From an uncultured Spirochaetia bacterium (lineage in GTDB: Bacteria > Spirochaetota > Spirochaetia > JABEVK01): a stretch of 64,000 nt of DNA. Both the position numbers and the translations under genes were made by a program. This document shows, one piece after another, positions 1-64,000 of this stretch. The notes under the pieces are model-generated. The model did no database searches, was not told the DNA's origin, and saw nothing but the letters and a program-made list of their open reading frames with translations. How positions within the stretch are numbered: the first letter of the stretch is position 1; every line of letters starts with the position of its first letter. The stretch lies in contig CALGPJ010000009.1 in NCBI GenBank assembly GCA_937960645.1, positions 68,522-132,521 of the forward strand, in the 5' to 3' direction.

Positions 1-596
1 GGAATGCGTACCTTGACCCTGCTATCTGTCCACTCTTCGATCTCGCTGCCACTGACCCGCAGGAAGGGTTCCAGAGTGAAGTTGTTCGCCGGCAAGGGGC
101 CCCAGGGGAAGAGGACCGTCCCCGGTCGGTCACCGAATCCTTCACCCTCGATGACCAGAAGCTCGGAAACCTGAGCCCTCCCGGGGTTGAGACTTCGAAT
201 GACGGCACCGGAGGAGGCCTTCGGTCCATCTTCCCCAAAAACCCGCGGAAGTTCCTTCTGGTTCACCCAAAAGAGCGCGGTGACCCGCCCGGAGGGGGTA
301 ACGAGCCGCAGGGGCCCGGATACCGCCCGCTCGGGGATGTAAAACTCGATTTGCCGATCGGTCCAGGAAAGGATATCGGTGGGCTTGACCATCTCCTCCC
401 CGACGAAGAGACGGGTGTTTTGTTGGGTGCCGAGGTTGACACCCTGGACCCGTGTCAGGTTTCCGGGAAATCCGACCGCAGGGTCCAACTTTTGCAATTG
501 CGGGGAGGGATTTGCCAGCGTTTGAAACAGGATCAGGCCCAGAATGAGAAGGATCAGGCCGACCAGAGGCAGAAAAAGTTTATGGCGATAGAACAT
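1..596 (-). CDS. Exported/membrane-anchored protein with IPT/TIG-like beta-sandwich repeats; 3' end runs off window start (partial)
   Basis: Hand translation of minus strand from ATG at 596 gives MFYRHKLFLPLVGLILLILGLILFQ (N-terminal TM/signal), then an open frame to position 1 containing VIEGEGFGDRPGTVLF-type repeat. Absent from ORF track because no stop lies inside the window. Confidence 0.4.
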   Translation of the reverse strand, partial: MFYRHKLFLPLVGLILLILGLILFQTLANPSPQLQKLDPAVGFPGNLTRVQGVNLGTQQNTRLFVGEEMVKPTDILSWTDRQIEFYIPERAVSGPLRLVTPSGRVTALFWVNQKELPRVFGEDGPKASSGAVIRSLNPGRAQVSELLVIEGEGFGDRPGTVLFPWGPLPANNFTLEPFLRVSGSEIEEWTDSRVKVRI

Positions 597-1014
597 GGAG
601 CTCGAGGGCCAGGCTGCGTCCCTGATCGGATTTTCCGAAAGGATAGAAAAGCACAGGAACTTCCGGCTCCATTGTAATGGTTTGGACGGTGCTCATCAGA
701 CCGACGAATCGGCCCTCCTCGCTCCGACGGCGCGCATCAACCTGGATGATCATCAAAAACCGACCATTCTGAGGAAAGGGCGTGATCCGAAAAGCGATCG
801 AGAGGTCTTGTCTTTCCAAACGGAATCTGATCGGGGTCCCCTCCACCAGCACTTTCTCGGCTCCTTCTTCCCATTGATCGGTTTCGGAGGAAACCGCCGG
901 CTGGAGAGCCTCCAGTCGAGCCGAAACCTTCAGACGGTACGGAACCTCTTCCTGAGCGGCCAGGATCGAACCGAGGACCAACAGGGTCAGACAGCCAGGA
1001 ACCCTCAGGATCAA
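580..1014 (-). CDS. Hypothetical secreted protein (signal peptide), last gene of sigma/anti-sigma operon
   Basis: ORF 144 aa with N-terminal MILRVPGCLTLLVLGSILAAQ signal-like segment; co-directional and overlapping with anti-sigma gene upstream. Confidence 0.45.
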   Translation of the reverse strand: MILRVPGCLTLLVLGSILAAQEEVPYRLKVSARLEALQPAVSSETDQWEEGAEKVLVEGTPIRFRLERQDLSIAFRITPFPQNGRFLMIIQVDARRRSEEGRFVGLMSTVQTITMEPEVPVLFYPFGKSDQGRSLALELHVLSP

Positions 1015-1469
1015 GGACGTCTCCGATAATTCGTGACTTGAATGAATTCGGGGTTACCTGAGGTGGTCAGCTCAAACCCCTCGGGCAGCTGGAACGTAAT
1101 CACTTCTTCATTGTTTGCGTTGGGACCTTCCAGGGTCTGGAGGAGACGGCCCATAAAGATGCCGCCTATGAGAGCGGCAAAGACGGCTGCGGCAGCCCAC
1201 ACAACCCGCACTCTGCTGGAAAGCCAATTTTTGGGCCGCACCATGATTTGCTTCTCGCGGATGGTTTGCTCAATCCGAAGAAATACCGCCTCACGGCGGC
1301 TTTCGAAGTCAGGCTCCGGGGCCTTTTGCAACAACGCGGACAGGTGTTCCCGGGACTTACGAAAAGATTCGAACTCTGCCTTCCCGGCCCAGGCGCTTTC
1401 AAAGCGCCCCCGCAGGGCCTCAGGGACCTCCCCATCGAGGTAGGCCGAAAAATCCGAGCGTTTATCCAT
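1011..1469 (-). CDS. Putative membrane-spanning anti-sigma factor
   Basis: 152 aa, single central TM (VVWAAAAVFAALIGGIFMG), 8-bp overlap with upstream ECF sigma gene; typical sigma/anti-sigma pairing. Confidence 0.55.
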   Translation of the reverse strand: MDKRSDFSAYLDGEVPEALRGRFESAWAGKAEFESFRKSREHLSALLQKAPEPDFESRREAVFLRIEQTIREKQIMVRPKNWLSSRVRVVWAAAAVFAALIGGIFMGRLLQTLEGPNANNEEVITFQLPEGFELTTSGNPEFIQVTNYRRRP

Positions 1470-1980
1470 GGATAACCTCCTGCTTCAGGCGAGTAGCGAG
1501 GCTTTGCCTCGCCCGATGGATCCGAACCTTGACGTTTCCTTCCGTGATGTGGAGCGTTTCGGCAATTTCTGCATAGTTGAAATTGAAATATTCTTTGAGA
1601 ACCAGGGGGACACGAAGATTGAAGGGCAGGCTCATAAGAGCCTCCTGAACAAGGCCGGCCTCCACCGACCGCAAAAAACGCGTGTCGGAAGACTCGGTGG
1701 TGTAGTTTGATTGATCTTGAAAAATGTTTTGGTGAATGGCGCTTTCTCGTTTCCGACGTTTATCATAATTTAACGCAAGATTTCGAGCCACCCGCAGGAG
1801 CCAGTAACGAGCCGTCTCGTCGTGCGGAAGCTGCTGGATACGCTCATAGTACTTGATCATGGCCTCCTGAACAATTTCCTCGGCAAGATCTTCCCGACCC
1901 GTAATCCGAAAGACGACCCTCATCAGAAGGATGTAATTTTCATCATACACCCTTCGAAAGATCTGCTGAAGGTCCTTCAT
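1462..1980 (-). CDS. RNA polymerase ECF-type sigma-70 family sigma factor
   Basis: 172 aa; region-2-like LLMRVVFRITGREDLAEEIVQEAMIKYY and region-4 HTH YAEIAETLHITEGNVKVRIHRARQSL. Confidence 0.8.
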   Translation of the reverse strand: MKDLQQIFRRVYDENYILLMRVVFRITGREDLAEEIVQEAMIKYYERIQQLPHDETARYWLLRVARNLALNYDKRRKRESAIHQNIFQDQSNYTTESSDTRFLRSVEAGLVQEALMSLPFNLRVPLVLKEYFNFNYAEIAETLHITEGNVKVRIHRARQSLATRLKQEVIHG

Positions 1981-2010
1981 CTCAGTCTAAACCATGAATT
2001 GGCCATGGGG

Positions 2011-3432
2011 TTACACCTTTTTCCGGAGGCGGTACCCATCGGGAATATCCTCGACGCTCCACCCTCGGGACTCGATCTGCCGCCGAAGCTCGTCCGCTGC
2101 CGACCAGTTTTTCAGCTTTCGGGCTTCCAGCCGCTGCCGAGCCAGGGATTCCACTTCCTCAGGAGCGCTCTCCTCCCGGAATGCATGCTCCAACCCCAAG
2201 CCCAGGAGCCTGTCCACCCAGCCCAGGACGCGGAGCTTTCTATCTGCAGGGATGGCCGTGTCTTTGACCATGGTCCACAGGGTCCCCAGCGCCTTGGGGG
2301 CATTGAGGTCGTTGTAAAGATCCGAACGAATTTGCCGAACCACCTCGTCCTCATCGTCCACGCTCGATTCGAAAAAAAGCGTCGCTGCCGAGGGGGTGCT
2401 CGTTTTCATGGCGGCCAACCGCTCGATCAGGTTCATCCGGCCGTTTTTGGCGGCATCCAGGGCCTCGTAGCTAAAAACCAGCTGGGTGCGGTAGTGGGCA
2501 TTGAGCACGAAATACCGATAGTCCATTGGGTGGTATCCCTTGGAGGTCAGAACCGAGAGGGTCAGAAAATCTCCCGAGCTCTTGCTCATCTTTTCTTTCT
2601 GCAGGACCAAAAACTCCCCATGAAGCCAGTAGTGGACCCAGGGGTGCCCAAAGGCAGCCTCGCTCTGGGCGATTTCATTGGTGTGATGCACGGGAATGTG
2701 ATCCACCCCGCCGCAGTGGATGTCGAAGCGCTCGCCGAGGTACTTGCTGCTCATGGCGCTGCACTCGATGTGCCAGCCCGGGTACCCCCTGCCCCAGGGG
2801 CTGTCCCAGGTCATGGCCTGGTCGGAAAACTTGCTCTGCGTAAACCAGAGCACGAAATCCCGGGGATGGCGCTTGTTGGGATCGCTGTCCACCCGGCCCT
2901 GGGCGTCGGCCTTTTGACGGTCCAAAAGGGCGAGCTTGCCGTAATCGGTAAATCGGGAGGTATCGAAATAGACGTTTCCGCCGGCCTGGTAGGTGAAGCC
3001 CTTTTGCTCGAGTTTTTGGATCAGGGCGATCATGTCCTGGATGTGCTCGGTGGCCTTGCACACGACACCGGGGTTCTTGAGTCCCAGGGCTTCCCAATCC
3101 CGAAAAAAGGCACGGGTAAAGAATTCGGCGATATCCCAGACCGTCATGCCGCGCTCGCGGGCACTTTTGATCATCTTGTCTTCGCCCTCGTCCCCGTCGC
3201 TGGTGAGGTGGCCGACATCGGTCACGTTGACCACGTGATCTACCCGATATCCGGCATCCTCCAGTACCCGATGCAACAGGTCCTCGAAGATATAGGTGCG
3301 CAGATTGCCGATGTGGGCGTAGTTGTAAACGGTGGGGCCGCAGCAGTATATCCGGGCCCTGCCTTCCTCCAGGGGCTGAAACAGTTCGGTTTGACGGGTC
3401 AACGTATTGTAAAAATAAACGGGATGTGCCAA
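2011..3432 (-). CDS. cysS: Cysteine--tRNA ligase
   Basis: HIGH motif (YAHIGNLRTY), KMSKS motif, conserved CysS core. Listed ORF extends further 5' as antisense of murB. TTG start at 3432 sits 3 nt after GGAGGT. Confidence 0.9.
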   Translation of the reverse strand: MAHPVYFYNTLTRQTELFQPLEEGRARIYCCGPTVYNYAHIGNLRTYIFEDLLHRVLEDAGYRVDHVVNVTDVGHLTSDGDEGEDKMIKSARERGMTVWDIAEFFTRAFFRDWEALGLKNPGVVCKATEHIQDMIALIQKLEQKGFTYQAGGNVYFDTSRFTDYGKLALLDRQKADAQGRVDSDPNKRHPRDFVLWFTQSKFSDQAMTWDSPWGRGYPGWHIECSAMSSKYLGERFDIHCGGVDHIPVHHTNEIAQSEAAFGHPWVHYWLHGEFLVLQKEKMSKSSGDFLTLSVLTSKGYHPMDYRYFVLNAHYRTQLVFSYEALDAAKNGRMNLIERLAAMKTSTPSAATLFFESSVDDEDEVVRQIRSDLYNDLNAPKALGTLWTMVKDTAIPADRKLRVLGWVDRLLGLGLEHAFREESAPEEVESLARQRLEARKLKNWSAADELRRQIESRGWSVEDIPDGYRLRKKV

Positions 3433-3447
3433 CCTACCTCCGAAATC

Positions 3448-4371
3448 ATGATCCGGGACAGTGGCACTATAGAGAAATACCTCAGGAGAATCAACACCCG
3501 CCTGGTCTGGTACCGGGACGAACCCCTGGCGCCCCGTACCACCTTTCGACTGGGCGGCCGGGCGGATTACCTCGTCGAACCCAGTAACGCGGAAGAGGTC
3601 GAGGCCCTGGTGGAGCTCTGTTACCGGGAAGAACTCCCTCTCTTTGTCCTCGGCAGTGGGGCCAACATCCTGGTATCCGACAAGGGTATTCGGGGCCTGA
3701 CTCTGGCCACGCGCAGACTGCGAAACCTGGAGATCTCCAACGGGGAGGCTACCCTGGGCGCCGGTTGGGAGGTGGACGAGATCGCCTCCCTCCTCCAGGA
3801 AAAAGGTTACCGGTGCCTCGACTTTGCCGCGGGCATGCCGAGTTCGGTGGGCGGCGCTGTCTGGATGAACGCCCGCTGTTACGATCAGGAGGTCTCCGAG
3901 ATCTTTCAGGAAGCGAAAATCCTGGGCCCCAACGGCATCACATCCCACCCCAGACGCGCAGAGGAATGGGCGTACAAGGTCAGCCCCTTTCAGGGGCAAC
4001 GGCAAATCATCCTGGAAGCCCGGTTTCAATTGAGGGAAGACGATCCCCAAAGGATCAAAACCGATATGGACCGTCTGCGAGCCGATCGTGAGTCCAAGGG
4101 GCACTACCGCTCACCCTGCGCCGGCTCCATTTTCAAGAACAACCGTGCCTTCGGCCAACCGAGCGGGGTCATCATCGACCGCCTCGGACTGAAGGGACTG
4201 AGCGTGGGGGGAGCACGGGTGTCCGACTGGCACGCCAACATCATCGTCAACACCGGCACGGCCACCGCCCGGGACGTTCGGGACCTCATCGCCCTGGTGA
4301 AAAACAAAGTCCTCGAAAACACGGGCTTTCTGCTCGAAGAAGAAGTCCTCTACGTGGGAGATTGGGACTAA
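3448..4371 (+). CDS. murB: UDP-N-acetylenolpyruvoylglucosamine reductase
   Basis: C-terminal 307 aa of the 849-aa ORF match MurB (PLAPRTTFRLGG, FVLGSGANIL, SGARVSDWHANIIVN). ATG at 3448 is the first in-frame Met after the CysS-antisense portion. Confidence 0.85.
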   Translation: MIRDSGTIEKYLRRINTRLVWYRDEPLAPRTTFRLGGRADYLVEPSNAEEVEALVELCYREELPLFVLGSGANILVSDKGIRGLTLATRRLRNLEISNGEATLGAGWEVDEIASLLQEKGYRCLDFAAGMPSSVGGAVWMNARCYDQEVSEIFQEAKILGPNGITSHPRRAEEWAYKVSPFQGQRQIILEARFQLREDDPQRIKTDMDRLRADRESKGHYRSPCAGSIFKNNRAFGQPSGVIIDRLGLKGLSVGGARVSDWHANIIVNTGTATARDVRDLIALVKNKVLENTGFLLEEEVLYVGDWD

Positions 4372-5525
4372 AAGGTACGGCCCAGGAGGAGTTTCCAGGT
4401 CCCCACGCCTTTTTCCAGTTCCCAGGGGAGGGTCAAATCCGCTCGGACTTCCGGGTGCCGGAACCGAAACAGAAACTCCCCCCTGAATCTTTTTTGAATG
4501 TAATCACCCCCCAACTCGATGAGAAAGAGCTGGGAATCGTACCGCAAACTTCCCGTGATTCGATGCGGGCGGACTTCCTCCCACTGGTTCCACAGGGCTT
4601 GAAATCGCCCCGACCATTCGCCCCACCCCAGGCCGACCTCCCCCAGCAGAGCCCGTTTTTCTTTCATTGGATCGATATCCAGTTCGGCCTTGACCTTGAA
4701 TTTCCATTCCTCGCTTTCCAGATTCAACCCCACCGAACTCAGGGATCGGAGATGCCAGGAATCGAAATCCCGATCCAGGTCCCATCGCTGAACGGCCCGC
4801 ACCCATTTCCCATCACACTCGATCCTTTGCTGAAGGGCCCAACGGCCATCATGGCTGGCCAGGCTGTGGAGTTTCAACCCGGTAAACGGACTGAGACCCA
4901 GTCGGAGCCCCACCAAATGTGACGGGCGCCAGGAATCGGCCTTTTCCAACCGAGCCAGGACATCCATCCCCTGATCGAGTCCTCCCCAACCCAGGTGAAT
5001 CTGGTGCCGCCAGCTCACCTCGCGCCCCCGAGGACGTTCAAACCATCCGGTTTTTTCCTCCTGATTCCGAAACCTGGCCTCGAGCTCCCAGTTCCACCGA
5101 GACCACCAGGGACCCGCCGGCGGCATCCACCCCATACCCAGGGAGCCGCTTTGATCGCTGGCCCGCGTTCCCCAAAACAACCAGGGTTCGATGCTCAGGG
5201 CTGCGGCCCAGGTGTGTGCCTGACGCGCCTCGTAGCGAGGGGCCGCTCGGGTCATTCGGGTCCAGGCGGTGTCCCAGGCAAGGGGAAGCGCCGACCTGAA
5301 GGCCGCAAGCCCAAGGCCGGACCATTCCAAATCCCCGAGGCTCAACGGCCCCGCCTGAAGAGCGCCGCTGCCGGATCCCTCGAAATCGGTCCAGACAAAA
5401 AATCCCGAATCGGCGGTCTTTGCCCGAAACCCTCCGCCCTTCAGCCCCTCCGGGCTCCACTGGGTCGACACCACCAACTGAGGCCAGACGGAGGCCGCAA
5501 TCGACAAAAAAATCACATACCTCAT
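4368..5525 (-). CDS. Hypothetical Trp-rich outer-membrane beta-barrel-like protein
   Basis: Start ATG at 5525 (MRYVIFLSIAASVWPQ signal peptide), 385 aa, alternating amphipathic segments, C-terminal Phe (LLLGRTF). Confidence 0.5.
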   Translation of the reverse strand: MRYVIFLSIAASVWPQLVVSTQWSPEGLKGGGFRAKTADSGFFVWTDFEGSGSGALQAGPLSLGDLEWSGLGLAAFRSALPLAWDTAWTRMTRAAPRYEARQAHTWAAALSIEPWLFWGTRASDQSGSLGMGWMPPAGPWWSRWNWELEARFRNQEEKTGWFERPRGREVSWRHQIHLGWGGLDQGMDVLARLEKADSWRPSHLVGLRLGLSPFTGLKLHSLASHDGRWALQQRIECDGKWVRAVQRWDLDRDFDSWHLRSLSSVGLNLESEEWKFKVKAELDIDPMKEKRALLGEVGLGWGEWSGRFQALWNQWEEVRPHRITGSLRYDSQLFLIELGGDYIQKRFRGEFLFRFRHPEVRADLTLPWELEKGVGTWKLLLGRTF

Positions 5526-5879
5526 ACACTGATAACCGCCTGCACCGCGATCTTGTCCCGATTTTTGAGCAGATTCTCCGTAATTCAAAAAAGTTTCGTA
5601 GTGCCTCAGCAATTGTCCCCCAGAATTAACGACTTTTGGGCCAAAAATTAGTAAAACTGTTCGCAAAAGCCACGATCCTCGAACACATTCCTCAAATAAT
5701 GGAAACAAATATCGCCTGCAAAAAACCCGGATTTTCCCAATTAGGCGAAAACCATAAGCTACATGGGCCCATGTTGGAGCTGACAGGCAAAACTTGAGCA
5801 CAATCAACGCGGCACTGGGAAAAAGTTTGACAATTTCACTGAATTATGACAAAACAAAAAAGGAGGCAACACAAAGCGC

Positions 5880-7223
5880 ATGGTCATCCTCACCCTCAAT
5901 TGCGGTAGTTCGTCGGTCAAATATCAGGTGTACGATTGGTCCAACAAAAAAGTGATGGCACGGGGAATCGCCGAACGCGTGGGTACCCAGGAGGCAGTAC
6001 TGGAACACAACGCCGCGGGTAAGGAACCCTACCGACTCGCCAAGCCCATGCCCAATCACCAGACCGCCATCGAGACCCTCCTCGACGTGATCGTCGATCC
6101 CTGGCAGGGGGTGATCTCCAACATCCAGGAGGTGAAGGCGGTGGGACACCGCGTTCTTCATGGCGGCCAGCGATTCGGAACGAGCGTGCTCATCAATCCC
6201 CAGGTCCTGCAAACCTTTCGCGAACTTCAGGATTTGGGCCCCCTTCACCTCCCCCCCAACATCATGGGCATCGAGGCCGCCCAAAAGGTCTTGCCCAACG
6301 TGCCGCACGCCGCCATCCTCGACACCGCCTGGCACCAGACCATGCCCCCCACCAGCTACATCTACGCCGTCCCCTACCAATGGTATACGGAGTACGGGGT
6401 CCGGCGCTACGGCTTCCATGGAACGAGTTTTCTTTACACGGCCAAGAGGGCTGCGGCCCTGCTCCACAAAAAACCCCGGGAAACTAACCTCATCATTTGC
6501 CACATCGGCAACGGGGCCAGCATGTGCGCCGTCCGCGATGGCTGCTCCCTGGATACCAGCATGGGGCTGACTCCCCTGGAGGGTCTGGTGATGGGCACCC
6601 GCAGCGGGGACATCGACCCGGCCATCATCAACTTCGTTTGCCGTAAAGCGGGACTCTCCAGCCAGGAAGTCGAAAATGCCTTGAACAAAAAGAGCGGGGT
6701 CCTGGGCATCACGACGAAATATATCGACCGCCGGGACGTGGTGCAGGCCGCCGAGCAGGGCGACACCCTCAGCCAGCTGGCCCTGGAGATCGAGGCTTAC
6801 CGAATCAAAAAATACATCGGCGCCTACACCGCTGCCCTGGGCCGGGTGGACGCCGTGGTGTTTACGGCGGGAGTCGGAGAGATGGGCCCCCAAATCCGCG
6901 AACGCGCATTATCGGGACTCAACAACATCGGCATCGTTTTGGACCACCGGCGCAACGAAATCAGCAGAACCCGTAACGCGGAAACCCGGATTTCCGCCGA
7001 TCATAGCCCCACACCGGTATTCGTCATTCCCACGGATGAAGAACTGGTCATGACCGAGGACACCTATGCCCTCATGCAGGGAACCTACAAGGTCCACACC
7101 GAGTTCACCTATTCGTTCGAGGACTGCAACTACGTCAACAAAGAAAGAGAAGAGGCGCTCAAGAAGGAACTGACGAAAAGACCCGAGCTGAGCGAGGTCA
7201 TCATCAGCTCCTGTGAGGGATAA
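5880..7223 (+). CDS. ackA: Acetate (acetate/propionate) kinase with ~45-aa C-terminal extension
   Basis: N-terminal [17 protein letters not shown] and conserved AckA core. AAGGAGG Shine-Dalgarno 13 nt upstream of ATG. Confidence 0.85.
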
Positions 7224-7229
7224 CCCCTC

Positions 7230-8234
7230 CTAACAGTTTTGTGACGGGATCTCGGAGTAGAGGACACTCTGATTTCGGCCGTTTTTCTTGGCGGTATACA
7301 GGGCCTTGTCCGCCCGGGCAATGACCCTGTCGTCGTCCTCGTCCAGGGTAAATTCGGTGATGCCGATGCTGATCGTCACCACGAAGGGATTCCCATCCAG
7401 GGTCTTGAACACGATCTTGGAGAGAGTTTCGCGAAACTTTTCCGCGGGAACCTGGGCCTTCTTCTCGTCGGCCTCGGGAATCACCGCGACGATCTCCTCC
7501 CCGCCGTATCGCGCCACGATGTCTCGATCTCGGAAGATCTGCCTGGATGTCAGGATTTCACCGATGCGTTTGAGGACCTGGTCGCCCACAAGGTGGCCAT
7601 GGGTGTCGTTGATCTGTTTGAAGTGGTCAATGTCCATCATCAAACAGGCAAAGGTGGGTGTCGTCGACGCTGCTCCAGGAGAAGCTCCGTCCACTTTTTG
7701 GTAAAACTCCCGGGCACGCTTCTTTTCCTGGGCCAGAATTTCGAAAAAGGCTCGTCGATTGAAAAGACCCGTGAGGTAGTCGGTGCTGCTCAGCAGGCTG
7801 AGCTCCTTGTTAAGTTTCTCGATCTCCTCTTTTTGGTTGGCGAGGATTTGAGAGTCGATGATGTTTTGAAAACTGTCCGCGATATAAGAATTGAGACGGC
7901 TCTCGCATTCGAATTCGCGGTAAAGAATCCGCAGAATCACGAGAAGGTGAGAAAACCAGATCTTGAACGAGGGGGAGTGAGCGTCCTTGGGGGTGCCTTC
8001 AAGGACCAAAAGCCCGGACGGCAGTTTCTTTCGGCTGGTACTGGATTTAAGAATTAAGAAACGAGACAGAAGAAAGGGTTCATCTTTGTAAGTATCGAAC
8101 GAGCTGTCCATGATGAGCCGAACGATCTGGTTGTCCGTCTGATCGACTTTGGGGACGAGTTCGTACCCCGCTCCCTCCAGATGGGAACGCAGCCAGTAGA
8201 GTTTCTGATCGATGAAAACAGCGTCTTTTGTCAT
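7230..8234 (-). CDS. Diguanylate cyclase (GGDEF domain, GGEEI variant) with N-terminal sensor region
   Basis: FACLMMDIDHFKQINDTHGH ... RYGGEEIVAVIP ... ADKALYTAKKNGRN are typical GGDEF hallmarks. Confidence 0.8.
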   Translation of the reverse strand: MTKDAVFIDQKLYWLRSHLEGAGYELVPKVDQTDNQIVRLIMDSSFDTYKDEPFLLSRFLILKSSTSRKKLPSGLLVLEGTPKDAHSPSFKIWFSHLLVILRILYREFECESRLNSYIADSFQNIIDSQILANQKEEIEKLNKELSLLSSTDYLTGLFNRRAFFEILAQEKKRAREFYQKVDGASPGAASTTPTFACLMMDIDHFKQINDTHGHLVGDQVLKRIGEILTSRQIFRDRDIVARYGGEEIVAVIPEADEKKAQVPAEKFRETLSKIVFKTLDGNPFVVTISIGITEFTLDEDDDRVIARADKALYTAKKNGRNQSVLYSEIPSQNC

Positions 8235-8235
8235 G

Positions 8236-8796
8236 TCATGCCAACCAGAGGGTCTTACGCCCCAAATCCTCGGCTGCCGCCAAGCCCGAGTGTTTTTCGA
8301 TGATTTTGAGAGCCAGGAGGGCTGCCGTCCCCATGCCGCGGCTCGTCAGGAGATTGCCATCGGCCACCACGTCCCCCTCGGTCCACAGGCCCCCATTCGA
8401 CTGTTGCTCCATGCCAGGAAAACACGTGAAATGTCTGCCCTTCAACAGGCCCTGCGAACCAAGCACCACCACCGGGGCGGCGCAAATCGCCGAGAGAGTC
8501 TTATCGGGACGCTCGGCAAATAGTTTGAGAAAATCGGCAAGATCAGGATCGCCGGCAAGGTTCTTCGATCCGGGCATCCCTCCCGGAAGGAAAACGAGAT
8601 CCGGATAGTCTTTGTTCCATTCTCGAGGCCAGACCTTGTCGGCCTTGACGGTGATTCCATGGCTTCCCGTGACGTCTCTTCCCCCCAGACCCCAGGCTTC
8701 GACCGTGTAGCCGGCCCTGAGAAACAAGTCCCAAGGGATGATTGCTTCGGCCTCCTCAAACCCCTGGGCCAAAAACAGCCATACCTTTAGCGACAT
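8236..8796 (-). CDS. DJ-1/PfpI (ThiJ) family protein
   Basis: 186 aa; nucleophile-elbow AICAAP and overall DJ-1/PfpI pattern. Confidence 0.75.
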   Translation of the reverse strand: MSLKVWLFLAQGFEEAEAIIPWDLFLRAGYTVEAWGLGGRDVTGSHGITVKADKVWPREWNKDYPDLVFLPGGMPGSKNLAGDPDLADFLKLFAERPDKTLSAICAAPVVVLGSQGLLKGRHFTCFPGMEQQSNGGLWTEGDVVADGNLLTSRGMGTAALLALKIIEKHSGLAAAEDLGRKTLWLA

Positions 8797-8797
8797 C

Positions 8798-10510
8798 TCA
8801 GTTCTCCTTTTTTCCCGTCAAAAATCGAAACAATCTCTGGAAAAATCCCGGCTTTTTGGAAACGACGGCAGCCGTGAGGGACTCCTTCTCCATCTTTTCA
8901 TCAATTGGCACTTTTGACAATCCTTTTTTCTTTCTGGCCCTGCGGTTGTGTCGTTTTTTTCGGCTGTCTTTTTTCTCGGCAGATGTGTTTTCTGCCTCGA
9001 TGTCACGCGATTTTGCGGGGGTGTCCGATGGTTTTCCCACGGCGGCCCTGTCGGCTTCTCGAGCCTTTTCGAACTCGGATCCGTACTTTTTTCTGTAATA
9101 GGCGAGCTTGTCTTCGAGGCTGGCTGTTGCCCCCGGAGCGGGTGCGGCCGATTTTTGAGGCGTTCGATTTTTTGGGCTACCTCCGATTTTATGCGAGTCC
9201 CGATGCGAGCTCTCCCGAGAACCGGTAATTTGTGAAATGAGCTGGCTGACGACCTTCTTTTTTTCCCTGCCGCCGCCGTCCCTGGTTCGGCGCTCGCCGG
9301 TGTGACGGCGGTCGTTCCGTCCATGCCCCTTGCGAGGCTCCTCTTCGGCGCCCCAGTCCCTGCCCGCACTTTTATCTTCGACCCATTCCGCCTCGTCGAG
9401 CCACTGGACGGGGATCTTGAAACCGAGCAGGTCTTCGATACCCTTGAGTCCGTAAACGTATTTTTCACAGGCCAGACTGACAGCCCTTCCCGATTTGCCT
9501 GCCCGAGCCGTGCGTCCAATACGGTGCACGTAGGTCTCCGACTCCAGAGGGAGGTCGTAGTTGACCACCAGATCCAAATCCTCGATATGAAGGCCCCGAG
9601 CTGCAACATCGGTGGCCACCAGCCAGGACAGGGCATTCTCCTTGAAACGCTGGATGACCCTCAGGCGCTGACTCTGAGGCATGTCACCGATGAGATAATC
9701 CGCCGCGTAGCCGTTTGCCGTCAAGCGTTTGGCCAGACGGATGGCGCTGTGTTTGGTGTTGACGAAAAATACGGCGTTCCGTGCCTGGTATTTTTTGAGG
9801 ATGCCGAGCAACAGGGGCATTTTCTCATCGTGGGAAACGTGAAAAAGTTCCTGGTTGATATTCTGAACCGAGACCTTTTCGGGTTCGATTAGCACCTCAC
9901 CGGGATCGTGCATGTATTCCCAGGCCAGGTAGCCCACCTGGGAATTGAGGGTGGCACTGAAGAGAAAGGTACGCCGTCGATCGGGGGGATTGAGCCCCTT
10001 GAGGATGCGGCGAATGTCGGGCAGGAAACCCATGTCGAACATTCGATCGGCCTCGTCGATGACGAGGATGCCGATGTCTTTGAGGATGAGCTTGCGGCTA
10101 TTGACATAGTCGAGGATGCGGCCCGGGGTACCGATCAGGACCTCGACCCCTTCCTGGAGCATTTTTTCCTGATGCCCATATCCCACACCCCCATAGAAAG
10201 AAGCGATTCTGAGGGGAAGATGTTTACCGATTTGATGGGCGTCTTTCTCAATCTGGTCTGCAAGCTCACGAGTGGGCGCCAGGACCAGCATTTTTTTTCC
10301 CTGGTATTTTTCGTCGTTCAAAAGCAGGTGGAATCCGGAAATCAAAAAGGCGGCGGTTTTTCCCGTCCCTGTTTGACTCTGAGCCAAAACGTCCCGACCT
10401 TCCTGGACAAGTTTGAAAGTTTCTTCCTGAACCGGGGTGCATTCCAAAAAGCCTAATTCATCGACAGCACGCAGAATTCGCTCATCGAAGTGAGTCTCAC
10501 TGAATTTCAT
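8798..10510 (-). CDS. DEAD-box ATP-dependent RNA helicase with long K/R/E-rich C-terminal tail
   Basis: Q-motif TPVQEE, Walker A AQSQTGTGKT, DEAD (VIDEAD), SAT, HRIGRTARAG. About 190-aa basic low-complexity tail. Confidence 0.85.
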   Translation of the reverse strand: MKFSETHFDERILRAVDELGFLECTPVQEETFKLVQEGRDVLAQSQTGTGKTAAFLISGFHLLLNDEKYQGKKMLVLAPTRELADQIEKDAHQIGKHLPLRIASFYGGVGYGHQEKMLQEGVEVLIGTPGRILDYVNSRKLILKDIGILVIDEADRMFDMGFLPDIRRILKGLNPPDRRRTFLFSATLNSQVGYLAWEYMHDPGEVLIEPEKVSVQNINQELFHVSHDEKMPLLLGILKKYQARNAVFFVNTKHSAIRLAKRLTANGYAADYLIGDMPQSQRLRVIQRFKENALSWLVATDVAARGLHIEDLDLVVNYDLPLESETYVHRIGRTARAGKSGRAVSLACEKYVYGLKGIEDLLGFKIPVQWLDEAEWVEDKSAGRDWGAEEEPRKGHGRNDRRHTGERRTRDGGGREKKKVVSQLISQITGSRESSHRDSHKIGGSPKNRTPQKSAAPAPGATASLEDKLAYYRKKYGSEFEKAREADRAAVGKPSDTPAKSRDIEAENTSAEKKDSRKKRHNRRARKKKGLSKVPIDEKMEKESLTAAVVSKKPGFFQRLFRFLTGKKEN

Positions 10511-10560
10511 GCTGGATATGATAACCTAAAGAATGGAAATATGCCAGAGTGGGAAAATCC

Positions 10561-10632
10561 TGGTGGTGAAGGGACTTGAACCCTTGACCTAACGGTTATG
10601 AGCCGTTTGCTCTACCTCTGAGCTACACCACC
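10561..10632 (-). tRNA. tRNA-Met (anticodon CAU); elongator type or possibly tRNA-Ile2 (lysidine)
   Basis: Reverse complement folds as a cloverleaf: acceptor GGTGGTG/CACCACC, D-arm GCTC/GAGC, anticodon stem AACGG/CCGTT with loop CTCATAA, T-arm AAGGG-TTCAAGT-CCCTT. No encoded CCA. G1-C72 pair and no GGG in the anticodon stem argue against initiator. Confidence 0.85.
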
Positions 10633-10667
10633 GATGAACCCAATCCTAACCACAGCCTCATGATCGG

Positions 10668-11528
10668 TCAATACGGCCCAGGATGGGCCAGGGCAACATC
10701 GAGAAGATGATGCGCCCCATATTCCCGCTGCACTTTTAGAGCCAAAATCCGGGCATCGGTTTTTCGGTTGAGCAGCAAAAGGCGGACCAGAACATTGTGA
10801 AGCGTTTTGTAGAAAGCTTCCCGATCCCGCTCTTCCCCTTCCAAATGCCAGCGATCCACCGCCAGGCGGAGGCAGGTTTGCCAGTCCCCCCGATCCTGGG
10901 CCGTGATAATAAGGTTCTGGGCAAGAAGGCCGACCAGGCGTCCCGGACCCACCACCTTCTCACCCTCCTGCCCCACGTACGGGAATAAAGGTTCCACCCA
11001 ACCATAGTCCACCGCGTAGGTCTGAGTCGACGAAACATCGACAAGGCAGAAGACGTGAGCGCTTCGGTGCAGGACACGAACCGGAAGATTTAGCGCCTGC
11101 GCGAGGGTCAAAAATACCAGGCTGGAGGTGACACAATTGTAACGGTACTCCCGAAACACCCCTTCGATCGTGGACTGGTCCTCGGTGTAGAAACGGAAAA
11201 GCCGATCCTGGAGAAAATCCACCAGCCAGCGCAAACGGCGTGTTGCCGACCAGGAGGGGTGGATGGCGGACCGCGCTTCCGCTGCCATATCCTGGAGTCG
11301 AGCGCTGACCCAGGGCCAATCGTCGGAGTTACCGAGATGCTGGGCCGCGTACATCCACCGGAGGTATTGTGGTCCTGACCGGGATATTCGGTCGACCCAA
11401 GCTGACGGAACAGGCAACTCGATGGCCACAAGAGGAAGGGAAAACAGGAGCGCCAGGGCAGTGAACGGTAAGCTCACGCTTCCAGTTTGCAGGAATCCCG
11501 TAGTCTTGACAACCTGAGGTCTTCGCAT
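10668..11528 (-). CDS. Hypothetical exported protein, possibly transglutaminase-like
   Basis: Probable start MRRPQ at 11528 followed by hydrophobic signal/TM; internal YRYNCVTSSLVF ... H ... D pattern loosely resembles a transglutaminase-like Cys-His-Asp core. Confidence 0.4.
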   Translation of the reverse strand: MRRPQVVKTTGFLQTGSVSLPFTALALLFSLPLVAIELPVPSAWVDRISRSGPQYLRWMYAAQHLGNSDDWPWVSARLQDMAAEARSAIHPSWSATRRLRWLVDFLQDRLFRFYTEDQSTIEGVFREYRYNCVTSSLVFLTLAQALNLPVRVLHRSAHVFCLVDVSSTQTYAVDYGWVEPLFPYVGQEGEKVVGPGRLVGLLAQNLIITAQDRGDWQTCLRLAVDRWHLEGEERDREAFYKTLHNVLVRLLLLNRKTDARILALKVQREYGAHHLLDVALAHPGPY

Positions 11529-11541
11529 CAGAGTTTTTGCG

Positions 11542-13203
11542 ATGCGTTGTTTTTTTGGCCTCATGGTACTGGGGATCATCGGTTCCCTGCCCCTTCCGGC
11601 CCTGGATTTCTGGAGTTCCCTTCCCCACGATCGCCTCATCGAAGAGCTCCTGAAGGTCATGACCCCGGAGGACATGGCGGGCCAGGTGCTGGTGTTCGCC
11701 TACCCCGGCGAGACACCTCCCGAGCGGCTCAGGGGCTGGGTTCGGGACAATAGCCTGGGCGGGGTCAAAATCTTCGGTTGGAATGCCAACAGCCTGGAAT
11801 CCCTCACCAAGGCGGTTCGGATGCTCCAGGAATCCAGCCAGGCCAATCGGCTCAAAATTCCCCTGTTCATCGCAACCGATCAGGAGGGGGGATGGGTCAG
11901 ACACGTCCGGTTCAACACCAGCCAGACCAGCGGCAACATGAGTATTGGGGCCACCGGCCAGGGCGCCGACGCTTACCGCACCGGGCTTTTGATCGGGCAG
12001 GAGCTGAGGGCCCTGGGAATCAATTTCAATTTTGCCCCCACCGTCGATCTGGCGATCAATCCCGAATCCCACGTCATCGGAACCCGTGCTTTTTCCCTAA
12101 ATCCCGTCCAAACCGCCATCCTGAGTGTGGCCTTTTACAAGGGTCTGGAGGAGGCCGGCGTCATCGCCACCGCCAAACACTTTCCCGGGCACGGCAGAGC
12201 CGCCGAAGACAGTCACGGCAAGCTGCCCCGTATCAATGTACGGTGGGAGGAATTGCTGGAAACCGATCTGTTGCCGTACCAATACCTCATCCGAGAAAAC
12301 ATCCCGGCCATCATGAGCGGCCATCTGGCCTTTCCGACACTTACCGGCAACGACGAGCCAGCCAGCCTGAGCAGTTTCTTTGCAACCGAGGTGGCGCGCC
12401 GGCGTTTGGGTTTCGACAACCTTCTGATTACCGACGACCTGTTCATGGAGGGCGCTCAGATTCGCGGCCGCCCCCTGGCCGAGGTCGCCGAAAAAGCGTT
12501 TCGAGCCGGCCATGACCTCATTCTTATTTCCCAGCCCCAGGATCAGCTGGCCAACACCCTGCGGCACTTCAGCCGGCTGGCCCGGAACGATGCGGGATTT
12601 CGGGAGCGTCTGCGCGTCTCGGTGGCGCGGGTCCTCCGCGTCAAGCTCCGCTACCTGCGCACTCCCCAACCTGTGCCCCTCTACCCCCAGGCACAGGAAG
12701 CACAGAGGCTCATTCCCGCCGAGGGGAGCAAGGAGTATTTTTTCCAGCAGGCGGCCCGTTCGGTCAGCATCCACGGTTCCGAGGGTCTTCCCTGGCCGGC
12801 CAATCCCGGCCGGGTCCTCCTCGTCACGCCGTACCGCCGCTCTTTCGAAATCCTGAGAAGCCGGGTCCCCACTGCCGACCTTCTGGAGTACAGCTACGAC
12901 CCGTTTTACGGCTACGACCCAGAGGTAGCCGCACGACTGCGTTCCCTGGCTCCGGGCTACGATCGTATCCTGTTCAATCTGGTGACGCCGGGAAGCGTCC
13001 AGCTCCTCTCTGCATTACAAAGCCACGCCGCAAAGGTGACCGTACTCAGCCAGCTCAGTCCCACTCCCCTGCTCAAAACCCCCTGGGTCCGATCCGCCGT
13101 CCTGGTCTGGGGCCAGCATCTCGTCAACCTGGAATTGGGCATCGCCGCCATTTTCGGGGACTTCCAGCCGCGCGGCCGGATTCCCGTCCCCTTGATGCCG
13201 TGA
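11542..13203 (+). CDS. Glycoside hydrolase family 3 (NagZ-like beta-N-acetylhexosaminidase), secreted
   Basis: Signal peptide; KHFPGHGRAAEDSHGKLP and GH3 N-terminal domain motifs. Confidence 0.8.
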   Translation: MRCFFGLMVLGIIGSLPLPALDFWSSLPHDRLIEELLKVMTPEDMAGQVLVFAYPGETPPERLRGWVRDNSLGGVKIFGWNANSLESLTKAVRMLQESSQANRLKIPLFIATDQEGGWVRHVRFNTSQTSGNMSIGATGQGADAYRTGLLIGQELRALGINFNFAPTVDLAINPESHVIGTRAFSLNPVQTAILSVAFYKGLEEAGVIATAKHFPGHGRAAEDSHGKLPRINVRWEELLETDLLPYQYLIRENIPAIMSGHLAFPTLTGNDEPASLSSFFATEVARRRLGFDNLLITDDLFMEGAQIRGRPLAEVAEKAFRAGHDLILISQPQDQLANTLRHFSRLARNDAGFRERLRVSVARVLRVKLRYLRTPQPVPLYPQAQEAQRLIPAEGSKEYFFQQAARSVSIHGSEGLPWPANPGRVLLVTPYRRSFEILRSRVPTADLLEYSYDPFYGYDPEVAARLRSLAPGYDRILFNLVTPGSVQLLSALQSHAAKVTVLSQLSPTPLLKTPWVRSAVLVWGQHLVNLELGIAAIFGDFQPRGRIPVPLMP

Positions 13204-14009
13204 ATGCCACCCTGGTCCCGCCCAGCCTGCACCATCGACTGCGTGACCTTTTGAGGGAAACAGAACCTCTGGGTGTGTCCGTATCCAGCCTGCTCCAACT
13301 CGAATCGCACCAGCGCCAGTTCTGGCTCCAGGGAAACCGAATTTTAGGGGTTCGCAACCATTCGATCCTCCTTCCCAACGACATCCTCGATCCCGAGGGT
13401 TTTCCGCGGTCATTTCGCGAATCGTTCCGAACCAAGAGTTTCGCTCTTTTTGGCTCCCCCGGGTGGTTAAGCCCCTGGGAAAAATTGTTCGGATCCCCCT
13501 GGCGCTGGATGGATTACCACTACATGGCCAGGGACCCCATCCCGCTTGCCACAGAAATTGCCATTCCCGCCAAGCTGGAAATCCATACAGCCAATGCTGC
13601 CGACCTGGATCGGTTGTGGCCCTTGCAACAACAGTACGAACTGGAGGAAGTGGTCTTCGATGCTGCCGATTTCAACGAAAGGTTGAGCCGTTTTTCGTTC
13701 GGGATGGCCCTCTCGCGCGAAAATCACTGGTACGGCAGCGTCGATTCCGAAGTGGCATGCAAGGTTTCGACCAACGCGCGGGGTATTCATTGGATCCAGA
13801 TCGGGGGCGTCTTTACCAGCACCCCCTGGCGCCGCCATCGATTGGCATACGCACTTCTGCGGCACGTCATCGACCATTATCGGCAAAAGTCCCTGGGACT
13901 GTGCCTGTTCGTCAAGAAGAGCAACCTGGCTGCCCGCGGACTTTATGAAAAACTCGGATTTCGAATTGTGGGAGATTACCGGATCGTTTATTACAATCCC
14001 CGAAGATGA
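13200..14009 (+). CDS. GNAT-family N-acetyltransferase domain protein
   Basis: ATGA overlap with GH3 gene; C-terminal HRRHRLAYALLRHVIDHY...ARGLYEKLGFR resembles GNAT motif A/B. Confidence 0.55.
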   Translation: MNATLVPPSLHHRLRDLLRETEPLGVSVSSLLQLESHQRQFWLQGNRILGVRNHSILLPNDILDPEGFPRSFRESFRTKSFALFGSPGWLSPWEKLFGSPWRWMDYHYMARDPIPLATEIAIPAKLEIHTANAADLDRLWPLQQQYELEEVVFDAADFNERLSRFSFGMALSRENHWYGSVDSEVACKVSTNARGIHWIQIGGVFTSTPWRRHRLAYALLRHVIDHYRQKSLGLCLFVKKSNLAARGLYEKLGFRIVGDYRIVYYNPRR

Positions 14010-14018
14010 TTCGATCGA

Positions 14019-14396
14019 TCAGGAAAACAGTAGTCGAATCAAACCCTGGTCGCTTTCCGGAAAATCGTAGAGAGGAAAATCCTCGGGGCTGACCCAGCGC
14101 CATTCGCTATGTTCTTCGCCCAGAGCGGGTTCGCCGCGGCTTGTTACCTCGTAGGCCAGAAGTTGGATGTCTTTCCCCTGGTGGTAAAATGTGGAGCGGG
14201 CAAGCAAGCCCACCACCTCGATTTCCAGAGACAGCTCCTCACGAAATTCCCGGACAAGGGCCGCCTCCGGGTGTTCCGATTCTTCGACCTTCCCACCCGG
14301 AAACTCCCATTTACCGCCCATGGAACCGCGCTCAGATCGCCGGGCGATGAAAATCAAATTGCCGCGTTTTAGAATACCGCAAACACTGGTGGCCAA
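14019..14396 (-). CDS. NUDIX hydrolase (MutT-like)
   Basis: Nudix box GGKWEFPGGKVEESEHPEAALVREFREELSL. Listed ORF start overlaps upstream gene by ~95 nt; TTG at 14396 immediately after the upstream stop gives MutT-like spacing. Confidence 0.7.
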   Translation of the reverse strand: MATSVCGILKRGNLIFIARRSERGSMGGKWEFPGGKVEESEHPEAALVREFREELSLEIEVVGLLARSTFYHQGKDIQLLAYEVTSRGEPALGEEHSEWRWVSPEDFPLYDFPESDQGLIRLLFS

Positions 14397-14403
14397 GGTT
14401 GTC

Positions 14404-14850
14404 TCAGAGGAAGAGGGCTGACGGGAAGATGAAGTGGAGGAGGGCCGACACGAAGCAACCGATCGAAAAAACTCCCGAATAATGGTAAATGAATTCATGC
14501 CCTACTCGAATCCAGGCAGGCAGATTCGAATCCTCCTCGGGCGGACCGAGAAAGACGGCAAAACCGATCCCCATGGCCGAAAGCGAGGGCAGGAGATTTC
14601 CCAAAATCGGCAGGTCTCCGGGGAGGACGGCGATCAGGCCCAGAAAGCCCACCAGGGCGGCGATCAAACCAACCATGCGTTGGAAGCTGCGATTTTCCAG
14701 AATCCTGACCATATCCGGCGAGAAATGACTTTTAAAGGCTGGCGCCCCCAAAATCAGACCAACGAGCACATTCGCGAGAATTAACAAAAAGTATACCTGG
14801 ATCATCCCAAACTCCTGAATTATAGTGGGAGCCTTGCCCGTTTTGGTCAA
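14404..14850 (-). CDS. Hypothetical integral membrane protein (4 predicted TM helices)
   Basis: 148 aa, four hydrophobic helices. Confidence 0.5.
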   Translation of the reverse strand: MTKTGKAPTIIQEFGMIQVYFLLILANVLVGLILGAPAFKSHFSPDMVRILENRSFQRMVGLIAALVGFLGLIAVLPGDLPILGNLLPSLSAMGIGFAVFLGPPEEDSNLPAWIRVGHEFIYHYSGVFSIGCFVSALLHFIFPSALFL

Positions 14851-14853
14851 GTG

Positions 14854-15345
14854 CTAGCCGCGGGAAACTCGCAGCTTTTTGCCAAAAATCCACAAATCCA
14901 GGGGCCCCTCTTGCGGCTTGAAGAGGAGGCGGCGGCGGACGATTCGGGGTGAGGGGCCGGAAAGCTCGACGTCAAAGGTTTGGAGCGAACGCTCGTTCTG
15001 ACCCACCGTTACCGTGAAGTTCACGGTCCGAGGATTTTGGGATTCGAACACCAGGCTCAGGACCCCCGACTCGTCATCGGGAAAGTACTGTGCCTTCAGG
15101 GTCCACCCTTCACCGATCTCCACGACACCGGAAGAGGTCAGATTATTGATCAGAAAAAAGACTGCCAGAAGAAAAACCAGATTGAGTAAGGTGAGCCCCA
15201 CACCGCGATTGTTGCGGAACCAGTCATAGGGCCCGCGAGGTCGCGGTCGAGGCGGGCAGGGTTTTGGTTCGTTTGGATCCTTGTAATAAATCGGAAATCC
15301 GTCGGGAGTTTTCATTTCCGGGCCGCCCCAAACATGACTAGGCAT
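14854..15345 (-). CDS. Hypothetical membrane-anchored protein
   Basis: 163 aa, Pro-rich N-terminus then one TM (LTLLNLVFLLAVFFLI), beta-rich C-terminal part. Confidence 0.45.
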   Translation of the reverse strand: MPSHVWGGPEMKTPDGFPIYYKDPNEPKPCPPRPRPRGPYDWFRNNRGVGLTLLNLVFLLAVFFLINNLTSSGVVEIGEGWTLKAQYFPDDESGVLSLVFESQNPRTVNFTVTVGQNERSLQTFDVELSGPSPRIVRRRLLFKPQEGPLDLWIFGKKLRVSRG

Positions 15346-16777
15346 GGGTCACCTCCGCCAGGGTTTTTTCGAGAGATCGCAGAAGTTTTTGGGGGGTGAG
15401 CCAACTCGATTGCAAGGCCCGATGGGCGGCCAGTTGATGGAGGCTCACAGCCAACAACGAAGCCGTCTCGGCGCCGTAGCGAGCGCTGAAGGCAGCCACC
15501 AGGCCAGCAAGAATGTCCCCGCTTCCGCCAAAACCCAGGGCCCTGTTCGGTGTGTCGAAAACATGGAAACGACCCTCTGCCGCGATCCACAGGGGTTGCG
15601 ACTTCAGGATGACCACCCAGTTTTTTGGGAAGGCGGAAAGCGCCTTGATGGGATCGGCCAGGATCTCGGCCCTGGGAAGGCTGAGCATGCGGGCAAGCTC
15701 CCCCGGATGAGGAGTCAGAATACAGGCCGATTGGGGAGGATGATGCACCAGGTCTGGGGTGAGGGCCCCGGCATCCAAAACCAGGGGAGCGTCGTGGGGG
15801 ATCGCCGTCGGGAACAACTCGCGGGCCTCATTCGCCTCGAGCCCCGGGCCGTACAGGACGCTGTCGGCCGCCGAAATTTTTTCCTCGAGCAAATCCTTGC
15901 GTCGAGGACGCACGATGGGGCCGAGCACCAGGGACTGAGCCGCGGTCTGCAACTCGGAGGGCACATACCACTCGACCACCCCAGCGATGAGCGCCGCTGC
16001 CTGGACGGCCATCTGCCCGGCGCCCAGCATCGTTTCACTTCCCGCCACGACGAGAACACGCCCGCGGCTGCCTTTGTGATCGTAGCGACTCGGCTGATGC
16101 CGGCGCAGAATCCGCAGCAAGTCCCCCCGATTGTAACGGAAAACCGAAATGTCCTCCTGGCTAAGGCGGCGCAATTGTGGCGGCCAGGCGAGATCGATGA
16201 GGTGAATCTTGCCGCAGGAAGGCCGGTTTTTGGGGTAGTAAAGCTCCTGCTTCAAAGGTGCGACGCAGAGCGTGGAATTGGCCCGGTAGAGGGGCCCCGA
16301 TTCCAGACCACAGGGAAGATCCAGGGCGATTTTATAGAGCCGGTCCTGTTTCAAAATCGTCAACACCCTTTCAGCCTCTTTTGGAAAACGGCCGGCCCCG
16401 CTGATCCCCTCAATGACGATGGGATCGAGTTTGAGCCAATCGTCGAGACTGCTTTGCGCGATCACCTGTCCACCACACTTTTCGAACAAATCCCGCTGTT
16501 TTTGGGTGAGGGGCTTGAGTTCCTCGGTGATCGGCCATGCCCCGACCCGTTCCCGCCGCGCACAGAGGGCATACCGCCCCACCGCCAGGGCATCCCCACC
16601 ATTGTGACCGGGACCGGCAAAAATCAACAGGGGCCGCTTCGAATCGGGAAAACGCGAATGGATTTGGTCCCACATCCGGGAGGCCGCCACCTCCATGAGG
16701 AGTTCGGCGCCTAGGCCCCATTCTGTGGTTCTTTGGTCAAGAAGCCGCGCCTGTTGGCTAGAAACCAGGTGTTGCAT
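15338..16777 (-). CDS. nnr: Bifunctional NAD(P)H-hydrate repair enzyme (YjeF-N epimerase / YjeF-C ADP-dependent dehydratase)
   Basis: FAGPGHNGGDALAVGR (YjeF-N) and VLVVAGSETMLGAGQMA...GFGGSGDILAG (YjeF-C carbohydrate kinase fold). Confidence 0.8.
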   Translation of the reverse strand: MQHLVSSQQARLLDQRTTEWGLGAELLMEVAASRMWDQIHSRFPDSKRPLLIFAGPGHNGGDALAVGRYALCARRERVGAWPITEELKPLTQKQRDLFEKCGGQVIAQSSLDDWLKLDPIVIEGISGAGRFPKEAERVLTILKQDRLYKIALDLPCGLESGPLYRANSTLCVAPLKQELYYPKNRPSCGKIHLIDLAWPPQLRRLSQEDISVFRYNRGDLLRILRRHQPSRYDHKGSRGRVLVVAGSETMLGAGQMAVQAAALIAGVVEWYVPSELQTAAQSLVLGPIVRPRRKDLLEEKISAADSVLYGPGLEANEARELFPTAIPHDAPLVLDAGALTPDLVHHPPQSACILTPHPGELARMLSLPRAEILADPIKALSAFPKNWVVILKSQPLWIAAEGRFHVFDTPNRALGFGGSGDILAGLVAAFSARYGAETASLLAVSLHQLAAHRALQSSWLTPQKLLRSLEKTLAEVTHA

Positions 16778-17981
16778 TGAACAGCCCCAGGAGCCTGTCG
16801 GTCCGCCACCAGACCGCCCGGACCCTTTGGCCGTCGCCCAGGAGGGCGGCCAGGGTCCCGTTGGAAGCCAGGCTAAACCGATAGAACTTCATCTCTTCCA
16901 AATCGATGCTCAGGCCCCGCTGCTCGGTGACCTCCCCTCGCGTATCGGTGAAGAGCACCCGAAACAGTCCCGGCCTTTCGAGCCCCAGGAAACAAAAATC
17001 CCTGCCGCGCGTAAGCCCGAGCAATTCCAGGGGACGCTCGTAAACGCGAGTGATCTCCCCATCACGCTCCTGAGAGATGACCCTGGGCACCTGAAAGGAG
17101 TCCAGCACCTGAGCTGTTTCCAAATCGATGGTGTGAACCCAACTGCTCAGGACCTGGATTCCCGTTTGGGCGCGGCTTCCCGCATCGAGCACGGAGGAAA
17201 CATAGGTCAGATAGAGATAGACCCAGGGACTGGACCAGTCCACCACGGCTTTTTCGAAGATCACCTGCACCGAAAGGCCCGCGTATTCCTGAGGGAGGGG
17301 CATGCTGTCGATGGGGAAATCGCGTTGGTAGATCAAATCCCCGGACCGGAGGTAGGAATAGACCGATACCGTGGTCAGGCTTCGAGTGACCACGTGCAGA
17401 CCACTGCGATCATCGGTGTAGAGACCGTGGATCAAATTGAAGGGCGACCCGGCGACACCTTCCCGGCCAATGTAATCCTGGTATTCGCCCCGCCGGTCGA
17501 AGCGAAGGATGACCGATTCATCCAGATTGTTTCCGACAAGCCGGCTTTGAGGCCGGATTTGTCGATCCTGGATGTAAAGATCGCGGGTGGGAGTCACCAC
17601 GAACCTGCCGGTGGAATGAAAAGGGAAGGGAACGGCGACCTTGGTGGAGACCATCCCGGTTGTCTGATTGTCTTTTAGGGTGATCGGAGGAGGATTGAGG
17701 TCGGGGTTGAAAATCATGCGCAGCAAATCGCCAAAGCTGGTGAACTCCAGTACCTTGGCCCTGGGACCATTGAGGATGTAAAACATTCCCTCCTGCAGGT
17801 ACAGGTGGGTATCCTGGGCAGGGGCCAGTCCGTTGCGCTGGAAAAGATCCAGCTCGTCTTCCAGGGCCCCGATACCGAGGACAAAGCGCTCTTCTTTTTC
17901 TAGATTGATGATTTCCTGGGTTTGACATGCCAAAAGGAACAATGCGGCAAGGGCAGGCAAGGCCTGGAGTTTCATCGTCAA
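16758..17981 (-). CDS. Hypothetical lipoprotein
   Basis: Signal peptide with lipobox (LFLLAC); 407 aa, no recognisable catalytic motif. Confidence 0.5.
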
Positions 17982-18048
17982 AGTCTATCGATTTTATGAT
18001 GAAGATGTCAATCTTGACCCCTTTGTTTTTTTGATTTACGGTTTTTGC

Positions 18049-20802
<2,754 letters not shown>

Positions 20803-20852
20803 AGCCGATAAGACAGACTTGAAACTATATATATTTTATACTATGTTAAAGT

Positions 20853-21158
20853 ATGCTCAATCCGAGTTGTCCCGAGGATTGGATCCAAAGCCTCTCGGCC
20901 AAAGTCAAGGCCATTGGGCACCCCCTGAGGTTGAAACTCCTTTTGATGATGATCCAGGAGCATCCCTGCGTCAGCGAGCTTTGGCAGTGTGTGGGGGAAA
21001 GTCAGCCCGTGGTGAGCCAACACCTCGCCATCCTCAAAGAACGCGGAATTGTCGGGTCCCGACCCGAAGGTACGCGCCGGGTTTATGAGATTGTGGATCC
21101 CGAGGTTCTACAATTGATCCAGACCATCCACCACATCATGCCGCAGGAGGGCGCTTGA
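20853..21158 (+). CDS. ArsR/SmtB-family transcriptional regulator
   Basis: 101 aa with HTH CVSELWQCVGESQPVVSQHLAILKERGIV. AT-rich region immediately upstream; ATGA-type overlap with next gene. Confidence 0.7.
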   Translation: MLNPSCPEDWIQSLSAKVKAIGHPLRLKLLLMMIQEHPCVSELWQCVGESQPVVSQHLAILKERGIVGSRPEGTRRVYEIVDPEVLQLIQTIHHIMPQEGA

Positions 21159-22174
21159 GCTGGAGCCAAACCCTGAAACTGGGCGAGTTCACGAGCACGG
21201 TCCGCATGGCCGACGAGGCCGCCGAACTGCCCACGGCGGATCTGACCCTCGTCGATGAAAACACCCGAGACCTGGCCGCCTGGTCCCATCCCTTTGAAAT
21301 TCCCAGCGGGGAGGAACACAAGCTTTTGAGCACGGTCGAAGATGTGCTCGATCGTGCCGCCCAGAACAAGCTGGGCCGGGACAGCGTGATAGCGGGTGCC
21401 GGCGGCGGAGTGATCTGCGACATGGCTGCCTTCGCCGCGAGCCTCTACATGCGCGGCACCCGCCTCGCGCTGGTGCCGACAACCTTGCTGGCCATGGTGG
21501 ATGCGGCCATCGGCGGCAAGACCGGGGTGGACTTTCGCGGCTGGAAAAACATGATCGGCACCTTTTACCCTGCTCACGAGGTGGTGATCTGGCCCCAGGC
21601 CCTCGACACCCTCAGCGATCGCGAATACTGGTGCGGCATGGCCGAGGTGATCAAGCACGCCCTGTTGAGACCCGATCCTCTGTTTCAATTCCTACAACAT
21701 AATCGTCAGGGCCTGTTAGACCGTGATCCCGGCCTCATGCCGGATCTGATCCGGCTATCGGTTCAGGTCAAGATTTGGCACGTCGAACACGATTTTCGGG
21801 AAGGCGGCATCCGGGCCCACCTGAACCTCGGGCACACCTTTGCCCATGCCCTCGAGTCCGTCACGGGCTTCAAGGAGTGGAAGCACGGTGAGGCCGTGGC
21901 CTGGGGCATCGCCCGCGCCCTCGATCTGGGGGTACGGCTGGGATTGACCGACCCCGACTACGTTGCCGAGGTTCACGATCTTTTGTCGGGGTTTGGCTAT
22001 CGGCTTCTGGCCCACGGGCTGGATCCCGAAGCCATTTACGAGGCCATGGCCCATGACAAGAAAAAACGCGAGGGGACAGTGCGCTTCGTCCTGCAAAAAA
22101 GCCTGGGGGAGACCCTCCTCGCCACCGCTCCACGCCCGCTTGTCCTGGAAGTGCTGCGTCGAGGTATCGGTTAG
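21155..22174 (+). CDS. aroB: 3-dehydroquinate synthase family protein (AroB or related sugar-phosphate cyclase)
   Basis: GGGVICDMAAFAASLYMRG, VPTTLLAMVDAAIGGKTGVD, EVIKHALL, LNLGHTFAHALE, HGEAVAWGI are DHQS-family motifs. Confidence 0.7.
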   Translation: MSWSQTLKLGEFTSTVRMADEAAELPTADLTLVDENTRDLAAWSHPFEIPSGEEHKLLSTVEDVLDRAAQNKLGRDSVIAGAGGGVICDMAAFAASLYMRGTRLALVPTTLLAMVDAAIGGKTGVDFRGWKNMIGTFYPAHEVVIWPQALDTLSDREYWCGMAEVIKHALLRPDPLFQFLQHNRQGLLDRDPGLMPDLIRLSVQVKIWHVEHDFREGGIRAHLNLGHTFAHALESVTGFKEWKHGEAVAWGIARALDLGVRLGLTDPDYVAEVHDLLSGFGYRLLAHGLDPEAIYEAMAHDKKKREGTVRFVLQKSLGETLLATAPRPLVLEVLRRGIG

Positions 22175-24321
22175 GTCGAAGGCCGGCGCCGCGGCGTGAG
22201 CCCCTCCTCCTGGCGTTCGGCCTGAAGTTTGCGCCACTCCTCCGCCTCTGTATGAAACACCAGCTGTGCCCGAACCGCTTTGTTGCCCTGGGGGGTCAGC
22301 CTTTCCCAACGGCCGCCGGGTTTAAGGACGTAGGCCTGAGTGTTGTCGGCGAACAGAACATCCAGTATGTGCTTCACCTGCTCGCGGTGTTCGTCCTGAA
22401 TCACGCGGAACATGAGCTCAACCCGCCGCTCCAGGTTACGGTACATCCAGTCGGCGCTGGCCAGATACAGCTCCTCCCGCTCTCCGGCAGCAAAGCTAAA
22501 AATCCGTGCGTGCTCCAAAAGCCGGTCCACGATGCTGATGACTCGAATCTGGGCCCTGGGAACATGACCCGGATTGAGCATGCAGATTCCCCGCACGTTC
22601 AGGTCGATGACAACACCCGCCTCGGCGGCCCGATAGATGGCCCGGATGATGTCTTCGTCGGCCAGAGCATTCATCTTGGCGCGCACACGGGCGGGCACGC
22701 CCGCTTTAGCCTCGTTGGTCAGCCACTCGAAAAGGCTGAGGAGCTTTTTCTTGAGGTGGTGCGGGGCCATGATGATATAGTGCGAATGCTGAACAGTCGA
22801 GTACCCCATGATGGCATTGAAGAATTGTGCTACCTCGTAGGTGTACTCGTTTTTTGTGGAAAGTATCCCCAGATCGGTGTAGAGCCTGCTGGTCTTGACG
22901 TGATAGTTTCCCGTCCCCAGGTGGACGTAACGTCGGATGCCGTCTTCCTCGCGTCGAACGATGAGCAGGGCCTTGGCGTGAACCTTGAGGTTGGCCACTC
23001 CATAGACCACAATACATCCGACACGCTCCAGGGTCTGCGCCCAGCCGAGATTCTGCTCCTCGTCGAAGCGCGCTTTGAGCTCCACCAGCACCAGAACCTG
23101 TTTGCCCGTTTCGGCGGCTCGGATCAGGGCCTCCACGATGGGGCTGTCCCCTCCCGTTCGGTAGAGCGTCATGCGGATGCTGAGCACGTTGGGATCCTCG
23201 GCGGCCTCCTTCAAAAGCCTGACAACCGGGGAAAACGAGTGGTACGGCGGAAACAGCAGGACATCGCGCTCGCGGATGGTCTGCCAGATATTTTGCTCGT
23301 CGGGAAGAGTCAGCACGGGCTCCCAGGGCTCCACACTCAGGTCCCGATCGAAGTTCTGCGTGGCGAGTCCGAAGTAATCTCTCAGGCTCAGGGGGCCGGG
23401 ACAGTCAAACACCACCTTGGGATCGATCTGAAGTTCGGTACAGAGCAGTTCCTTGAGCTGGGATGCCCCGCGGGCCCCGAGCTCCAGGCGAACCCGACGG
23501 GAATGGCGGCGGTTACGCAGGATCTTGTTCATCGCTTCGACAAAATCCTCTTCCTTTTCTTCATCCACGGGAATATCCGCATCTCGGGTCAGGCGGAAGG
23601 AAAGGTGCTCCAGGATATGGTAGCCCGAGAACAAACGCTCGGCGAAGAGCAGGATCACGTCCTCGATGCGTATAAAGTCGTGGGCTCCCTCAGCCGCTGG
23701 AAGTTCATAGAAGCGCCCCAGGTAGGAAGGTATCTCCAGGATGGCCAGCAGTGGGCTCTCCTGCGCAGCAGCGGCTTCGGGTTCGCCGACCGCTTGCGGC
23801 GATGGGGCGGGGGCCGAAAGAGTTTCCCCCTTCAATAGAAAGGCGAGATTGAGCCGGAGACCGGCGGTGAACGGAAAGGGGCGCTTGGGTTCCACCCTGA
23901 TGGGAGCCAACACGTTGAAGAGCTCCTCCTCGAAAAACTGCTCGAGCCGCGCGCGCTGTCCAACGCTGAGCTCATCCCGACCCAGAATGCGGATTCCCCT
24001 CTGCCGCAGCTTCGTCAGGATTTCGTCGTGAATGCGGTACTGATCCGCCACGAAGTCGCCGTAACGACGCAGGATCTCGGACAGCTGCTCGCTGGGCCTT
24101 TCCCGTGTTGGGCCGTAGGGCAGGTCTCCCGATCGGAAGGCCCGCCTCAAACCGGCGACCCGAACCATGAAAAATTCGTCGAAGTTGGACGCCGTGATCG
24201 CCAGGAATTTCAGTCTTTCCAGCAGGGGCAGGTCGGGACGTGCGGCCTCGTTGAGGACACGTCGGTTGAACTCGATCCAGCTCAGCTCCCTGTTCAAAAA
24301 CATGGAGGGTTGTTTGCTCAC
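22171..24321 (-). CDS. ppk: Polyphosphate kinase 1
   Basis: 716 aa; N-terminal FLNRELSWIEFNRRVL, PLD-like HKD motif regions; convergent 4-bp overlap with aroB-like gene. Confidence 0.9.
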   Translation of the reverse strand: MSKQPSMFLNRELSWIEFNRRVLNEAARPDLPLLERLKFLAITASNFDEFFMVRVAGLRRAFRSGDLPYGPTRERPSEQLSEILRRYGDFVADQYRIHDEILTKLRQRGIRILGRDELSVGQRARLEQFFEEELFNVLAPIRVEPKRPFPFTAGLRLNLAFLLKGETLSAPAPSPQAVGEPEAAAAQESPLLAILEIPSYLGRFYELPAAEGAHDFIRIEDVILLFAERLFSGYHILEHLSFRLTRDADIPVDEEKEEDFVEAMNKILRNRRHSRRVRLELGARGASQLKELLCTELQIDPKVVFDCPGPLSLRDYFGLATQNFDRDLSVEPWEPVLTLPDEQNIWQTIRERDVLLFPPYHSFSPVVRLLKEAAEDPNVLSIRMTLYRTGGDSPIVEALIRAAETGKQVLVLVELKARFDEEQNLGWAQTLERVGCIVVYGVANLKVHAKALLIVRREEDGIRRYVHLGTGNYHVKTSRLYTDLGILSTKNEYTYEVAQFFNAIMGYSTVQHSHYIIMAPHHLKKKLLSLFEWLTNEAKAGVPARVRAKMNALADEDIIRAIYRAAEAGVVIDLNVRGICMLNPGHVPRAQIRVISIVDRLLEHARIFSFAAGEREELYLASADWMYRNLERRVELMFRVIQDEHREQVKHILDVLFADNTQAYVLKPGGRWERLTPQGNKAVRAQLVFHTEAEEWRKLQAERQEEGLTPRRRPST

Positions 24322-25874
24322 ACCTTTTCTCCCTTTCGAATTTGAAGGATTCGAATCGAAAAACCGAACACGTCCTCGAAAAAGGAGCCTTTGTCCACGA
24401 GACTCAGCTTTTCGGCATCCAAATCCTGATCGCAGAAAACCTGCAATTCCATCACCTCGTCCTTGATAATCGCTTTGACATCGGTGACCTTTTGCGAATG
24501 CGAACGGTCCAGGGAATCGGCCACCCGCAACAGGGCCGCCATCTTCATCACCACAAGTCTGTCCTCCCGATTCAACGAGACGAAGCCCAGATGGGTGTTT
24601 TGCGGGGTCGATTTGCGGTGGTAGCGGACCACGTTACCGATGATTTTAAGATCGTGGGCATCGAGGCCGAAGAGCTCACTGTTCTCCACCAGATACTGGC
24701 CGTGCTTGTGGTGGGCGCTGGGCTTGACGAAGGTACCGATGTCGTGAAGCAGGGCCGCAATCTCCAGAAGCAGCCGATGCCGAAAGCCCATCCGGTGTTC
24801 TGAGGCCAATTGATCGAAGAGCTCGACGCTCAGGCGCGCCACCAGCTTCGCGTGTTCGGCGTCGAAGTGGTACTTCTTTCCCAGCGCCAGGGCACTGTTG
24901 CGTACCTGGTTCCAGAAGCGGGACTGCACCTCCGGGTCGACCCCGGGGCGTGCCTCCATCAGGATGCCCTCCGAGATGCCGACCCTGGGCACCAGGATGC
25001 TCTCGCAATCGATGTCTTTCAAAAGGTAACGGTAGGCCAGCAGGGCCGTCCCCATTCCGTCAGCGGCTGCGGCGGCAATCCCATATCGGTTGACGATGTC
25101 CTCGGGCGGCATCAGGTAAAGCTCCTCGGCCAGGGCGTTCCACCGCCGGTGCTCCACCTCCAAAAGCCGCGCACTCACCCCCTTGCCGACCATCTCCGCG
25201 GCGATGCGGGCGTAGTTTCCCAAAAGGAAGACCCGGTTGACGCTCCCGTGCCGGCAGTCCTCGTGAATCAGGTCGTGCAGGGAGGAGAGGCTCTGTTCGA
25301 GTTCGTGGGACTTGACCTCGACGTAGCCCTTCTTCTGCCGGTAAAGCTCCTGAAAGCGAATCGCACCGAAACTCAGGCTGTGCACGGCCCCGATGATACC
25401 TTTTTTCAGGACGATGACCTCGGTGGAGCCGCCGCTCACCTCCATGATGAGGGTGTTGCCCCTGGAAAGCAGTCCCACCTCTTTTTCCAAAGCGTAGAGC
25501 ACCGCCATGTAGCTCAGGCGGTTTTCCTCCAGACCATCGATGATGCGAATCGGAAATCCCGTGCGGATTTCCATCCGGTCCACGAAGTTCTCCCGGTTCA
25601 GGGCCTCCCGAACCGCGGCGGTCCCCACGGCCTGCACCTGGGACGGCTCGATGCCGTAACCTTTCAATAGCTCCCGGTAGAGTTTCAGGATCTCCATGGC
25701 CCGAGCCATGGTCTTGTTGGAGATCATCCCCGTGGTGAACACGTCCTTGCCCATGGGCAGGTAGTGGATGGCCTGATCGATGACCTGGGGAGCTCCGTTG
25801 GCGGTAAACTCGCCGATGATCATGCGGATACTGGAAGACCCACAGTTGATGACAGCCTTGAGACGGTTGCTCAT
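24318..25874 (-). CDS. ppx: Ppx/GppA-family exopolyphosphatase with C-terminal HD domain
   Basis: Start ATG at 25874 (MSNRLKAVINCGSSSIR). Ppx/GppA actin-like fold motifs and HD motif LLHDIGTFVKPSAHHKHG. Confidence 0.8.
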   Translation of the reverse strand: MSNRLKAVINCGSSSIRMIIGEFTANGAPQVIDQAIHYLPMGKDVFTTGMISNKTMARAMEILKLYRELLKGYGIEPSQVQAVGTAAVREALNRENFVDRMEIRTGFPIRIIDGLEENRLSYMAVLYALEKEVGLLSRGNTLIMEVSGGSTEVIVLKKGIIGAVHSLSFGAIRFQELYRQKKGYVEVKSHELEQSLSSLHDLIHEDCRHGSVNRVFLLGNYARIAAEMVGKGVSARLLEVEHRRWNALAEELYLMPPEDIVNRYGIAAAAADGMGTALLAYRYLLKDIDCESILVPRVGISEGILMEARPGVDPEVQSRFWNQVRNSALALGKKYHFDAEHAKLVARLSVELFDQLASEHRMGFRHRLLLEIAALLHDIGTFVKPSAHHKHGQYLVENSELFGLDAHDLKIIGNVVRYHRKSTPQNTHLGFVSLNREDRLVVMKMAALLRVADSLDRSHSQKVTDVKAIIKDEVMELQVFCDQDLDAEKLSLVDKGSFFEDVFGFSIRILQIRKGEKV

Positions 25875-26824
25875 GGCCCCTCTCGGCTCAAGAGGGCCGC
25901 CCCCACGATGGCCGCATCGTCCCCCAAGCGGGCGGCGACGACCTTGACGTTGGACCCGATGACGGGCATGGCGTGGCTTTTCATCGAGGCTTCCACTTTT
26001 CTGACGTAATAATCCCCGAGCTTTTCTACCAGGCCGCCGCCCAACACCACGACCTGCGGGTCCAGGATGTTGATCATGCTGGCGATACCCAGCCCCATCC
26101 ACTCGATAGCCCGATCGATGATGCCCATCACGTCGGGCTGCTTCATCCTGAGTGCCTGGGCGAAGAACTTGCTGGAGATGTTGCGAAAGTCGGTGCCATA
26201 CTCGGCCAATTCGGGGGGGAGGCGGCCGGTGCTGATGAGGAAGGCAGCATCTTTTGCCATGGCGGTGCGGCTGGCCAGAGCCTCCAGATGCCCCAGCTCC
26301 CCGCAACCACAGAGGGGCCCCTCCCGCTGCAGGGTGATGTGCCCCACCTCGCCCGCGTTGCCGCTGGCGCCGCGGTACAGCTTACCGCCGATGACGATGC
26401 CGCCGCCGATCCCGGTTCCGGGAAAAACGCCGAGGACATTTTGGTACTCCCTCAGGTTGGTGGCGTATTCCCCCCAGAGTCCGGCGTTGACGTCATTTTC
26501 CAAAAGGATGGGGAAGGAAAATTTTTTCTGAAGCTTTTCGACAAGAGGAAACTGCTGAAACCCGAGGTTGGGACTCATCACCACTCGGCCGCGCTTTCGG
26601 TCCAGGATGCCGGGGACGGCGATGCCCGCGCCTCGAACCTGAGAAGACTCGATGCTCGCCTTGCTCAAAAGACTCGAAATCATCTCGATCATCTTGCTAA
26701 CGACGAGGTCTGCTTGAGTGATTTTCCCGACCTTTTCCCGAACCTGATGGATCAACTTGCCCTTCTCGTCCAAAAGTCCGGCCGCCATCTTGGTTCCCCC
26801 CAAGTCGAATCCCAAATCGACCAT
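25871..26824 (-). CDS. glk: ROK-family sugar kinase (glucokinase; candidate polyphosphate-glucokinase)
   Basis: Start ATG at 26824 with GAGGGGGG SD (MVDLGFDLGGTK). ROK motifs GEVGHITLQREGPLCGCGELGHLEA. Confidence 0.8.
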   Translation of the reverse strand: MVDLGFDLGGTKMAAGLLDEKGKLIHQVREKVGKITQADLVVSKMIEMISSLLSKASIESSQVRGAGIAVPGILDRKRGRVVMSPNLGFQQFPLVEKLQKKFSFPILLENDVNAGLWGEYATNLREYQNVLGVFPGTGIGGGIVIGGKLYRGASGNAGEVGHITLQREGPLCGCGELGHLEALASRTAMAKDAAFLISTGRLPPELAEYGTDFRNISSKFFAQALRMKQPDVMGIIDRAIEWMGLGIASMINILDPQVVVLGGGLVEKLGDYYVRKVEASMKSHAMPVIGSNVKVVAARLGDDAAIVGAALLSREGP

Positions 26825-26923
26825 GCCACGTCCCCCCTCTGGTGTACTCTTGTCCCAGAATAACATATTTCGGCGCTTTGGTTCAGGCTTGGATTTTTTC
26901 CCTTCGATGATTAGGATGGGGCG

Positions 26924-27919
26924 ATGATCGCTTTTCAGATCGAAACCATCGACCTCGCCGAACTGGACGACACCGAGGAGCTCCTCCAAACCAGCCTCTG
27001 GGGGCGGTTCAAGGAAGCAACTGGCGGGTGGCGGCCGCTGTCTTTTCGCTTCAAGACCGGGCCGGACTCTCCCCGGCTGAAGTTTCTGGTTTTGACGCGA
27101 GCGGTAGCCGGCCCCTTCGTCCTGGCCTACGTGCCCTTTGGACCCGTCGGTCTTCCTGAAGCAAACCTTGGTCCCCTGGTTCGAGAGCTCACCCGTCAAC
27201 TGCGGCCCCATTTGCCGGGCCCCCTCCTCGCCGTGCGGTGGGACCTGCCCACCCCTGTCCCGGCACCCCTGACCTCCCTGCACCCGCTTCGGCGCGGCAA
27301 ACAGGTTCAGGTGCCCGACACCGTGCTCATTGACCTGACCAAGACAGAGGACAAGCTACTGGCGGAAATGGACCGGGGCCACCGTTACAACGTGGGCTAC
27401 GCCGAGCGCAAAGGCGTCGAGGTGAGCGACCACGGATCGGAAGCGGTAGCCCGATGGTACGAAATCTTTCAGGCCACCATCCAACGCGACGACTTCTCCG
27501 GACACCCGCAGTCTTATTACCAGACCTTTGTCGAGATGATGGAGCGGTACCGTGGAACCGGTCACCTCAGAGCGCGCGTGTTTTTGGCTTCCCACGAAGG
27601 TGACACCCTGGCCGGCTGCATCATCAGCCTGGTCAACGGCCGGGCCACCTACCTGTACAGCGCCAGCTCGGACCTCAAGCGCAACCTCAAGCCCGTCTAC
27701 CTCATGCTCTGGCGCGTGATGCAATGGGCCAAAGCCCAGGGCGCCCACACCCTGGACATGTGCGGCATTCCCCCCGATGCCAATCCCAAACACCCGCTCG
27801 CCGGCCTATACGACTTCAAGCGCTACTTTGGTGGGAACATCATCCACCGGGCAGGCTCCTGGGATGCGCCCTGCCATTTTCTCTACCCCCTGTTTCGCCT
27901 GGCGGAGCGCATGCGTTAG
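26924..27919 (+). CDS. FemAB-family (lipid II aminoacyl-transferase-like) protein
   Basis: 331 aa; overall resemblance to FemABX family (GNAT-like duplicated fold, KPVYLMLWRVMQWAKAQGAHTLDMCGI). Confidence 0.45.
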   Translation: MIAFQIETIDLAELDDTEELLQTSLWGRFKEATGGWRPLSFRFKTGPDSPRLKFLVLTRAVAGPFVLAYVPFGPVGLPEANLGPLVRELTRQLRPHLPGPLLAVRWDLPTPVPAPLTSLHPLRRGKQVQVPDTVLIDLTKTEDKLLAEMDRGHRYNVGYAERKGVEVSDHGSEAVARWYEIFQATIQRDDFSGHPQSYYQTFVEMMERYRGTGHLRARVFLASHEGDTLAGCIISLVNGRATYLYSASSDLKRNLKPVYLMLWRVMQWAKAQGAHTLDMCGIPPDANPKHPLAGLYDFKRYFGGNIIHRAGSWDAPCHFLYPLFRLAERMR

Positions 27920-29643
27920 GGATTTTCATATGGTATCACCACGGTTTGCCCGCCGCTCTGCTCGATCACTTTCTGAACCCAGACTGTCTCCGCAGCCTGC
28001 CGCGACCGCAGGATCGCATCCTGTGTGGGGATCGGGTAGAGGCATTTGTTGACAACCCACCAACGAGCAGGGATGCCGGCACGATCCAGATCGGCTCGAA
28101 GCCTGCTCGCTTCGAACACGGGGGTCGGTTCGGGAAGCGTGACGATGATGACTTCGGTGATACTCGAATCGCGCAGCTGCGGCAGGAGCCGACGCACGGA
28201 CTCGGGCACCTCCGCGCTCGAACCGGCGATCTGCCGCTGGTGGCTCAGGGTCGTGTCGAGCAAAAGAAGGGTGTGACCCGTGGGCGCGGTATCGATCACC
28301 ACCACCTTATCCCGCGAACGATGCACGACCTCCGCGAAGGCGCGAAAGACGGCAATTTCCTGAATGCAGGGGGAGCGCAGGTCTTCCTCGACCACGGATA
28401 GGTCGGTTGCACCCATCTCCCGGGCCCGTGCGAGTACCTCCTCTCGGTAACGCTCGAGCTCGGCCTGCTCGTCGATCGGAAAGACTTCTACCCCCGTGGT
28501 CTCACCGATAAAATGTTCGAGGTGGTTTGCTGGATCGGTGGTTGTCAGAAGAACCGGAAGGCCGCGCCGCCTGAGCCCCTGCGCCAGGGCGACGGCCAGG
28601 GTGGTCTTGCCCACCCCGCCCTTCCCCATGGTGAAAACGATTCTTTTGCCGGTTTGGACCAGATCGTCCAGAAGCGCCTCCCAGGACTGAGCGTGGGGCG
28701 GGAAGGGGAGATTCGCCGGGCTGGCTCCTCCGTTCGATTGAAACAGGCCTCGAAGGTGGTCCAGCCCCACAAGGTTGAACGCTTTCAGGGGTAGACCGTA
28801 GACCCGCCTTTCCTCCAGGGCCGCGGCGTATTTTCGAAGAGCGCTTTGCTGCCTTTCGTACAACGCGTGGGCCAGGGGATCGGAACTTTCATTCAATAGC
28901 CCGTTGAGAACAAAGACCTGGTTTCGGATACCCAGTTCGGCCAGCTCCCCACCCGACCGAAGCGCCTCGGCCAGGGCCACTTCTTCCGGGCGGGAGACGA
29001 GAACAAGGGTTGTCAGCGCAGGGTCTCCCAGGTTGGTGAGAGCGTTGCGGTACATGTCGTGCCGTTGTTGCAATCCGGACAAGGGTCCCAGGCACGAGGC
29101 GCCGTGGGTGTTGCTTTCCAGGAAACTGCTCCAGGCCGCAGGAAGCTGCAGGAGTCTGAGGGTGTGGCCGGTCGGTGCGGTATCGAAGATGAGGTGATCG
29201 TAGTGGGAAATCATCTCGGTCTCGGCGAGATAGCGGGTAAACCGGTCGAAGGCCGCAACCTCCAGGGTGCAGGAACCGGAAAGCTGCTCTTCCATGTTGG
29301 CCAGCACCGATTCCGGAAGCAGACCGACATACGGGGCCAGAGCTGCCTTCCTGTACTCGGTGGCCGCTGCTTCCGGGTCGATGTTCACCACCTCGAGGTT
29401 CGGCGCCTCGGGGATGGGAGATGGGGTGGTGCCGACCTCCCGTCCGAACACGTCCTGAAGGTTGGACGCGGGATCGGTGCTGATCAGGAGCACCCGCCGG
29501 CCAGATTCTGCCAGGCTGACCGAAACGGCACAGGCCAGCGAGGTCTTCCCGACCCCACCCTTGCCGGTGAAAAACACGAACCGGCCGGAAGAGAAGAGGT
29601 TGGGACTCAGAGTAGCGATGGGTTGGGACCTGTTCAACAACAT
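27916..29643 (-). CDS. arsA: Arsenite-stimulated ATPase ArsA (two tandem P-loop halves)
   Basis: Two FTGKGGVGKT/MGKGGVGKT P-loops and two DTAPTGHTL(R/L)LL signature motifs. ATG at 29643 overlaps arsD stop (ATGTTGTTGA). Confidence 0.85.
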   Translation of the reverse strand: MLLNRSQPIATLSPNLFSSGRFVFFTGKGGVGKTSLACAVSVSLAESGRRVLLISTDPASNLQDVFGREVGTTPSPIPEAPNLEVVNIDPEAAATEYRKAALAPYVGLLPESVLANMEEQLSGSCTLEVAAFDRFTRYLAETEMISHYDHLIFDTAPTGHTLRLLQLPAAWSSFLESNTHGASCLGPLSGLQQRHDMYRNALTNLGDPALTTLVLVSRPEEVALAEALRSGGELAELGIRNQVFVLNGLLNESSDPLAHALYERQQSALRKYAAALEERRVYGLPLKAFNLVGLDHLRGLFQSNGGASPANLPFPPHAQSWEALLDDLVQTGKRIVFTMGKGGVGKTTLAVALAQGLRRRGLPVLLTTTDPANHLEHFIGETTGVEVFPIDEQAELERYREEVLARAREMGATDLSVVEEDLRSPCIQEIAVFRAFAEVVHRSRDKVVVIDTAPTGHTLLLLDTTLSHQRQIAGSSAEVPESVRRLLPQLRDSSITEVIIVTLPEPTPVFEASRLRADLDRAGIPARWWVVNKCLYPIPTQDAILRSRQAAETVWVQKVIEQSGGQTVVIPYENP

Positions 29644-30089
29644 CCGGGAGCCGTACATCCACTCGCGCTTTTGCTGCCAGGTTTGCATCGAAGATCGCAG
29701 GAGTTCTTGTCGGAACAACACACCTCCTCGGCAGCCGATGGATTGGAACCTTTGAACAGGGTAAATCCCGAAGCGGGTTCCCTGAGGGGCAGCCCAGACC
29801 ACCGGGCGATCTCCTCCGGTGAGGGATAGGCCCCCTTCTTGACCAGGACCCCATCGACCAGGGTGAGGGGCAGGGAATTCACCCCTTCCGATTGTAGCCT
29901 TTCCGCAACGGCGGGTTCCACCATGAACTCCTTGGGGTGGGCACTCAGATTGTAGCGCCGCACCTCGATGCCATGACGCGCCATCTCGTCCAGGGCCAAA
30001 GAGATTTTCAACAGCTGCGGATCGATGCTGGGTCCGCACAATCCAGTGGAGCAGCACATGGCCGGCTCGTACAATACAAGGGTTTTCAT
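29634..30089 (-). CDS. arsD: Arsenical resistance metallochaperone/repressor ArsD
   Basis: MKTLVLYEPAMCCSTGLCGPSID (Cys12/13/18 site) and Cys-rich C-terminal tail; AAGGAG SD before ATG at 30089. Confidence 0.8.
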   Translation of the reverse strand: MKTLVLYEPAMCCSTGLCGPSIDPQLLKISLALDEMARHGIEVRRYNLSAHPKEFMVEPAVAERLQSEGVNSLPLTLVDGVLVKKGAYPSPEEIARWSGLPLREPASGFTLFKGSNPSAAEEVCCSDKNSCDLRCKPGSKSASGCTAPGCC

Positions 30090-30448
30090 GATGGACACTC
30101 CTTTGGTGAGCACACGGGGGATACATTCTGGCACTCGCATTCCACACCTGGTTGAGTCACGGACTCCAGGCTGCGAACAAGGTTGTGTAAGGCAGAGGTT
30201 TGCAGGCGGTAGCGCATCCACTTTCCGCAGCGCGTGGCCTGAACCCATCCCTCTTCGCTGAGCACTTTCAGGTGGTGAGACAGAGTGGGCTGCGAGATCG
30301 GCAGGTATTCCAGGAGGTCGCAGGCACACAGGTCGCCGCAGGCCAAAAGGTGCACGATACGCAGACGCTGCTCATCGGCCAGAACCCGAAGCGCGGCAGC
30401 GAGCTGTCCCGGATCAGGAATACGCTGACTCGGAGTAACAAGTTTCAT
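30086..30448 (-). CDS. arsR: ArsR-family metalloregulatory repressor
   Basis: Start ATG at 30448 (MKLVTPSQ...). Metal-site CGDLCACDL (ELCVCDL-type) in HTH. Confidence 0.8.
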   Translation of the reverse strand: MKLVTPSQRIPDPGQLAAALRVLADEQRLRIVHLLACGDLCACDLLEYLPISQPTLSHHLKVLSEEGWVQATRCGKWMRYRLQTSALHNLVRSLESVTQPGVECECQNVSPVCSPKECPS

Positions 30449-30464
30449 AGCTTGAAAATAGTGC

Positions 30465-30488
30465 ACATATTGATGTTTGTCAATATGT
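30465..30488. promoter_or_regulatory. Perfect 9-6-9 inverted repeat ACATATTGA-N6-TCAATATGT, candidate ArsR operator in AT-rich promoter
   Basis: Seen directly 17-40 bp upstream of the arsR start codon on the minus strand. Confidence 0.5.
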
Positions 30489-30557
30489 ATCATGTTGCAT
30501 GATGTGCGTTCCGCGGGCGATCCTGGTCCCCTTCCCTGTCGCTAAGGGGCCCGGTTG

Positions 30558-32738
30558 CTAACGGGTAGACGCCGGGTTTTCGGTCGGTAAAACGAAGCCC
30601 GACAATTCCTGCTCGAGCTGCTTTCCCTGAGCCTTGAGATTTTCCGACATTTGCACCAGTTGACGGGCGATGCCCTTGGTGGCATCCGATCCCTGAGCGA
30701 GATGCACGATGTTTCGGCTCATTTCCTTGGCCCCATTGGACTGCTCGTTCACAGCGTTCTGGATGATGTCGAAGCTGTTGCGCAGGTTTTCGCTGAAATG
30801 CAGGAGCTCATGGAAGACCTTTCCCACCTCGTCGATGGCTGCGGCGATACCCATCACCGCAGTACTGACCGCTCCAATCTTTTCCCGGATGGATTGGATG
30901 GCAGCCTGCGAAGCTTGCCCGAGTTCCCCGATCTTTTCCGCGTCCCTGGTTCCTTTCTCGGTGATGCCGACGCCCTCCATCACCCCGTTACGCAGCTCTT
31001 CCAGAATATCCTGGATGTTGAGCACGGCTGCCTTGCTGTCGTCTGCCAGCTTTCTGATTTCCTCGGCGACTACCGAAAACCCCTTCCCGGCCTCCCCAGC
31101 GTGGGCGGCCTCGATGGCGGCATTCATGGCGAGAAGCCCCGTGTTGTCGGCAATCTGTTTGACCGTTGCCAGGATCTCGTCGATTTTCAGGGCCTGACGA
31201 CTGACCCCGCCCATGGTCTCGAAGGTCAAACTCATCTTTTCGGCGAGCTGGTTGGCCGTCTCCACGGATTGGGACAGGGTTGCCGCTCCCTCGGATGCCA
31301 CCTTTTCGGTAATCTCGGCCTGACCGATCACCTGCCGGGATTGTTCGGTGAGTTGGTTGATTTTGACGCCGATCTCCCGGATCTCCTGATTTTGTTTCAG
31401 GGTCATTTGGTACTGTTCGATCACCTTGTTCTCGACATGGTCGAGGGTCCGGGTGAACTCTTCCATGGTGCTGGAGATTTGCTCGAGGGAGCTGGCGTTT
31501 TCCAGGGTTTGGTTTCCCAGCATGCTGCCGGTGTCGTAGGTCTCGTTCGCGGATTTTTTGAGATCTTCTCCGATTCGCAGCAATTGGGCGATGATCCTAC
31601 CCAGGTTGAGGATGGTCTTGTTGGTGATCTCCGCCAGAAGGCCCAGTTCATCCCGGCTCAGGACGGGGATGACCAACGCCAGGTTTTTGGCCTCCATACG
31701 GCCAAAACCTTCATACACGGCGTTGAGCTGTTTGCGAAGGTTGCTCGCGACAATGATATTCAAAAGGATTGCCAGGGTGATCAAGACCAGGGCTGTCGCG
31801 AACATCAGGATCAGTGTTCGCACTCGGGCCGCGACTCGATCTTGAATGTCCTTAAAAACGGAGACTCCGGTTTCAAGGGCCAGATCGATGAGGGCGCCTG
31901 CCGACATCTCGATTCGTTTTCGGAATGTTTCGGTGGGTAAGTCATCGGGATTGTAGAGCACTTCGATCAATTCCAGAATAGAAGACTCGCGCTCCTGCCA
32001 AAATCGAGGCAAGCGCTCGGCATCGTGTCCAGGGTCCAGAATAGCCTCATGAATGGCATAATTCTCGAGCTGGCTTCGGATTTTGTTGTAGTACTCAGTG
32101 AACCAAAGACTAAAACTGTAGATTTCTCGATACAAGCCCGAATCGATGACGCCCGATCCCGTGTCCTCATTCAACACGAGGATGGCCAGGGACTCCAGCT
32201 TGGAAAGCACGTCCGGGATGAGACCCGAGTAGATTTGCAGCAAACTGTTGGTATGGGCTTCGGTATCTCTGCTAAACCCCGAGTTGACCGCCATTCGATG
32301 TTGAATTTCTTGCAAGGATAGAAATGCCTCGGTGTATGCCTGTCTCAGTTCGGAAACCGAATTGAAATTTTTGGAAATCGATAGCACGCGAGCCTCGAGT
32401 GTCTCCTTTCCAGAACCCTGGCCATCCTCTCCCAGGAGCCTCGAGAGGTTTCCTGCCTCTATTACCTCAAGACCTCGACGGAGTTTTTCGACAAGATCTG
32501 GGGACAAGGGACGCAATAAGCCGGAATTGGGGCGGCCAAGGGCGCTGTCCAGCACCGACTTCCGCAACCGATAAAGGGGGGAATAGAGTTCCAATCCGTC
32601 GAGCTCCCTCCTTGAATTATTCAAGTACTGTAGAGACTCCCCCAGCCAGAAAACCAGAAGCAGGCCCAGGGGGACCAGAAACCCCAGGGACGACAGGAAG
32701 AGTTTGAGCCGGATGCTGAAAATCCTGCGATGGGCCAT
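30558..32738 (-). CDS. Methyl-accepting chemotaxis protein (periplasmic sensor, HAMP, MCP signalling domain)
   Basis: Two TM segments; signalling domain motifs [34 protein letters not shown]. Confidence 0.85.
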
Positions 32739-32774
32739 CAGGACACTATAGCCCGCACCCCGTTTCGACGCAAC

Positions 32775-33857
32775 CTAGGGAGCCTCAAAATGTAACGTAA
32801 AAGCGCCCTGATCCGTGGTCACATTGAGGACATCGGGGCCGGCGGAGACGCTGGGCATCTTACGTAATTTAAATATGGAATACTCTCCGGTATTCAGATA
32901 AATGGGAAGGCTGCAGTCCAGATCGATCTTGCCATAGGCACTCGTGATCGATAAAACCGTTAACCCTCCCTGGCCGGTGTTGACAAAAAGGTGATCCCGA
33001 AACACAAGCGGCAGTGGAACGGCCAGACTGTCGCTCACAAAGTATTGACTGTCGTTCCGATCGACGATCTTCAGGATGGGAGAGGCGGGGAGTACATTTC
33101 CCTCAATGTTGACCGAAAGCGACGGATGATTGCTGCTGGTCACCGTCAGGACCCCCGTCACCAGACCGCTGGCGGTTCCGGCGGGAAATTGGATGCGAAA
33201 TTCGGGGCTGGTCTGGCCGCTCAGGATCGTGATGTTCGTAAAAGAACCGTGAATCACGAAGTCGGCTGCGAAAAAACTGAGACTGACCTGGGTGGCTGTC
33301 ATGTTCCCCTTGTTGAGAACTCGAAAGGGAACCTGCCAGGAATTGAAGTCGGCAGAGCGGTCCCCGCCGAATTGAAAAGTGTTGAGGTGATGATAGGTCA
33401 CGTAGCGGTCGTTCTTTCCCTGGATGACGACCAAATTGGGGCTGAGGCTTCCCGGTGGTTCCACGGTTCCCCTCAGGTCAACCCGGTAGGCACCGCGCGA
33501 AGTCCCGATCACGAGCTGAGCATGGTGGTTTCCCAGGGTGGTAGAATCGATGGAGATATGCATACCGAGACCTTGAGCAGGGGCCAAAGTCTGGGGCAAG
33601 GAGATCGACCCCGGAAGGAAACCACTCCCCTCCAAATCGACGGATTGGACGATGAGCTCGCGCTTGCCCTCGTTGGTGAAGCTCAAGTTTTGCTGGAGCA
33701 CGGTGTTGAGCTCGATGCTTCCAAAGTCAAGTCCCGAGGCCGGCTGAAAAACCAATCGCCCAGGGGGAAGATAGTTGGGCGAATAGGGATCCCAGCTGCT
33801 GTCCAGGGGATAGCAACCCAAAAGGATGAGAATGACCCCAAATACCCAAACCTTCAT
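32775..33857 (-). CDS. Hypothetical lipoprotein, beta-rich
   Basis: Signal peptide with lipobox ILLGCYP; 360 aa; no catalytic motifs. Confidence 0.5.
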   Translation of the reverse strand: MKVWVFGVILILLGCYPLDSSWDPYSPNYLPPGRLVFQPASGLDFGSIELNTVLQQNLSFTNEGKRELIVQSVDLEGSGFLPGSISLPQTLAPAQGLGMHISIDSTTLGNHHAQLVIGTSRGAYRVDLRGTVEPPGSLSPNLVVIQGKNDRYVTYHHLNTFQFGGDRSADFNSWQVPFRVLNKGNMTATQVSLSFFAADFVIHGSFTNITILSGQTSPEFRIQFPAGTASGLVTGVLTVTSSNHPSLSVNIEGNVLPASPILKIVDRNDSQYFVSDSLAVPLPLVFRDHLFVNTGQGGLTVLSITSAYGKIDLDCSLPIYLNTGEYSIFKLRKMPSVSAGPDVLNVTTDQGAFTLHFEAP

Positions 33858-33883
33858 GATTCTATCTTATCAGCAATCTGGCA

Positions 33884-35890
33884 TCAGGGGAAGTCTCGAG
33901 GGGGCTCGCGGGCCGAAAGTTCGCTTTCCAGTCGCAGTTTTCGTTTTCGCACCTCCTCGAGGGCACCGGCCTCACGAAAATCCTCCCATAGGAGCCAACC
34001 TCCGCCCAGGACCCCGGCCCCGCCCAGGATGCCTGCTGTCCAGGAGAGGGTGCTGTAGAGCGTGAGGGGCAGCCTCAGTTCTGCCACGGATTCGTTCTCG
34101 GTCGATTGGTACACCTGGTAGAGCTGGTTTCCGGAATAAATACTCCAGGCCATGATGCCTAGAAGGAGGGCGCCCGACCCGAGTCCCACACCTCCCTGCC
34201 AAAACCGGGATTCCTGTACGGAATCAGCCTTTTCCCTGAGTGTCAACTCGGCAAGGGCGGTTCGCAGTGTTTCTTCTTCGAGCTGTCGCGATCGGCGGCG
34301 GCTTTCAAGCTCCTGTACGATCTCCGGGGACAGGGCCTTCCTGATTTCCTCGAAATTTGCCAACCAGGGAGATCGTATCCAGTAGCCCCGGTCGAGATAG
34401 CGCACCAGGGATTCCTCGTGCCGGCTGGCCACCGTGACCGGCGCCGGCGGTTCAACGGAAATTGCCGAGATCGCCGCAAGCCCATCGTCCTCGATTTCTT
34501 CTACAGGGGGCGGTGCCGGAAGAGGTAATGAAACCACGGCTGCCTCCAGGCGAGGAGGACGGCTCACCAGCCGGCGCTCGCCCGGTACAAAGGGACCGAA
34601 AACTTCCTGGCTCTCTCGTTCCCATTGAATCAAGAAGGGCCCCGGATGGGCTCCTACATCGATGACCAGCGGTGTCATTCCCAGGAAAACGCCGTTGTGG
34701 TAAACACGGCCGGGAAGGGGCTCGCTTACGAGAACAAACCACGATACCGGGGATTCCGAGCTGGGAGAGGGTGCTTCCTGTTGACGACTCAAAGAGCGCA
34801 GGGCCGCCACGAAGGAATCATCCCCATTCCGAACCAGTATCTCTTCCTGCGCGGCGGCCTTTTCCGGCCGAGGCAACAGGACGCGATGCAAAAACACCAG
34901 ACGGCGTCTGGCTTCCTGAGAACCGGGGCCATCGGGATCCAGAAGGAGAAGCTGTTCCAGGCTCGCCTCGGCCGCAGCATATTCGCCGGACTGCTCGGCA
35001 ATCTCTGCCAGAACCCGAAGGGCGCTCACCTTGTCTTCTAAGGAGGCCGAACCGGCCAGGGTCTGTTGCGCCAGCTCTCGGGCCTTATCGAACTCCAACC
35101 GACGGACGTGTTCGCGCGCCCGTGCCGCTACGCTCCCCTCTACAGGCCTTTGGCGTAGAAGCAGAAAACGCCGAGCTGCCCCCCGCAGGCGGCTGCCCAC
35201 CGTGGCTTCTTCGGTGCCGGGATTTTCCCGTTCCAGCTTTTCCAGCAACGAAATCGCTTCCTGAAGGCGGCCCTGCATCAGCACACAAAAGGCCAGATGC
35301 AGTTCAAGGGGTGGGCGCAGGTAGGGGTCTTCCTCGATTTGCAGCAACTCGCGATAAATCAGCTCAGCATCTCGAAAACGCCTCAGCCGTTCCCTCAGGT
35401 AGGCTTCCTCCAAACGTCGCTGGCTCGCCGATGACTGTTCGACCCGGAGGGGGGCTTTTCCTAAAAGATTTCGCGCCGCATTGACGACCACGAGGGCAAA
35501 GGTGTTTTTGGGACCTGACTCTGGTTCGTTTTTTGTGTTTTGCAGCATCTTTTCCAAACGCGCCTCGACATAGAGCTGATCGGCGGAAGCATGGTTTTCG
35601 GCAAAACGCTCCAAAAGCAGGTCCATTCTTCCCAACATGAAAAGGTTTTGGTCGGAAACAGTCTCCAGCCGCACCGCTCGCAACGAGGTATTCACCTCCC
35701 CTTCCCGAAGCTCACGGAGCTCGGTGTTGAGCCAGACGGTGCTCGCCAGAAGTCCGGTAACGAGCACCAGGTACAGCGGAGCACGTCCAAGACTACGAAT
35801 CCTCGCCACGTAGGTCCTCTGCGTAGGAGGAACCCTCTTTGGCCTTGGCGAGCTTTTTGATCTGGGCCGCGGCCTGGACGAGTTGGCCAT
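33884..35890 (-). CDS. Membrane protein with TPR-like repeats and a PEGA-like domain
   Basis: N-terminal TM, helical repeat region, PEGA-like VYHNGVFLGMTPLVIDVGAHPGPFLIQWE, C-terminal TM segments. The first ATG overlaps the upstream gene by ~98 nt; an alternative GTG at 35812 with an AGAGGA SD is plausible. Confidence 0.5.
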   Translation of the reverse strand: MANSSRPRPRSKSSPRPKRVPPTQRTYVARIRSLGRAPLYLVLVTGLLASTVWLNTELRELREGEVNTSLRAVRLETVSDQNLFMLGRMDLLLERFAENHASADQLYVEARLEKMLQNTKNEPESGPKNTFALVVVNAARNLLGKAPLRVEQSSASQRRLEEAYLRERLRRFRDAELIYRELLQIEEDPYLRPPLELHLAFCVLMQGRLQEAISLLEKLERENPGTEEATVGSRLRGAARRFLLLRQRPVEGSVAARAREHVRRLEFDKARELAQQTLAGSASLEDKVSALRVLAEIAEQSGEYAAAEASLEQLLLLDPDGPGSQEARRRLVFLHRVLLPRPEKAAAQEEILVRNGDDSFVAALRSLSRQQEAPSPSSESPVSWFVLVSEPLPGRVYHNGVFLGMTPLVIDVGAHPGPFLIQWERESQEVFGPFVPGERRLVSRPPRLEAAVVSLPLPAPPPVEEIEDDGLAAISAISVEPPAPVTVASRHEESLVRYLDRGYWIRSPWLANFEEIRKALSPEIVQELESRRRSRQLEEETLRTALAELTLREKADSVQESRFWQGGVGLGSGALLLGIMAWSIYSGNQLYQVYQSTENESVAELRLPLTLYSTLSWTAGILGGAGVLGGGWLLWEDFREAGALEEVRKRKLRLESELSAREPPRDFP

Positions 35891-37103
35891 GGTGGGTGTA
35901 GGGGCGCCAACGGTTACTCACCACCGCCACCGAAATCGTCATCAGGGGAAAACGGGCCGGGGTTCCTTGACGGGTCACACTTTCAATATACCCGACTTTG
36001 GCGTCGTGCGGGGAATAAAACCGGGATATTTGTGAATCGAACTTTTGAATGAAGAGTTCGACATATTCCTTCCATCGCGAATAATCGATAACCACTACAT
36101 AATCGTCCCCGCCTTCGTGCCCGAGGAAGATCGAATGATCCCGGATCTCCTCTTTCGCCTGCATCAGGCAGTCCCGCACGAAGAGGATCACCTCGTCCCC
36201 TTTGGCAAAACCGTACTTGTCGTTGTAAGCCTTGAAATGGTCCAGGTCCATGTACAAGACAGCAAAGATCTGTCCGGCAGTCAATCTCGAGTCGATCTCC
36301 TGGACGATCCTTCGGTTGCCGGGCAGCCCCGAAAGAGGATTGGCTCCTCGGGCCTCGTCGTGCATTCGTGCGATCGCCGCCCCCATTTCGTTGAAGGACT
36401 GGGCCAACTCTCCGATTTCGTCGTTTTGATGGATACGTACACGGACCTCCAGATTACCCGCCTGGATGGTTCGGGTTGCCTGCACCAGGAAGCCCAGGGG
36501 CCGAAAGATCTTGACGAACAAATACAGCGCGAAACCACCGTTGACCAGGATTACCAGGATGATGACGAGGACCACCTGACGGTAGAGGCGGTTCATCCAC
36601 TCGCCGATATCCTCCATTTCCAGCTGAAACCGAAGTACCCCGAAGCTCACCGTGGTCAGCGGAAAACTCAGAAAAACCCGCAGGGCGCGCTCCTCCAGTT
36701 TTTGCACGATGGCCTTGCCCTCGAAGGCGCGGCGGGTCAGAACCTCGTTGATTTCCTGGAACTCGGCCTCTGTGGCCCACCCTCCCGGCTGCCCAGACAA
36801 CGCATCCAACAGGACCTCCCCGTTTTCGGAAAAAAGTCGGTAATTGGCCAGGTTCTGTTCCCGCAATTTCTGACGAAGGACCTCCAGATTGTTTGCCCAA
36901 TTGGGATATTCATCGAGGACACCCTGAAGAGAGGTAAGAATCTGGCGCGATTTGTCCTGGGTTTTCAGCACGGCATTTTGAACGATGAGGTCGGTCTGGT
37001 TTTCAAAAATCAGCACGACGAACACGGCGATCAGCGCGAGTGTCATCGCGATGTACATCAGACCGGTGCGAAACGCCAGACTGTTCAACAGTGTTCGGAT
37101 CAC
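35793..37103 (-). CDS. HAMP-GGDEF domain membrane protein (non-canonical GGDDY motif)
   Basis: N-terminal TM, HAMP, then LYMDLDHFKAYNDKYGFAKGDEVIL...FLGHEGGDDYVVVI. Confidence 0.75.
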   Translation of the reverse strand: MIRTLLNSLAFRTGLMYIAMTLALIAVFVVLIFENQTDLIVQNAVLKTQDKSRQILTSLQGVLDEYPNWANNLEVLRQKLREQNLANYRLFSENGEVLLDALSGQPGGWATEAEFQEINEVLTRRAFEGKAIVQKLEERALRVFLSFPLTTVSFGVLRFQLEMEDIGEWMNRLYRQVVLVIILVILVNGGFALYLFVKIFRPLGFLVQATRTIQAGNLEVRVRIHQNDEIGELAQSFNEMGAAIARMHDEARGANPLSGLPGNRRIVQEIDSRLTAGQIFAVLYMDLDHFKAYNDKYGFAKGDEVILFVRDCLMQAKEEIRDHSIFLGHEGGDDYVVVIDYSRWKEYVELFIQKFDSQISRFYSPHDAKVGYIESVTRQGTPARFPLMTISVAVVSNRWRPYTHHGQLVQAAAQIKKLAKAKEGSSYAEDLRGEDS

Positions 37104-37106
37104 GCC

Positions 37107-38114
37107 TTACCTCTCGAGGGGCTGGCCGAGTTGTTCCAGAAGATAATCCAGAAGGGGCTGAAAGGCTTCCTCGTATCGATGAAAATCGGCCAGGGTCACA
37201 TGGCCCATGCCACTCTGCCAGAAAACCCGATTGTTGGGAAATCCCCGGGCGACCAGGGGCAGGTTGTGGCGGAAATCCACCACCTGATCCTGCCAATCCT
37301 GGTGGAGCAGGACGGGGATATCGGGCCGGGGCTTAAAATCAAGACGGGATTCCCAACGGCCCAGGGCCAGAACCCAGGATACCGGAACGTTGTAGATGCC
37401 AACGAGGGGGTCAGGACTTACCAGGGGCTGCAGGCTCCTGAGCCACCACTGGTTCCACCAGGCCAGCCCCTGCCCCACCTCCCAGTACACGTGGCGGATC
37501 AGCGGTGCGCTCAAAATCAGATAGTCCCAGGGAAGTTCCCGGGTGCGGGACATTTCGATCACCGCGGAGGCACCGGTCGAATGCCCCAGCACGACCCAGG
37601 GTCGGGGCAGCAACGCGGATATTTCCTTTAGAGCCTCCAGCCAGGCGTTCAGGGCCTGGGTGTAATCCGAAAACTCGCCGATTCCGGCCCTCTCCCCGCT
37701 CGAAAGGCCGTGGCCAGGAAGGTCGAGGGCCGTGACCGACCACCCCTCGGCCAGCATCACCCGGATGATTCCGGAAAAGTTCCCCAGGCTGGCCAGGTAA
37801 CCATGCAAGACGAACAAGGTTCCGCGCGATGGTCCCGGGGGCAAAAACACCGCCGAGAACACGTCCCCCAGGGGATATTCGATCAAACGAAAGGCAGCAC
37901 GGTTTTTCCCTCCCCAGGGATGCACCACTTCACGAAATTTCCAGTGGACCACGTACTCTTCCAAAAAGGGTGGCATCGGGGCGTCGAGGTCCCGTATATC
38001 CCAGGCGCCAGTCGCGATTTCCCGCCTCAGCCCCATTCGGAAATCGAGGGTGGGATCGGGGGCGAGGGCACAACCGATCATCAAAAAACCGATGCAACCA
38101 TAAAACGATCGCAT
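37107..38114 (-). CDS. Alpha/beta-hydrolase-fold lipoprotein (lysophospholipase-like)
   Basis: Start ATG at 38114 overlapping upstream stop (ATGA); lipobox LMIGCAL; nucleophile elbow VLGHSTGAS. Confidence 0.65.
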   Translation of the reverse strand: MRSFYGCIGFLMIGCALAPDPTLDFRMGLRREIATGAWDIRDLDAPMPPFLEEYVVHWKFREVVHPWGGKNRAAFRLIEYPLGDVFSAVFLPPGPSRGTLFVLHGYLASLGNFSGIIRVMLAEGWSVTALDLPGHGLSSGERAGIGEFSDYTQALNAWLEALKEISALLPRPWVVLGHSTGASAVIEMSRTRELPWDYLILSAPLIRHVYWEVGQGLAWWNQWWLRSLQPLVSPDPLVGIYNVPVSWVLALGRWESRLDFKPRPDIPVLLHQDWQDQVVDFRHNLPLVARGFPNNRVFWQSGMGHVTLADFHRYEEAFQPLLDYLLEQLGQPLER

Positions 38115-39553
38115 CAGCCCTGGTTCCCCAAGGCGAACTTGTGAAAATCCTCGGCGGGAAGGGGCTTGCTGAAATAGTATCCCTGAAAAACCCGGCATCC
38201 GTTTTCGTAGAGCCATTTGACCTGCTCCCAACGTTCCACTCCCTCGACGATGATGCCCTTTTTCATTTGACGCGCCATCCCGATGATGGCCCGCACCGGT
38301 GCTGCGGAATTGACCTCTCCTGGAAGGTCATCGACGAAGCTCTTGTCGATCTTGATGATGGAGATGGCCAGGGTTCGAAGATAGCTCAAACTGGAATAAC
38401 CGGTACCGAAGTCATCCAGCATGATATGAAAGCCCATCCGCAGGAGGTTTTCGATCTTCTTGGCGCTCTCCGCCACGTTCTGCATGAGGGCACCTTCGGT
38501 GATCTCCAGCTTCACGTTGTGGTGGGGTATTCCGAGACGCTTGCAGAGTCGGATCGTATCGTGAATGATGTCCTCCTGGGTGAACTGGCGGGTGGAAAGG
38601 TTAATGCCCATTTGTAGAGACGAGAGCCCGATTTTCTGCCACTCGCCCAATTCCTGCAGGGACCTTCGTAGAATCCAGGCCCCTAAGGGGACGATCAGCC
38701 CCGTCTCCTCCGCAATCGGAACAAATTTTCCCGGAGAAAGAAAGCCCATACTGGGATGTTTCCAGCGGATGAGGGCTTCGGCTCCTGTGACCCGAAACTT
38801 TCCGGTTTCCGGATCCAGGAGTTCCACCTGGGGTTGGTAGTACATTTGAAACTGGGAATGCTTTAGATCCGAGGCGCTTTGAAGGGCCTGGAGCAAGCCA
38901 TTTTGAATCTCGATGCGCTCCATCTGTTCCATGCGAAGGCTGGGAGTGAATGTAAACACCGACACCTGTTGGCGAACAGCCACACTGAGCGCGATGTCGG
39001 TGCTTCGCAGAATCTCGGACTTGGTGTCGCCGTCTCTGGGATAGAGGGCCACTCCCAAATTGACTCGGATGGAGATATTGTATCCCCCGAGCACGTGCGA
39101 TTTTTCGGTATCGCGAACCAGCCGCTGAAGGGTCTGGTTGAACGTGGCCGAATCGGAAATATCGAAAAGTACGATCAAAAATTCATCGTCCCGGGTGTGG
39201 TACACCTTGCCGCGATTTTCGATCACTGACTGGATGCGGACTCCGGTCTGGTACAAAATCCATTCGGGTATCTTGCTGGAAAAGGTGCGGCGAACCAGGT
39301 TGAAAATTTCGTTGAGTTTCAGGAAACAAAGCGCTTTAGGCCGGTCATCTCTTTTCAGAATCTCGTGCAGCTGGGTTTGCATCACCACACCGTTCGGCAA
39401 ACCGGAATCGGGGTTGGTGACCAGTTGCTTGGCTAACCGCCGCCGCTCGTTAAGAATGACGTTGTACCTTTCGCGCAAAAGCTTAAATTTCTGCACGAGC
39501 CGTTGGTACTTGACCTGAGTTTCCAGCTTTTCAGACTGGTTCAACAGACCCAA
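38114..39553 (-). CDS. c-di-GMP phosphodiesterase: degenerate GGDEF + intact EAL domain
   Basis: EAL motifs EALIRW, DDFGTGYSSL, KIDKSFV, EGVE. The GGDEF position reads GGYNI (degenerate). Confidence 0.8.
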   Translation of the reverse strand: MGLLNQSEKLETQVKYQRLVQKFKLLRERYNVILNERRRLAKQLVTNPDSGLPNGVVMQTQLHEILKRDDRPKALCFLKLNEIFNLVRRTFSSKIPEWILYQTGVRIQSVIENRGKVYHTRDDEFLIVLFDISDSATFNQTLQRLVRDTEKSHVLGGYNISIRVNLGVALYPRDGDTKSEILRSTDIALSVAVRQQVSVFTFTPSLRMEQMERIEIQNGLLQALQSASDLKHSQFQMYYQPQVELLDPETGKFRVTGAEALIRWKHPSMGFLSPGKFVPIAEETGLIVPLGAWILRRSLQELGEWQKIGLSSLQMGINLSTRQFTQEDIIHDTIRLCKRLGIPHHNVKLEITEGALMQNVAESAKKIENLLRMGFHIMLDDFGTGYSSLSYLRTLAISIIKIDKSFVDDLPGEVNSAAPVRAIIGMARQMKKGIIVEGVERWEQVKWLYENGCRVFQGYYFSKPLPAEDFHKFALGNQG

Positions 39554-39565
39554 GGAGGTTCCCGC

Positions 39566-40786
39566 CTAATGATCATTCGAGTTTTCCAACAAGTCACTCA
39601 CGAAGGGCGGCAGGGCAAAGGATGCCCGATGAACGTCTGGGGTGTAATAATGCGTTTTGATCGCCAGATTCTGCCATCTCTCGGGATCGAATTCCATCGG
39701 ATGGCGGGAATCGGAAGCGAAACCCAAAAGCCAGTGGCCGCTTTCATAGGTGGGGATGAACATCTGGTAGACACTATGGTGTTTGAAGACCGAACGCAGT
39801 TTTGCTGCAGCGCGTTGGAGCTCCCGGGCCTGTTTGGGGTAGTAGGGACTTTCGCTTTGGTTGATGAGCACCCCCCCAGGTTTGAGGACCCTTCGACAGT
39901 CCTGATAAAACCGCTGACTGAAAAGCCCCTCGCCCGGTCCGATTGGATCGGTGCTGTCAATCAAAATCACATCGAACGATGCCTCGGGCGCCTGGGCCAT
40001 GTAGCGCACCCCATCCTCGATGAGCAGCTCCACACGGGGATCGGCATATCCTCGGGACAACTCGGGGAAGTACTGCCGAGCAGCATTCACGACAACCTCG
40101 TCGATCTCCACCTCCACGATCCGCTGAAGCTGAGGGTACCGGCACAACTCGGTGACCGTTCCGCCGTCCCCACCGCCAATGACGAGGACGTCCCGGGCAT
40201 CGGGACAGACAGACAGGGGAACGTGAACCATCATCTCGTGATACACGAAGGCATCCTTTTCGGTCACCATGATGAGGTCATCGATCAACAAAACCCGCCC
40301 GTAATCCAGGGTGGCGACTACGGCCACCTTTTGGAAAGGGCTGCGTGCCTCAAAGAGATTTTCGATCACCTCAAAACCAAAAACCGTGTGCGGTGTGTTG
40401 TATTGAAAGTGCCAATGGGAAAAGTCTGTCCCTTCCCGATCCTGAAAGTAATTTTGGATTTTTTTCAACTTTTTTTTGACGAGGTGTTCCAGGGCCCGCG
40501 GCAGATCATGGTCGGTGAGGGTCCGATCGATGCTGGCAGACAGAGCGGCAAAGTCGACCTCTGCCGTACTGTCCTGTTGGGCTTGGGCTTCGATATCGTG
40601 CAAGAGGCTTTTGACTCCCTCGATTTCCGCCCGAAGGGTTGCCGCATTTTCTTCGTAGACCCGGTCAGTCAGGACCTGACTTCGGTGACGTTCCTCGAGG
40701 CTATCCAGAACCAGTTTCAGGTCCTCATAAAGATCGTCCAATTCAAGATGCAGCAGCTCAAAGATGACATGGCTTTTTTCGTTCAT
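39566..40786 (-). CDS. speE: Polyamine aminopropyltransferase (spermidine synthase) with ~115-aa N-terminal helical extension
   Basis: SpeE beta-hairpin/tetramerisation and Rossmann motifs (VLVIGGGDGG, DVILIDSTDPIGPGEGLF) preceded by a charged helical N-terminal region. Confidence 0.8.
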   Translation of the reverse strand: MNEKSHVIFELLHLELDDLYEDLKLVLDSLEERHRSQVLTDRVYEENAATLRAEIEGVKSLLHDIEAQAQQDSTAEVDFAALSASIDRTLTDHDLPRALEHLVKKKLKKIQNYFQDREGTDFSHWHFQYNTPHTVFGFEVIENLFEARSPFQKVAVVATLDYGRVLLIDDLIMVTEKDAFVYHEMMVHVPLSVCPDARDVLVIGGGDGGTVTELCRYPQLQRIVEVEIDEVVVNAARQYFPELSRGYADPRVELLIEDGVRYMAQAPEASFDVILIDSTDPIGPGEGLFSQRFYQDCRRVLKPGGVLINQSESPYYPKQARELQRAAAKLRSVFKHHSVYQMFIPTYESGHWLLGFASDSRHPMEFDPERWQNLAIKTHYYTPDVHRASFALPPFVSDLLENSNDH

Positions 40787-40831
40787 GATTCTCTGAATAC
40801 CAGTTTACGATTAAAACTTCAAAGTTTCAAC

Positions 40832-40861
40832 AAAAAAAGCCGCCCCATCGGCGGCTTTTTC
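40832..40861. terminator. Rho-independent terminator (7-bp GC stem AGCCGCC/GGCGGCT, A-run and T-run flanks; bidirectional) downstream of flaA
   Basis: aaaaaaAGCCGCCccatcGGCGGCTtttt, 19 nt after the flaA stop. Confidence 0.7.
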
Positions 40862-40879
40862 ATTCGGGCTACGCAGAGA

Positions 40880-41947
40880 TTACTGGTTGTTCGGGTTTTG
40901 CTGAGCGGCGTCCTGGGGAGGGAAGTCCTCAATGGTCGCCATCTTGCGCATCTCGAGGGCACGGAGGACTTGCAAGCGGCCAAGGCGGCTCAATTCGAAA
41001 CTGCGGCGGGCAGATTCACGGGCGTTGAGGATGCCCCAGGTCCCCTCATCATCGATGTCTTCACGGAGGTTGAGCACAGCTCGATCGTAGATGATTTTGA
41101 TGTCTTTGAAGTAGCTGATAAAGTCACCGCCCTCGGTTGCGGCATCCCGGTGGATGATCAAACCCTTGAGCCGGATGTAGGGAGCGCTGCGAGGATAGAG
41201 GGGAAGGATGCGCAGTTCACGGTTTCTCACCTCGGTCTGATACTGGGGGTTTCTCCATTGCAGGGTGTTCCAGCCATCCGACTGCAAATACCCGAGGAAG
41301 ATGGTCTGCTGTTGTGCATTCTCGTTCTCCAGCACGATGCTGAGACCGTGGGGGTAGTTACGGCCGAGGTAGTTGACCTGGATGTCTCGGATGACTCCGA
41401 CATTTTTGACGACACCGTAACCGACAAATTGATCACCAGGTTTGCTTTCGGGACCGTTCTGGCCTTGCTGCCGGGGAAGAGTGGCGTAGGCCGGAATGTC
41501 GAAAGGAGGCACGACCATGGCCGAGCTGGGGACCCGGTAGAGCGGGAAATGTACCCGGACGCCCATCACCGTTTGACCACCGTACCTGCTGGCGTCATCC
41601 TTGACAGCGGCTTCCCGGATTTGGGACTGAACGACGTTTTGTATCACACGGGCAGAGCTGGTCAGGCGGACTTCCCAGTTTCGAATTCGGAGGGAGGTCT
41701 TCATGACAGCCTTATCCGCAGCGGTAAAGCTTGTCCCCGCCTGGGTGCTGTAGTCGATCAAAGTCTGACCGTGTTCTTTTCTCATGTCTTCGGGCAAGTT
41801 GTCGCGGCCGGCGATTTCCGTGTCACCTACCAACTGGGAAAAATCGATCAAGGTAGCCAAACCGGTAAAGTCATCGGTTTGCTGGGCGACCAGACTCCCT
41901 GCGGCAAACATCGTCGATAACATAAACAAGGTTGCCAAGCGTTTCAT
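40880..41947 (-). CDS. flaA: Flagellar filament outer-layer (sheath) protein FlaA of periplasmic flagella
   Basis: Sec signal peptide; motifs recalled as FlaA-family hallmarks (GYGVVKNVGVI, FISYFKDIKIIYDRAVL). Strong sigma70 promoter and AAGGAG SD upstream, terminator downstream. Confidence 0.6.
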   Translation of the reverse strand: MKRLATLFMLSTMFAAGSLVAQQTDDFTGLATLIDFSQLVGDTEIAGRDNLPEDMRKEHGQTLIDYSTQAGTSFTAADKAVMKTSLRIRNWEVRLTSSARVIQNVVQSQIREAAVKDDASRYGGQTVMGVRVHFPLYRVPSSAMVVPPFDIPAYATLPRQQGQNGPESKPGDQFVGYGVVKNVGVIRDIQVNYLGRNYPHGLSIVLENENAQQQTIFLGYLQSDGWNTLQWRNPQYQTEVRNRELRILPLYPRSAPYIRLKGLIIHRDAATEGGDFISYFKDIKIIYDRAVLNLREDIDDEGTWGILNARESARRSFELSRLGRLQVLRALEMRKMATIEDFPPQDAAQQNPNNQ

Positions 41948-41988
41948 TCAAGACTCCTTTTTTCTAAGTTTCTTTAACTCTATTTCCA

Positions 41989-42016
41989 ATTATACGGTAG
42001 GACAAGGGTTTGTCAA
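41989..42016 (-). promoter_or_regulatory. Consensus sigma70 promoter TTGACA-N16-TATAAT for flaA
   Basis: Reverse complement reads cgTTGACAaacccttgtcctaccgTATAATtgg ~45 nt upstream of the flaA ATG. Confidence 0.65.
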
Positions 42017-42051
42017 CGAAAAAACTCACGGATTTTCCGATAATGTCAAAA

Positions 42052-42561
42052 TTATTCATCGACCTGGGTAAACTCGGTATCGTATTCGTGGCCTTCGATG
42101 GTGACAACCACTTCCTTGAGACTCGGGAAATTGTAAAGTACCCCTTTTTTCAGGAGCTCGATCCCTCGATGAAAATCGATGCGTGATTCGTAATCGCGTT
42201 CGAAGGACTTGGCGTTTAAATCGATGTAGACGATACCCTCCGCGACGAAAACCGTCTTGACGCGGGTCTGCAGGGGCAAAATCCGGAAGAGCTTGTTGAG
42301 CGAGGGCCCGAGGAGATACTCGCGGACATACAACGAGACGGCTTGCTCGTCGGAAGACTGGACCGGGAGCGCACGTTCCTCGGCTCCTGTTCCCTCGACG
42401 TAGTGCCGGGGAAAGAAAAAGATCCTCCTCTGCATGCGTCCCGGGTTGAAAAACCAAATCAAAACGGAAAGGAAAAGGATCCCTCCTAACACGAATAGGT
42501 GGATGGTTTGTCGGCTCTTGAGGTTCCTACTCATCGGCGGAACAATACCATCAAAAGCCAC
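42052..42561 (-). CDS. Hypothetical membrane-anchored protein (possible GerMN-like domain), last gene of modification operon
   Basis: N-terminal TM (IHLFVLGGILFLSVLIWFF); SLYVREYLLGP segment; overlaps ATP-grasp gene stop. Confidence 0.4.
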   Translation of the reverse strand: MAFDGIVPPMSRNLKSRQTIHLFVLGGILFLSVLIWFFNPGRMQRRIFFFPRHYVEGTGAEERALPVQSSDEQAVSLYVREYLLGPSLNKLFRILPLQTRVKTVFVAEGIVYIDLNAKSFERDYESRIDFHRGIELLKKGVLYNFPSLKEVVVTIEGHEYDTEFTQVDE

Positions 42562-43981
42562 GCTTCGGCAAGTCCTGAGTCAGACAGTCGAGGCGGTACA
42601 AGGCCCCTGGGATTCCGCCCGCCTCCAGGGCCTCCATGACTTTTTTCCGGAGATTTTTGGGCAATTTGCGCCATAAATCTGGCTCGATTCGCTGGATGTC
42701 CTCGAGTCTGTCCCGCCAGAGGATGCCGTACCAGTCCTGACCATCTCGAAATGCGGGCTGTTGGGGGTTGGAGAGCCAGTCTTCGGTCTGCGGATGGGGT
42801 GCCTGGAGCCTCGGAAACAGGAAGCGTCGATATTCTTTTAACCTCGAACGTGCCGCCTCGAGATCGGTCTGTGCCACGATGACATTCGCCAGTTTTTCCA
42901 CGTTGTTTCTCGGGAAGGTGGTAAGGTCCCCGGTTTTTCGAAGAAAAAAGATCTGTTCCCCCTCCCGCATCACGGGGCCGCCGTTCAAGCCGAACCACCC
43001 CATCAATGTGCCCGGAATACCGATGATGGCCCCCTCCACCACGGAACGTTCGAGAAAATAATTGGGGTTTTTCGGTTCCTGCCCCAGGGCCAGGAGAATG
43101 GCCTCCCGAACCGGGCTCAGCCCCGAAGCCAGGGGAAAGGTCCAGCCGCTCATGAAGCCCCCACTCAGTCGGGCGGCCACCTCTCCCACCACCGGCCGAC
43201 CCTTGTGCCACTTCAGATCCCCCTTGACCGCTCCCCACTCGAGTCCCAGGGCTCGAGCCGAGCTTTCCAGACAGTCCCAAAGCTCATTCTGTACCCTGGA
43301 AGCGGCATGGGTAGGAAAGCTGTGGCCCATTTCCACAAAGTATGGCGGAAAGTGGATGTCCCGATCGGCCAGCCCCCTCCGATAAAACCCCTTGGGGGTG
43401 ATGAGCGCATCCAGGCTGAACTCGGGTCCCTCGATGTAGTCCTCAACGATGGCCCGGCCCTGGCGGCTGTGGGCCAGAGCCCCCTGAACGGCCTGTTCGA
43501 GATCGGAAGCCGTGTCGACCCGCCGCACCCCACGGGCGCCCATGTTGTCCACGGGTTTGACCACGGCGGGAAAGTCGATTCCCCGAAAATCCCGGTGCTC
43601 CGAGTCCAAAACTTTGAACCGGGGAACCGGAATCCCCGCCTGGGCGAGCCTCTGCCGCATCAGGGCCTTGTCCTTCGCCGCCAGGGCCGCCTGGTAGGAG
43701 TGGGACCAAAGCCCGAACTCCTCTGCAATGTGTGCCACCGTGGTGGAAAAATCCGTACCCACCGTGAGCACCCCCCGGTAGGTGCCGCCCCATCGCCGAA
43801 GTGCTGCGACACAGGCAGCCTCGTCGCTAATGTCGCATTCCAGCCAGGAATCGGCCAGACGGCGGGCCACGGAGTTCGGATCGCGGTCCAACCCCAGGGT
43901 AGGGATTCCCATATCCCGAGCTTCCCGGTAGACGGGCTGTTGCATGAGGCCGCTCCCAACCACGATCAGGTGGCCCGTCAT
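42551..43981 (-). CDS. ATP-grasp domain carboxylate-amine ligase with C-terminal extension
   Basis: Start ATG at 43981 (GGAGG SD) overlapping upstream stop. ATP-grasp core DFPAVVKPVDNMGARGV...AIVEDYIEGPEFSLDAL. Confidence 0.75.
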   Translation of the reverse strand: MTGHLIVVGSGLMQQPVYREARDMGIPTLGLDRDPNSVARRLADSWLECDISDEAACVAALRRWGGTYRGVLTVGTDFSTTVAHIAEEFGLWSHSYQAALAAKDKALMRQRLAQAGIPVPRFKVLDSEHRDFRGIDFPAVVKPVDNMGARGVRRVDTASDLEQAVQGALAHSRQGRAIVEDYIEGPEFSLDALITPKGFYRRGLADRDIHFPPYFVEMGHSFPTHAASRVQNELWDCLESSARALGLEWGAVKGDLKWHKGRPVVGEVAARLSGGFMSGWTFPLASGLSPVREAILLALGQEPKNPNYFLERSVVEGAIIGIPGTLMGWFGLNGGPVMREGEQIFFLRKTGDLTTFPRNNVEKLANVIVAQTDLEAARSRLKEYRRFLFPRLQAPHPQTEDWLSNPQQPAFRDGQDWYGILWRDRLEDIQRIEPDLWRKLPKNLRKKVMEALEAGGIPGALYRLDCLTQDLPKRGF

Positions 43982-45687
43982 GGGAGCCTCCGGGCGTAGA
44001 TTTCCATCGTGTCGCCCCACCTGAGCCACCGCTGCAAAGCAGCCAGACCCGCCGTCCACCATCGACCCAGGGGGCGCCCCAAAAGCCGTTCGGGGTGGAT
44101 GCCGGTGGGCTCGATCCACCGAATTTGAAAATCGTGCCGGTCAAGAAGACGGCGCGCCGTGACCGGCTCCCAGAGCGTGTAGTGATCGGTGGGGCTTTCT
44201 CGAAAAAAGCGGCCGGGGTGGAATCGGGCCGTGAGACCCGCGGCGTTGGGGGTGGAGAGGAGCAGCCACCCCTGTGGACGCAGGAGGTAGCGCAGCCCCT
44301 GAAAGAGTGTCTGCAGATCGGGAAAGTGTTCGATCACGTACCAGAGGCTCACCGCATCGAAGCTCCTTTCGGGCCAGTTCTTTTCCCAGCCCACCACCCC
44401 CAGGTTGAGGCAGGTGGCCGGCACGCCCAGCTCCCGCTGGACCCAGGCCACCGCCTGAGGGTTGACATCGGCGCCCTCGACCACCATGCCCTTTTTTTGG
44501 GCGGCGGCCAGAAAGGGGCCGTAAGCACACCCGAGATCCAACAGACGCCGCCCTTGGAGGGGACCGCTCAACCGCTGAAGGACTGTCAGGCGTCGAGCGC
44601 CCAGGGCCTCGATGTTGGGAAAATCCTGCAGGTAAGTTTTGCCGTACTGGCTTCGATATTCGTCCTCGAAGTACTGCGGTCCGTAGTCTTTTTCGGGTAC
44701 CAGCCACGGCAGGAGGTAGAGGAAACCACAGTCCCGGCATCGGTAAAAGGTCCTGTCCTTTTGTCGGTTCACCACCCGAGCTCTGGCGGAACCACAGGCC
44801 GGGCAAAATCGGCCGTGACTGCGGAACCGCCGCCACAGCGCATGCGGCTCCTCGGGTTCCATGGGCTGGTGGTAGAGCTGTGACAGCCCCCTGGGATCTT
44901 GAATTTTTTCGAGGAACCGGACGAGTTTTCGGACAGATACCCCGCGAACTCCCAGCAGGGGCCAGCCTTTTCGCCGGGATAGCCGGGCATGGTACCGGCT
45001 GGGCTCCACCAGGAGAAAGGGCACCCCCTGGTTCCGGCACTCGTGGGCGGTGATGCCGTAGGAGCAGAAAACCAGATCGAAGTGCTGCAAATGATCCCGA
45101 AGCCGCTGGGGCCGGGAAAGCAGCGAGGGGCGGCGGCCGTGCAGCAGGGGAAGGTCCGAGCGGTCCTGCCAGGGCCCCTCGAGCACACTCACCTCCCACG
45201 TTAGGTCGGGTAATCGGTTCAAGCTCTTCAGGAGGCGGACGGCCAAATGGTGGCGGTCGGTTCCCCCGAAGGCCACCAGGACTCTGGTGACAGGCTTCGG
45301 TGTGTAGACCCGGTGGGGCCCCAGGTCCATGAGCCCGGGAGCCTGGCAATTGGGAGGGATTCGGCTGGTATTACCCAGGCTGTCCACCAGGAAGTCCATT
45401 CGGGAACGGCAGGCCGCCCCCTCGTCCCAGCCCACCAGGGGCCAGCCGCGCTCGGCAAAGGCGCGGTACAGGTCCCTTTCCGTTTTCCGTCGGTCGAAGA
45501 CGATCAGGTCCCAGGGCTCCTGAAAGGGGTCGTGGGTCTGCCAGAGCTCCTCGGAGATTTGCTCGGGGCGGCCCTCCGGGGCCCAGAGCCGCCCGCCGAC
45601 GGCACGGGCCGCTTCCCGGCAGCGGTTGAGGTGGCCCCACCCCCCCTCTGGCCGAACCGAGGGCACGAAGAGGATTTTTCTAGCCAC
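43978..45687 (-). CDS. Fusion protein: PseG/SpsG-like UDP-sugar hydrolase (GT-B fold) + Zn-ribbon class I SAM-dependent methyltransferase
   Basis: N-terminal KILFVPSVRPEGGWGHLNRC (PseG-like). C-terminal CPACGS...CRDCGF zinc ribbon followed by methyltransferase motif I LLDLGCAYGPF. Confidence 0.65.
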   Translation of the reverse strand: MARKILFVPSVRPEGGWGHLNRCREAARAVGGRLWAPEGRPEQISEELWQTHDPFQEPWDLIVFDRRKTERDLYRAFAERGWPLVGWDEGAACRSRMDFLVDSLGNTSRIPPNCQAPGLMDLGPHRVYTPKPVTRVLVAFGGTDRHHLAVRLLKSLNRLPDLTWEVSVLEGPWQDRSDLPLLHGRRPSLLSRPQRLRDHLQHFDLVFCSYGITAHECRNQGVPFLLVEPSRYHARLSRRKGWPLLGVRGVSVRKLVRFLEKIQDPRGLSQLYHQPMEPEEPHALWRRFRSHGRFCPACGSARARVVNRQKDRTFYRCRDCGFLYLLPWLVPEKDYGPQYFEDEYRSQYGKTYLQDFPNIEALGARRLTVLQRLSGPLQGRRLLDLGCAYGPFLAAAQKKGMVVEGADVNPQAVAWVQRELGVPATCLNLGVVGWEKNWPERSFDAVSLWYVIEHFPDLQTLFQGLRYLLRPQGWLLLSTPNAAGLTARFHPGRFFRESPTDHYTLWEPVTARRLLDRHDFQIRWIEPTGIHPERLLGRPLGRWWTAGLAALQRWLRWGDTMEIYARRLP

Positions 45688-46345
45688 GAAGCGCCTCGAT
45701 GAGCCGTGCCGTATCCAGAGGCGGGCTCCACCCGTTTTGATCGACCAGCTCTTGCAATCTTTTCAGGTCCTCCGGGGTATCCACGGTGACCCGCTCCTGG
45801 GGGCCAAAATAAACCGGGGGAACGGTGGGCCGCCCCACCCGAAACAGCTCGGGATTGTGGTAAATAAATGGTGTGACGTGCTCCCTCTCGTAGGCGTCGG
45901 GATGGCTCTCCCAGGCGAGCTTCAGGGCATCGGCGCGCACCGCCTCGGTCCCCACGCCCAGGGGGGCCATCTGGTAAGCAAACAGGTCCCAGCCGCCCTC
46001 CTCCAACGCCCTCAGGTTGAGTTCCGCCAGATGGGCGGAAACGAAGGGGTTGTCGCCGGTGGCGCGCAACAAACTTTGCACTCCGTAATGCATCGCGGCC
46101 TGGGTGAATCGGTCCAGCACATCCTCCGGATCCCCGACGTAGAGGTCCCAGCCCTCCCGATCGGTGTAAGGCAGCAGGGCAGATCGGCTGGCGGAATCGG
46201 TCAGCACCGCGTGCACGTCCGCTCGCACTTCCCTGAGGGATCGTAGACACCATTCGAAAAGGGTCAATCTTCCCAGGGATAACAGCGCCTTGCCAGGGAG
46301 CCGGCTCGATCCCATCCGTACCTGTAAAAACACGGCCGTACTCAT
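45680..46345 (-). CDS. Cytidylyltransferase (CTP_transf_3; SpsF/PseF/NeuA-like)
   Basis: Start ATG at 46345 (ATGA overlap, GGAGG SD). MSTAVFLQVRMGSSRLPGKAL is the hallmark N-terminal motif. Confidence 0.7.
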   Translation of the reverse strand: MSTAVFLQVRMGSSRLPGKALLSLGRLTLFEWCLRSLREVRADVHAVLTDSASRSALLPYTDREGWDLYVGDPEDVLDRFTQAAMHYGVQSLLRATGDNPFVSAHLAELNLRALEEGGWDLFAYQMAPLGVGTEAVRADALKLAWESHPDAYEREHVTPFIYHNPELFRVGRPTVPPVYFGPQERVTVDTPEDLKRLQELVDQNGWSPPLDTARLIEALRG

Positions 46346-47289
46346 CCCCACTCCCTCCACAGCTGTTTCAAGGCCACGGCGTCCATCCGAAACCGGTAGC
46401 TGAATCCCCTGATCCAGCGCCGAACACTGTGAAAGGTCTTCCAAGCCTTGAAAGGCGAGAGACCGCTGCGAAGCAAAAAGGGGAAAAAAAGTCGGAGCGG
46501 CAGCTCGATATGATCCAGATTGTACTGCGGCACGATGTTTTTGAGATAAAAACGTTCGTAGCCGTTGATGGGGGTGGTATCCTCCAGAGGGGGATCGCTC
46601 AGGTACTGGATGCGGAACCCCTTCAGGCATCGGATGCTCTCCCCCCAGAGGTGGACCCGAAAGCCCCAGTCTGCCTTCTGCCAATAGGCGCTGGCGATCG
46701 AGGGATCGAAGCCCCCCGTTTGCAGGAAGGTGTTCGGTCGGTAAAACCCCGTGAGGTCCATGGGGTAGAGGCTTTCGTGGAGCTCGTTTTGGGAAAAGAT
46801 GTTGATGAATTGCAGCACATTTCCCCTTTTGAGGGGGACGATGAGGTGGGGAATTTCCTCTCCCTTGGGCGATTTCAGCTCCGGGATGTAAACCAGGGCG
46901 GGTTTGTCCCAATCGCCCCGAACGAGTTTTTGAGGCGGAAAAGGTTCCAGTACCTCCATGCTGTCGGTAATGACCAGCATCCACTCGCTCCGAGAGACTC
47001 CCAGGGCCATCTGCATCCAAAGAGGCTCGGTGATGGGTAGCGAGGGAATGAGGAACTTGACGGGGAGATCGTTGGGAAAGGGCTCGCTCGGCACGGAACC
47101 GGGATCGCGCCGCAAAATGACCTCACGGGCCCCATAGGCCACCAGCTTGCGGGCAAGTTCCAGCTGAAAGTACACGGGGCCCCGGGGCAGGATGATGGCC
47201 CCCCAGGACAAGCCCTCGTGGATGGGCAGGGGGTTGAGATTTCCCGTCAGGGTGTAGGATGCATTAAAAGACGAACTGAAAGTACTCAT
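46342..47289 (-). CDS. Hypothetical protein (315 aa) in modification operon; no motif recognised
   Basis: Translationally coupled on both sides; could be the transferase of the system (untested). Confidence 0.4.
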   Translation of the reverse strand: MSTFSSSFNASYTLTGNLNPLPIHEGLSWGAIILPRGPVYFQLELARKLVAYGAREVILRRDPGSVPSEPFPNDLPVKFLIPSLPITEPLWMQMALGVSRSEWMLVITDSMEVLEPFPPQKLVRGDWDKPALVYIPELKSPKGEEIPHLIVPLKRGNVLQFINIFSQNELHESLYPMDLTGFYRPNTFLQTGGFDPSIASAYWQKADWGFRVHLWGESIRCLKGFRIQYLSDPPLEDTTPINGYERFYLKNIVPQYNLDHIELPLRLFFPFLLRSGLSPFKAWKTFHSVRRWIRGFSYRFRMDAVALKQLWREWG

Positions 47290-48709
47290 GACAGGACCGG
47301 CATTCTTCCGGGTAACGTTCTTCCTGATGGGCGAGCATCCACCCCGTACCCCGCTCCCACACAGCCGCGGGATCTTCCTCGAGCAGGTTTCCCCAGTATA
47401 CCTCGCCCTGGGGATATTGATGGCAACTCACCACCCTGCCGTCGGCCAGGCTGTGGAGTCCCCGTTGCAGATGCCAGCAGGGGTGGCGCTTCCAGGGAGA
47501 GAGGTCCACGGTCCGGCGATTCGGCAGCCGTCCGGCCATATCGTTGTAGCCCACCACCAGGGGCTTGTACCCCTCCTCCTTGACCTGGATGTAGAAGTTT
47601 TCCACGTGATCCTCGGTGAGGTCGCACCGCGTGGTCTGGAGATACACCCTGCCCGCAAACATGTCACGCAGCGTTTGAGCCGTTTGACGCATGACCTCGA
47701 AGCCCTCTCCGCGCAGCTGTCGATACAGCTGCGGTTCCCAGGCATCGGCCTCCACGATCCAGGTGATCTTTCCTTTTAGCCGGCCGAGCTCGTTGAGCAC
47801 CTCGGATGTCCATCCCAGCCCGGATGTTTCCACGACCAGCTCGAAGCCCAATTCCAGGGCGGAGCGAAGAGCCGCGACCGCGTGGGGATAGAGGGCAACC
47901 TCCCCCCAGAACCCCGGAAGGAGCACCCCGCCTCCCATCCAGCGGCCCACACGCTCGAGCATTCGGCGTAAATCTTCGAGGGGCAAATCGACCCGCGTCG
48001 TAGAATAAAAGCGCGGGTCCGAGTAGGCGGGGACCTGCGCCACCGCATTGGTCCATTGCATCTTCCAGTACGCCGGCAGGGTGCGCTGGGAAACTCGGTC
48101 CCGCGCGACTTCGGACAGAAACCGATCCAGGGACCATTGGGCCCTCTCCAGGAATCGGCTGATCAACAGCCGGTTGCGTGGGCAATCGTCGAAGAAGGTG
48201 ATCCGCCAGGTGCGCAGATCGATGGGGCTCAATAGAGTTTCAACATCGAAGTGGTTGACGTGGTGGAGAAGGCAGGAGAAAAGTCCCTGCCGATCGGGCA
48301 GTTCCTCCGCTTGCTCCAGGGCAGCGATCCCCTGAAGGGCGAAGGTGCTGACCGCTTCGGGTGCCAGACCCAGGGGATAACAGTCCGCAAAGGTGTAGTC
48401 GGCCTTGTGCTGACGATGGGTCTGCCAGATTTGGCGCGAAAGGTCTTCCCGAAGAAGGGGCGCATCGGCCGGAATCAGCATCAGGTGCTCTTCGTTTCCG
48501 CTGGCCTGCAGCAGGGCTTGCAGCCAACCGCGGCGATCCGACCATTCCGCCGGAATGACGTCCGCCTGCCACCAGGACGGGGGTCTGCCCAACCAGGCGA
48601 CTTTCTTCACGAAATCCCAGGAGGCGACACGGCGGGCTAAATCCCGGGTTTGGGGCAAAACCCCCTCCCCCAGGCTGCCGTCCGGGGTCCAAAAAAGGCA
48701 ACTGACCAT
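47264..48709 (-). CDS. SPASM-domain protein with radical-SAM-like core lacking the CxxxCxxC triad (spiro-SPASM-like)
   Basis: GGGVLLPGFWGEVALYP (GGEPLL-like) and ELVVETSG but no CX3CX2C; C-terminal Cys cluster CWH...SCH...ECRSCHEY (SPASM/twitch-like). Confidence 0.55.
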   Translation of the reverse strand: MVSCLFWTPDGSLGEGVLPQTRDLARRVASWDFVKKVAWLGRPPSWWQADVIPAEWSDRRGWLQALLQASGNEEHLMLIPADAPLLREDLSRQIWQTHRQHKADYTFADCYPLGLAPEAVSTFALQGIAALEQAEELPDRQGLFSCLLHHVNHFDVETLLSPIDLRTWRITFFDDCPRNRLLISRFLERAQWSLDRFLSEVARDRVSQRTLPAYWKMQWTNAVAQVPAYSDPRFYSTTRVDLPLEDLRRMLERVGRWMGGGVLLPGFWGEVALYPHAVAALRSALELGFELVVETSGLGWTSEVLNELGRLKGKITWIVEADAWEPQLYRQLRGEGFEVMRQTAQTLRDMFAGRVYLQTTRCDLTEDHVENFYIQVKEEGYKPLVVGYNDMAGRLPNRRTVDLSPWKRHPCWHLQRGLHSLADGRVVSCHQYPQGEVYWGNLLEEDPAAVWERGTGWMLAHQEERYPEECRSCHEYFQFVF

Positions 48710-48763
48710 GGAACCAGCTTAACCAGACTTGCGGGCTTGTACCAGCGGTTTTATGATGAAGTG

Positions 48764-49237
48764 ATGGCCCCCCTGCTGCTTTTGTCCCTCCTGGCCCTGC
48801 TCGGCTGTGCCGCCCCGGCCTCCGGACGGATCGAAGTGATGCTGCGAACCAGCGGCTGGCGATGGGTCCGAGATCAGGATGCCGACTTTCAGGTTCAGGT
48901 GCCGCTTCCAAACGGGCGCCGCCAGAGGGTGGTGATCCGGCAAAAGGTTTTCGCCACCGAGCGCGGCCAGATGCGGGAAATCCTCAGCAAGGCGGAACAG
49001 CTGAACAAGGCCCCGGAGAGCGGCCTGCTCCGGCACCTTTTGGAGGCCTCGGCCGAAATCGAGGTTTGGGGCCACTGGGGGCTCATCAAAAATCCCGCTT
49101 CGGGGGAATATATCATCGCCTACATCATCAAGATTCCCGAAAACTCTGGTCAAAGCCTGTTACGCCGAGCGGTTCTGGAAGCAGCCCATGTCGCCGACCA
49201 CTGGGAAAGGCTCACCTCCGGTCTGGACCAGTACTAG
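48764..49237 (+). CDS. Hypothetical lipoprotein
   Basis: Likely start ATG at 48764 (MAPLLLLSLLALLGCAAP, lipobox); listed ORF starts further upstream. Confidence 0.45.
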   Translation: MAPLLLLSLLALLGCAAPASGRIEVMLRTSGWRWVRDQDADFQVQVPLPNGRRQRVVIRQKVFATERGQMREILSKAEQLNKAPESGLLRHLLEASAEIEVWGHWGLIKNPASGEYIIAYIIKIPENSGQSLLRRAVLEAAHVADHWERLTSGLDQY

Positions 49238-49258
49238 GCCGGCCGCTAGAATGAACCC

Positions 49259-50455
49259 ATGTCCCAAGCCGTCTGGACCGTCAGCCAGCTCATGTCAAGT
49301 CTCAAGGACCTGGTCGAACCAGCCTTCGAGAACCTGACGGTGGAAGGAGAGGTGAGCGGCCTGCGCCCCAACACCAGCGGGCACCTCTATTTCACCCTCA
49401 AAGACGACACGGCCCAGGTCGATTGCGCCCTGTTCAGCTACCAGAGGTCCAAAATCACCATCGAGATCAAAAACGGCGATCAGGTCCAGGTCAAGGGAAG
49501 ACTCTCCATTTACGAGATGCGGGGAAAGATCACCTTCATCGTCCAACACATCATTCCGCTTGGCCTGGGGAATGTGTTGATGCGGCTGGAGGAATTGAAG
49601 CGGCGGCTGGCGGCCGAGGGGCTCTTCGATTCGCGGCGCAAGCGGAGCCTTCCCTCCTTTCCCCAGCGTATTGCCCTGATTACCAGCCCCACCGGGGCGG
49701 CCCTGCAGGACATGTTGCGGGTTTTCCGGCAGAGGGGTGCCTGGGCGCAGGTGCTGGTTGTGGGCGCCGCTGTCCAGGGTGAGGACGCCCCCGCGCAGCT
49801 CGTTCAGGCCCTGAGATACGTCAACCGCTGGGAGCTGGCCGATGTGATCATCATCGGGCGCGGCGGCGGCTCCTTCGAGGACCTCCTCCCCTTCTCCGAC
49901 GAGGCGGTCGTTCGCGCGGTTTCCGAAAGCCGTATCCCCGTGGTGTCCGCGGTGGGCCACGAGATCGATAATCCGCTCTGTGACCTGGCTGCCGACGTCG
50001 CCGCCCCAACCCCAACCGCCGCCGCCGCCCTTGTCTGGCCGCATTTCCGAGATGACTGGTTGCATCGGATCATCGAGCACCGCACCCACCTTCAACACGA
50101 AATCCAACGGCGGTTCGAGGAAACCGAACGGCTGTTGCGACCATTTCGGGCCGAAAATCTGGCCATCACCATCGAGCAGATTCTGGATCCGGTCCGAAGC
50201 CGCCTTACCTGGCTACGGGAAGAGCTTCCCGCCGCCATCAAACAAGTCCTGCACACCGCACGCCTGAACCTGACCCGACTCCAGGAGGGACTGCAGGCCC
50301 ACAGCCCCCTGGATGTTTTGCGCCGGGGGTACGCTATTGTCCAGACCGATGCCGGAATCCTGAGACGAGCGGCCGAGGCGCCGATCGGAACGGCACTTAC
50401 CATCCAGCTTCACGAGGGGCGAATCAGTGCGACAAGTCAAGGAGAACGATCATGA
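49259..50455 (+). CDS. xseA: Exodeoxyribonuclease VII large subunit
   Basis: N-terminal OB fold (VSQLMSSLKDLVE...LTVEGEVSG), IIGRGGGS catalytic-domain motif; overlaps xseB. Confidence 0.85.
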   Translation: MSQAVWTVSQLMSSLKDLVEPAFENLTVEGEVSGLRPNTSGHLYFTLKDDTAQVDCALFSYQRSKITIEIKNGDQVQVKGRLSIYEMRGKITFIVQHIIPLGLGNVLMRLEELKRRLAAEGLFDSRRKRSLPSFPQRIALITSPTGAALQDMLRVFRQRGAWAQVLVVGAAVQGEDAPAQLVQALRYVNRWELADVIIIGRGGGSFEDLLPFSDEAVVRAVSESRIPVVSAVGHEIDNPLCDLAADVAAPTPTAAAALVWPHFRDDWLHRIIEHRTHLQHEIQRRFEETERLLRPFRAENLAITIEQILDPVRSRLTWLREELPAAIKQVLHTARLNLTRLQEGLQAHSPLDVLRRGYAIVQTDAGILRRAAEAPIGTALTIQLHEGRISATSQGERS

Positions 50456-50697
50456 AAAGCAAGGACAACATGCCAAGTTTCGAAGAACGTCTGGCCGAGC
50501 TGGAGTCCCTGAGTCAGGGGCTGCGATCGGGAAAACTTCCCCTTAACGAGGCGATCGACGCCTTCGAAAGGGGCATCAAACTTGCCAACAGCCTGGAAAA
50601 GGAGCTGAAACAGATGCAATTGAAAGTCGAAAAGCTCCTGAGTGTGCCATCGGACCCGGACACCCCTGCCGAAAAAGAACTTTTCGATGAGGAATGA
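50452..50697 (+). CDS. xseB: Exodeoxyribonuclease VII small subunit
   Basis: 81 aa; FEERLAELESLSQGLRSGKLPLNEAIDAFERGIKL. Confidence 0.85.
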   Translation: MKSKDNMPSFEERLAELESLSQGLRSGKLPLNEAIDAFERGIKLANSLEKELKQMQLKVEKLLSVPSDPDTPAEKELFDEE

Positions 50698-50766
50698 TGC
50701 TCGGTTGCCTTGACCTTGGCTGTTATATTAAATATTTTGAATTAAAATTTTTCCAAGGAGAGGAAA

Positions 50767-51264
50767 ATGAAAAAATTTTTGCTAGGGTTTGTGCTTCTCG
50801 GTGCCCTCCAGGCCCCTCAAGCCAATGCGCAAACATTGGGAATCGGCGGTTTCTGGACGCTGAACCTGCTTCAGTCCGCAACCAACGGTCCGGGTGTCAC
50901 CATCGCCCTGCCCCGAGCCAACCCCTTCTTCCGTAACCCCCTCGTGATCAACGTCGGCTTTCCCGCCATCGGCACCCAGGTGTTCACCCTGGCCTTCACC
51001 GTCGACTTCTGGGCCATCAACCAGTCGCTGGTGTCGTTCATCAACGTGTACGTGGGTCCCGGTCTGTTCTTCAGTGTCGCCACCAAGGGAGGCAACGCCC
51101 AGGTCACTCTCGGCGGCCGCGTTCCCATCGGTCTGAACATCAAGCCCTTCAACTGGCTCGAGCTCTTCCTGGAGCTGGCGCCTGCCCTGGGCGTGGTGAT
51201 CGCCGACCCCGTCACGGCTAACTTTCTGCTCCAGGGTGCCTTCGGTATCCGATTCTGGTTCTAG
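50767..51264 (+). CDS. Small outer-membrane beta-barrel protein
   Basis: Signal peptide (LLGALQAPQANAQT), alternating beta-strand pattern, C-terminal IRFWF; AAGGAGAGG SD; TTGCCT-N17-TTAAAT promoter-like upstream. Confidence 0.5.
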   Translation: MKKFLLGFVLLGALQAPQANAQTLGIGGFWTLNLLQSATNGPGVTIALPRANPFFRNPLVINVGFPAIGTQVFTLAFTVDFWAINQSLVSFINVYVGPGLFFSVATKGGNAQVTLGGRVPIGLNIKPFNWLELFLELAPALGVVIADPVTANFLLQGAFGIRFWF

Positions 51265-51281
51265 CACAACCGCACACACGC

Positions 51282-51308
51282 AAAAACCGGCCCACAGGCC
51301 GGTTTTTT
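51282..51308. terminator. Bidirectional rho-independent terminator (AACCGGCC-CACA-GGCCGGTT + T-run) between convergent genes
   Basis: caaaaaCCGGCCcacaGGCCGGtttttta; overlaps the last codons of the minus-strand gene. Confidence 0.7.
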
Positions 51309-51927
51309 ATTGTCCCAAGCCAAAAAACAAGGCGGCGGCCAGTCCCCAAACCAGGGGAACGCTCCACCAACCCCGGTTTTGAACGGGTTCCGAATTCAGT
51401 TTTGGGACCACTCCCTTTTCTTCCAGCGAGTCCGCCGGAAGCACCTCCAGAAATATCTCATCCAGAGAATCGATCCACCGAGCGGGCCGGATGCGGTGGC
51501 GCGCCTCGAGCAACCGTTGATAATACCCCAGCACCTCGGCCCAAAAACTGCCCAGGCGTCCCGGCAGTTGCAGATCTCGGTGGATGGCGGCCACGCTGGT
51601 AAACACCATCCCGATCAGCCTCAGGGCCCGAAGCGCCCCCTCCTCCAGGGCCCCCTGGGTAATCCGCAAGGGCCCCCAGCCCACCAGCACCTTCCCGAAG
51701 GGACTGAGGAGGGAGAACCCCACAATGCTCAGGGCCAATATCAGGAAGTACCCCAGGCTGATCTTTTTCCCCGCAAGCAGGGCCAGAATCAGGGAAATGG
51801 TGAGCAGGACCGAGGCCGTCCCGGGGCTCTGGGCAGCCGCCTGGGCGGCTAAAAATCCCAGGGCGGCCACCAGGCGCGGCAAGGGTGCTACCACCTTTCC
51901 AAGAAGATCAGTCCGAAACCAGCGCAC
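51307..51927 (-). CDS. Hypothetical polytopic membrane protein (possibly ECF-T/CbiQ-like)
   Basis: 206 aa, 4-5 hydrophobic helices; 20-nt overlap with upstream Gx-transporter gene. Confidence 0.4.
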   Translation of the reverse strand: MRWFRTDLLGKVVAPLPRLVAALGFLAAQAAAQSPGTASVLLTISLILALLAGKKISLGYFLILALSIVGFSLLSPFGKVLVGWGPLRITQGALEEGALRALRLIGMVFTSVAAIHRDLQLPGRLGSFWAEVLGYYQRLLEARHRIRPARWIDSLDEIFLEVLPADSLEEKGVVPKLNSEPVQNRGWWSVPLVWGLAAALFFGLGQ

Positions 51928-52456
51928 GCCTGACCTCCCGGAACCACACAGAGCGAGATTGAAACATTTGGGCCAGCCAGCCCACCAGGAAACCGGTAGC
52001 CCCGCCTGTGCCCAAAATCACGGGCCCGATCACCCAGGCATTCTCCCCCAGAAGGATGAGGACGCTGAGTCCGAGCTGGGCGAGGTTGCTGGTCAGTGCC
52101 CCCCAGAGGCTGACCCCAATGAGGCTCAGGCGCAAACCAAAAAGCCTGCGGACCGCGGCCATGGTAAAAAGCGCGGTAAAGGTCCCCACCGCTGAAAACA
52201 ACAGAACGTAGCTCACCAAGGTGCCGTTGATCAGACCCTGTCCCAGGACCTTGACGGCGGCAAGTACCAACAATTCCCGAAAACGCAGAACGTCGAGCAT
52301 GAGCACCAGCGGAATGTTGGAGATCCCCAGGCGAATGAAGGGGACAGGCTTGGGTAACAGATATTCGATGGCCGCGAGAAACAGACCGATGGCGCTCAAA
52401 AATGCCAGGAGTCGCCGACGGCTTACCCCGTGGATTTCCTTATTGGGAGATGACAT
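51908..52456 (-). CDS. Gx-transporter-family (heptaprenyl-diphosphate-synthase component I-like) membrane protein
   Basis: Start ATG at 52456 (MSSPNKEIHG). Polytopic with Gly-rich helix GPVILGTGGATG. Confidence 0.5.
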   Translation of the reverse strand: MSSPNKEIHGVSRRRLLAFLSAIGLFLAAIEYLLPKPVPFIRLGISNIPLVLMLDVLRFRELLVLAAVKVLGQGLINGTLVSYVLLFSAVGTFTALFTMAAVRRLFGLRLSLIGVSLWGALTSNLAQLGLSVLILLGENAWVIGPVILGTGGATGFLVGWLAQMFQSRSVWFREVRRALVSD

Positions 52457-52796
52457 CGACCTCTTCCCGGCGTGCGGTGATGCGCAGGAAGATCCGGTTG
52501 GGGAGGCAGGCCGCCCATTGCCCCGGCTCGTGCTGATGCCCCATCTGCACACAGATCTGGTTCTGGCAGGGGCTGGATTCGAACCAGGCCTGACCATCCC
52601 GAATGGTGATCACCGAGGTGCCCAGCGGGCCACGCGCCGGAAAATAGCGGTCGGTGCTCATCGGGTACACGAACTGCCCCTCGGGTGTTTGGATTTCCAC
52701 CATGGGCTGCCCTTCGAGCTGACGCACTCCCATCCATGCCAAACCACCGGCCAGCACCAAAGTCAGCAGCAGGGGGATGAGGTCCCAGCCCTTCAT
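52440..52796 (-). CDS. NusG-domain-II-containing small membrane-anchored protein
   Basis: Only the last 118 codons of the listed 360-aa ORF are taken as real; the rest is antisense to mazG. N-terminal TM, C-terminal beta domain with SSPCQNQIC. Confidence 0.45.
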   Translation of the reverse strand: MKGWDLIPLLLTLVLAGGLAWMGVRQLEGQPMVEIQTPEGQFVYPMSTDRYFPARGPLGTSVITIRDGQAWFESSPCQNQICVQMGHQHEPGQWAACLPNRIFLRITARREEVDVISQ

Positions 52797-52807
52797 CCGC
52801 GGGAGGT

Positions 52808-53596
52808 TCAGGACCGCCGTTTCGCCTCTTCCCAAAGCTCCTCCATCCGCGCATTGTGCGCGGCCTCCATGGGCCGGCCCTCCCGCTCGAACGCTTCCTC
52901 GATGTAACTGAAGCGCTTCTTGAACTTTTCTACTGAACGGTCCAGGGCCAGGTTGGCCTCGATTCCGAGGTGACGCGCCAGGTTGACCACCGAAAACAGA
53001 AGGTCGCCCAGCTCGAGTTCCAGCTTCTCCCGATGACCCCCTTCCCACTCGCCACGCACCTCCGCCAGCTCTTCCTGAACCTTGTCGAACACCGCCTCGG
53101 GACTGCTCCAGTCGAAACCGACCCTGGCGGCCTTTTTTTGCACTTCCTGAGCCTTCTCCAGGGGAGGCAGTCCCCGCCCCGCTTTGTGCAAAAACGACAT
53201 CTTCTTCCCGTTCCTCTCCTGCCTCTTGATCTCTTCCCACTGCTCGATCACTTGCCCGGAAGTTTCGGCCCGGGCATCGCCGAAGACATGGGGATGGCGG
53301 CGGATGAGTTTCTCGCAAAGGGCCTGAAGGGAGTCGGCCAGGGTGAAGCGGCCGGCCTCCTCGTACATTTGACCGATCATGGCCACGTTCAGGGCCACAT
53401 CGCCCAGCTCTTCCAGGATGTCGGGTGCATGATCCTCCTGAATAGCGTGGATGAGTTCGTACGCCTCCTCGGCCAGGGTCCGGCGCAGGGTTAGAGGAGT
53501 TTGCTCGCGGTCCCAGGGACAACCGTCGGGGGACCGCAGGCGGACCACGATTTCCAAAAGCCGACCAAAGGCCTGTTGGGCCTGGGCGATGTTCAT
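52808..53596 (-). CDS. mazG: Nucleoside triphosphate pyrophosphohydrolase MazG
   Basis: Tandem MazG domains: RLRSPDGCPWDREQT, EEAYELIHAI, ELGDLLFSVVNLARHLG. Confidence 0.8.
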   Translation of the reverse strand: MNIAQAQQAFGRLLEIVVRLRSPDGCPWDREQTPLTLRRTLAEEAYELIHAIQEDHAPDILEELGDVALNVAMIGQMYEEAGRFTLADSLQALCEKLIRRHPHVFGDARAETSGQVIEQWEEIKRQERNGKKMSFLHKAGRGLPPLEKAQEVQKKAARVGFDWSSPEAVFDKVQEELAEVRGEWEGGHREKLELELGDLLFSVVNLARHLGIEANLALDRSVEKFKKRFSYIEEAFEREGRPMEAAHNARMEELWEEAKRRS

Positions 53597-54387
53597 GGGA
53601 TCATCTTAGTCATGGGCCGCCGGGCGGACAAGCGGGCATGCAATAAGATGGCCGCCGCCACCGAAACGTTGAGGGATTCCACCCGGCTGTCCATGGGAAT
53701 GCGCACCCTCTCCACGGCCCGCTGCATGAGGTCGGTCCCGGCGCCGTGCTTTTCGCTGCCCAGGAGGATGAGGCGGTCCCCCGGTTGCCGAGCCCATTCG
53801 GTTACCTCCAGCTCGGCCCCCGCCGCCGCAGCGGCCAGAATCTTGGGGACCTGGCCGATCAGGGCCAAAAAACTTTGGCGGTCCAACACCGCCACGCGCA
53901 GATGGAACACCAGGCCGCGACTGGCCCGGATCAGGCGGCGGTCCGTCAGGTCGTGGTCCCCGATCAGCACCAGAGCGCCGACCCCGAGGGCCAGCGAGGT
54001 GCGCGCGATGGCCCCGGCATTGCCCGCGAGTGCCAGCTGGTCCAGAACCACCACATCTCCAGGGTGCCGAAGCACGGTGAGTGGGTCCCAAAGAGGTGGA
54101 GTCAGGGCCACGGCAAAGGTCCTGCTGGCGCGTTCGGTCTCGAATATCTTTTTGGCCGTTCGCCACGCGATCTGATACTTCGGGATCGGGAGGTTCTTTA
54201 GCCCATCGGACTGCCGATCCCAGTCGGTGCTGAAAACGGACTGAATCTTCACGTTGGCCCGCCAGGCCTGCAGGATATTGTCTTCGTCATCGATGAGAAA
54301 AAGCCCATGCTGCCGCCTGCCCTCGACCCGCAACAGATCGATGAGGAGTCGGGCCTGGGGATGGTTGAGCGAGTCGATCAGCTCCAT
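53593..54387 (-). CDS. TrmH/SpoU-family RNA 2'-O-methyltransferase
   Basis: LLGSEKHGAGTDL ... IPMDSRVESLNVSVAAAILL SPOUT-fold motifs. Confidence 0.8.
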   Translation of the reverse strand: MELIDSLNHPQARLLIDLLRVEGRRQHGLFLIDDEDNILQAWRANVKIQSVFSTDWDRQSDGLKNLPIPKYQIAWRTAKKIFETERASRTFAVALTPPLWDPLTVLRHPGDVVVLDQLALAGNAGAIARTSLALGVGALVLIGDHDLTDRRLIRASRGLVFHLRVAVLDRQSFLALIGQVPKILAAAAAGAELEVTEWARQPGDRLILLGSEKHGAGTDLMQRAVERVRIPMDSRVESLNVSVAAAILLHARLSARRPMTKMIP

Positions 54388-54399
54388 TTCATCCCTGAC

Positions 54400-55662
54400 C
54401 TAACTCGGAACTTCCAGAGATCGGGTTCGAGCGATCTGAGCGAAAAATCGGCCCGATTCTCGCAGAGTCCGCGTTTGGGTCTCGAAATCGTTATGGTAGA
54501 GCCCGAATCGTGCCGACTCGCCTTCGATCCACTCGAAGTTATCCAGCAGGGTCCAGTGGTAATACCGCTCGACAGGAATGCCGGCCTGAATGCAGCGATG
54601 CACCTCCCTGAGGTGGGAGGCGATGTACGCGGGACGCACCTCGTCCCGGGCATCGCAGATTCCATTCTCGGTGATCCATATCGGAAGCCGATAGCGCTTC
54701 CACAGCCTGGTGATGATTCGGCTGAGTCCCCGCGGATAGATCTCCCAGCCCAGGTCGTTGACGGGAGCGCCCTTCTTCACCAGGAGGACGCCATGAAGGG
54801 GGCCGCCCCCCCACTTCCCGCGCACCATGTCCCGGGTGTAGTAGTTCACGCCGATGAAATCAGCAAACTTTTCCTTGCCCAGGGGGTAGCCCCTGCCCAG
54901 CGGCGCGATGAAGCGACCGCGGGTCATGGCCTGCAGGAACATGTCCTGGAAGATGCGCTCGTGGAGGTAGGCACTGAGGGCACTCAGGGGCCCACCGGTT
55001 GGATCGAAGATTCGCAGGTGATGGGCAACCCCGACCCGGGCATCGGGTCTCTGGAGGTGGATCGCCCGGTACGCCAGGACATGGGCTTCGACCAGACGCC
55101 GAGCAGCATCGAACATCGGCGCGGTGGCGTTTTTGAGTCCGGGGGGCCACTCGCCCCGCAGGTAGCCCATGGTGAGATAGATGTTGGGCTCATTGAGGGT
55201 GATCCAATCCTGAACGAGGTCGCCCAGGTGTCCGACCACACGCTGAACGAATCGCCAGAAATACAGGGCCGACTGCGGATGGTTCCATCCTCCCATCCGG
55301 GCGAACCAGAGCGGAAGACTGAAATGGTAGAGCGTCACCAGGGGGACGATCCTGCGTTGGACCAGTCCCTCGATTTCCCGCCGGTAGACATTCAGAGCCT
55401 CCTCGGAGAACACGCCTTCTTGGGGCTCGATGCGGCTCCATTCCAGGCCCATGCGGTAGGTGTGGGAGTTCAACTCCTCGTGCAACCGAAAATCGGCATC
55501 GATCCGCTGCCAGTGGTCGCAGGCCCGAATGGAATGGGTGCCGTCTTTGATGTGCCCGGCCTGGGACCATTCGTACCAGGTGTTGTTGCTGTCCCCGCCC
55601 TCGATTTGGAGCGAGGCCGTGGCAGTACCGAAGAGAAAGGTTTCGGGAAAGCGCAGCGTCAT
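54400..55662 (-). CDS. Glycoside hydrolase family 1 beta-glucosidase
   Basis: FLFGTATASLQIEG, TLYHFSLPLW, LNEPN (acid/base), ITENG (nucleophile). Confidence 0.85.
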   Translation of the reverse strand: MTLRFPETFLFGTATASLQIEGGDSNNTWYEWSQAGHIKDGTHSIRACDHWQRIDADFRLHEELNSHTYRMGLEWSRIEPQEGVFSEEALNVYRREIEGLVQRRIVPLVTLYHFSLPLWFARMGGWNHPQSALYFWRFVQRVVGHLGDLVQDWITLNEPNIYLTMGYLRGEWPPGLKNATAPMFDAARRLVEAHVLAYRAIHLQRPDARVGVAHHLRIFDPTGGPLSALSAYLHERIFQDMFLQAMTRGRFIAPLGRGYPLGKEKFADFIGVNYYTRDMVRGKWGGGPLHGVLLVKKGAPVNDLGWEIYPRGLSRIITRLWKRYRLPIWITENGICDARDEVRPAYIASHLREVHRCIQAGIPVERYYHWTLLDNFEWIEGESARFGLYHNDFETQTRTLRESGRFFAQIARTRSLEVPS

Positions 55663-56999
55663 TCGATGTCCCTTAAAATTCGTTTTTCGTCATAGAGACC
55701 TATGAACAGCAAGCCCAACAGGCAGATCACCAGGGCCACGGCCCCCGAAAGCCTGAGACCCAGGTCGTTATCCTGGCGGGCCCCCAACTGAATCAGGCTG
55801 GGGAAAATCAGATTGGCGAAGGCGATGCCGAACTTCATCATCAGGGTACGGACCCCAAAAAAGAGCCCCTCGTTTCCGAAGCCGCTGGTTTTCAGGGACG
55901 CATGACTCATGTCGGCCACCATGGCGTTGGGCAGGATGCTGAAAATCGCCAGAGGCACGATGTAGAGAAGGATCACCACCAGCCCCTGAATCTCTCGAGG
56001 GAAGGGCAGGAAGCCCAACAGGACCACCAAACCGAAGACCGCGGCATCCAGAGCGAACGCCACCATCATCAACACCTTCTTCCCAAACTTTTTGGCCAGC
56101 ACGTTGACAGGCACATAGAGGGCAAAACTGCCAAAAAACATGATGTAGAGATAGATCGACGTCCACCCCTTTTCCAGCCCCAGAAGGACGATGACGTAGT
56201 AGCCGATGCCAATCTGGATGAAGGTGAGGGCCATCCAGTACATGAGGTCCGATGCCACGAACCAACGGAAGTTGGCATTGCCCCAGAGGCGTCTCAGCGC
56301 CGGCAGCAGGGGCTCGCCCTGCTGCCGCTGACCCAGGTCACGATCCTCCCGGATGGCCAGGACGGGAAGGAGCATCAGGAAAAAACTCAGGAGGCTGTAA
56401 ACGGCCATGATGAGCTGGAAGGCCAGGAGATTGGAGGGGAAGTGGACCTTGACCAGATCGAGGATGATGAAGGTGGAACCGCCGATGACGAAGCCCAGGG
56501 CCCAGGTAACGCTGATCATGGTGCTCAAATCGAGGCGCTCTTTTTGGGTCTTGCCCAGTTCGCTCAAAAGGGCCGTGTAGGGGGTGACGTAAAGGGTGAA
56601 AAAGAGATAGTACAAAAACAGCATGACCGCCAGCCACACCACATTCCACCCACTTTCCTGGCCCACCGGCGGAACGAAGATGAGAAAGCTAAAGAGGGCA
56701 AAGGGAAGGGCGCTAAAGGCCAAAAAGGGAATACGCCTGCCCCAGCGCGACGAAAAACGATCGGAGATTCCCGCCACCAGGGGGTCGGTAACCGCGTCGA
56801 AGACCCTTCCGCCGGCGCTCAAGAGTCCCAGCCAGGTGAACACCCCGCCGATCAGGGCCGTGCCGATGAACAGGGGAAAGAGGGGATTGACACCGGCTTC
56901 GTCGGGAGGTTGATAAAAAACGTTGAGCAGGTTGGCCGGCGCGTAGCTCGCCAGAGACCACCCCAGCTGCCCCAGGGCGTAGAGCCATTTCTTCGTCAT
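55659..56999 (-). CDS. MFS transporter, glycoside-pentoside-hexuronide (GPH) cation symporter family
   Basis: Start ATG at 56999 (MTKKWLYALGQLGW). 12-TM pattern; GPH-family DRFSSRWGRR motif. Confidence 0.8.
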   Translation of the reverse strand: MTKKWLYALGQLGWSLASYAPANLLNVFYQPPDEAGVNPLFPLFIGTALIGGVFTWLGLLSAGGRVFDAVTDPLVAGISDRFSSRWGRRIPFLAFSALPFALFSFLIFVPPVGQESGWNVVWLAVMLFLYYLFFTLYVTPYTALLSELGKTQKERLDLSTMISVTWALGFVIGGSTFIILDLVKVHFPSNLLAFQLIMAVYSLLSFFLMLLPVLAIREDRDLGQRQQGEPLLPALRRLWGNANFRWFVASDLMYWMALTFIQIGIGYYVIVLLGLEKGWTSIYLYIMFFGSFALYVPVNVLAKKFGKKVLMMVAFALDAAVFGLVVLLGFLPFPREIQGLVVILLYIVPLAIFSILPNAMVADMSHASLKTSGFGNEGLFFGVRTLMMKFGIAFANLIFPSLIQLGARQDNDLGLRLSGAVALVICLLGLLFIGLYDEKRILRDIE

Positions 57000-57083
57000 G
57001 GGCCGATTATAGCACACTTCGGGACTGGAAACCCTATCCCTGGGATGTTTGAGGACAATAAAAGCGCCCAACGGCAAAAAGCC

Positions 57084-57947
57084 TCAGGGGTTGAAGGGCC
57101 GATCGGTGCTGGCATAGGGCCCCGGGGGACTGCCACCCACCTTGACGATGCCGTGGTTTCCCTGGCCGCTGAGGTCCGTAAGGCTGGAGCCATTCCAGGT
57201 ATCGAACAAGTAGAGGGCGACGGTGGATCCCGGCTGATTTTGAACGGTGTCGGGACCCGGGGTGAAGTTGGAGCTGTACACCACCTGTTGGGAGACCCTG
57301 AGCCCGCTCAGAAGCCCCTTGTACCCCAGGCTACCGGGATAGTCGTGCTTCTCGGCGGCGAGCACCAGGTAGGGGTCGCTGTTGGGCTTGGTGGTGGTGC
57401 GGTCATTTTTGTAGCTGATGTTCCCGGTCGGCCCCGTTCCGGTGGCCTCGAGCTGGCCATCGATGTAGAGACGCATTTCACCGCTACTGCCGTGGCGCGT
57501 GGCGGCAACATGGTGCCACTGGCCGTCGCGAAGGTCGGCGGAACTGGAAGCCAGGATGGTCTTTCCCGAGCTTCCCTGGGCCACCCCGAACGCGATTTTT
57601 CCAGCGGCCATGCCGATACCCCAGTCGCCGTACTCGTTGCTCCCCGAACCGTCATCGATATCCCGGTCCACGATGATGTGGGAATACACCCATCCCGTTC
57701 CATCGGTGGCATTGGGGTCAGCGGTGCCGCCGGGATTGTCGGCGGCGTGGGTCTTGAGCCAGAACTCCACCGTGAAATCGAGCCCGACGTTGACGCTCTT
57801 GTTCACCAGCGGGATCTTTACCCGATCGATGTCCCCGTTCTGATGCCCCTGAAAACCATAGGAGGCCAGGGCCACCCCTCCCTGATCCTGAGGGCCGGGG
57901 CACCCCCACAGGAAAATCAAGACAAGACTCCAGTACCAGCTCTTCAT
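57084..57947 (-). CDS. Lipoprotein with concanavalin-A-like lectin / LamG domain
   Basis: Lipobox LWGC; LamG-like TVEFWLK...DGQWHHVAATR...MRLYIDGQL. Confidence 0.55.
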   Translation of the reverse strand: MKSWYWSLVLIFLWGCPGPQDQGGVALASYGFQGHQNGDIDRVKIPLVNKSVNVGLDFTVEFWLKTHAADNPGGTADPNATDGTGWVYSHIIVDRDIDDGSGSNEYGDWGIGMAAGKIAFGVAQGSSGKTILASSSADLRDGQWHHVAATRHGSSGEMRLYIDGQLEATGTGPTGNISYKNDRTTTKPNSDPYLVLAAEKHDYPGSLGYKGLLSGLRVSQQVVYSSNFTPGPDTVQNQPGSTVALYLFDTWNGSSLTDLSGQGNHGIVKVGGSPPGPYASTDRPFNP

Positions 57948-57974
57948 ACTCCCCCCAGATTCTCGGGAAAAAGA

Positions 57975-58253
57975 TCAATCTTTCTTGCCCGTAACCTTTA
58001 TTACGTGATATCCAAACTGGGTACTGACCACGTCGCTGATGCTCCCCAGGCCCAGCTTTCTGACCGCCGACTCGAAGGGGGCCACCATCTGCCCCGGACC
58101 GAACCATCCCAAATCCCCGCCCTTGCTCTTGCTCGGGCAGGTGCTGAATTCCCGCGCCAGAGCTTCGAAGGAAGCGCCCTGCTTGAGCCGCTGCCTCAGC
58201 TGCTCTGCCAATGCACGATCTTTAACCAGGATGTGACTGGCACGCCACTGCAT
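57975..58253 (-). CDS. ppiC: Parvulin-type peptidyl-prolyl cis-trans isomerase
   Basis: 92 aa; ASHILVK...GGDLGWFGPGQMVAPFE...GYHVIKV. Confidence 0.75.
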   Translation of the reverse strand: MQWRASHILVKDRALAEQLRQRLKQGASFEALAREFSTCPSKSKGGDLGWFGPGQMVAPFESAVRKLGLGSISDVVSTQFGYHVIKVTGKKD

Positions 58254-58262
58254 ACCACCTCC

Positions 58263-59534
58263 TCAGGTGTCGAGCACCAAAAACCGGTTCGGAATGGCCA
58301 CGAATTCGGGACCCTCGAAATACTCTCGCTGGGCGATGGCCGAGCTCCAGCGGGAGGAGGCCAAAAGATCGCGCAGGTTTCCGCGAAGCGCAAAGTCCCG
58401 ATAGGCCTGCCGTGCTTGCCGGGGGCTCTCACTTCCCAGGGCAAAAGGGATGGATGCCGAGAAGTCTCCGCTGGCCTCGTCCAGCTGCCAATCGTCGAGG
58501 TGATAAATTTCCAAATAGGGGCTGACACGCAGCTCCTCTTTGGAAAGACTGCCTGGCCCCACACTGAAATTCACGGGATGACCGCTGACGGGCAGACCCA
58601 GAAAGTGGGCCTCCCGCTGGCTGGCGGTGAAAGCCCGGACCACACCATCCCGGACCAGTTCGGTATCCTTGAGCATCACCCCTTCCTCGTCGAACCAGCG
58701 AGAAAAGGGACTGTTGTAAAGTTTGACCAGGGGCTTCAGGGTGACGGTGTCGCCTGTTACTGTCGGGAAAAGGGGTTTTCCTACCTCCCATGTCGAATCT
58801 CCCGAGTAAAGCGCCGCCCCGTCGAGCTGGCGCAGCAGGTAAGAGAACACCAGGCCGGGCAGATTTCCTCCCAGGACCACCAGGGAAGGCATTTCCCTCT
58901 CCCAGCGGCGGGGCGTCCTCAGGGCCTGGCGCTCCTCCTCGAAACGCTGGGCTTTGAGCGTGATCCGCTCGGGCAAATACTCACCATGTCGAAAGCGCAA
59001 GGAGTGATTTTCGGATTGCGCTTCGATTTCGCACCAGTGCCCCACGTGTTCCATCTGCCGTCCGAGACTGTCGAGGTAGAGGGTTTCCAGCCCGATAGCG
59101 GCGAAGCGTGTTGCGATTTCCCGGTTTGCGCCGGCATAAAACGCCTCTGCCAAAGACGGCAGCCAATCGGCCAAATCGGGCTTTTTGGCCAGGGACGATT
59201 CCTGGGTCTGGCCTGGCCCCGATGGGCCACGGTGCATCGGGAACCAGGGCCAGGGTTCCTCCTCCTGAGCGGACAGGGCTTTCTGAATTTCCGCCTTGAT
59301 TTGATCGATGGTCAAATGTGCGCTCAATTCCAGGGTATGCTCTCGGGTCCACTTCCGACGACGGGCATGAAAATCCTGGAAAATTTTGAGCCGGCAAGTC
59401 CAGGTCTCCTGACGCTCAACTTCCCCGCCACTACCCTGAATCCAGGACCGGGCGGCCGTCACCTTCCGAAAGAAGAGCAATTTCCATTTGCCGAGGCCGA
59501 GTTCATCGAGAGCTTGGGTCCAAATTTTGATCAT
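58263..59534 (-). CDS. TldD/PmbA-family metalloprotease-related protein
   Basis: 423 aa; C-terminal region resembles TldD/PmbA (low sequence specificity). Confidence 0.5.
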   Translation of the reverse strand: MIKIWTQALDELGLGKWKLLFFRKVTAARSWIQGSGGEVERQETWTCRLKIFQDFHARRRKWTREHTLELSAHLTIDQIKAEIQKALSAQEEEPWPWFPMHRGPSGPGQTQESSLAKKPDLADWLPSLAEAFYAGANREIATRFAAIGLETLYLDSLGRQMEHVGHWCEIEAQSENHSLRFRHGEYLPERITLKAQRFEEERQALRTPRRWEREMPSLVVLGGNLPGLVFSYLLRQLDGAALYSGDSTWEVGKPLFPTVTGDTVTLKPLVKLYNSPFSRWFDEEGVMLKDTELVRDGVVRAFTASQREAHFLGLPVSGHPVNFSVGPGSLSKEELRVSPYLEIYHLDDWQLDEASGDFSASIPFALGSESPRQARQAYRDFALRGNLRDLLASSRWSSAIAQREYFEGPEFVAIPNRFLVLDT

Positions 59535-59568
59535 CGAATATATTTTAACCCAAAAACTTCAAAAGGTC

Positions 59569-59598
59569 TTGCAACACAAGAGCGGAGTTGGCTATAAT
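59569..59598 (+). promoter_or_regulatory. Sigma70-like promoter TTGCAA-N18-TATAAT upstream of micro-ORF
   Basis: cTTGCAAcacaagagcggagttggcTATAATct, followed 12 nt later by AAGGAGGTGAGG SD. Confidence 0.5.
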
Positions 59599-59624
59599 CT
59601 GCCGATATTGAAGGAGGTGAGGCT

Positions 59625-59714
59625 GTGCCCTGTGGAAGAAAGCGTAAACGCAAAAAAATTGCCACCCACAAGCGGAAGAAAAAGCTCCGCAAAAACCGTC
59701 ACAAGAAAAAGTAA
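59625..59714 (+). CDS. 29-aa highly basic peptide (MPCGRKRKRKKIATHKRKKKLRKNRHKKK), bTHX/AURKAIP1-COX24-like small ribosome-associated-type protein
   Basis: GTG start 4 nt after GGAGGTGAGG; open to TAA at 59712-59714; 21 of 29 residues K/R/H; below the ORF-track length cut-off. Confidence 0.45.
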   Translation: MPCGRKRKRKKIATHKRKKKLRKNRHKKK

Positions 59715-59715
59715 G

Positions 59716-60342
59716 ATCCACACTTTTCGGCGATTCTTTTCTTCAATACTGACAAGCATTTTATCACTGTTCACGATTACGATTCTGTCATTGGATGGGC
59801 AAGAGGTTCCTTCGACGAGCCTCTTTCCGCCCAACCATCCCGGATATTTTATGGGACGAATCCACTGGAAAGTCGGGGACCCCATCCGTATCAGTTTGGA
59901 TTCCAAAGTCAACCTGAGCATCAAGTCGATCCGGACAAGCCAGCGCAACGCCACACGGGAGCTGAGCGCCGAGGCCCAAACCTCCCCTCTCACCGCTTTG
60001 CCGCCGGCACGTACGAACAGTGACTTTCAGCTGGAAACCGGGATTCAGCGTCAGTTCCAGGGAAACTTGGTCGGGGTGGTGCAGGAAGTACTCCCCGATG
60101 GTAATCTGCGCGTGGCCGCCAGCCGCAAACTGGACTTGACCGGAAGCCTGGAGGAACTAGAAATCGAGGGGCTCGCCGCCCCTGTCCTGATCCAGGGCGG
60201 CAGGATTCACCTGCAAGACCTGGCCCAGTTGCGGCTGAAACTTCGTCTGCCGGCCCAGGGCAGACCCATGGAAGACCTTAGCCAGGAGCAGATCCTTCAA
60301 CGCTACTGGTCGCAATTCTGGGATTCGTTGAGCTCGCCGTAG
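59716..60342 (+). CDS. flgH: FlgH-like flagellar L-ring family protein (start codon unresolved)
   Basis: VGDPIRISL ... VVQEVLPDGNLRVAASRKLDLTGSLEELEIEGLAAPVLIQGGRIHLQDLAQLRLKL ... ILQRYWSQFWDSL parallels FlgH family blocks. Signal-like RRFFSSILTSILSLFTITIL has no in-frame ATG/GTG between 59488 and it; the frame opens directly after the micro-ORF stop. Confidence 0.45.
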   Translation: MHTFRRFFSSILTSILSLFTITILSLDGQEVPSTSLFPPNHPGYFMGRIHWKVGDPIRISLDSKVNLSIKSIRTSQRNATRELSAEAQTSPLTALPPARTNSDFQLETGIQRQFQGNLVGVVQEVLPDGNLRVAASRKLDLTGSLEELEIEGLAAPVLIQGGRIHLQDLAQLRLKLRLPAQGRPMEDLSQEQILQRYWSQFWDSLSSP

Positions 60343-60382
60343 TCCCCCAGACGTTCCCAATCCCCAACGCAGGAAAAAACGA

Positions 60383-60574
60383 CTAAAACCTCAGCAGATC
60401 GTGCTGGTCGCAGACCTTGTCTGCGCGCATTTTTTTGTGCCAGAGCGTGCAGTTGCCATCCTCGCGGATGTCGACCTTGAACATGTTCTGTTCTTTCATC
60501 ACCGTTCGATTTCCTTGCCACTGGCGGCAGGTGTAGCAGGCCTTCTTCGTAGCCGGGTGTAAGTCACGTGCCAT
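60383..60574 (-). CDS. Small Cys-containing protein (63 aa; C13, C16, C42, C55), hypothetical
   Basis: AAAGGAGATGTT-ATG SD/start; own promoter-like element upstream. Confidence 0.45.
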   Translation of the reverse strand: MARDLHPATKKACYTCRQWQGNRTVMKEQNMFKVDIREDGNCTLWHKKMRADKVCDQHDLLRF

Positions 60575-60612
60575 AACATCTCCTTTTTGACTTCACTTTA
60601 TTCATTATCGAC

Positions 60613-61983
60613 TTAAAATAGTGTGGAACCACAGTAAGTGTCAATGTATTTTTCAATGTCGAACTTTCTTTTGAGTCCGTTGTAATTCATGTAGCGAATG
60701 GTTCCGTAAACGCCGCGTTCGGTCCAGGGGCGGTCGTGCTTGCCGAAGCACCAGGCCACCCCGGCATAACCGTTGGGGTCTCGCCCGTCCAACTCGTACT
60801 TGTTGTTGAGATACAGGGCCCAGCTCCAGGCCAGCTCCGGGCTGGGGCTCCATTCCAAAAGTTTTTTTCCCCAGTACATGCGCATGTAGCCGTGCATTTT
60901 TCCGGTGCGCACCATTTCCAGCTGGCACGCATTCCACGCCGGATCGTGGGTCCGGGCCTCCTCCCACTCCGCCAGCGAGTAGACATATTCCCGGGGATCA
61001 TTTCGGTGCTGGTGGAGGGTCTTGAGACACCACTCGGGAAGGGCGTCGTAGCGATCGAAGGCGGGGTTGTACCAGACGAAGTTCATCGACAATTCCCGCC
61101 GGACCACGAGCTCTTCCACGAAGGCGGCCGCACCCTCCCCACCCCGCTCGAGGGCGGCCAAAGCCAATCGGCGGGCACTGATCTGACCAAAGTGGAGGTA
61201 GGGACTCATGCCGCTTTGAGCCCGGGCGTTGGGATCGTTGCGTTGGGTGTCGTAGTGGGCCAGGTGCCTCTCCCGCCATTCCTCGAAGCTGTTCCAGGCT
61301 GCGGTGTACCCACCGCGAAAGGCCGTGAGGCCAACGCTTCGATCCACCGCAAGGCTGTCGGTCAGTTCCGGTCCTGGCACCACCGGCTCGAATCCCTCCA
61401 GAAGCTCGGCGAAATCCCTCGAGTAAAATGGGGCCGCTGCCGGTGGTAAGGGGTCCTCGTCATGCAAAAAGATCGGCATGAGTTTTTCGAGAGCTGGCCG
61501 GAGGACGGCGGCCGAGTAGGCTTCCTTCGGATAGGCGGTAGCGACGGGCACCACCACATGCCCCTCGATCTCGGCAACCGGACAGGGTGCCTCTCGTACC
61601 AGCTCGGCCCGCCACGCCCGCTGCATGGGAAGGTAGCCCCGGTCGCAGACCACCAGCCGCGCCAGCTGCGCCAAACGGAGGATGCCCTGGGGCATGGGAG
61701 CCCGAATCATCACGAAACGGATGCCCCGAGACTCCAGCTCATGCTGCGTTTCAACGAGCCCTTCGATCATGAAGGCGAAGTGGCGCAGGTTGGCCTCGGG
61801 GTATTTCTCCCAGAGGTTGAAGCCGACCACCAGGGGGAGATGTTTCTCGTTGGCCTTTTCCAGGGCCCAGACCAGGGCGGGGTTGTCCTGCACCCGTTGG
61901 TCCACGTTCATCCAGTAGAGGACGTACTCGCCCCGGGCGTTGATGGGTTCTTTCTTCAACCAATGCAGACGGTTCTGGTGCAT
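60613..61983 (-). CDS. phr: Class II CPD deoxyribodipyrimidine photolyase
   Basis: VLYWMNVDQRVQDNPAL (class II N-terminal signature) and FAD-binding C-terminal domain. Confidence 0.8.
   Translation of the reverse strand: MHQNRLHWLKKEPINARGEYVLYWMNVDQRVQDNPALVWALEKANEKHLPLVVGFNLWEKYPEANLRHFAFMIEGLVETQHELESRGIRFVMIRAPMPQGILRLAQLARLVVCDRGYLPMQRAWRAELVREAPCPVAEIEGHVVVPVATAYPKEAYSAAVLRPALEKLMPIFLHDEDPLPPAAAPFYSRDFAELLEGFEPVVPGPELTDSLAVDRSVGLTAFRGGYTAAWNSFEEWRERHLAHYDTQRNDPNARAQSGMSPYLHFGQISARRLALAALERGGEGAAAFVEELVVRRELSMNFVWYNPAFDRYDALPEWCLKTLHQHRNDPREYVYSLAEWEEARTHDPAWNACQLEMVRTGKMHGYMRMYWGKKLLEWSPSPELAWSWALYLNNKYELDGRDPNGYAGVAWCFGKHDRPWTERGVYGTIRYMNYNGLKRKFDIEKYIDTYCGSTLF
60615..60644 (-). promoter_or_regulatory. 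Sigma70-like promoter TTGACA-N18-TATTTT for the small Cys protein
   Basis: Reverse complement cattTTGACActtactgtggttccacacTATTTTaag; -35 overlaps the photolyase stop region. Confidence 0.35.
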
Positions 61984-61987
61984 TTTA

Positions 61988-64000
61988 CTAGAACGACAGG
62001 TCGACGATCTGCGACCGCTCTGGATTGAAGAGCTTGATCAGCAGGGTGCGGTCGTTTTCGTACCAGGAGGTAGTTTGATCGCTTTCCACGACACCGGCGC
62101 TGTCTCCCTGAATCCGTATGGGGCGATCGTTCACGAGGACCCGGCTGGGTCGAAAGACCTGGTAGAGCCGAATCAACACGTACTCGGGGCTCTGGAAACG
62201 CACCGGGGCATTCAGGGCCTGCCACTCCAGTCGCATCTGGCGCTCGGCCGCCGAGTAGGTTGCCTGAACCTCCAGGTAGGCCCCCCTCTTGTAGGCCAGG
62301 GTCTGACCGTCGTCCCAGTAGAAGGTTGCCGATCCGCTACCCCCAGGATACACGCGGATGGTGTGCACGTTGCGTGGCCTCTCTCCCACCCATTGCATCG
62401 GCTCGCCGGTGATCACCAGGCCGCCGCCCCGGACAAAGAGGGGAAGTCGGTTGAGGGGGGCCTCCACCTCGTATTCCCGCCCACCCACGTATTCGGCGGA
62501 TGTGTACCAATCGAACCAGACCGTGTTAGCGGGGAAATACACCGTTCTCTTGCGCTGCCCCGCTTTGAGAACCGGGGCGGCCATGAGGTGGGGGCCAAGG
62601 AGAAGCTGATCCTCCACGCTGTAGGTTTTGGGGTCCCGGCCATGGTGCCAGAACAGGGGCCGCGCCACGGGAGCACCGGTCCGGGAGCTTTCCCGGAAAA
62701 GGGCATAAAACAGCGGCAGCAACCGGTAGCGCCACTCCATGACCTGCCGGCTGGCCGCGAGGGCGGCCTCACCAAAGTTCCAGGGTTCCTGCATCTCGGT
62801 GTCCTTGCCGGTGTGGTTTCGGTACAGCGGGAACAAGGCCCCCAGCTGCATCCACCGGGTGAAGAGCTCCGGATCCGGGGTGCCGACGTAGCCGCCCACG
62901 TCCGCCCCGTTGAACACCACCCCCGAAAGGCCCATGTTGAGGCCCATGGTCAGGTTGAGGGCCAGGTGGTCCCAGTTGGCGACGTTGTCCCCCGTCCACT
63001 GCGCGGCCCAGCGCTGTAAGCCCGCATAACCGGCGCGGCTGAGCAAGAACGGCCTGTCGTTTTGTTGCAGGGCACTCAACCCCTCGAAGGAGGCTCGGGC
63101 CATCATCGACCCGTAGGCGTTGTGGACCAGGGCATGCGGGCTGTTACGGCCAAAATCATCGAAAAAGGATTCGAAGGGCAGGGTTTTGATGGGGGTCTCG
63201 AAAGCGGCCGGTTCGTTCATGTCGTTCCAGAAACCGGCAAAGCCGAGATCGAGCAGGGGCCGGTACAAGCCACCCCACCATTGCCGGGCATCAGCCCGGG
63301 TGAAATCGGGGAAGATGCAGTTTCCGGGCCAGACAACGGCCTGGATGGGCCGCCCCTGAGCGTCCCGAACGTAAAAACCTTTCTGCTTCAGCTCCTCGTA
63401 CACGTGATAGCCGCCAGCCACCGCAATTCCGGGATCGAGGATGGTCACCACCTTGAAGCCCAGACGCCGAAGTTTTGCCAGGAGCCCCTTCATGTCTGGA
63501 AAGGCATCGGTGTTGATGGTGAAGCTGCGGTGGCGGTCCATCACGTCGATGTCGAGGTAAAGCACGTCCGAGGGCAGGCGGTTAGAGCGCAGCACCTCGG
63601 CGATGGCCATGAGCTCCTCGTGGTCGGTGTAGCTGTAGCGGCTCTGCTGGTAGCCCAGGCTCCAAAGCGGAGGAAGCTCGGTCCGGCCCGTCAAACGGGT
63701 GTAAGACTCGGCGACACCAGCCGGAGTTGCCGCCGGAATGAGGTACACATCGAGCTTGTTTCCCAAAGCCCCGACAGCCCAGGCTGGTCGATCCGCCGTG
63801 CCTAGAAAAAAGTAACTTTGCGCGGGATTGTCCAGAAAGACGCCGAGAGACCGCTGCGGTTGAACGCACAGAGCAAAAGGAATGGTGGAATAGATCGGGT
63901 CCGTTCCCCGCCGATACCCATAGGTGTCCGAGTTCCAAAAGTGGAAAGACTGCCCGTTGAGCCGCAGTCCCCAGGCCTTCATTCCCAGGCCGTACCAATG
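61988..64000 (-). CDS. Glycoside hydrolase family 31 (alpha-glucosidase/alpha-xylosidase); 5' end beyond window (partial)
   Basis: GH31 catalytic motifs GFWNDMNEP (nucleophile region), LSRAGYAGLQR, WTGDN. Frame stays open upstream of the listed Met through position 64000. Confidence 0.85.
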   Translation of the reverse strand, partial: HWYGLGMKAWGLRLNGQSFHFWNSDTYGYRRGTDPIYSTIPFALCVQPQRSLGVFLDNPAQSYFFLGTADRPAWAVGALGNKLDVYLIPAATPAGVAESYTRLTGRTELPPLWSLGYQQSRYSYTDHEELMAIAEVLRSNRLPSDVLYLDIDVMDRHRSFTINTDAFPDMKGLLAKLRRLGFKVVTILDPGIAVAGGYHVYEELKQKGFYVRDAQGRPIQAVVWPGNCIFPDFTRADARQWWGGLYRPLLDLGFAGFWNDMNEPAAFETPIKTLPFESFFDDFGRNSPHALVHNAYGSMMARASFEGLSALQQNDRPFLLSRAGYAGLQRWAAQWTGDNVANWDHLALNLTMGLNMGLSGVVFNGADVGGYVGTPDPELFTRWMQLGALFPLYRNHTGKDTEMQEPWNFGEAALAASRQVMEWRYRLLPLFYALFRESSRTGAPVARPLFWHHGRDPKTYSVEDQLLLGPHLMAAPVLKAGQRKRTVYFPANTVWFDWYTSAEYVGGREYEVEAPLNRLPLFVRGGGLVITGEPMQWVGERPRNVHTIRVYPGGSGSATFYWDDGQTLAYKRGAYLEVQATYSAAERQMRLEWQALNAPVRFQSPEYVLIRLYQVFRPSRVLVNDRPIRIQGDSAGVVESDQTTSWYENDRTLLIKLFNPERSQIVDLSF

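Follow-up and report, generated by a model that had tools for sequence, protein, structure and literature searches.

A recurrent spirochete gene cluster upstream of flaA resembling an uncharacterised pathway for a decorated CMP-activated sugar acid

A cluster of minus-strand genes located directly upstream of flaA (g1 to g6, numbered in transcription order) resembles an uncharacterised pathway that builds and attaches a decorated CMP-activated sugar acid. It was analysed within a 64-kb stretch of DNA, hereafter termed the window, whose coordinates are used throughout (Table 1). Between positions 42052 and 48709 the cluster comprises six open reading frames, every neighbouring pair of which overlaps or abuts. 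The same gene order, with junctions overlapping there too, is shared by further genomes of spirochetes, at least 40 to 50 in number, and the recurrence of order and overlapping junctions in dozens of genomes is more than chance. As judged from the sequences, the locus is best understood as a nucleotide-sugar pathway, and the g1-g5 pathway has so far been encountered only in genomes labelled as spirochete. Experimental work on these operon genes was not found in the literature searched.

Table 1. Features of the locus and its neighbourhood in window coordinates.
Feature	Position	Strand	Description
g1	47264..48709	-	spiro-SPASM protein, 481 aa
g2	46342..47289	-	GT-A fold glycosyltransferase-like, 315 aa
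g3	45680..46345	-	CTP_transf_3 cytidylyltransferase, 221 aa, intact CTP-binding loop
g4	43978..45687	-	PseG-like/Cys4 zinc ribbon/methyltransferase fusion, 569 aa, GTG start
g4 PseG-like domain	aa 1-285; nt 44833-45687	-	TIGR03590, GxGHxxR
g4 Cys4 zinc ribbon	aa ~291-322; nt 44722-44817	-	weak zinc-ribbon matches
g4 class I SAM methyltransferase	aa ~369-522; nt 44122-44583	-	Methyltransf_23, 81.6 bits
g5	42551..43981	-	ATP-grasp carboxylate-amine ligase, L-amino-acid-ligase type, 476 aa, ATG start
g6	42052..42561	-	membrane-anchored GerMN (Germane) protein, GTG start
flaA promoter	41989..42016	-	sigma70-type consensus TTGACA-16-TATAAT, 12/12 match
flaA	40880..41947	-	periplasmic-flagellum sheath protein, 355 aa; PF04620, 250.7 bits
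157-aa ORF	48764..49237	+	divergent; lipoprotein-like signal (LLGC); called in public contigs L001 and L094
xseA + xseB (exonuclease VII)	49259..50697	+	divergent from the operon; Pfam labels on public contig

All six coupled reading frames of a preliminary description of this DNA were confirmed. The overlaps amount to 26 nt between g1 and g2, 4 nt (ATGA) between g2 and g3, 8 nt between g3 and g4, and 4 nt (ATGA) between g4 and g5, while the last junction depends on the start assigned to g6: the GTG start yields an overlap of 11 nt with g5, the alternative ATG start used in public contigs (42052-42534, 160 aa) a gap of 16 nt. The true start of g3 is the ATG at 46345, which is preceded by GGAGG. 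The consensus promoter that had been proposed ahead of flaA is likewise present, its -35 hexamer beginning 36 bp past the g6 stop, and the 104 bp from this stop to the flaA ATG (41947) contain no terminator-like site. Across loci, the perfect TTGACA-16-TATAAT arrangement precedes flaA in 29 of 48 cases and a version with at most one mismatch in 36 of 48; in the T. denticola-like contig L100 it reads TTGACA-16-TATACT.

Co-conservation of these genes, for which the preliminary description had proposed a check, proved strong. Among the sufficiently long loci (n=47), the order xseBA divergent from g1-g5, followed by Amidase_3, GerMN and flaA, is kept in about 44 (40 by a strict count), and further contigs outside this count show the same order. 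The median spacing is 0 nt or less at each junction from g1 to g6 and 95 nt ahead of flaA, with an overlap at each g1-g5 junction in almost every genome. Divergent xseA is found in 51 of the 68 loci with enough upstream sequence, and flaA synteny is no better kept than xseAB synteny. The pair g1 and g2, in which g2 always overlaps g1, occurs alone in some genomes. Spiro-SPASM relatives are encoded in at least 574 stretches from species-representative genomes.

The g6 product, previously described as a generic small membrane protein, is instead the GerMN partner in an Amidase_3-GerMN-flaA trio: it matches Germane (PF10646, 25.5 bits), it is the ortholog of T. denticola TDE1713, and its family HMM matches the GerMN gene of L100 at 1.5e-22. 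An Amidase_3 gene stands between g5 and the GerMN gene in about 44 of 47 other loci, the three overlapping or abutting, whereas it is absent from the window's locus, the amidase having been lost in the window's clade. The T. denticola trio genes were shown by experiment to be co-transcribed with flaA (PMC9481697) in a unit, TDE1716-TDE1712, which differs from the window in having the amidase. Its Amidase_3 (TDE1714), GerMN (TDE1713) and flaA (TDE1712) follow one another as in the downstream part of the conserved block, but its upstream genes are phosphoglycerate kinase and, by a reading of its sequence, a glyoxalase-like gene and not g1-g5. Because Amidase_3-GerMN-flaA also persists without g1-g5 in L100, the presumed single six-gene unit is better divided into a set of five genes and a separate sixth.

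Among the five, g3 had been taken for an SpsF/PseF-like cytidylyltransferase. The enzyme class stands (PF02348, 81.3 bits), and R10, S13, R15, K19, D98-N99-P100 and D189/T190/D193 are invariant in the family alignment. The likeness to PseF, on the contrary, was not borne out: PseF (TIGR03584) gave no match, and the family profile searched against the PDB reached the Leptospira cytidylyltransferase 6oew (1e-34) and then the CMP-Kdo synthetase KdsB (about 1e-8), with no match to NeuA, PseF or LegF. On this profile evidence, no CMP-NulO synthetase comes as near to g3 as the CMP-Kdo synthetases do.

The SPASM protein without a Cys triad was recovered in g1, a member of the spiro-SPASM family TIGR04321 (335.9 bits, cut-off 250), all named relatives of which are spirochete-labelled, with a SPASM match of 21.7 bits (PF13186, cut-off 21.5). 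It consists of a cytidylyltransferase-fold domain in which the CTP loop is missing (residues ~1-205), a radical-SAM-type barrel without CxxxCxxC (~210-390) and a SPASM/twitch-like domain with four Cys (~405-481). The N-terminal domain, an addition to the earlier description, is a paralog of g3 that keeps DxP and PxGxxxE but lacks the RxxSxRxxxK loop. CxxxCxxC is kept in 61 of 82 orthologs and missing, with several different replacement patterns, in 21 of 82 as well as in the window's g1, which is probably incapable of radical-SAM chemistry since the SAM-cluster ligands are absent. The C-terminal part finds its best fold matches in the RiPP maturases SuiB, SkfB and ChlB. Also among the best fold matches of g1 are BlsE, DesII and BtrN, auxiliary-cluster radical-SAM enzymes acting on nucleoside- or NDP-sugars, from which g1 differs by its extra N-terminal domain and, in the window, by the missing SAM-cluster ligands. 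A fusion of a cytidylyltransferase paralog with radical-SAM and SPASM domains was without precedent in the libraries and literature searched.

For g4, the proposed fusion of a PseG-like domain with a zinc-ribbon methyltransferase was borne out, though its PseG assignment holds only in part. The His of the GxGHxxR motif aligns with the GFGH motif in PseG of C. jejuni (3hbm), and the profile of the N-terminal domain matches both GT28 enzymes and 3hbm in the PDB, but TIGR03590 (PseG) scores only 18.8 bits, far under its cut-off of 153.55; the C-terminal half of this domain also resembles GT28/MurG enzymes. The C-domain profile gives its longest coverage with the zinc-domain NDP-sugar 3-C-methyltransferases KijD1 (2e-11) and TcaB9 (1.5e-9), an architecture common to NDP-sugar methyltransferases with a Cys4 zinc domain, and neither the four Cys nor the DxGCAxGPF motif varies in the family alignment. 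The ATP-grasp ligase assignment of g5 was upheld (ATP-grasp_4, 48.8 bits): its nearest PDB entries are the L-amino-acid ligases 3vot (3e-13) and 4wd3, Ddl is also among its ATP-grasp matches, its orthologs carry LAL_C2 and ATPgrasp_N, and its catalytic motifs are invariant in the family alignment. The g2 family has no Pfam or NCBIfam model. A Maf/MptE-like identity had been suggested for a check of g2 and was set aside, since the protein models as a GT-A glycosyltransferase, with TarS and TarP, GT-A decorators of wall polymers, among its fold matches. GT-A enzymes normally use NDP-sugars and not CMP-sugars; therefore, the g3 product may not be what g2 transfers.

Parts of this gene set recur in known systems. 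In the Pse pathway, represented by PseG and PseF of C. jejuni (Cj1312 and Cj1311; neighbouring, or fused as HP0326, in H. pylori), a cytidylyltransferase gene lies directly beside a PseG-like gene, as do g3, likewise of PF02348, and g4. The differences comprise the absence of PseB, PseC, PseH and PseI from the window, the methyltransferase fused to the PseG-like domain, and the TIGR03590, TIGR03584 and CMP-Kdo synthetase results given above. The sps genes of B. subtilis, responsible for spore-crust legionaminic acid, encode a GT-A enzyme (SpsA), a cytidylyltransferase (SpsF) and a PseG-like protein (SpsG); compared by gene descriptions, SpsE (NeuB-type), SpsC and SpsD have no counterpart in the window, which adds the radical-SAM/SPASM protein, the methyltransferase and the ATP-grasp enzyme. 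In Shewanella oneidensis, the cytoplasmic operon sfmABCDE pairs a SAM methyltransferase with an ATP-grasp_4 carboxylate-amine ligase, like g4/g5 in terms of described families, to decorate a flagellin-linked NulO (PMC3765264). It differs from the window in the PseI-like sfmA and the predicted 3-oxoacyl-ACP reductase sfmC, and no radical-SAM, GT-A, PseG-like or cytidylyltransferase component is described in that paper. In agreement with the preliminary description, a Pfam sweep of the 64-kb window found no NeuB/PseI, PseB or PseC, nor Maf, and none of them was found in the flanks of most loci.

We propose, at about even probability, that the locus combines two modules, namely cytoplasmic nucleotide-sugar tailoring and transfer by g1-g5, with a NulO-type O-glycan of FlaB as the most likely product, and g6 together with Amidase_3 and flaA. 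All enzymatic steps of the first module are assigned from family and fold. The PseG-like domain of g4 would free a sugar from the NDP that carries it, the zinc-ribbon methyltransferase fused to this domain would methylate the sugar or its side chain, g5 would join a carboxylic acid to the sugar amino group as an amide, and g3 would convert the finished 2-keto-3-deoxy-type sugar acid to a CMP-sugar. Subsequently, the catalytically disabled g3-like domain of g1 may hold the CMP-sugar, whereupon g1 in most lineages would perform a radical-SAM step; in the window's clade it would be limited to the role of a subunit for binding or scaffolding, with a single auxiliary cluster, because the SAM-cluster cysteines are gone. 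Finally, g2 would hand a sugar to an acceptor, the end product most likely being a decorated nonulosonate-type O-glycan on the FlaB flagellin core, for which the core NulO genes would sit elsewhere in the genome. The second module would consist of the periplasmic GerMN protein g6, grouped with Amidase_3 and flaA apart from the sugar chemistry, with flaA having its own conserved consensus promoter.

A flagellin glycan is a plausible target and our leading guess. In T. denticola, the NulO on FlaB bears an amide-linked 2-methoxy-4,5,6-trihydroxy-hexanoyl group (PMC13439194), which needs an O-methyltransferase and an amide-forming enzyme. The pairing of a SAM methyltransferase with an ATP-grasp_4 ligase in the flagellin-modifying sfm operon of Shewanella also favours this target. 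The NulO synthases tested in a study that profiled flagellin glycans included those of T. pallidum and T. denticola (10.1101/2022.03.25.485807), thus each species encodes one, and in the Treponema MAG L058 g1 is preceded, two genes upstream, by a Maf gene. On the other hand, the transferase expected to attach NulO to flagellin in spirochetes is Maf rather than a GT-A enzyme (10.1101/2023.12.03.569772), and the translational coupling of g5 to a peptidoglycan amidase in other genomes points to the cell wall. That flaA is adjacent argues only weakly for a flagellar target, since the unrelated xseA/xseB belong to the conserved block as well. Also counted against the two-module proposal are the lack of NulO hallmark genes nearby, the Kdo-like g3, the PseG score under its cut-off, the solitary g1-g2 pairs and a flaA synteny that does not exceed that of xseAB.

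It is unlikely that peptidoglycan or a wall-linked glycopolymer receives from g1-g5 a sugar-acid or amide decoration that the periplasmic Amidase_3 and GerMN products of the same operon then process or recognise, with flaA a mere neighbour. The tight packing of g5, Amidase_3 and GerMN, the GT28/MurG-like half-domain of g4, the TarS and TarP matches of g2 and the Ddl matches of g5, peptidoglycan side chains being built by ATP-grasp ligases in other bacteria, would suit such a role; however, the window's clade dropped the amidase and left g1-g5 intact, L100 shows that one set can exist without the other, cross-bridge addition could be due to a FemAB-type gene found elsewhere in the window, and the conserved block is devoid of a lipid-carrier, flippase or polymerase gene.

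Next in rank, and doubtful, is the conversion of a common UDP-sugar by g1-g5 into an undescribed non-nonulosonate CMP-sugar acid, radical-SAM step included, which g2 installs on a periplasmic or envelope target. Here, the radical-SAM enzyme would act on the CMP-sugar held by the pseudo-cytidylyltransferase domain. This scheme is opposed by the lack of a C-C condensing enzyme, dehydratase or aminotransferase to create the sugar acid or its amino group, by a radical-SAM cluster that is dispensable in a quarter of lineages, and by PseG-like enzymes, which to our knowledge are known only from NulO pathways (Pse, sps). It gains from the absence of canonical NulO genes nearby, from a g3 that is not PseF/NeuA-like, from the unprecedented g1 fusion and from the matches of g1 to BlsE, DesII and BtrN. 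We regard as improbable that unrelated genes have simply been inherited together in synteny, with genome economy as the only reason for their tight packing: although the unrelated xseA/xseB are conserved neighbours too, and g1-g2 and amidase-GerMN-flaA each stand separately in some genomes, g1-g5 overlap throughout in nearly all genomes and have a nucleotide-sugar theme in common, the g1 N-domain and g3 are paralogous, and g4 itself fuses two sugar-nucleotide domains. Highly improbable, finally, is the modification of a precursor peptide or flagellar protein in a RiPP-like manner by a SPASM maturase, ATP-grasp enzyme, methyltransferase and SunS-like glycosyltransferase, since, despite the SuiB, SkfB and ChlB matches and the common presence of ATP-grasp and methyltransferase genes in RiPP clusters, no small ORF with broad conservation precedes g1, g1 has a nucleotidyltransferase-fold domain where RiPP maturases have a peptide-recognition domain, the SAM-cluster cysteines are missing in the window and 21 of 82 orthologs, and g3 and both the N- and C-domains of g4 indicate nucleotide-sugars.

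The divergent 157-aa frame, for which a Pfam search gave no match, lies between g1 and xseA in the window's clade only, its lipobox having been read from the translation.

The five genes g1 to g5, which encode a spiro-SPASM protein (g1), a glycosyltransferase-like protein (g2), a cytidylyltransferase (g3), a fusion of a PseG-like part (g4N) with a zinc ribbon and methyltransferase (g4C) and an ATP-grasp protein (g5), may constitute a generic sugar-tailoring and transfer pathway, a reading towards which we lean slightly. Since their catalytic domains all come from families that act on nucleotide-linked sugars or install amide or methyl groups in small molecules, g3 has a paralog in the N-terminal domain of g1 and g4 joins two such domains, they would act together in one cytoplasmic pathway. 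Including g6, a GerMN protein, all six minus-strand genes announced in the preliminary description were found in the window (see table), with successive overlaps from g1/g2 to g5/g6 of 26, 4 (ATGA), 8, 4 (ATGA) and 11 nt. Treatment of g1-g6 as one putative transcription unit has its basis in sequence only, namely in these overlaps and in the absence of any predicted terminator. The consensus promoter claimed for flaA was likewise recovered: a perfect TTGACA-16-TATAAT on the minus strand (42016-41989) begins 36 bp past the g6 stop and precedes the flaA ATG at 41947, and no terminator-like site was found between g6 and flaA. Upstream of flaA, this element is perfect in 29 of 48 spirochete loci and carries at most one mismatch in 36 of the 48. 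The window as a whole (G+C 54-65%) is an exact match to the metagenome-assembled contig ERZ6863697, and its sole RNA match is one tRNA-Met, with no riboswitch or other known RNA.

Features of the operon and its upstream gap (window coordinates)
Feature	Position	Strand	Length and remarks
g1	47264-48709	-	481 aa
g2	46342-47289	-	315 aa
g3	45680-46345	-	221 aa; ATG at 46345, GGAGG just before
g4	43978-45687	-	569 aa; GTG start
g5	42551-43981	-	476 aa
g6	42052-42561	-	GTG start; alternative ATG at 42534 gives 160 aa, per public contig calls
Small ORF	48764-49237	+	157 aa; lipoprotein-type signal (LLGC); between g1 and xseA; window's clade only

For comparison across spirochetes, species-representative genomes were scanned by pattern with the spiro-SPASM alignment, which found relatives encoded by at least 574 stretches; the 80 best loci were kept, and the window proteins were placed on them by phmmer. 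The taxonomic labels of these best 80 of at least 574 loci are nearly all spirochete, one reading just "uncultured bacterium". The genes are indeed co-conserved, as the proposal of an operon demands: the order xseA (divergent)/g1 g2 g3 g4 g5 Amidase_3 GerMN flaA recurs and is found, within the best 80 of at least 574, in 40 of the 47 sufficiently long loci by strict count and in about 44 when ORF-boundary artefacts are discounted. From g1 as far as GerMN, the median distance is 0 nt or less at each junction, against 95 nt ahead of flaA. Further contigs with the same gene order show protein identities of 30-35%, and in two of them cheA directly follows flaA. The g1-g5 operon is among the most strongly conserved blocks seen in the spirochete genomes examined. 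The window's clade is devoid of any Amidase_3 gene; it also differs in the missing Cys triad of g1 and in the extra small lipoprotein-like gene in the g1-xseA gap, for which no family match was found. Among the matches listed, the nearest amidase-containing operon lies on DYOB01000063.1 (47% identity to g1, 49% G+C), a metagenome-assembled genome whose label 'Borreliella garinii' looks wrong.

The block appears to consist of two modules. In three Treponema-like loci (L058, L085 and L093), g1 and g2 occur without the remaining genes, and the reverse arrangement was met in a T. denticola-like contig (L100), which was fetched via an exact match to an RT-PCR primer of PMC9481697 and contains 11 primers of that study. 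At 5931-8677 on its minus strand, this contig encodes TDE1716 (125 aa), which reads as a glyoxalase-like protein, the phosphoglycerate kinase TDE1715, the Amidase_3 protein TDE1714 and the GerMN protein TDE1713, while TDE1712 is flaA; none of g1-g5 was found within 11.7 kb. By the primers of that study, TDE1716 to TDE1713 are the genes co-transcribed with flaA. A guess from translated primers that TDE1716 and TDE1715 correspond to g1 and g2 was refuted by these gene contents. Co-transcription of the amidase, GerMN and flaA genes of T. denticola has been shown by RT-PCR (PMC9481697). Because g1 and g2 stand alone elsewhere and the trio occurs here without g1-g5, GerMN groups with the amidase and flaA, and g1-g5 form a separable unit with g1-g2 as its tightest core. 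Moreover, the flaA ATG of L100 is preceded, at a distance of about 40 nt, by TTGACA-16-TATACT (5364-5460), whereas 'PflaA' has been mapped solely upstream of TDE1716 (PMC9481697); hence, a second promoter, close to flaA itself, may exist in T. denticola.

The proposed identity of g3 as a cytidylyltransferase is borne out (PF02348, 81.3 bits, cut-off 22.6), its CTP loop is intact (R10, S13, R15 and K19 invariant), and all expected catalytic residues are invariant. The suggested likeness to PseF did not hold: the 12 g3-family members match none of the NCBIfam models PseF (TIGR03584), NeuA and LegF, nor does the family profile retrieve these enzymes from the PDB, its matches being 6oew (1e-34) and then the CMP-Kdo synthetases (KdsB, about 1e-8). 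In g1, the N-terminal domain is, on profile alignment, a paralog of g3 (hhalign, 97% probability, E 6.5e-11), and 5 of the 12 g3-family members match the spiro-SPASM model TIGR04321. The alignment begins past the g3 CTP loop; equivalents of R10, S13, R15 and K19 are missing from the domain, which retains the DxP and PxGxxxE motifs. We infer that it binds nucleotide sugars and is non-catalytic.

Full-length g1 belongs to TIGR04321 (335.9 bits, E 4e-100, curated cut-off 250), a curated family with no assigned function. Its AlphaFold model (pLDDT 87.1) comprises two parts, of which the one beyond the N-terminal domain superposes on radical-SAM/SPASM enzymes (SuiB 20.9, SkfB 19.7, BlsE 19.3) and further on anSME (19.0), BtrN (18.6) and MoaA (18.5). 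The fold is radical-SAM-like, even though the Pfam scan listed no PF04055 (Radical SAM) match for g1 of the window. That g1 lacks the Cys triad proved correct, the window having TNAVAQVPAYSDP at the site of CPQxCSYCPYP in orthologs. The radical-SAM motif CxxxCxxC is present in 61 of 82 g1 orthologs and absent from 21, in which several different sequences replace it, so that it was lost more than once. SPASM scores straddle the thresholds, with 21.7 bits for PF13186 (cut-off 21.5) and 18.7 for TIGR04085 (cut-off 27); measured against the seven-Cys pattern of SPASM with its two auxiliary clusters, the C-terminal part of g1 has four invariant Cys only (C411, C429, C470 and C473), enough for one cluster. 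A search for a RiPP precursor upstream of g1 revealed no broadly conserved small ORF.

For g2, a Maf/MptE-like identity (PF01973) had been considered; it has no Pfam match, and its Rossmann-like fold is instead of the GT-A type (GT2/GT27-like). At the putative site of the GT-A metal motif (DxD/DxH), reading by eye gives D-S-M for the window protein and D-N-M for L006 (the DYOB01000063.1 locus), other sequences having N-D-M, S-D-M or D-D-Q; the Asp is kept but varies in position and is not among the 95% conserved residues, unlike D195 and D207. This GT-A family comprises roughly 200-300 sequence clusters. The PseG homology ascribed to g4 stood in its motif and not in its family: GxGHxxR is present, whereas the TIGR03590 equivalog scores 18.8 bits (residues 131-227) against a cut-off of 153.55. 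Residues G16, G18, H19 and R22 are invariant across 50 orthologs, and in PseG of C. jejuni (3hbm) the stretch aligned to this motif is GFGHIKR. The proposed catalytic His of PseG, which we take to be His17, lies within a motif of this type. The C-terminal half of g4N resembles GT28 enzymes, and a Cys4 zinc ribbon and a class I methyltransferase complete the three-part fusion. The widest-coverage PDB matches of the g4C profile are NDP-sugar 3-C-methyltransferases, namely KijD1 (2e-11), TcaB9 (1.5e-9) and a mycarose 3-C-methyltransferase, each of which has, like g4C, a Cys4 zinc domain of its own. The ATP-grasp assignment of g5 was upheld (PF13535, 48.8 bits, cut-off 27); among proteins of known structure it lies closest to the L-amino-acid ligases 3vot (3.4e-13) and 4wd3 (1.5e-6), and a LAL_C2 domain was found in its orthologs. 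The GerMN (Germane) protein g6 has an N-terminal membrane anchor. At the family level, membership in PseG, PseF or Maf does not hold; what remains is the PseG motif and a resemblance to the superfamily.

As regards nonulosonate (NulO) genes, the window contains neither NeuB/PseI nor PseB and PseC, in agreement with the preliminary description, nor any complete Pse/Leg cluster; Maf is likewise absent from the 64 kb. When Maf, NeuB and PseB/PseC were sought in the locus flanks, Maf was found in L058 only, among the fetched loci. In this termite-gut Treponema genome, the Maf gene (PF01973, 98.7 bits) occupies 6286-7719 on the plus strand, ahead of ftsH, g1 and g2, and g3-g5 do not come after the g1-g2 pair.

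Within the proposed sugar-tailoring pathway, g4N would hydrolyze an NDP-sugar, g4C would methylate, and g5 would form an amide in an ATP-dependent reaction. Subsequently, g3 would activate a 2-keto-3-deoxy-type sugar acid with CMP, g1 would bind the CMP-sugar and, in most lineages, add radical chemistry, and g2 would carry out glycosyl transfer.

Spirochete motility relies on periplasmic flagella, and flagellin may be the target of the pathway, a proposal that we hold tentatively and with clearly less than even expectation. The hexanoyl group of the T. denticola FlaB glycan is reportedly amide-linked at N7, a finding ascribed to Kurniyati et al. in 2017. To make an acyl group of this kind, an O-methyltransferase and a ligase that forms amides are required, and the predicted enzyme types of g1-g5 match the needs of a FlaB-type decoration, that is amide ligase, methyltransferase, NDP-sugar hydrolase and CMP-activating enzyme. 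The FlaB O-glycan is a nonulosonate bearing a 2-methoxy-4,5,6-trihydroxy-hexanoyl group, and filament assembly in T. denticola requires O-glycosylation of the flagellin core, as reported (PMC13439194). Also in favor of flagellin, the NulO synthases of T. pallidum and T. denticola were among those assayed in a flagellin glyco-profiling study (10.1101/2022.03.25.485807), one Treponema genome (L058) has Maf in the second position ahead of g1, and in sfmABCDE, the flagellin-modification operon of Shewanella, an ATP-grasp_4 ligase likewise accompanies a SAM methyltransferase (PMC3765264). Against it, the window is devoid of NulO core genes and of Maf, the expected flagellin transferase (10.1101/2023.12.03.569772), g3 is KdsB-like, not PseF-like, and CMP-sugars are rarely used by GT-A enzymes. 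Moreover, most genomes have g5 translationally coupled to a peptidoglycan amidase, an arrangement that speaks for the wall, and synteny with flaA does not exceed that with xseAB.

A more far-reaching version, which we consider improbable, holds that g1-g5 constitute a self-contained route to a new CMP-activated sugar acid, so far in spirochete-labelled genomes only, with spiro-SPASM as a new enzyme type. The disabled cytidylyltransferase domain would present the CMP-sugar to the radical-SAM/SPASM core, the radical-SAM chemistry would have been lost several times with retention of the scaffold, and the new GT-A family would install the product on a periplasmic target, e.g. the flagellar filament or peptidoglycan. 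A role of g5 as glycine ligase for the peptidoglycan cross-bridge was set aside, because the window has a FemAB-family gene (PF02388; 26924-27919, plus strand), which probably encodes a tRNA-dependent transferase for such a cross-bridge.

Full-text searches did not find spiro-SPASM, those for the T. denticola genes upstream of flaA gave only the transcription study (PMC9481697), and nothing relevant emerged on spirochetes that combine these genes. The locus appears to be a gene cluster for glycan tailoring, and no precedent was found for its domain fusions. New at the family level are a cytidylyltransferase paralog fused to a radical-SAM/SPASM core whose SAM cluster was repeatedly lost, the GT-A family of g2, which has no Pfam model, and a PseG-like domain fused to a zinc-ribbon methyltransferase. 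No paper was found that assigns the enzymes building the T. denticola FlaB glycan decoration; since the operon holds the enzyme types needed for it, g1-g5 provide a concrete candidate set that is testable by knock-out.

Other genes of the window deserve mention. A match to FlgH of the flagellar L-ring (PF02107, 47.9 bits, cut-off 27) lies at 59488-60342 on the plus strand; to our knowledge, an L-ring is not expected with periplasmic flagella in most spirochetes. Genes for an ArsR-type regulator, ArsD and ArsA, which relate to arsenic resistance, stand beside an MCP chemoreceptor gene at about 27900-31700 (mapped from 12291-14823 of locus L086), and genes for polyphosphate kinase and Ppx are located farther along.

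Follow-up and report, generated by a model that had tools for sequence, protein, structure and literature searches.

A single gene in the 64-kb window (the whole stretch of 64,000 nucleotides analysed here, from an uncultured Spirochaetia bacterium) encodes a three-module cytoplasmic enzyme, in which a PseG-like GT-B domain, a Cys4 zinc ribbon and a class-I SAM-dependent methyltransferase are joined in one chain, and this fusion is the hallmark of an operon found phylum-wide among spirochetes (Table 1). The original prediction had described the fusion as unusual, a view that does not hold for this lineage, where at least 590 species-level genomes carry relatives, virtually all of them Spirochaetota, and where the three modules are the obligate make-up of a family found throughout the spirochetes. 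A single ORF holds both halves in all 80 related loci examined, and nearly all of the 416 clusters formed at E ≤ 1e-30 measure 560-650 or 810-855 aa, the latter length being that of Treponema members, in which a cytidylyltransferase is fused in-frame ahead of the GT-B domain to give a triple fusion. Our literature search found no functional study of this family. Should the flagellin link proposed below fail, it is still a clean case of an obligate GT-B/methyltransferase fusion.

Table 1. The fusion gene, its modules and its operon neighbours, in window positions
Feature	Positions	Strand	Evidence and occurrence
Whole fusion gene, 569 aa: GT-B (PseG-like), Cys4 Zn-ribbon, class-I SAM methyltransferase	43978..45687	-	ORF, homologues, AlphaFold model, independent assemblies
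GT-B domain, aa 1-288	44824..45687	-	AlphaFold model, Foldseek, TIGR03590 match, conservation
Cys4 zinc ribbon, aa 293-326 (C295, C298, C317, C320)	44710..44811	-	Conservation, weak Pfam matches, model
SAM methyltransferase module, aa 327-569	43978..44709	-	Methyltransf_23, PDB profile matches, Foldseek, residue correspondence
SpsF-like cytidylyltransferase, 221 aa	45680..46345	-	PF02348, E 6e-22; in 78/80 loci
unk315, conserved 315-aa protein, probably GT-A fold (glycosyl- or nucleotidyl-transferase)	46342..47289	-	In 77/80 loci
Spiro-SPASM protein (TIGR04321)	47264..48709	-	335.9 bits vs cutoff 250
ATP-grasp carboxylate-amine ligase, 476 aa	42551..43981	-	ATP-grasp_4 and ATP-grasp_3; in 74/80 loci
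Small GerMN (Germane) protein, N-terminal hydrophobic anchor	42052..42534	-	PF10646; in 61/80 loci
flaA, periplasmic-flagellum sheath protein, last conserved gene of the cluster	40880..41947	-	PF04620, E 2e-74
Putative promoter in the gap before flaA, perfect sigma-70 consensus TTGACA-16-TATAAT	41989..42016	-	12/12 match; consensus match only

The fusion ORF runs uninterrupted from a GTG start to a TGA stop, and the motifs on which the original prediction was built are all present in it: ILFVPSVRPEGGWGHLNRC at aa 5-23, the ribbon motifs CPAC and CRDC at aa 295-298 and 317-320, and the methyltransferase motif I LLDLGCAYG at aa 382-390. The region has a G+C content of 65%, which accounts for the long spurious ORFs that overlap the gene in other frames; despite them, the minus-strand frame of 569 aa is a real gene, with over 100 homologues that match along the full length at 31-66% identity and a near-identical database entry (P0001) whose single difference is T163K. 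The full-length AlphaFold model is confident (pLDDT 94.4, pTM 0.91), and this whole-protein pTM suggests a fixed packing between the domains. The notion that an assembly or frameshift artefact joined two genes, for which no supporting point was found, is refuted by the identical gene calls in two independent assemblies of a near-identical strain (ENA ERZ6864144 and Logan ERR9287890), by the absence of any split in the 80 loci, which come from different species, by the 416 clusters of fusion length and by the confident single-chain model.

The N-terminal half of the window protein has no Pfam match, and its AlphaFold model (pLDDT 92.6) predicts the compact two-lobe GT-B fold of about 280 aa, GT28-like, that characterizes PseG. 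Foldseek searches with this domain retrieved GT1 and GT28 enzymes and ranked the transferases YjiC (6e-7), SpnG and MurG (3.7e-6) above PseG (3hbn, 4.5e-5, TM 0.55/0.56), and GT28 enzymes including MurG are also matched in a profile search. TIGR03590, the PseG model, is the only NCBIfam family matched by all eight N-domains and by 22 of the 23 family members; these matches are colinear, with the C-lobe aligned to profile positions 166-267 and, in some members, the N-terminal GxGHxxR stretch to positions 3-31. However, the window protein scores 18.8-21.5 bits and the eight relatives 26-45 bits, all of them below the curated equivalog cutoff of 153.55 bits.

The invariant residues of the domain comprise G16, G18, H19, R22, D65, D88 (followed by E89, G90 and G91), R94, D102 and N113 in the first part, and F140-G-G-x-D144, G211-x-T213-x-x-E216, P229, Y232 and H233 in the second, of which H19, D65 and D88 align to H17, D76 and D100 of PseG. 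H19 is invariant among 70-120 homologues and was aligned to His17 of the verified 3hbm sequence, with a low hhalign probability of 15%. According to the PseG structure paper, His17 of the Campylobacter jejuni enzyme is reportedly the catalytic His of the N-terminal G-x-G-H-x-x-R loop. A catalytic His at this position is common to GT28 transferases and PseG and is thus no discriminator between the two activities, so that fold and His together do not tell a hydrolase from a GT28 transferase. Neither the window nor six Pfam-annotated related loci contain PseB, PseC, PseH, PseI or Maf genes. The proposed PseG-type identity of the N-domain therefore stands as regards fold and motifs and falls as regards orthology: judged by its sequence, the domain is PseG-like and not a PseG orthologue, and hydrolase activity is putative because of the sub-cutoff TIGR03590 score and the lack of nearby PseB/C/H/I genes.

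The four Cys residues of the ribbon are invariant or 98% conserved among 70-120 homologues, and although its Pfam matches are weak, the AlphaFold model predicts a three-stranded beta module. The domain that follows is a true methyltransferase, as had been proposed, and not a member of another Rossmann family, with a Methyltransf_23 match over aa 369-522 that scores 81.6 bits (cutoff 27, E 7e-23). Motif I (D384-x-G386-C-A-x-G390) has D384, G386, A388 and G390 invariant or nearly so, as is the acidic beta-2 residue D407, the pattern of a class-I SAM enzyme; the module further carries the motifs VIEH454F and SPxD501-H502, an invariant Tyr-rich lid (Y335, Y339, F340, Y344, Y348, G349, Y352, D355) and a C-terminal extension TGHHPER...GDTxExY. 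The PDB profile matches are UbiG (1e-13), TcaB9 (5.5e-11) and KijD1 (8e-11), the KijD1 alignment beginning within the ribbon (profile positions 28-243). The top Foldseek matches of ribbon plus methyltransferase are KijD1, MtmC and TcaB9 (7e-12 to 1e-10 over about 300 columns). Mutant studies of TcaB9 are said to have established active-site roles for His181 and Glu224-His225. In the alignment, H181 corresponds to the invariant H454 and E224-H225 to the invariant D501-H502, and against the family profile the H181N and H225N mutant chains lie 4.5-5 bits below the wild type. Tyr222 of TcaB9 is not kept and aligns to the invariant F494. Pfam searches of the fusion matched neither PF08421, the N-terminal family of those methyltransferases, nor PF08484, their C-terminal dTDP-binding domain, and the protein ends about 70 residues past the aligned region.

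The order of the operon is near-invariant: spiro-SPASM, GT-A-like protein, cytidylyltransferase, fusion, ATP-grasp ligase, Amidase_3 where present, GerMN and FlaA. In 71 of 80 loci the spiro-SPASM gene lies upstream of the fusion in the same orientation; the copy in the window is intact by tblastn and, by Cys analysis, has no radical-SAM CxxxCxxC motif. The protein unk315 shows weak matches to Glycos_transf_2 in 3 of 14 members (best 2.5e-4) and to NTP_transf_3 in 4 of 14, a nucleotidyltransferase-like match in the PDB (5xhw, E 0.02) and the conserved pattern GGxD...WQ..D...R...WG. The cytidylyltransferase belongs to the CMP-Kdo/Neu/Pse/Leg synthetase family, and among NCBIfam models it weakly matched KdsB and matched none of PseF, LegF or NeuA; its stop overlaps the GTG start of the fusion by 8 nt (GTGGCTAG), the two genes being translationally coupled. 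At the other end, the start of the ATP-grasp gene overlaps the fusion stop (ATGA), and its product has an L-amino acid (amide-forming) ligase as its closest solved structure (3vot, 3e-13) and resembles Ddl-type ligases too. GerMN corresponds to a 160-aa gene call in the sister strain. In 56 of 60 informative loci, Amidase_3 and GerMN genes separate the ATP-grasp gene from flaA, and the operon of the window has lost the amidase while keeping all other members. The gene flaA follows directly downstream in at least 61 of 80 loci, and this count is a minimum since many contigs end early; a 2022 transcription study termed flaA an 'orphan flagellar gene' in its cluster.

The reading that we favour, tentatively and at somewhat less than an even chance, is that the five genes at the head of the operon supply late and tailoring steps in making a CMP-nonulosonic sugar of the pseudaminic-acid type, which would be O-linked to the FlaB core flagellins. 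The GT-B module would bind a UDP-linked 2,4-diamino-2,4,6-trideoxyhexose derivative and free UDP, which is the PseG/SpsG step, with the invariant H19 as general base, and the tightly packed ribbon-methyltransferase module would methylate the same nucleotide-sugar, or its N-acyl substituent, by means of the D501-H502 dyad. The ATP-grasp enzyme would add a non-acetyl N-acyl group via an amide bond, and the cytidylyltransferase would activate the finished nonulosonate. The data establish the identities of the domains, their obligate fusion, the conserved residues, the operon and its association with flaA; the substrate, a hydrolase chemistry as opposed to a transferase one, the methyl acceptor, the sequence of reactions and flagellin as the destination are inferred. 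The ulosonic-acid context provided by the PF02348 cytidylyltransferase, coupled upstream of the fusion and fused to the GT-B domain in Treponema, argues for this reading, together with the PseG likeness of the N-domain (its sole NCBIfam family, the H19, D65 and D88 alignments and a similar size), the action of the methyltransferase's best structural matches on nucleotide-sugars, the closeness of the ATP-grasp protein to amide-forming ligases and the position of flaA. The sugar on FlaB of T. denticola is a Pse-configured nonulosonic acid bearing a 2-methoxy-4,5,6-trihydroxyhexanoyl group, that is, a methyl ether plus a non-acetyl amide, and the FlaB glycans contribute to core-sheath contacts (PMC13439194); nonulosonate synthases are encoded by both T. 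pallidum and T. denticola (bioRxiv 10.1101/2022.03.25.485807). Against this reading stand the N-domain lying far under the PseG cutoff, with a Foldseek preference for generic GT1/GT28 transferases, the empty search for PseB, PseC, PseH, PseI and Maf in the window and the six related loci, the cytidylyltransferase without a PseF, LegF or NeuA match, and the peptidoglycan-type Amidase_3, which points to the cell wall and not to flagellin. The candidate sigma-70 promoter of flaA itself suggests that the linkage between operon and flaA may be positional instead of functional.

The GT-B domain could instead be a true glycosyltransferase, which we consider rather unlikely, taking the CMP-ulosonic acid from the adjacent or fused cytidylyltransferase to a glycan, lipid or protein acceptor, with the methyltransferase capping the product. 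The Foldseek ranking favours this idea, and the domain's own invariant N-lobe residues (D88-E89-G90-G91, R94, D102, N113) would fit a specific acceptor pocket; however, the domain is PseG-sized, without the acceptor-binding elaborations of GT-B transferases of 350-400 aa, PseG is the only curated family detected from its sequence, and the operon already has a separate GT-A-like protein. Moreover, Treponema has Maf transferases, and the presence of Maf-type flagellin transferases in T. denticola means that the GT-B domain need not be a protein transferase. The order of the triple fusion (cytidylyltransferase, GT-B, methyltransferase) would equal the reaction order of such a scheme, but domain order is weak evidence, because Helicobacter pylori HP0326 (neuA/flmD), which we take to be a natural PseF-PseG fusion, joins non-consecutive steps. 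This protein and the Treponema triple fusions also make the earlier statement that PseG is normally a stand-alone enzyme too strong.

A role of the operon in the envelope or peptidoglycan, such as making and attaching a periplasmic or wall-linked glycoconjugate, with shared periplasmic location or co-regulation behind the flaA link, seems to us distinctly unlikely. It would explain the Amidase_3 (a MurNAc-L-Ala amidase family) and GerMN genes preceding flaA, and the Ddl-type likeness of the ATP-grasp protein, the MurG match of the GT-B profile and the candidate promoter of flaA are consistent with it. However, cytoplasmic biosynthetic enzymes make up the first five products of the operon; two of them, PF02348 and the PseG-like domain, are tied specifically to ulosonic-acid pathways, and the loss of the amidase from the window's otherwise complete operon shows that it is separable from the rest. 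We know of no peptidoglycan pathway combining a cytidylyltransferase, a methyltransferase and a SPASM protein.

The model of the original prediction taken literally, in which a bona fide PseG orthologue frees UDP from UDP-2,4-diacetamido-2,4,6-trideoxy-beta-L-altrose before the fused domain methylates the free sugar, appears improbable. The GxGHxxR, FGGxD and GxTxxE motifs, the colinear TIGR03590 matches and the confident, rigid two-domain structure model speak for it, whereas the equivalog cutoff is missed by more than 100 bits and no pse genes are found nearby. UDP release followed by methylation of the free sugar is not favoured over the reverse order, given that KijD1, MtmC and TcaB9, the methyltransferase's nearest relatives, methylate nucleotide-bound and not free sugars. 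In addition, the only methyl of the T. denticola glycan is carried by the N-acyl chain and not by the sugar ring (PMC13439194). In its most specific form, which we regard as unlikely, our favoured nonulosonic acid reading would make the five cytoplasmic genes the missing spirochete-specific tailoring pathway for the flagellin nonulosonic-acid glycan by which the FlaA sheath would be held on the FlaB core, with the fusion as a composite whose PseG-derived GT-B lobe replaces the TcaB9-type nucleotide-binding domain, one bound UDP-sugar being methylated and then hydrolysed without being released.

Spirochete motility relies on periplasmic flagella. The literature searched contained no description of the enzymes building the methoxy-acyl substituent of the T. 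denticola flagellin sugar, and the operon beside flaA unites the chemistries required to make such a sugar, with a PseG-like module, a methyltransferase, an amide ligase and a CMP-activating enzyme. If the flagellin link is true, it names candidate genes open to knockout in T. denticola, assigns a first biological role to spiro-SPASM, a family that is curated but has had no function, and provides a conserved target, specific to spirochetes, through which the motility of the pathogens of syphilis, periodontitis and related diseases could be affected.

Among known systems, PseG (TIGR03590; C. jejuni Cj1312, PDB 3HBM/3HBN) and Bacillus subtilis SpsG are UDP-sugar hydrolases of nonulosonic acid pathways, SpsG and SpsF acting in that of CMP-legionaminic acid (PMC7439481). 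The fusion shares with them the compact GT-B domain (288 aa versus 274 aa in PseG), the N-terminal G-x-G-H-x-x-R loop with its His, the 'IID' and 'FDD' acidic positions, the FGGxD motif and the GxTxxE motif of the C-lobe, and a cytidylyltransferase gene adjoins the GT-B gene as in spsF-spsG. Contrary to PseG and SpsG, its GT-B domain scores 19-45 bits against 153.6, has the additional invariant residues E89-G90-G91, R94, D102, N113 and Y232-H233, is always joined to the ribbon-methyltransferase and does not cluster with PseB/C/H/I, its hydrolase role being putative.

TcaB9, KijD1 and MtmC are nucleotide-sugar (NDP-hexose) C3-methyltransferases with the same succession of an N-terminal Cys4 zinc module and a class-I SAM fold, and TcaB9 shares with the fusion the H454 and D501-H502 equivalents, with F494 replacing its Tyr222. 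Unlike these enzymes, the fusion lacks the large C-terminal dTDP-binding domain and has in its place the short conserved tail TGHHPER...GDTFEVY; its GT-B domain could supply nucleotide binding instead. UbiG-type and other Methyltransf_23 small-molecule O-methyltransferases share the Rossmann core and give the best sequence-profile scores (1e-13), but only a core of about 140 residues aligns, and they have no ribbon, Tyr-rich lid or C-terminal extension.

Contrary to the spirochete fusion, H. pylori HP0326 has neither methyltransferase nor zinc ribbon, and each of its halves is a canonical Pse enzyme; no PseF or PseG equivalog model is matched by the spirochete counterparts. In both, a single polypeptide nevertheless has a cytidylyltransferase on the N-terminal side of a PseG-type domain, as seen in the Treponema triple fusions, and the setting of the H. 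pylori protein, whose neuA/flmD cluster is cited in PMC9481697, is flagellin glycosylation.

The fusion of a GT-B domain with a zinc-ribbon methyltransferase is the rule in spirochetes, and not the unusual arrangement that the original prediction took it to be. One genome was scanned per species, and at least 590 of these genomes carry a relative; the best 80 all belong to Spirochaetota, except for a few MAGs that have evidently been mis-binned. When the N-terminal domain alone was used in an exhaustive profile search, 416 clusters were found at E<=1e-30. Nearly all of the best 150 are 560-650 aa long, or 810-855 aa where a cytidylyltransferase leads the protein; the few short entries among them look like fragments. 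This triple fusion is standard in the genus Treponema, the isolate T. bryantii NK4A124 included, and with the T. bryantii protein as query a search for homologues returned gut Treponema MAGs only, with no named pathogen. Databases name the family only as 'methyltransferase domain-containing protein' or UbiG/SpsG, and our literature search found no paper on the fusion family, the function of the operon or the spiro-SPASM protein. What is new here is an obligate fusion of known kinds, a PseG-like GT-B with a TcaB9-like zinc-ribbon methyltransferase. The interest lies less in the fusion than in its phylum-wide, flaA-linked operon placement, through which the origin of the flagellin glycan of spirochetes becomes open to direct test.

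All the features originally quoted are present in one 569-aa ORF: ILFVPSVRPEGGWGHLNRC at aa 5-23, the ribbon motifs CPAC (295-298) and CRDC (317-320), and the methyltransferase motif LLDLGCAYG (382-390). The locus has 65% G+C, with several long spurious ORFs overlapping in other frames. The reading frame is settled by homology, since more than 100 homologous proteins span 99% of the fusion length at 31-66% identity, the nearest database representative (P0001) is only one residue apart (codon 163, T in the window and K in P0001), and two assemblies of a sister strain, made independently, both contain the uninterrupted ORF with identical neighbor gene overlaps. A frameshift or assembly artefact is thus ruled out by these assemblies, by the fusion-length clusters and by the related loci, across which both halves are fused. 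The exact window sequence of the protein is absent from database records, and its lineage (~59% G+C) seems under-sampled, because even the top-matching GTDB species representative is only 47% identical.

The surrounding operon was traced in 80 loci with the window's neighboring proteins, the resulting counts being lower bounds, as many contigs end early. Its order is near-invariant and on a single strand, with xseA divergent upstream in 39 of the loci. In the window, the stop of the cytidylyltransferase overlaps the start of the fusion (GTGGCTAG), the stop of the fusion overlaps the start of the ATP-grasp gene (ATGA), and the genes are in this way translationally coupled. The first gene encodes a protein scoring 336 bits (cutoff 250) against TIGR04321 'spiro-SPASM', a curated spirochete family with no assigned function. 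The conserved 315-aa protein (unk315) gives weak GT-A-fold signals with no firm assignment, and the nearest relatives of the ATP-grasp protein are L-amino-acid ligases. Of the 60 informative loci, 56 have an Amidase_3 gene (MurNAc-L-Ala amidase family) separating ATP-grasp from GerMN. Four do not, the window among them, even though the gene is present in its closest relative, locus L001.

Features of the window operon and its surroundings, with their occurrence in 80 related loci (L numbers denote related loci)
Feature	Position	Strand	Loci	Remark
spiro-SPASM	47264-48709	minus	71/80	
unk315			77/80	
cytidylyltransferase			78/80	
fusion	43978-45687	minus	80/80	569-aa ORF, GTG start
ATP-grasp			74/80	
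ATP-grasp/GerMN junction	42534-42551			Amidase_3 site; also L081, L083-L085
GerMN	42052-42534	minus	61/80	
sigma-70 consensus	41989-42016	minus		TTGACA-16-TATAAT
FlaA			61/80	
c-di-GMP turnover genes	35793-39553; 7230-8234	minus		HAMP-GGDEF, GGDEF-EAL, GGDEF
MCP gene	30558-32738			
MurB-domain ORF	1822-4371	plus		849 aa
cheA, cheW/cheR, cheX, cheY after flaA	L084 18736-21758; L085 17066-21728			relatives

The radical-SAM CxxxCxxC of the spiro-SPASM protein ('EGCPQSCxxCPYP') is kept in 46 of 72 homologues. In the window protein and its nearest relatives all three of these cysteines are gone and the SPASM-region C411, C429, C470 and C473 are kept, a contrast drawn between L001-L006 plus L009 and, on the other side, L007, L008, L011 and others. 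The loss is commoner at triple-fusion loci (11/19 vs 4/41). A frameshift in the short N-terminus of the window protein was suspected and ruled out.

At the other end of the operon, the 104-bp gap directly upstream of flaA holds a sigma-70 consensus matched at 12 of 12 positions, which suggests that flaA might be transcribed independently of the upstream enzyme genes. Downstream of flaA, some relatives have che genes, in an order that resembles the flaA-che operon of Borrelia, and the window has speE and GGDEF/EAL genes in their place. Genes for c-di-GMP turnover and an MCP also lie near the flaA cluster. The small GerMN protein has a hydrophobic N-terminal anchor and no obvious lipobox Cys, and appears to match in position T. 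pallidum TP0248, an abundant uncharacterised 15-kDa lipoprotein adjoining flaA (TP0249) (PMC5015957). Elsewhere in the window, the MurB-domain ORF matches FAD_binding_4 and MurB_C in its last ~270 residues only, the first ~570 giving no Pfam match. This leaves two readings, a high-GC ORF extended too far or a protein with an unusual N-terminal extension.

The description of the N-terminal domain as PseG/SpsG-like holds in that PseG is its closest family and its predicted fold is GT-B, but not at the level of the TIGR03590 PseG model, against which the fusion scores 18.8 bits (cutoff 153.55), PseG being the sole family reported by NCBIfam. A canonical PseG orthologue is ruled out by this score, more than 100 bits under the equivalog cutoff. 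Pfam gave no match in the first 290 residues. PseG was the top family for 22 of 23 diverse N-terminal domains (best E 7e-12) and the only one matched by each of eight domains taken singly, and the matches are colinear, with the GxGHxxR stretch on profile positions 3-31 and the C-lobe on 166-267. Foldseek places the AlphaFold model of the domain (pLDDT 92.6) in the GT-B GT1/GT28 group, with YjiC (6e-7) and MurG (3.7e-6) ahead of C. jejuni PseG (3hbn, 4.5e-5), which is of similar length. In the PDB, the single sequence found no matches, and the profile recovered weak GT28/GT1 C-lobe matches only, PseG itself not being among them. The C. jejuni PseG sequence was checked against chain 3hbm_A before its alignment by hhalign, which was of low probability and confined to the N-lobe. 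The weak profile alignment sets the family-invariant H19, D65 and D88 opposite PseG H17, D76 and D100; the invariant residues further include G16, G18, R22, N113, F140-G141, G211 and H233.

The C-terminal half proved to be a methyltransferase, as predicted, matching Methyltransf_23 at aa 369-522 (81.6 bits, Pfam cutoff 27), with weak zinc-ribbon matches at aa 291-322. All four ribbon cysteines and a dense set of methyltransferase residues are conserved in the family. The Rossmann core alone scores best with UbiG-type O-methyltransferases (1e-13); ribbon and methyltransferase together (~300 columns) find the nucleotide-sugar C3-methyltransferases KijD1, MtmC and TcaB9 as best structural matches (7e-12 to 1e-10), and profile search also finds TcaB9 (5.5e-11) and KijD1 (8e-11). 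TcaB9 H181 corresponds to H454 of the fusion (VIEHF), E224-H225 to D501-H502 (SPxDH), and Y222 to the invariant F494; the deposited mutant chains serve as a control within the search, H181N and H225N losing 4.5-5 bits relative to wild type and Y222F scoring above it. The fusion lacks the large C-terminal domain with which TcaB9 binds dTDP. From these matches and the correspondence of H454 and D501-H502, the module, with its conserved acid-His pair, resembles a nucleotide-sugar methyltransferase, one that may methylate C, O or N. In the full-length AlphaFold model (pLDDT 94.4), the high pTM (0.91) implies that the two halves would be packed in a fixed manner.

Cytidylyltransferases of the PF02348 family make CMP-Kdo, CMP-Neu, CMP-Pse and CMP-Leg, and both this family and the PseG/SpsG-type GT-B family are specific to ulosonic-acid sugar pathways. 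The FlaB flagellins of T. denticola bear a pseudaminic-acid-configured nonulosonic acid carrying a 2-methoxy-4,5,6-trihydroxyhexanoyl group, and these glycans contribute to core-sheath contacts (PMC13439194; PMC9481697). Building such a methoxy-acyl structure takes a methyltransferase together with an enzyme that forms a non-acetyl amide, and both activities are putatively encoded beside flaA here. Nonulosonate synthases are present in T. pallidum and T. denticola (bioRxiv 10.1101/2022.03.25.485807), and Maf transferases occur in T. denticola, so that a separate protein transferase is available. The pathway-specific families, the FlaB glycan chemistry, the flaA adjacency, the synthases and Maf together favor a late-step and tailoring role for flagellin nonulosonic acid, a tentative reading to which we give somewhat less than an even chance. 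The GT-B module would carry out a PseG-type release of UDP, and the methyltransferase module would methylate either the intermediate in its nucleotide-bound form or the acyl chain that it bears.

Our confidence in this role is limited by the sub-cutoff PseG score and by generic transferases ranking above PseG in the structure comparison of the N-domain. The main rival, a true glycosyltransferase using a CMP-sugar, would fit that ranking; given PseG as the only curated family matched by sequence and the Maf transferases of T. denticola, we consider it unlikely. Confidence is further limited by the cytidylyltransferase, which matches none of the PseF, LegF or NeuA models, and by the absence of pse and maf genes nearby: no pseB, pseC, pseH, pseI, neuB or maf genes occur anywhere in the window, and no pseB, pseC, pseH, pseI or maf genes in the annotated related loci. 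Two further limits are the amidase and GerMN genes, which speak for the cell wall, and the promoter consensus that flaA has of its own; an envelope-related role we consider improbable. In T. denticola, TDE1716-1713 are co-transcribed with flaA, and may be the counterparts of the window operon, a candidate equation only, as four ORFs are given upstream of flaA there versus six in other Treponema. The literature on TDE1713-1716, TP0243-0248 and spiro-SPASM yielded no functional data.

Two known systems pair a cytidylyltransferase with a PseG/SpsG-type protein. HP0326 from H. pylori is a PseF-PseG fusion, which the cytidylyltransferase-GT-B arrangement described here mirrors. The adjacency and order of these two genes are also like those of spsF-spsG from B. 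subtilis, placed by genetics in the CMP-legionaminic acid pathway (PMC7439481).

Follow-up and report, generated by a model that had tools for sequence, protein, structure and literature searches.

The locus analyzed here raises the question of what a protein built like a radical SAM enzyme does when it is devoid of the cysteines that hold the SAM cluster and keeps those of an auxiliary cluster. What auxiliary clusters do in SPASM/Twitch radical SAM enzymes is itself a matter of continuing debate (PMC9012708).

A radical-dead member of the spiro-SPASM family

The gene lies on the minus strand at positions 47264..48709 of the window, the 64,000-nucleotide stretch of DNA that was analyzed as a whole. 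It is a maximal ORF with an ATG start that encodes 481 residues, and the identical protein, with the same gene call, is found in two independent assemblies. TIGR04321 "spiro-SPASM" returns a score of 335.9 bits (E 4e-100, cutoff 250; model positions 71-510 out of 510, the first ~70 being unmatched), which bears out the family that the first-pass annotation had named. A relative is encoded in 574 out of 599 candidate stretches from species-representative genomes. Of the 80 loci retained, 79 are labelled spirochaetes and one 'uncultured bacterium', in line with the restriction to spirochetes also stated there. Although NCBI names the relatives 'spiro-SPASM protein', a literature search for 'spiro-SPASM' found no papers. 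The family is a known but uncharacterized one, and the protein itself is a radical-dead variant, shown below to be a derived one.

Cysteines occur at residues 4, 110, 146, 176, 362, 411, 429, 470, and 473. No CX3CX2C motif is present in the three frames of the gene's strand, nor in ORFs of at least 250 residues across the whole 64-kb window. Alignment columns place a degenerate remnant of the cluster-binding loop at residues 220-232 (TNAVAQVPAYSDP; 48014..48052, minus strand), in which V223, P227, and S230 fill the three Cys columns where relatives read GCPQxCxYCPYP. PF04055 (Radical SAM) does not match the window protein, while precomputed PF04055 matches exist for the cluster-bearing homologues. 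The missing triad reported in the first-pass annotation is thus real, and the displaced or frameshifted motif that it had named as a possible refutation is ruled out: a frameshift or assembly artefact is excluded by the identical sequence of the two assemblies and by the absence of the motif in any frame. The protein is predicted not to cleave SAM reductively into the 5'-deoxyadenosyl radical. A compensating second radical SAM gene was sought and none is present in the window.

Domain architecture

AF2 models the full-length protein with confidence (pLDDT 91.7, pTM 0.86), and this model, together with fold searches, shows a predicted fusion of three domains, a cytidylyltransferase fold, a radical-SAM partial barrel, and a BtrN-like Twitch domain.

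The N-terminal domain (residues 1-205; 48095..48709, minus strand) has a fold of the nucleotide-diphospho-sugar-transferase type and resembles the cytidylyltransferases SpsF/PseF, which gives substance to the vague nucleotidyltransferase likeness noted at first; the stretch HLMLIPADAPLL is located at residues 75-86. Its NTP_transf_3 score stays below gathering (22.2, GA 27). Family members show no conservation in the first ~60 residues, and the R..S.RLP.K loop of the neighbouring cytidylyltransferase is absent, the N-terminal NTP-binding loop being missing from every spiro-SPASM family member. Conservation is found in a block comprising D82-x-P84, H98, Y105-T-F-A-D109, P112, G114, E118, R140, N152, D155, E157, D164, R166, and R169. 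A recent duplication of the neighbouring cytidylyltransferase was considered as the origin of this domain and discarded, the profile comparison being marginal (E 0.006, probability 6%).

The central domain (residues 206-400; 47510..48094, minus strand) adopts a partial (β/α)6 TIM-barrel fold of the radical-SAM type without the SAM-cluster ligands, as anticipated in the first-pass annotation. The GGEPLL-like string on which that annotation relied is present at residues 259-275 (GGGVLLPGFWGEVALYP), but the true equivalent of the radical-SAM GGE motif, assigned from conservation and alignment, is W268-G269-E270 (47900..47908, minus strand), which aligns with the GEP of BtrN, PqqE, and SkfB and reaches at least 85% conservation in cluster-bearing and cluster-less family members alike. 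In sequence-profile comparisons with the PDB, BtrN ranks first for both the barrel and the C-terminal region, and the top fold matches include SuiB, SkfB, and PqqE. With the WGE and ETSG motifs retained, the protein could still bind SAM or another nucleoside for some chemistry.

The C-terminal domain (residues 401-481; 47267..47509, minus strand) carries the cysteines of the segments CWH, SCH, and ECRSCHEY (residues 411-476) in the arrangement C411-x12-G424-x4-C429...C470-x2-C473, and the protein ends eight residues further on. These four cysteines are invariant in 81 out of 81 species-level relatives and intact in 148 out of 151 representatives at 50% identity, beyond what chance would give, so that the conserved ligands whose lack would have undermined the first-pass annotation do exist; no further conserved Cys occurs among the 81 relatives. 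In the alignment with BtrN, C429, C470, and C473 fall in the region of its auxiliary cluster. PF13186 scores just above gathering (21.7, GA 21.5), and TIGR04085, the second model proposed for checking beside TIGR04321, stays below its cutoff (18.7, cutoff 27). The seven-Cys SPASM motif CX9-15GX4C...CX2CX5CX3C...C is reduced to CX12GX4C and CX2C. Of the SPASM/twitch likeness proposed at first, it is the Twitch form that applies: the domain is a one-cluster, BtrN-like Twitch, that is, a truncated SPASM with ligands for a single cluster (PMC9012708), and not a full seven-Cys SPASM. The predicted four-Cys site probably holds a [4Fe-4S] cluster that is structural or, at most, an electron relay.

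Recurrent loss of the triad and retained conservation

The spiro-SPASM family is not uniformly cluster-less, a point that lay beyond the reach of the first-pass annotation. The triad, intact or variant, is found in 60 of the 81 species-level relatives, at the same column as the V..P..S of the window protein, and in about 72 of the 151 representatives at 50% identity (66 with the strict motif, about 6 with variant spacing). Since many relatives keep it at that column, the loss in the window protein is secondary, and it is recurrent: a neighbor-joining tree of 81 sequences implies at least four independent losses, and a 225-sequence tree 27 changes of triad state. Adaptation to oxic habitats by shedding the oxygen-labile SAM cluster is weakened as the cause, because Treponema rectale and several Treponema sp. 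MAGs are among the cluster-less members. No ORF cluster specific to the cluster-less loci was found near the gene's conserved neighbourhood described below.

The Twitch cysteines are essentially never lost, while those of the SAM cluster have been lost repeatedly. In total, 87 positions reach 85% conservation or more in the cluster-bearing and the cluster-less group alike; WGE, ETSGxGW, and the entire Twitch motif are among them, and as judged from these alignments purifying selection is shown to continue after the loss of the triad. Of the positions conserved in the cluster-bearing group, cluster-less members keep 88% in the N-terminal domain, 79% in the core, and 86% in the Twitch domain. 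Relaxation is thus strongest in the core, i.e., the barrel, where the window protein is the most decayed cluster-less representative, with 58% of the conserved positions. The repeated removal of the SAM cluster with the Twitch cysteines spared points to a role of the Twitch and of the fused, putatively nucleotide-binding domain that would be independent of radical chemistry.

What this role might be can be read in several ways. The first-pass annotation had suggested redox or binding on a scaffold without SAM cluster, which these data support in part. Its redox form would make the protein a catalyst still, with the Twitch [4Fe-4S] cluster performing non-radical redox or Lewis-acid chemistry on a sugar, such as dehydratase-like chemistry or electron transfer, and the barrel serving as active site. 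We regard this as unlikely. The invariance of the four Cys (81/81 and 148/151) against the repeated loss of the SAM-cluster Cys and the many barrel residues still conserved in cluster-less members are consistent with it, and whether auxiliary clusters take part in catalysis is still debated (PMC9012708). However, Cys provides all four ligands here just as in BtrN, whose cluster is fully ligated with no open Fe site for substrate (PMC9012708), and relaxation is strongest in the barrel (0.79 compared with 0.86-0.88 elsewhere, and 0.58 in the window protein), whereas a newly important active site would be expected to show the reverse.

The same figures bear on a second reading, in which the N-terminal domain would be the real enzyme in all members, for instance a phosphosugar/nucleotide transferase or a hydrolase with a non-canonical NTP site, and barrel and Twitch a regulatory or redox-sensing appendage, so that loss of the SAM cluster would be nearly neutral. 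This domain holds the densest invariant acidic/basic block (D82, H98, D109, E118, R140, N152, D155, E157, D164, R166, R169), its motifs align with GDxPLID, G-x-x-x-E, and RE-H of 6OEW, and it is the best-retained region after the loss (0.88). Still, this reading is likewise unlikely in our view: the triphosphate-binding loop is absent, the first ~60 residues are not conserved within the family, and the second gene downstream already codes for a canonical cytidylyltransferase.

Genomic context

The spiro-SPASM gene is the first of five genes, all on the minus strand. It is followed by a 315-residue glycosyltransferase of GT-A fold (46342..47289), which matched no Pfam or NCBIfam family and overlaps the spiro-SPASM stop by 26 nt. 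Next come a 221-residue CTP_transf_3 cytidylyltransferase of SpsF/PseF type (45680..46345; PF02348 E 9e-23, 6OEW E 4e-16), whose R-x-x-S-x-R-L-P-G-K loop is intact, and a 569-residue fusion of a GT-B/PseG-like domain, a Zn ribbon, and a class I SAM methyltransferase (43978..45687; Methyltransf_23 E 7e-23), with a weak PseG match (TIGR03590, E 0.001) and UbiG-like O-methyltransferases as PDB matches. The last gene encodes an ATP-grasp ligase (42551..44119; ATP-grasp_4, ATP-grasp_3, and the L-amino-acid ligase 3VOT with E 4e-13); these coordinates delimit the maximal ORF, and the true start is probably located downstream. The successive overlaps of 26, 4, and 8 nt and the colinearity in 61-74 of the 80 loci show that the gene opens a translationally coupled cassette conserved across Spirochaetota. 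Genes for a nonulosonic-acid synthase, a dehydratase, or an aminotransferase occur neither in the window nor in the flanks of the 80 loci.

The 26-nt overlap could be taken to mean that the protein is a decaying relic, a pseudo-enzyme kept only for the overlap-driven translation of the downstream glycosyltransferase, and the window protein, with 58% of the conserved barrel positions, is the most diverged cluster-less member. This is very unlikely, as the full-length ORF is intact and modelled with confidence from end to end, 87 positions and the four Twitch Cys are conserved in independently cluster-less lineages, and orthologues at 47-72% identity show unchanged length and motifs. Likewise, SuiB, SkfB, and PqqE among the top fold matches could suggest a RiPP maturase, like most SPASM-domain proteins, with the motif absent through an assembly or frameshift artefact. 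This reading, extremely improbable, is effectively refuted by the two identical assemblies and the lack of CX3CX2C in any frame; moreover, orthologues show the same triad loss, the N-terminal domain is a cytidylyltransferase fold and not an RRE, and the cassette neighbours are all sugar/glycan enzymes (61-74 of 80 loci), with no precursor-peptide gene present.

In the window, flaA is located downstream of the cassette, as it is in 50 of 81 loci when the window is included; the window flaA has its own perfect sigma-70 promoter. In T. denticola, TDE1716-TDE1713 are co-transcribed with flaA (PMC9481697), and from the position of flaA these genes were guessed to be the cassette. This was rejected: TDE1716, placed by the published primers on a metagenome contig, is a 125-residue glyoxalase-like protein, and no cassette protein matches its contig. 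The T. denticola flagellin glycan is a 2-methoxy-4,5,6-trihydroxy-hexanoyl pseudaminic-type acid, the chemistry of which the ATP-grasp, O-methyltransferase, PseG-like, and PseF-like parts would fit. No direct link was found to make the cassette its producer, an idea that is speculation only.

Proposed function

Our preferred explanation, held with evenly balanced confidence, makes the protein a glycan-pathway subunit that is non-radical, binds a nucleotide sugar, and bears Fe-S, its binding or scaffold role being argued from the conserved positions. In the ancestor, the N-terminal domain would have held a nucleotide-linked sugar or sugar acid as substrate for a radical step of the BtrN/DesII/BlsE type, most likely a two-electron oxidation in which the Twitch cluster accepted the electrons. 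This step would have been abandoned in the window lineage, and independently in many others, so that the window protein could not cleave SAM. The protein would have been retained for another, indispensable role, namely binding and presenting a nucleotide-activated intermediate as an Fe-S-stabilized subunit acting together with the adjacent GT-A glycosyltransferase.

A broader proposal, distinctly unlikely at present, is that the indispensable function of the whole family resides in its Twitch Fe-S and cytidylyltransferase-like domains, SAM radical chemistry being an optional add-on. If true, it would make these proteins either nucleotide-sugar enzymes of a new, Fe-S-dependent type or a subunit that a glycosyltransferase cannot do without, point to a spirochaete-specific glycan, possibly on periplasmic-flagellar or envelope proteins, and provide a natural case of an 'auxiliary' cluster with its own function. 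The spiro-SPASM gene also flags a glycan cassette of five genes that is conserved across Spirochaetota, and its cluster-bearing and cluster-less orthologues offer matched natural pairs for experiments. The flagellar proteins of spirochaetes bear unusual glycans without which motility is lost, which makes the cassette a reasonable candidate for glycan-pathway studies; a direct link of the cassette to flagella was not established in the present analysis.

Comparison with known systems

Within the family, the 'radical SAM domain protein' of Treponema primitia ZAS-2 (TIGR04321) shares the three domains, the four Twitch Cys, and the gene partner. Cluster-bearing spiro-SPASM proteins, in contrast to the window clade, retain GCPQxCxYCPYP and presumably work as active radical SAM enzymes. 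The SpsF/PseF-type cytidylyltransferases (CTP_transf_3; e.g., PDB 6OEW from Leptospira borgpetersenii) differ from the N-terminal domain by the NTP-binding loop that the latter lacks. DesII, BlsE, viperin, and SpeY, all high-ranking fold matches of the window protein, are earlier examples of radical chemistry applied to TDP-sugars, cytosyl-glucuronate, and CTP, and so fit a nucleotide-binding domain fused to the barrel, but all of them keep CX3CX2C and none is fused to a cytidylyltransferase fold.

Also among the closest known parallels is BtrN (PDB 4M7T), the 2-deoxy-scyllo-inosamine dehydrogenase of the butirosin pathway and the archetypal Twitch radical SAM enzyme. BtrN cleaves SAM with C16, C20, and C23, whereas the window protein has V, P, and S at those columns; BtrN is devoid of the N-terminal cytidylyltransferase-fold domain, and the identity between the two is about 15%. 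The engineered BtrN variant C16A/C20A/C23A, which has a Twitch and no SAM cluster, is a laboratory analogue of the window protein, and it still holds its auxiliary [4Fe-4S] cluster (PMC9012708), indicating that loss of the SAM cluster need not cost a Twitch protein its auxiliary cluster. While that triple variant is a catalytically dead construct, the state of the window protein is natural, recurrent, maintained by selection, and embedded in a conserved operon.

Spiro-SPASM gene and domain architecture

The gene at 47264-48709 (-) is a genuine ORF with an ATG start, and its 481-residue product is predicted, identical, in two independent public assemblies. The first-pass annotation identified this protein correctly: the sequence strings it quoted are all present, and its assignment to the spiro-SPASM family, already named and catalogued in databases, is borne out by the NCBIfam profile TIGR04321 'spiro-SPASM protein' (335.9 bits vs a cutoff of 250), while the SPASM profile TIGR04085, proposed for the same check, stays under its cutoff (18.7 vs 27). 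Pfam reports SPASM PF13186 at threshold (21.7 vs 21.5), a sub-threshold MobA-like NTP_transf_3 match (residues 63-110) and no match with PF04055; a full-text literature search for 'spiro-SPASM' found no paper. Cysteines occupy positions 4, 110, 146, 176, 362, 411, 429, 470 and 473. The SAM-cluster triad CX3CX2C is missing, as had been claimed: it occurs in no frame of the gene, and none is found among ORFs of at least 250 residues across the 64-kb window. A sequencing artefact is largely excluded as an explanation.

The AF2 model, built on an MSA of 26 homologues, is confident (pLDDT 91.7, pTM 0.86). BtrN is the top PDB match by sequence profile (E 5.7e-11), the barrel and the C-terminal cysteine region aligning as separate segments. 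The latter displays the pattern C411-x12-G-x4-C429 ... C470-x2-C473, the chain ending 8 residues further on. With its four ligands for a single cluster, this region qualifies as a Twitch domain, a truncated SPASM as summarised in PMC9012708, and not as a seven-cysteine SPASM; the four-cysteine cluster noted earlier thus stands (C411, C429, C470, C473), but its SPASM label does not. The N-terminal ~60 residues are not conserved across the family and are devoid of the Arg/Lys NTP-binding loop present in the neighbouring genuine cytidylyltransferase; the N-domain has a nucleotide-binding-type fold and cannot be a canonical nucleotidyltransferase. The protein is a derived member of a radical SAM-Twitch family and cannot itself bind the SAM cluster.

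Recurrent loss of the SAM-cluster triad

Not every member of the family is cluster-less. In the alignment, 11 of 26 database homologues carry GCPQxCxYCPYP at the exact site where the window protein has NAVAQVPAYSDP. In a set of 81 sequences, from the window and 80 species-representative spirochaete genomes, the triad is intact in 60 and absent from 21, and all 81 keep the four Twitch cysteines. A wider set, comprising the best 150 representatives at 50% identity and 3 close relatives, contains the strict motif in 66 cases, variant spacings (e.g. CX8CX2C) in ~6 and no triad in ~79, with all four Twitch cysteines kept in 148/151; the check for conserved ligands in homologues is hence positive in both sets. 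Six family representatives (P0229, P0246, P0262, P0284, P0276 and P0280) have a SAM-cluster site with non-canonical spacings, CX8CX2C, CX4CX2C or CX3CX4C, and may be functional variants, or intermediates en route to loss. The sequence replacing the triad varies from clade to clade, and in one member (L049) the third cysteine alone is lost. Parsimony requires at least 4 changes of triad state on the 81-sequence NJ tree and 27, a figure inflated by tree error, on a 225-sequence NJ tree with the motif columns excluded; the larger tree shows that triad loss is common. The barrel's homology to cluster-bearing enzymes marks absence of the cluster as the derived state. This recurrence is the key new point beyond the sequence-only view, whose interpretation is amended to a secondary, repeated loss in a Twitch protein. 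An oxygen-adaptation account of the loss is weakened by Treponema rectale, which has a cluster-less member.

Conservation of at least 85% in cluster-bearing and cluster-less groups alike is observed at 87 positions, including W268-G269-E270 (the GGE equivalent), E294-T-S-G-x-G-W300, D322, Y329, R333, Q358, R361 and the entire Twitch signature PCWHLxRD ... CxxC(D/H)EY, while only ~17 positions, triad aside, are specific to cluster-bearing members. Of the positions conserved among the latter, cluster-less proteins keep 88% in the N-domain, 79% in the barrel and 86% in the Twitch domain; the window protein, the most diverged cluster-less member, keeps 76%, 58% and 69%, respectively. The barrel has relaxed most after triad loss, as expected from the loss of radical catalysis, and the protein overall remains under constraint, a decaying relic being largely excluded.

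The glycan cassette and its surroundings

The spiro-SPASM gene is the first of a tightly packed, conserved same-strand glycan cassette with overlaps of 26, 4 and 8 nt. The second gene (46342-47289, -) encodes a 315-residue protein without any Pfam, NCBIfam or PDB sequence match; its confidently predicted structure is a GT-A fold nearest to polypeptide GalNAc-transferases (protein O-glycosyltransferases), and it looks like an unannotated glycosyltransferase family. Then follow, on the same strand, a CTP_transf_3 cytidylyltransferase (Pfam; 6OEW, E 4e-16), a 569-residue fusion that joins a GT-B/weakly PseG-like domain to a Zn ribbon and a class I methyltransferase, and an ATP-grasp ligase. Of 80 spirochaete loci, 61-74 share this gene order, whether cluster-bearing or cluster-less, and the GT-A gene adjoins the spiro-SPASM gene in 74/80. 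Some termite-gut Treponema retain only these two as neighbours, and the pair is therefore the tightest association in the cassette. A RiPP maturase is largely excluded. The rest of the window holds housekeeping genes and no nonulosonic-acid synthesis genes. The closest genome relative, L001 (DYOB01000063.1), a sulfidic-cave MAG, is 47-51% identical over the whole cassette; its label 'Borreliella garinii' is doubtful given habitat and cassette content.

The surroundings of the cassette are conserved as well: a divergent xseA flanks it at one end, and genes for Amidase_3, a GerMN protein and FlaA lie beyond the other. The Amidase_3-GerMN (Germane)-FlaA trio lies downstream of the cassette in ~50 loci (at ~16.2-19.3 kb in related loci); the window has no amidase gene there, its GerMN gene (42052-42561, -) directly abutting the ATP-grasp gene. 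A perfect sigma-70 consensus (12/12, TTGACA-16 nt-TATAAT; 41989-42016, -) stands immediately 5' of flaA (40880-41947; flagellar sheath), so that flaA probably has its own transcription, separate from that of the cassette. Downstream of flaA, spermidine synthase-like, GGDEF-EAL, HAMP-GGDEF, TPR protein and MCP genes (30558-39553, -) suggest, taken with flaA itself, a motility and c-di-GMP neighbourhood. A test of whether the cassette is linked with the flaA operon of T. denticola came out negative, and any tie to the flagellin glycan of that species is speculation. On the xseA side, only ~54 bp from the spiro-SPASM start, the divergent xseA-xseB operon opens with a predicted 157-residue lipoprotein (48764-49237, +; lipobox LLALLGC) without family match. 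Elsewhere, an 849-residue ORF (1822-4371, +) has MurB domains (FAD_binding_4, MurB_C) confined to its last ~270 residues and no Pfam match in its N-terminal ~580, and is either an unusual fusion or over-extended.

Proposed role

We infer that the ancestral reaction was a radical step of the BtrN/DesII/BlsE type on a nucleotide-linked sugar. This step would have been dropped in the window lineage; the protein itself would persist without radical activity and, probably stabilised by Fe-S, bind substrate as a partner of the GT-A enzyme. Rival readings place catalysis in the Twitch cluster itself, or in the N-domain, the other parts of the chain then being regulatory. The pattern of recurrent triad loss and the conserved cassette merit experimental study. 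A Twitch cluster without a SAM cluster is physically reasonable, because an engineered triple-Cys variant of BtrN retains its auxiliary cluster (PMC9012708); both proteins are of the Twitch type, but the triad loss of the BtrN variant was engineered.

Follow-up and report, generated by a model that had tools for sequence, protein, structure and literature searches.

A candidate 83-nt out-of-frame overlap between the gene for ribosomal protein bS22 and a FlgH-like gene in a spirochaete clade

Long overlaps between bacterial genes on the same strand are usually attributed to misassigned start codons. Among 338 surveyed genomes, no co-directional overlap of >60 bp proved to be real, and 5' extension of the downstream gene was the commonest overlap error (Palleja et al. 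2008, PMC2478687). Overlaps attributed to the loss of a start codon have been described (Fonseca et al. 2013, PMC3887535), including that of holD and rimI, which spans 32–56 bp (Palleja et al. 2008, PMC2478687). For the two proteins considered here, described relatives are also available: the bS22 gene of Borrelia has a GUG start, lacks annotation, and is listed as an essential-gene candidate (Sharma et al. 2023, PMC10618245), and FlgH is known from the LP-ring structures of Salmonella. In the DNA analysed here (the window, meaning the whole 64,000-nt stretch), a ribosomal protein and an exported FlgH homologue may well be read from the same 83 nt, with twin GTG codons behind one bipartite Shine–Dalgarno sequence and with the overlap conserved throughout a clade.

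The upstream gene of the pair is an rpsV-like gene at positions 59625–59714 (forward strand, as are all features located below), with a GTG start, a TAA stop (59712–59714), and a product of 29 amino acids, MPCGRKRKRKKIATHKRKKKLRKNRHKKK, in which 19 of the 29 residues are Lys or Arg. This peptide matched bS22 of Borrelia as resolved in a ribosome structure, PDB entry 8fmw_V (E = 3e-9, 25 of 28 positions identical), 7jil_5 of Flavobacterium johnsoniae (E = 2e-7), and 9i5v (E = 3e-7), which carries the name AURKAIP1/COX24. By these matches, the 29-codon ORF encodes bS22, a known small ribosomal protein, which would be expected to occupy the 30S pocket between h2, h27, h44, and h45. The preliminary description of this DNA had delimited the same GTG-initiated ORF and had suggested two family names for its product, of which AURKAIP1/COX24 was borne out and bTHX-like was not, no PDB match being so named. 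Neither Pfam nor NCBIfam yielded a match to the peptide, short low-complexity queries usually being filtered out, and an exact-sequence look-up found no copy of the 29 residues among ~15 billion proteins. The 29 residues did not differ at all among the six overlapped lineages that make up the window clade (the window, L001/L128, L002, L003, L084, and L129), despite 4–20 synonymous differences per pair; L129 has two extra C-terminal residues. All bS22 differences among the six lineages were synonymous and, judged by this pattern, the micro-ORF is a real gene under strict purifying selection, one of the possibilities raised in the preliminary description. Its start codon is the usual one, with GTG found in 116 of 129 spirochaete bS22 copies.

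The downstream gene, as proposed here, occupies positions 59632–60342 and encodes a FlgH-like preprotein of 236 amino acids plus the stop codon in an open frame. Its Pfam FlgH domain (PF02107) extends from 59812 to 60321, covering profile positions 4–171 of 172 (E = 9.3e-13; 48.6 bits against a gathering cut-off of 27), and ten FlgH-like relatives scored 46–69 bits against the same profile. The PDB profile match was also to FlgH (7bgl_A, E = 2.5e-10). In Foldseek, the best match was Salmonella FlgH (7cbl_A; E = 4e-8, probability 1.00), and the top four were FlgH chains of LP rings (E = 4e-8 to 8e-7), with TM-scores of ~0.4 and a moderate model pLDDT of 64. The NCBIfam FlgH equivalog cut-offs (247–414) were missed, the best score being 21.8 bits. 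In comparisons with five relatives, the pN/pS of the mature part was 0.2–0.5. By Pfam, PDB profile, and predicted fold, the downstream gene is a true FlgH homologue, in agreement with the signal-like hydrophobic segment and FlgH blocks that had been read in this frame.

The predicted signal peptide has its hydrophobic core (FFSSILTSILSLFTITILSL) at 59734–59793, and cleavage by signal peptidase I is likely near LDG↓QE (59794–59805). The signal of the family ends in (A/G)↓(E/Q/D)SLW, and the signal peptides of relatives with canonical starts likewise end just before (E/Q/D)SLW. Whereas enterobacterial FlgH has a lipobox Cys, the FlgH-like protein in the window has no Cys at the end of its signal peptide, which suggests a signal of the signal peptidase I type. 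The 12-residue Kyte–Doolittle maximum was at least 2.0 in all six overlapped lineages. The hydrophobic segment was stop-free, with length differences in multiples of 3 and pN ~ pS; its sequence is almost randomised, yet it stays in frame and hydrophobic in the six lineages. A Tat signal was considered for the RRFF motif in the window and rejected because the motif is missing in relatives. Flagellar basal-body genes (flgI, flgG) were not found beside the FlgH-like gene, whose neighbours in the window are a PmbA/TldD-like gene, a gene for a 63-aa Cys protein, and a photolyase gene, and in relatives miaA, dxs, and FapA. A terminator-like hairpin with a T-run (60409–60435) was located by consensus scan 67 nt after the FlgH-like stop, in the 3' end of the convergent 63-aa gene; such sites are pattern matches only, and the region holds 3 against 1.9 expected. 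The window also contains a FlaA gene, which together with the spirochaete-type bS22 identifies the organism as a spirochaete. In such a host, whose flagella are periplasmic, no outer-membrane L ring would be expected. In every lineage examined, the gene behind bS22 encodes a FlgH homologue lacking a lipobox; it lies outside flagellar operons, in bacteria whose flagella stay inside the outer membrane.

A contig scan with FlgH-like peptide patterns found no relative, and relatives were sought by a second contig scan with a bS22 DNA pattern; a broader profile search for FlgH-like proteins yielded few further members of the close clade. In each of the 12 related loci whose DNA could be read, bS22 immediately preceded the FlgH-like gene. 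In six other lineages, the FlgH-like gene had an ordinary start (ATG or GTG) 8–140 nt past the bS22 stop and a normal signal peptide of 18–22 amino acids; in L018 and L132, this start was an ATG 8–11 nt after the stop with no Shine–Dalgarno sequence of its own. A canonical restart codon within a few nucleotides of the bS22 stop was present in L018, L130, and L132 and absent in the window, L001, L003, L084, and L129. Between the TAA and the hydrophobic core of the window, the only candidate codons are ATC, ATA, CTG, and ATT, and the first canonical codon after the bS22 stop is TTG 59791, at the end of the core. The window, L001/L128, L003, L084, and L129 all lack a canonical start between the bS22 stop and the core, which in L129 begins at the bS22 stop codon itself. 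The preliminary description had reported a frame that began at the TAA and held no ATG, GTG, or TTG before the signal peptide. This was correct between the TAA and the core, but the frame is in fact open back to 59488, through the bS22 ORF in the +1 frame, and contains GTG 59632, GTG 59617, and TTG 59608 inside or just before that ORF. The continuation of the FlgH-like frame upstream through bS22 had not been considered at that stage.

The FlgH-like gene no longer has a start codon of its own, and its most likely start is another GTG, 7 bases inside bS22 (59632–59634; bS22 +7, +1 frame), which is made of the Cys codon TGT (59631–59633) and the G of a Gly codon. From there to the bS22 stop, an 83-nt segment (59632–59714) would be read in two frames, frame 0 giving bS22 and frame +1 the n-region of the FlgH-like signal peptide. 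The Cys codon was TGT in 6/6 overlapped lineages, compared with 30% of the 40 background genes that encode the same peptide, and the +1 frame across bS22 was stop-free in 6/6 versus 40% of the background. The GTG and the open +1 frame occurred together in all six lineages but in only 1 of 45 others, comprising the 40 background genes (1/40) and five canonical lineages with a readable Cys codon (0/5); the Fisher p value of 4e-7 is not corrected for phylogeny. At L093, the only background locus with both features, the +1 ORF ends 23 codons past bS22 and shows no similarity to FlgH. In L001 and L129, upstream in-frame stops leave two possible canonical starts, the GTGs at −8 and +7, and gene callers chose the equivalent of GTG 59632 in two relatives (P0002 and P0006). 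Other upstream codons were less suitable. GTG 59617 lies in the Shine–Dalgarno sequence, has no ribosome-binding site upstream, and would add 5 residues, which makes it an improbable though conceivable start; TTG 59608 also lacks an upstream ribosome-binding site and is not conserved; and TTG 59488 is upstream of the promoter, where relatives have in-frame stops.

The initiation region of the clade is distinctive. The extended Shine–Dalgarno sequence AAGGAGGTGAGG (59611–59622), which had been noted earlier together with the promoter, places its GGAGG core 7 nt before GTG 59625 and a second GAGG (59619–59622) 9 nt before GTG 59632. The extension AAGGAGGTGAGGC was invariant in 6/6 overlapped lineages, occurred in 0 of 119 other spirochaete bS22 leaders, and was missing from the four canonical FlgH-linked leaders that were readable; all these other leaders have AAGGAG and 6–9 nt before the start. 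The GAGG 9 nt upstream of the GTG at +7 is both invariant and clade-specific. The block AAGGAGGTGAGGC[T/C][G/A]TGCCCTGTGGA was invariant in the overlapped lineages, whereas 23 of the 25 other bS22 codons vary synonymously. Upstream, a sigma-70-type promoter at 59569–59598 (TTGCAA, 18-nt spacer, TATAAT) was confirmed by consensus scan with 10/12 matches; the region contains 3 promoter-like sites against 0.6 expected, and TCTTGC/TTGAC with TATAAT was found at the same place in L001, L002, L003, L084, and L129. The short 5' leader contains a CCGATA motif (59602–59607), which recurs in the leaders of all six overlapped lineages; because its distance from the start codon varies, it is not column-invariant in the alignment. 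The leader had no Rfam match as an RNA or regulatory element and no predicted structure beyond that of shuffled controls; the initiation region was unstructured (z +0.98), which we counted in favour of the overlap.

Two start codons 7 nt apart with an 83-nt out-of-frame overlap are the best reading of these data and, in our judgement, probably the correct one. One promoter would produce an mRNA with a short leader and a very strong extended Shine–Dalgarno sequence, on which ribosomes would initiate at either GTG. Initiation at GTG 59625 (frame 0) would yield the 29-aa bS22, and initiation at GTG 59632 (frame +1) the 236-aa FlgH-like preprotein; we infer the actual use of the latter codon and the relative initiation rates. 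The first 27 codons of the preprotein would be the +1 reading of bS22, forming a long positive n-region (net charge +5 to +8), after which would come the hydrophobic core, a cleavage site of the signal peptidase I type, and the mature FlgH homologue (~180 aa, periplasmic), whose export and cleavage are predicted. The ancestral state would have been a bS22/FlgH-like pair with a separate FlgH-like start 8–140 nt past the bS22 stop, and in the window clade this start would have been lost and replaced by one inside the upstream gene.

Several observations were counted against this reading. Because the six lineages are related, their 6/6 counts do not represent independent observations. One of the five canonical FlgH-linked lineages with a readable Cys codon (L018) has TGT as well. 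The main GGAGG core and GTG 59632 are 14 nt apart, a sub-optimal spacing. The amino acids of the +1 frame show no conservation beyond the constraint of bS22: every change in the overlap is silent in bS22 and alters an amino acid in the +1 frame, which keeps only the absence of stops and a positive charge that is partly forced by the bS22 codons. L002 is an exception in that a GTG inside its signal peptide could serve as a normal start, and the canonical lineage L134 indicates that the family tolerates a signal peptide without a charged n-region. Set beside the orthologues, moreover, the proposed gene resembles a 5'-extension error, and this resemblance was also weighed against it.

The main rival, which we regard as unlikely but worth serious consideration, is termination–reinitiation, in which ribosomes end bS22 at the TAA and restart at the near-cognate ATC 59716 (ATC, ATT, ATA, or CTG in the relatives), producing a signal peptide of normal length (MHTFRRFFSS...) with no overlap. 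The ancestral N-terminus, by homology, lies right after the bS22 stop, and the ATGs of L018 and L132 without their own Shine–Dalgarno sequences suggest ancestral coupling to bS22 translation. A near-cognate codon is found within 7 codons of the stop in every lineage, the ATC start in the window would give a textbook n-region (RR), and the prior against long co-directional overlaps points the same way. The candidate restart codons nevertheless differ in type and place from one lineage to another, and a hydrophobic segment would contain Ile and Leu codons in any case. A signal peptide begun at such a codon has no positive charge in L001, L003, and L129, and in L129 CTG is the sole near-cognate option. 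Near-cognate initiation in bacteria usually reaches ~1% or less of the AUG level. Reinitiation also leaves the conserved TGT, the stop-free +1 frame, and the invariant initiation block with its Shine–Dalgarno extension unexplained.

The remaining explanations are far less probable. The public call P0001 (NCBI, ENA, Logan) starts at ATG 59851 (59851–60342, 163 aa), and P0004 and P0005 were likewise called truncated; taken at face value, the product would be a cytoplasmic FlgH fragment or the gene a decaying pseudogene, with an accidental upstream frame. We give this very little weight, considering that the three truncated calls start at non-equivalent positions, that the Pfam domain begins 39 nt upstream of the annotated ATG, and that the block before it (QEVPSTSLFPPNHPGYF) lies within the domain with a pN/pS of 0.1–0.4. 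The constraint on the mature part and the hydrophobic segment that stays in frame and stop-free in six lineages also oppose it. On this evidence, the 163-aa call is a truncation. A programmed +1 ribosomal frameshift in or at the end of bS22, giving a bS22–FlgH-like fusion with a Lys/Arg-rich n-region, is slightly less probable still. The FlgH-like frame is +1 relative to bS22 in 6/6 lineages, and tRNA-Lys could slip on the A-rich Lys run at the bS22 3' end (AAG AAA AAG TAA), but the shift site is not conserved (AAG AAA AAA TAA, AAG AAG AAG TAG, and AAG AAG AAA TAG also occur, and L129 ends in AAG AAG AAG CTG CGC TGA), and neither a stimulatory RNA structure nor an Rfam match was found. The +1 frame, furthermore, is already open from codon 3, which a late frameshift would not require. 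The sequencing or assembly frameshift raised in the preliminary description, which would hide an ordinary ATG-initiated gene, is refuted: four independent assemblies of the same organism (two ENA, two Logan) showed 0–3 SNPs and no indel over 59560–59860, and the same architecture was found in five more divergent lineages from other samples.

Public data contain three different calls of the FlgH-like gene, truncated or extended, and the usual remedy for a long apparent overlap, a canonical start further downstream, is missing here in most lineages. The locus would be either a real long overlap or a conserved gene with a near-cognate start, both of which are rare. If the overlap is real, a coupled two-gene operon would have been caught here at an intermediate stage of start-codon migration, and the choice of start would determine how much of a ribosome component is made relative to a cell-envelope protein.

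Compared with known systems, the bS22 of the window is homologous to that of Flavobacterium johnsoniae and to 9i5v, AURKAIP1/COX24 being the name in some records. It resembles the bS22 of Borrelia burgdorferi (bb0822; PDB 8FMW chain V) in its GTG/GUG start, its length of ~29 aa, its highly basic composition, and its having been overlooked by automatic annotation. It differs in the FlgH-like gene directly behind it, which apparently overlaps it; in the Borrelia-group loci scanned, no ORF of at least 80 aa started within 300 nt downstream of bS22. The FlgH-like protein shares with Salmonella FlgH (7CBL, 7BGL) a full-length Pfam match, a match to the FlgH fold, and an N-terminal export signal, here predicted, but only ~20% identity, and its host is a spirochaete with periplasmic flagella, as indicated by FlaA in the window. 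The coupling by termination–reinitiation known from bacterial operons resembles the arrangement of the canonical relatives L018 and L132, unlike the window, which has no ATG, GTG, or TTG near the stop. The proposed overlap is most similar to start-loss overlaps (Fonseca et al. 2013, PMC3887535; Palleja et al. 2008, PMC2478687), in that the genes are on the same strand and out of frame and the 5' end of the downstream gene reaches into the upstream gene, with conservation at the nucleotide level within a clade. Unlike those cases, it would cover 92% of the upstream gene, which encodes a ribosomal protein, and would use two starts 7 nt apart behind one Shine–Dalgarno region. At 83 nt (89 nt in L129), against 56 bp for the longest real case in the survey of Palleja et al. 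(PMC2478687), it would be longer than any overlap accepted there.

The 29-codon ORF at 59625–59714 starts with GTG and stands in the ORF list just as the preliminary description had it; its product, MPCGRKRKRKKIATHKRKKKLRKNRHKKK, is ribosomal protein bS22. The peptide matched three chains of solved ribosomes in the PDB, namely bS22 of Borrelia burgdorferi (8fmw_V; E = 3e-9, 25 of 28 residues identical), bS22 of Flavobacterium johnsoniae (7jil_5; E = 2e-7), and a 9i5v chain named 'AURKAIP1/COX24 domain-containing protein' (E = 3e-7), the last of which bears out the AURKAIP1-COX24 resemblance noted earlier. Pfam and NCBIfam searches with this very short query gave no match, and the exact 29-aa peptide was not found among about 15 billion proteins. 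Homologues elsewhere, which the preliminary description had proposed to seek, are provided by these chains and by a DNA pattern back-translated from this type of bS22, which had at least 120 matches in species-representative genomes; among the 80 matches listed, nearly all were titled Spirochaetota or spirochaete genera and two only 'bacterium'. GTG was the start codon in 116 of 129 copies. The gene was uncalled in every gene table returned for the contigs of five public FlgH-like proteins (P0001, P0002, P0004, P0005, and P0006). The Borrelia gene has been reported as an unannotated, GUG-initiated, essential-gene candidate whose product is analogous to mitochondrial mS38 (Sharma et al. 2023, PMC10618245), and the copy in the window resembles it in both its GTG start and its lack of annotation. 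bS22 is already known, and the window copy is a new, unannotated member.

When the DNA upstream of every retrievable FlgH-like family member was considered, bS22 lay directly 5′ of the FlgH-like gene in 12 of 12 lineages, so the arrangement is conserved in relatives. Six of these form the window clade (the window and the spirochaete lineages L001/L128, L002, L003, L084, and L129), and six are more distant (L018, L130/L131, L132, L133, L134, and L136); at the equivalent position in a thirteenth member (no DNA read) there is a 233-nt gap. Most spirochaete bS22 genes are followed, 40–280 nt away, by an unrelated gene, which from N-terminal sequences we take to be dxs, folP, a kinase, or a cdaA-like gene, and among spirochaete bS22 loci the FlgH-like gene follows only in the lineages listed. 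In L134, dxs comes next after the FlgH-like gene, and, judging by its N-terminal sequence, dxs seems to lie immediately next to bS22 in many spirochaetes with no FlgH-like gene, suggesting that the ancestral order was bS22, FlgH-like, dxs and that the FlgH-like gene was repeatedly lost.

The assignment of the downstream frame to the FlgH family was upheld by its match to Pfam FlgH (PF02107; E = 9.3e-13, a score of 48.6 bits where the cut-off is 27, covering positions 4–171 of the 172 in the profile). A profile of the family retrieved Salmonella FlgH (7bgl_A, E = 2.5e-10) from the PDB, and the sole significant Foldseek matches of the AlphaFold model (pLDDT 64) were FlgH chains of LP-ring structures (E = 4e-8, probability 1.00). 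Compared with five relatives, pN/pS was 0.2–0.5 in the mature part and 0.1–0.4 in the block from the signal peptide to ATG 59851, the start of the public gene call (P0001, 163 aa). Because this block is so constrained, the P0001 call is truncated, dropping 13 Pfam-domain residues and the entire export signal. P0001, P0004, and P0005 (163, 153, and 156 aa) have three different truncated starts in one gene family, and P0002 and P0006 (227 and 237 aa), from two other lineages, were called from a GTG inside bS22.

The segment immediately 3′ of the bS22 stop evolves near-neutrally, with pN roughly equal to pS; in the six window-clade lineages it is in frame and stop-free, shows length differences that are whole numbers of codons, and reaches a Kyte–Doolittle 12-residue maximum of at least 2.0. 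This hydrophobic segment, which contains the core of the predicted signal peptide (59734–59793), ends at an (A/G)↓Q site aligned with the (A/G)↓(E/Q/D)SLW cleavage region of the more distant relatives. The downstream gene is a real FlgH homologue, and its product is, judging from this signal, probably exported. Although it belongs to the Pfam family, we stop short of assigning it an L-ring function, because it falls below the NCBIfam FlgH equivalog cut-offs, carries no lipobox cysteine at the signal peptide, and does not have the gene neighbourhood of one. The window encodes FlaA (about 40880–41947, minus strand; PF04620, E = 1.8e-74), the protein of the outer layer (sheath) of the flagellar filament, which is reported to be confined to the periplasmic flagella of spirochaetes (PMC11247099). 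FlaA and the spirochaete-type bS22 together identify the organism as a spirochaete, and since FlaA points to periplasmic flagella, the presence of an L-ring homologue is a puzzle.

In the six distant lineages, an ATG or GTG belonging to the FlgH-like gene itself lies 8–140 nt 3′ of the bS22 stop and begins a normal signal peptide of 18–22 aa (in L018, MRAGWLLLLLLTTALAGA↓ESLW). The window clade has no canonical start from the bS22 stop to the hydrophobic core, except in L002, where a GTG would yield a signal of 13 aa; the L129 core begins at the stop codon itself. In the window, this stretch, which begins at TAA 59712–59714, offers only ATC, ATA, CTG, and ATT codons, so the reported absence of a canonical start holds there but not for the whole frame, which does not begin at the TAA, as had been thought, but is open back to 59488. 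It contains GTG 59632, GTG 59617, and TTG 59608, inside or just 5′ of the bS22 ORF. In all six clade members, the FlgH-like frame is +1 to bS22 and open across the entire bS22 ORF. Nearby upstream in-frame stops in L001 and L129 leave two canonical candidates, a GTG within the Shine–Dalgarno sequence and the GTG at +7, the latter being chosen by gene callers in two relatives (P0002 and P0006). A sequencing frameshift, suspected earlier, was rejected: four independent assemblies lack any indel over 59560–59860, and the architecture recurs in five other lineages.

For a GTG to stand in the +1 frame, the bS22 Cys codon must be TGT, and a +1 stop arises when Ile is ATA or when Leu-Arg is CTG/TTG then AGR. 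In a background of 40 further bS22 genes from spirochaetes with an identical core peptide, TGT was used in 30%, the +1 frame was open in 40%, and both applied to one (L093), which has no FlgH-like gene. Of the five distant FlgH-linked lineages with a readable Cys codon, four had TGC and none combined the GTG with an open frame. The combination thus occurred in 6/6 overlapped lineages versus 1/45 (Fisher's exact p = 4e-7, which overstates the significance because the six are related). Their bS22 genes show 4–20 synonymous differences per pair, with 23 of codons 5–29 (25 in all) varying synonymously, and the block AAGGAGGTGAGGC[T/C][G/A]TGCCCTGTGGA is invariant in all six.

The promoter TTGCAA-N18-TATAAT (59569–59598) and the Shine–Dalgarno sequence AAGGAGGTGAGG (59611–59622) noted earlier were both recovered, the former by a consensus scan that found three promoter-like sites in 59400–60700 against 0.6 expected. 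The 3′ extension GTGAGG of the Shine–Dalgarno sequence is present in 6/6 overlapped lineages and was not found in 119 background bS22 leaders or four readable leaders of the distant FlgH-linked lineages, which instead have AAGGAG plus 6–9 nt. The extension puts GAGG 9 nt 5′ of GTG 59632, while GGAGG lies 7 nt 5′ of GTG 59625. The short leader is unstructured (z = +0.98), and an Rfam search matched no family. Between the −10 box and the Shine–Dalgarno sequence, a CCGATA motif (59602–59607) recurs in L001, L002, L003, L084, and L129 (six lineages in all) at varying distances from the start codon, and probably represents either the region where transcription begins or a regulatory element.

From the gene identities, synteny, start loss, and conserved signals, we propose with moderate confidence that bS22 and the FlgH-like preprotein are translated in different frames from two GTG codons spaced 7 nt apart. 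A single promoter and a single short unstructured leader would serve both: the first GTG would initiate bS22 and the second (59632), at some ratio to the first, a 236-aa preprotein whose n-region would be the +1 reading of bS22, with a net charge of +5 to +8. Against this, the main GGAGG core lies 14 nt from GTG 59632, residues in the +1 frame show no conservation beyond the bS22 constraint, L002 has a possible normal GTG, and L134 indicates that the family tolerates an uncharged n-region.

Restart at a near-cognate codon 3′ of the bS22 stop would agree with the position of the ancestral N-terminus and with the coupling that L018 and L132 suggest, but we regard it as unlikely, since it leaves the conserved GTG, the open frame, and the invariant initiation block without explanation. 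That the annotated ATG 59851 is the true start, or that the gene is a pseudogene, is very improbable given the purifying selection 5′ of this codon, and +1 frameshifting from bS22 into the FlgH-like frame is likewise very improbable, there being no conserved shift site and L129 having two additional codons before the stop.

Convergent with the FlgH-like gene, a gene for a 63-aa protein (60383–60574, minus strand) is kept beside it in four lineages at 63–89% identity (L002 1257–1451, L003 5506–5697, and L129 1822–2013). The protein has four invariant Cys (C13, C16, C42, and C55) and two invariant His (H46 and H58), matched no Pfam family, and gave a weak YfhL-ferredoxin hint (E = 0.024). A 1231-aa ORF at 55902–59597 (plus strand) was dismissed as an artefact of the 59% G+C genome, being the shadow of four real genes on the minus strand (MFS transporter, LamG-domain protein, rotamase, and PmbA/TldD-like). 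Also on the minus strand are signalling genes encoding GGDEF (7230–8234), HAMP-GGDEF (30558–32738), GGDEF-EAL (35793–37103), and methyl-accepting chemotaxis (38114–39553) proteins, and two neighbouring genes (22171–26306) whose products are polyphosphate kinase 1 and a phosphatase of the Ppx/GppA type with an extra HD domain. The L084 record (DYOB01000016.1), a MAG from a sulfidic-cave sample, carries the title 'Borreliella garinii'. The bS22 it encodes differs from the Borrelia peptide, has an ATG start, and precedes the overlapped FlgH-like gene; the taxonomic label looks wrong.

Three points appear to be new: in spirochaetes, bS22 and the FlgH-like gene are strictly linked; one clade has lost the FlgH-like start; and the evidence there points to a replacement start inside bS22. 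The case belongs to known kinds, same-strand overlapping genes and translational coupling; the overlap, itself predicted, runs counter to the rule of thumb by which long overlaps on one strand are put down to misannotation. A published survey weighs against the proposal: among 715 cases, no co-directional overlap >60 bp was genuine, the longest real one being 56 bp, and the commonest artefact was of just this form, a downstream gene extended 5′ relative to its orthologues (Palleja et al., PMC2478687). On the other hand, start loss with a proposed internal start in the window clade agrees with one way in which same-strand overlaps have been reported to arise, a lost start codon being replaced by one within the upstream gene (PMC3887535).
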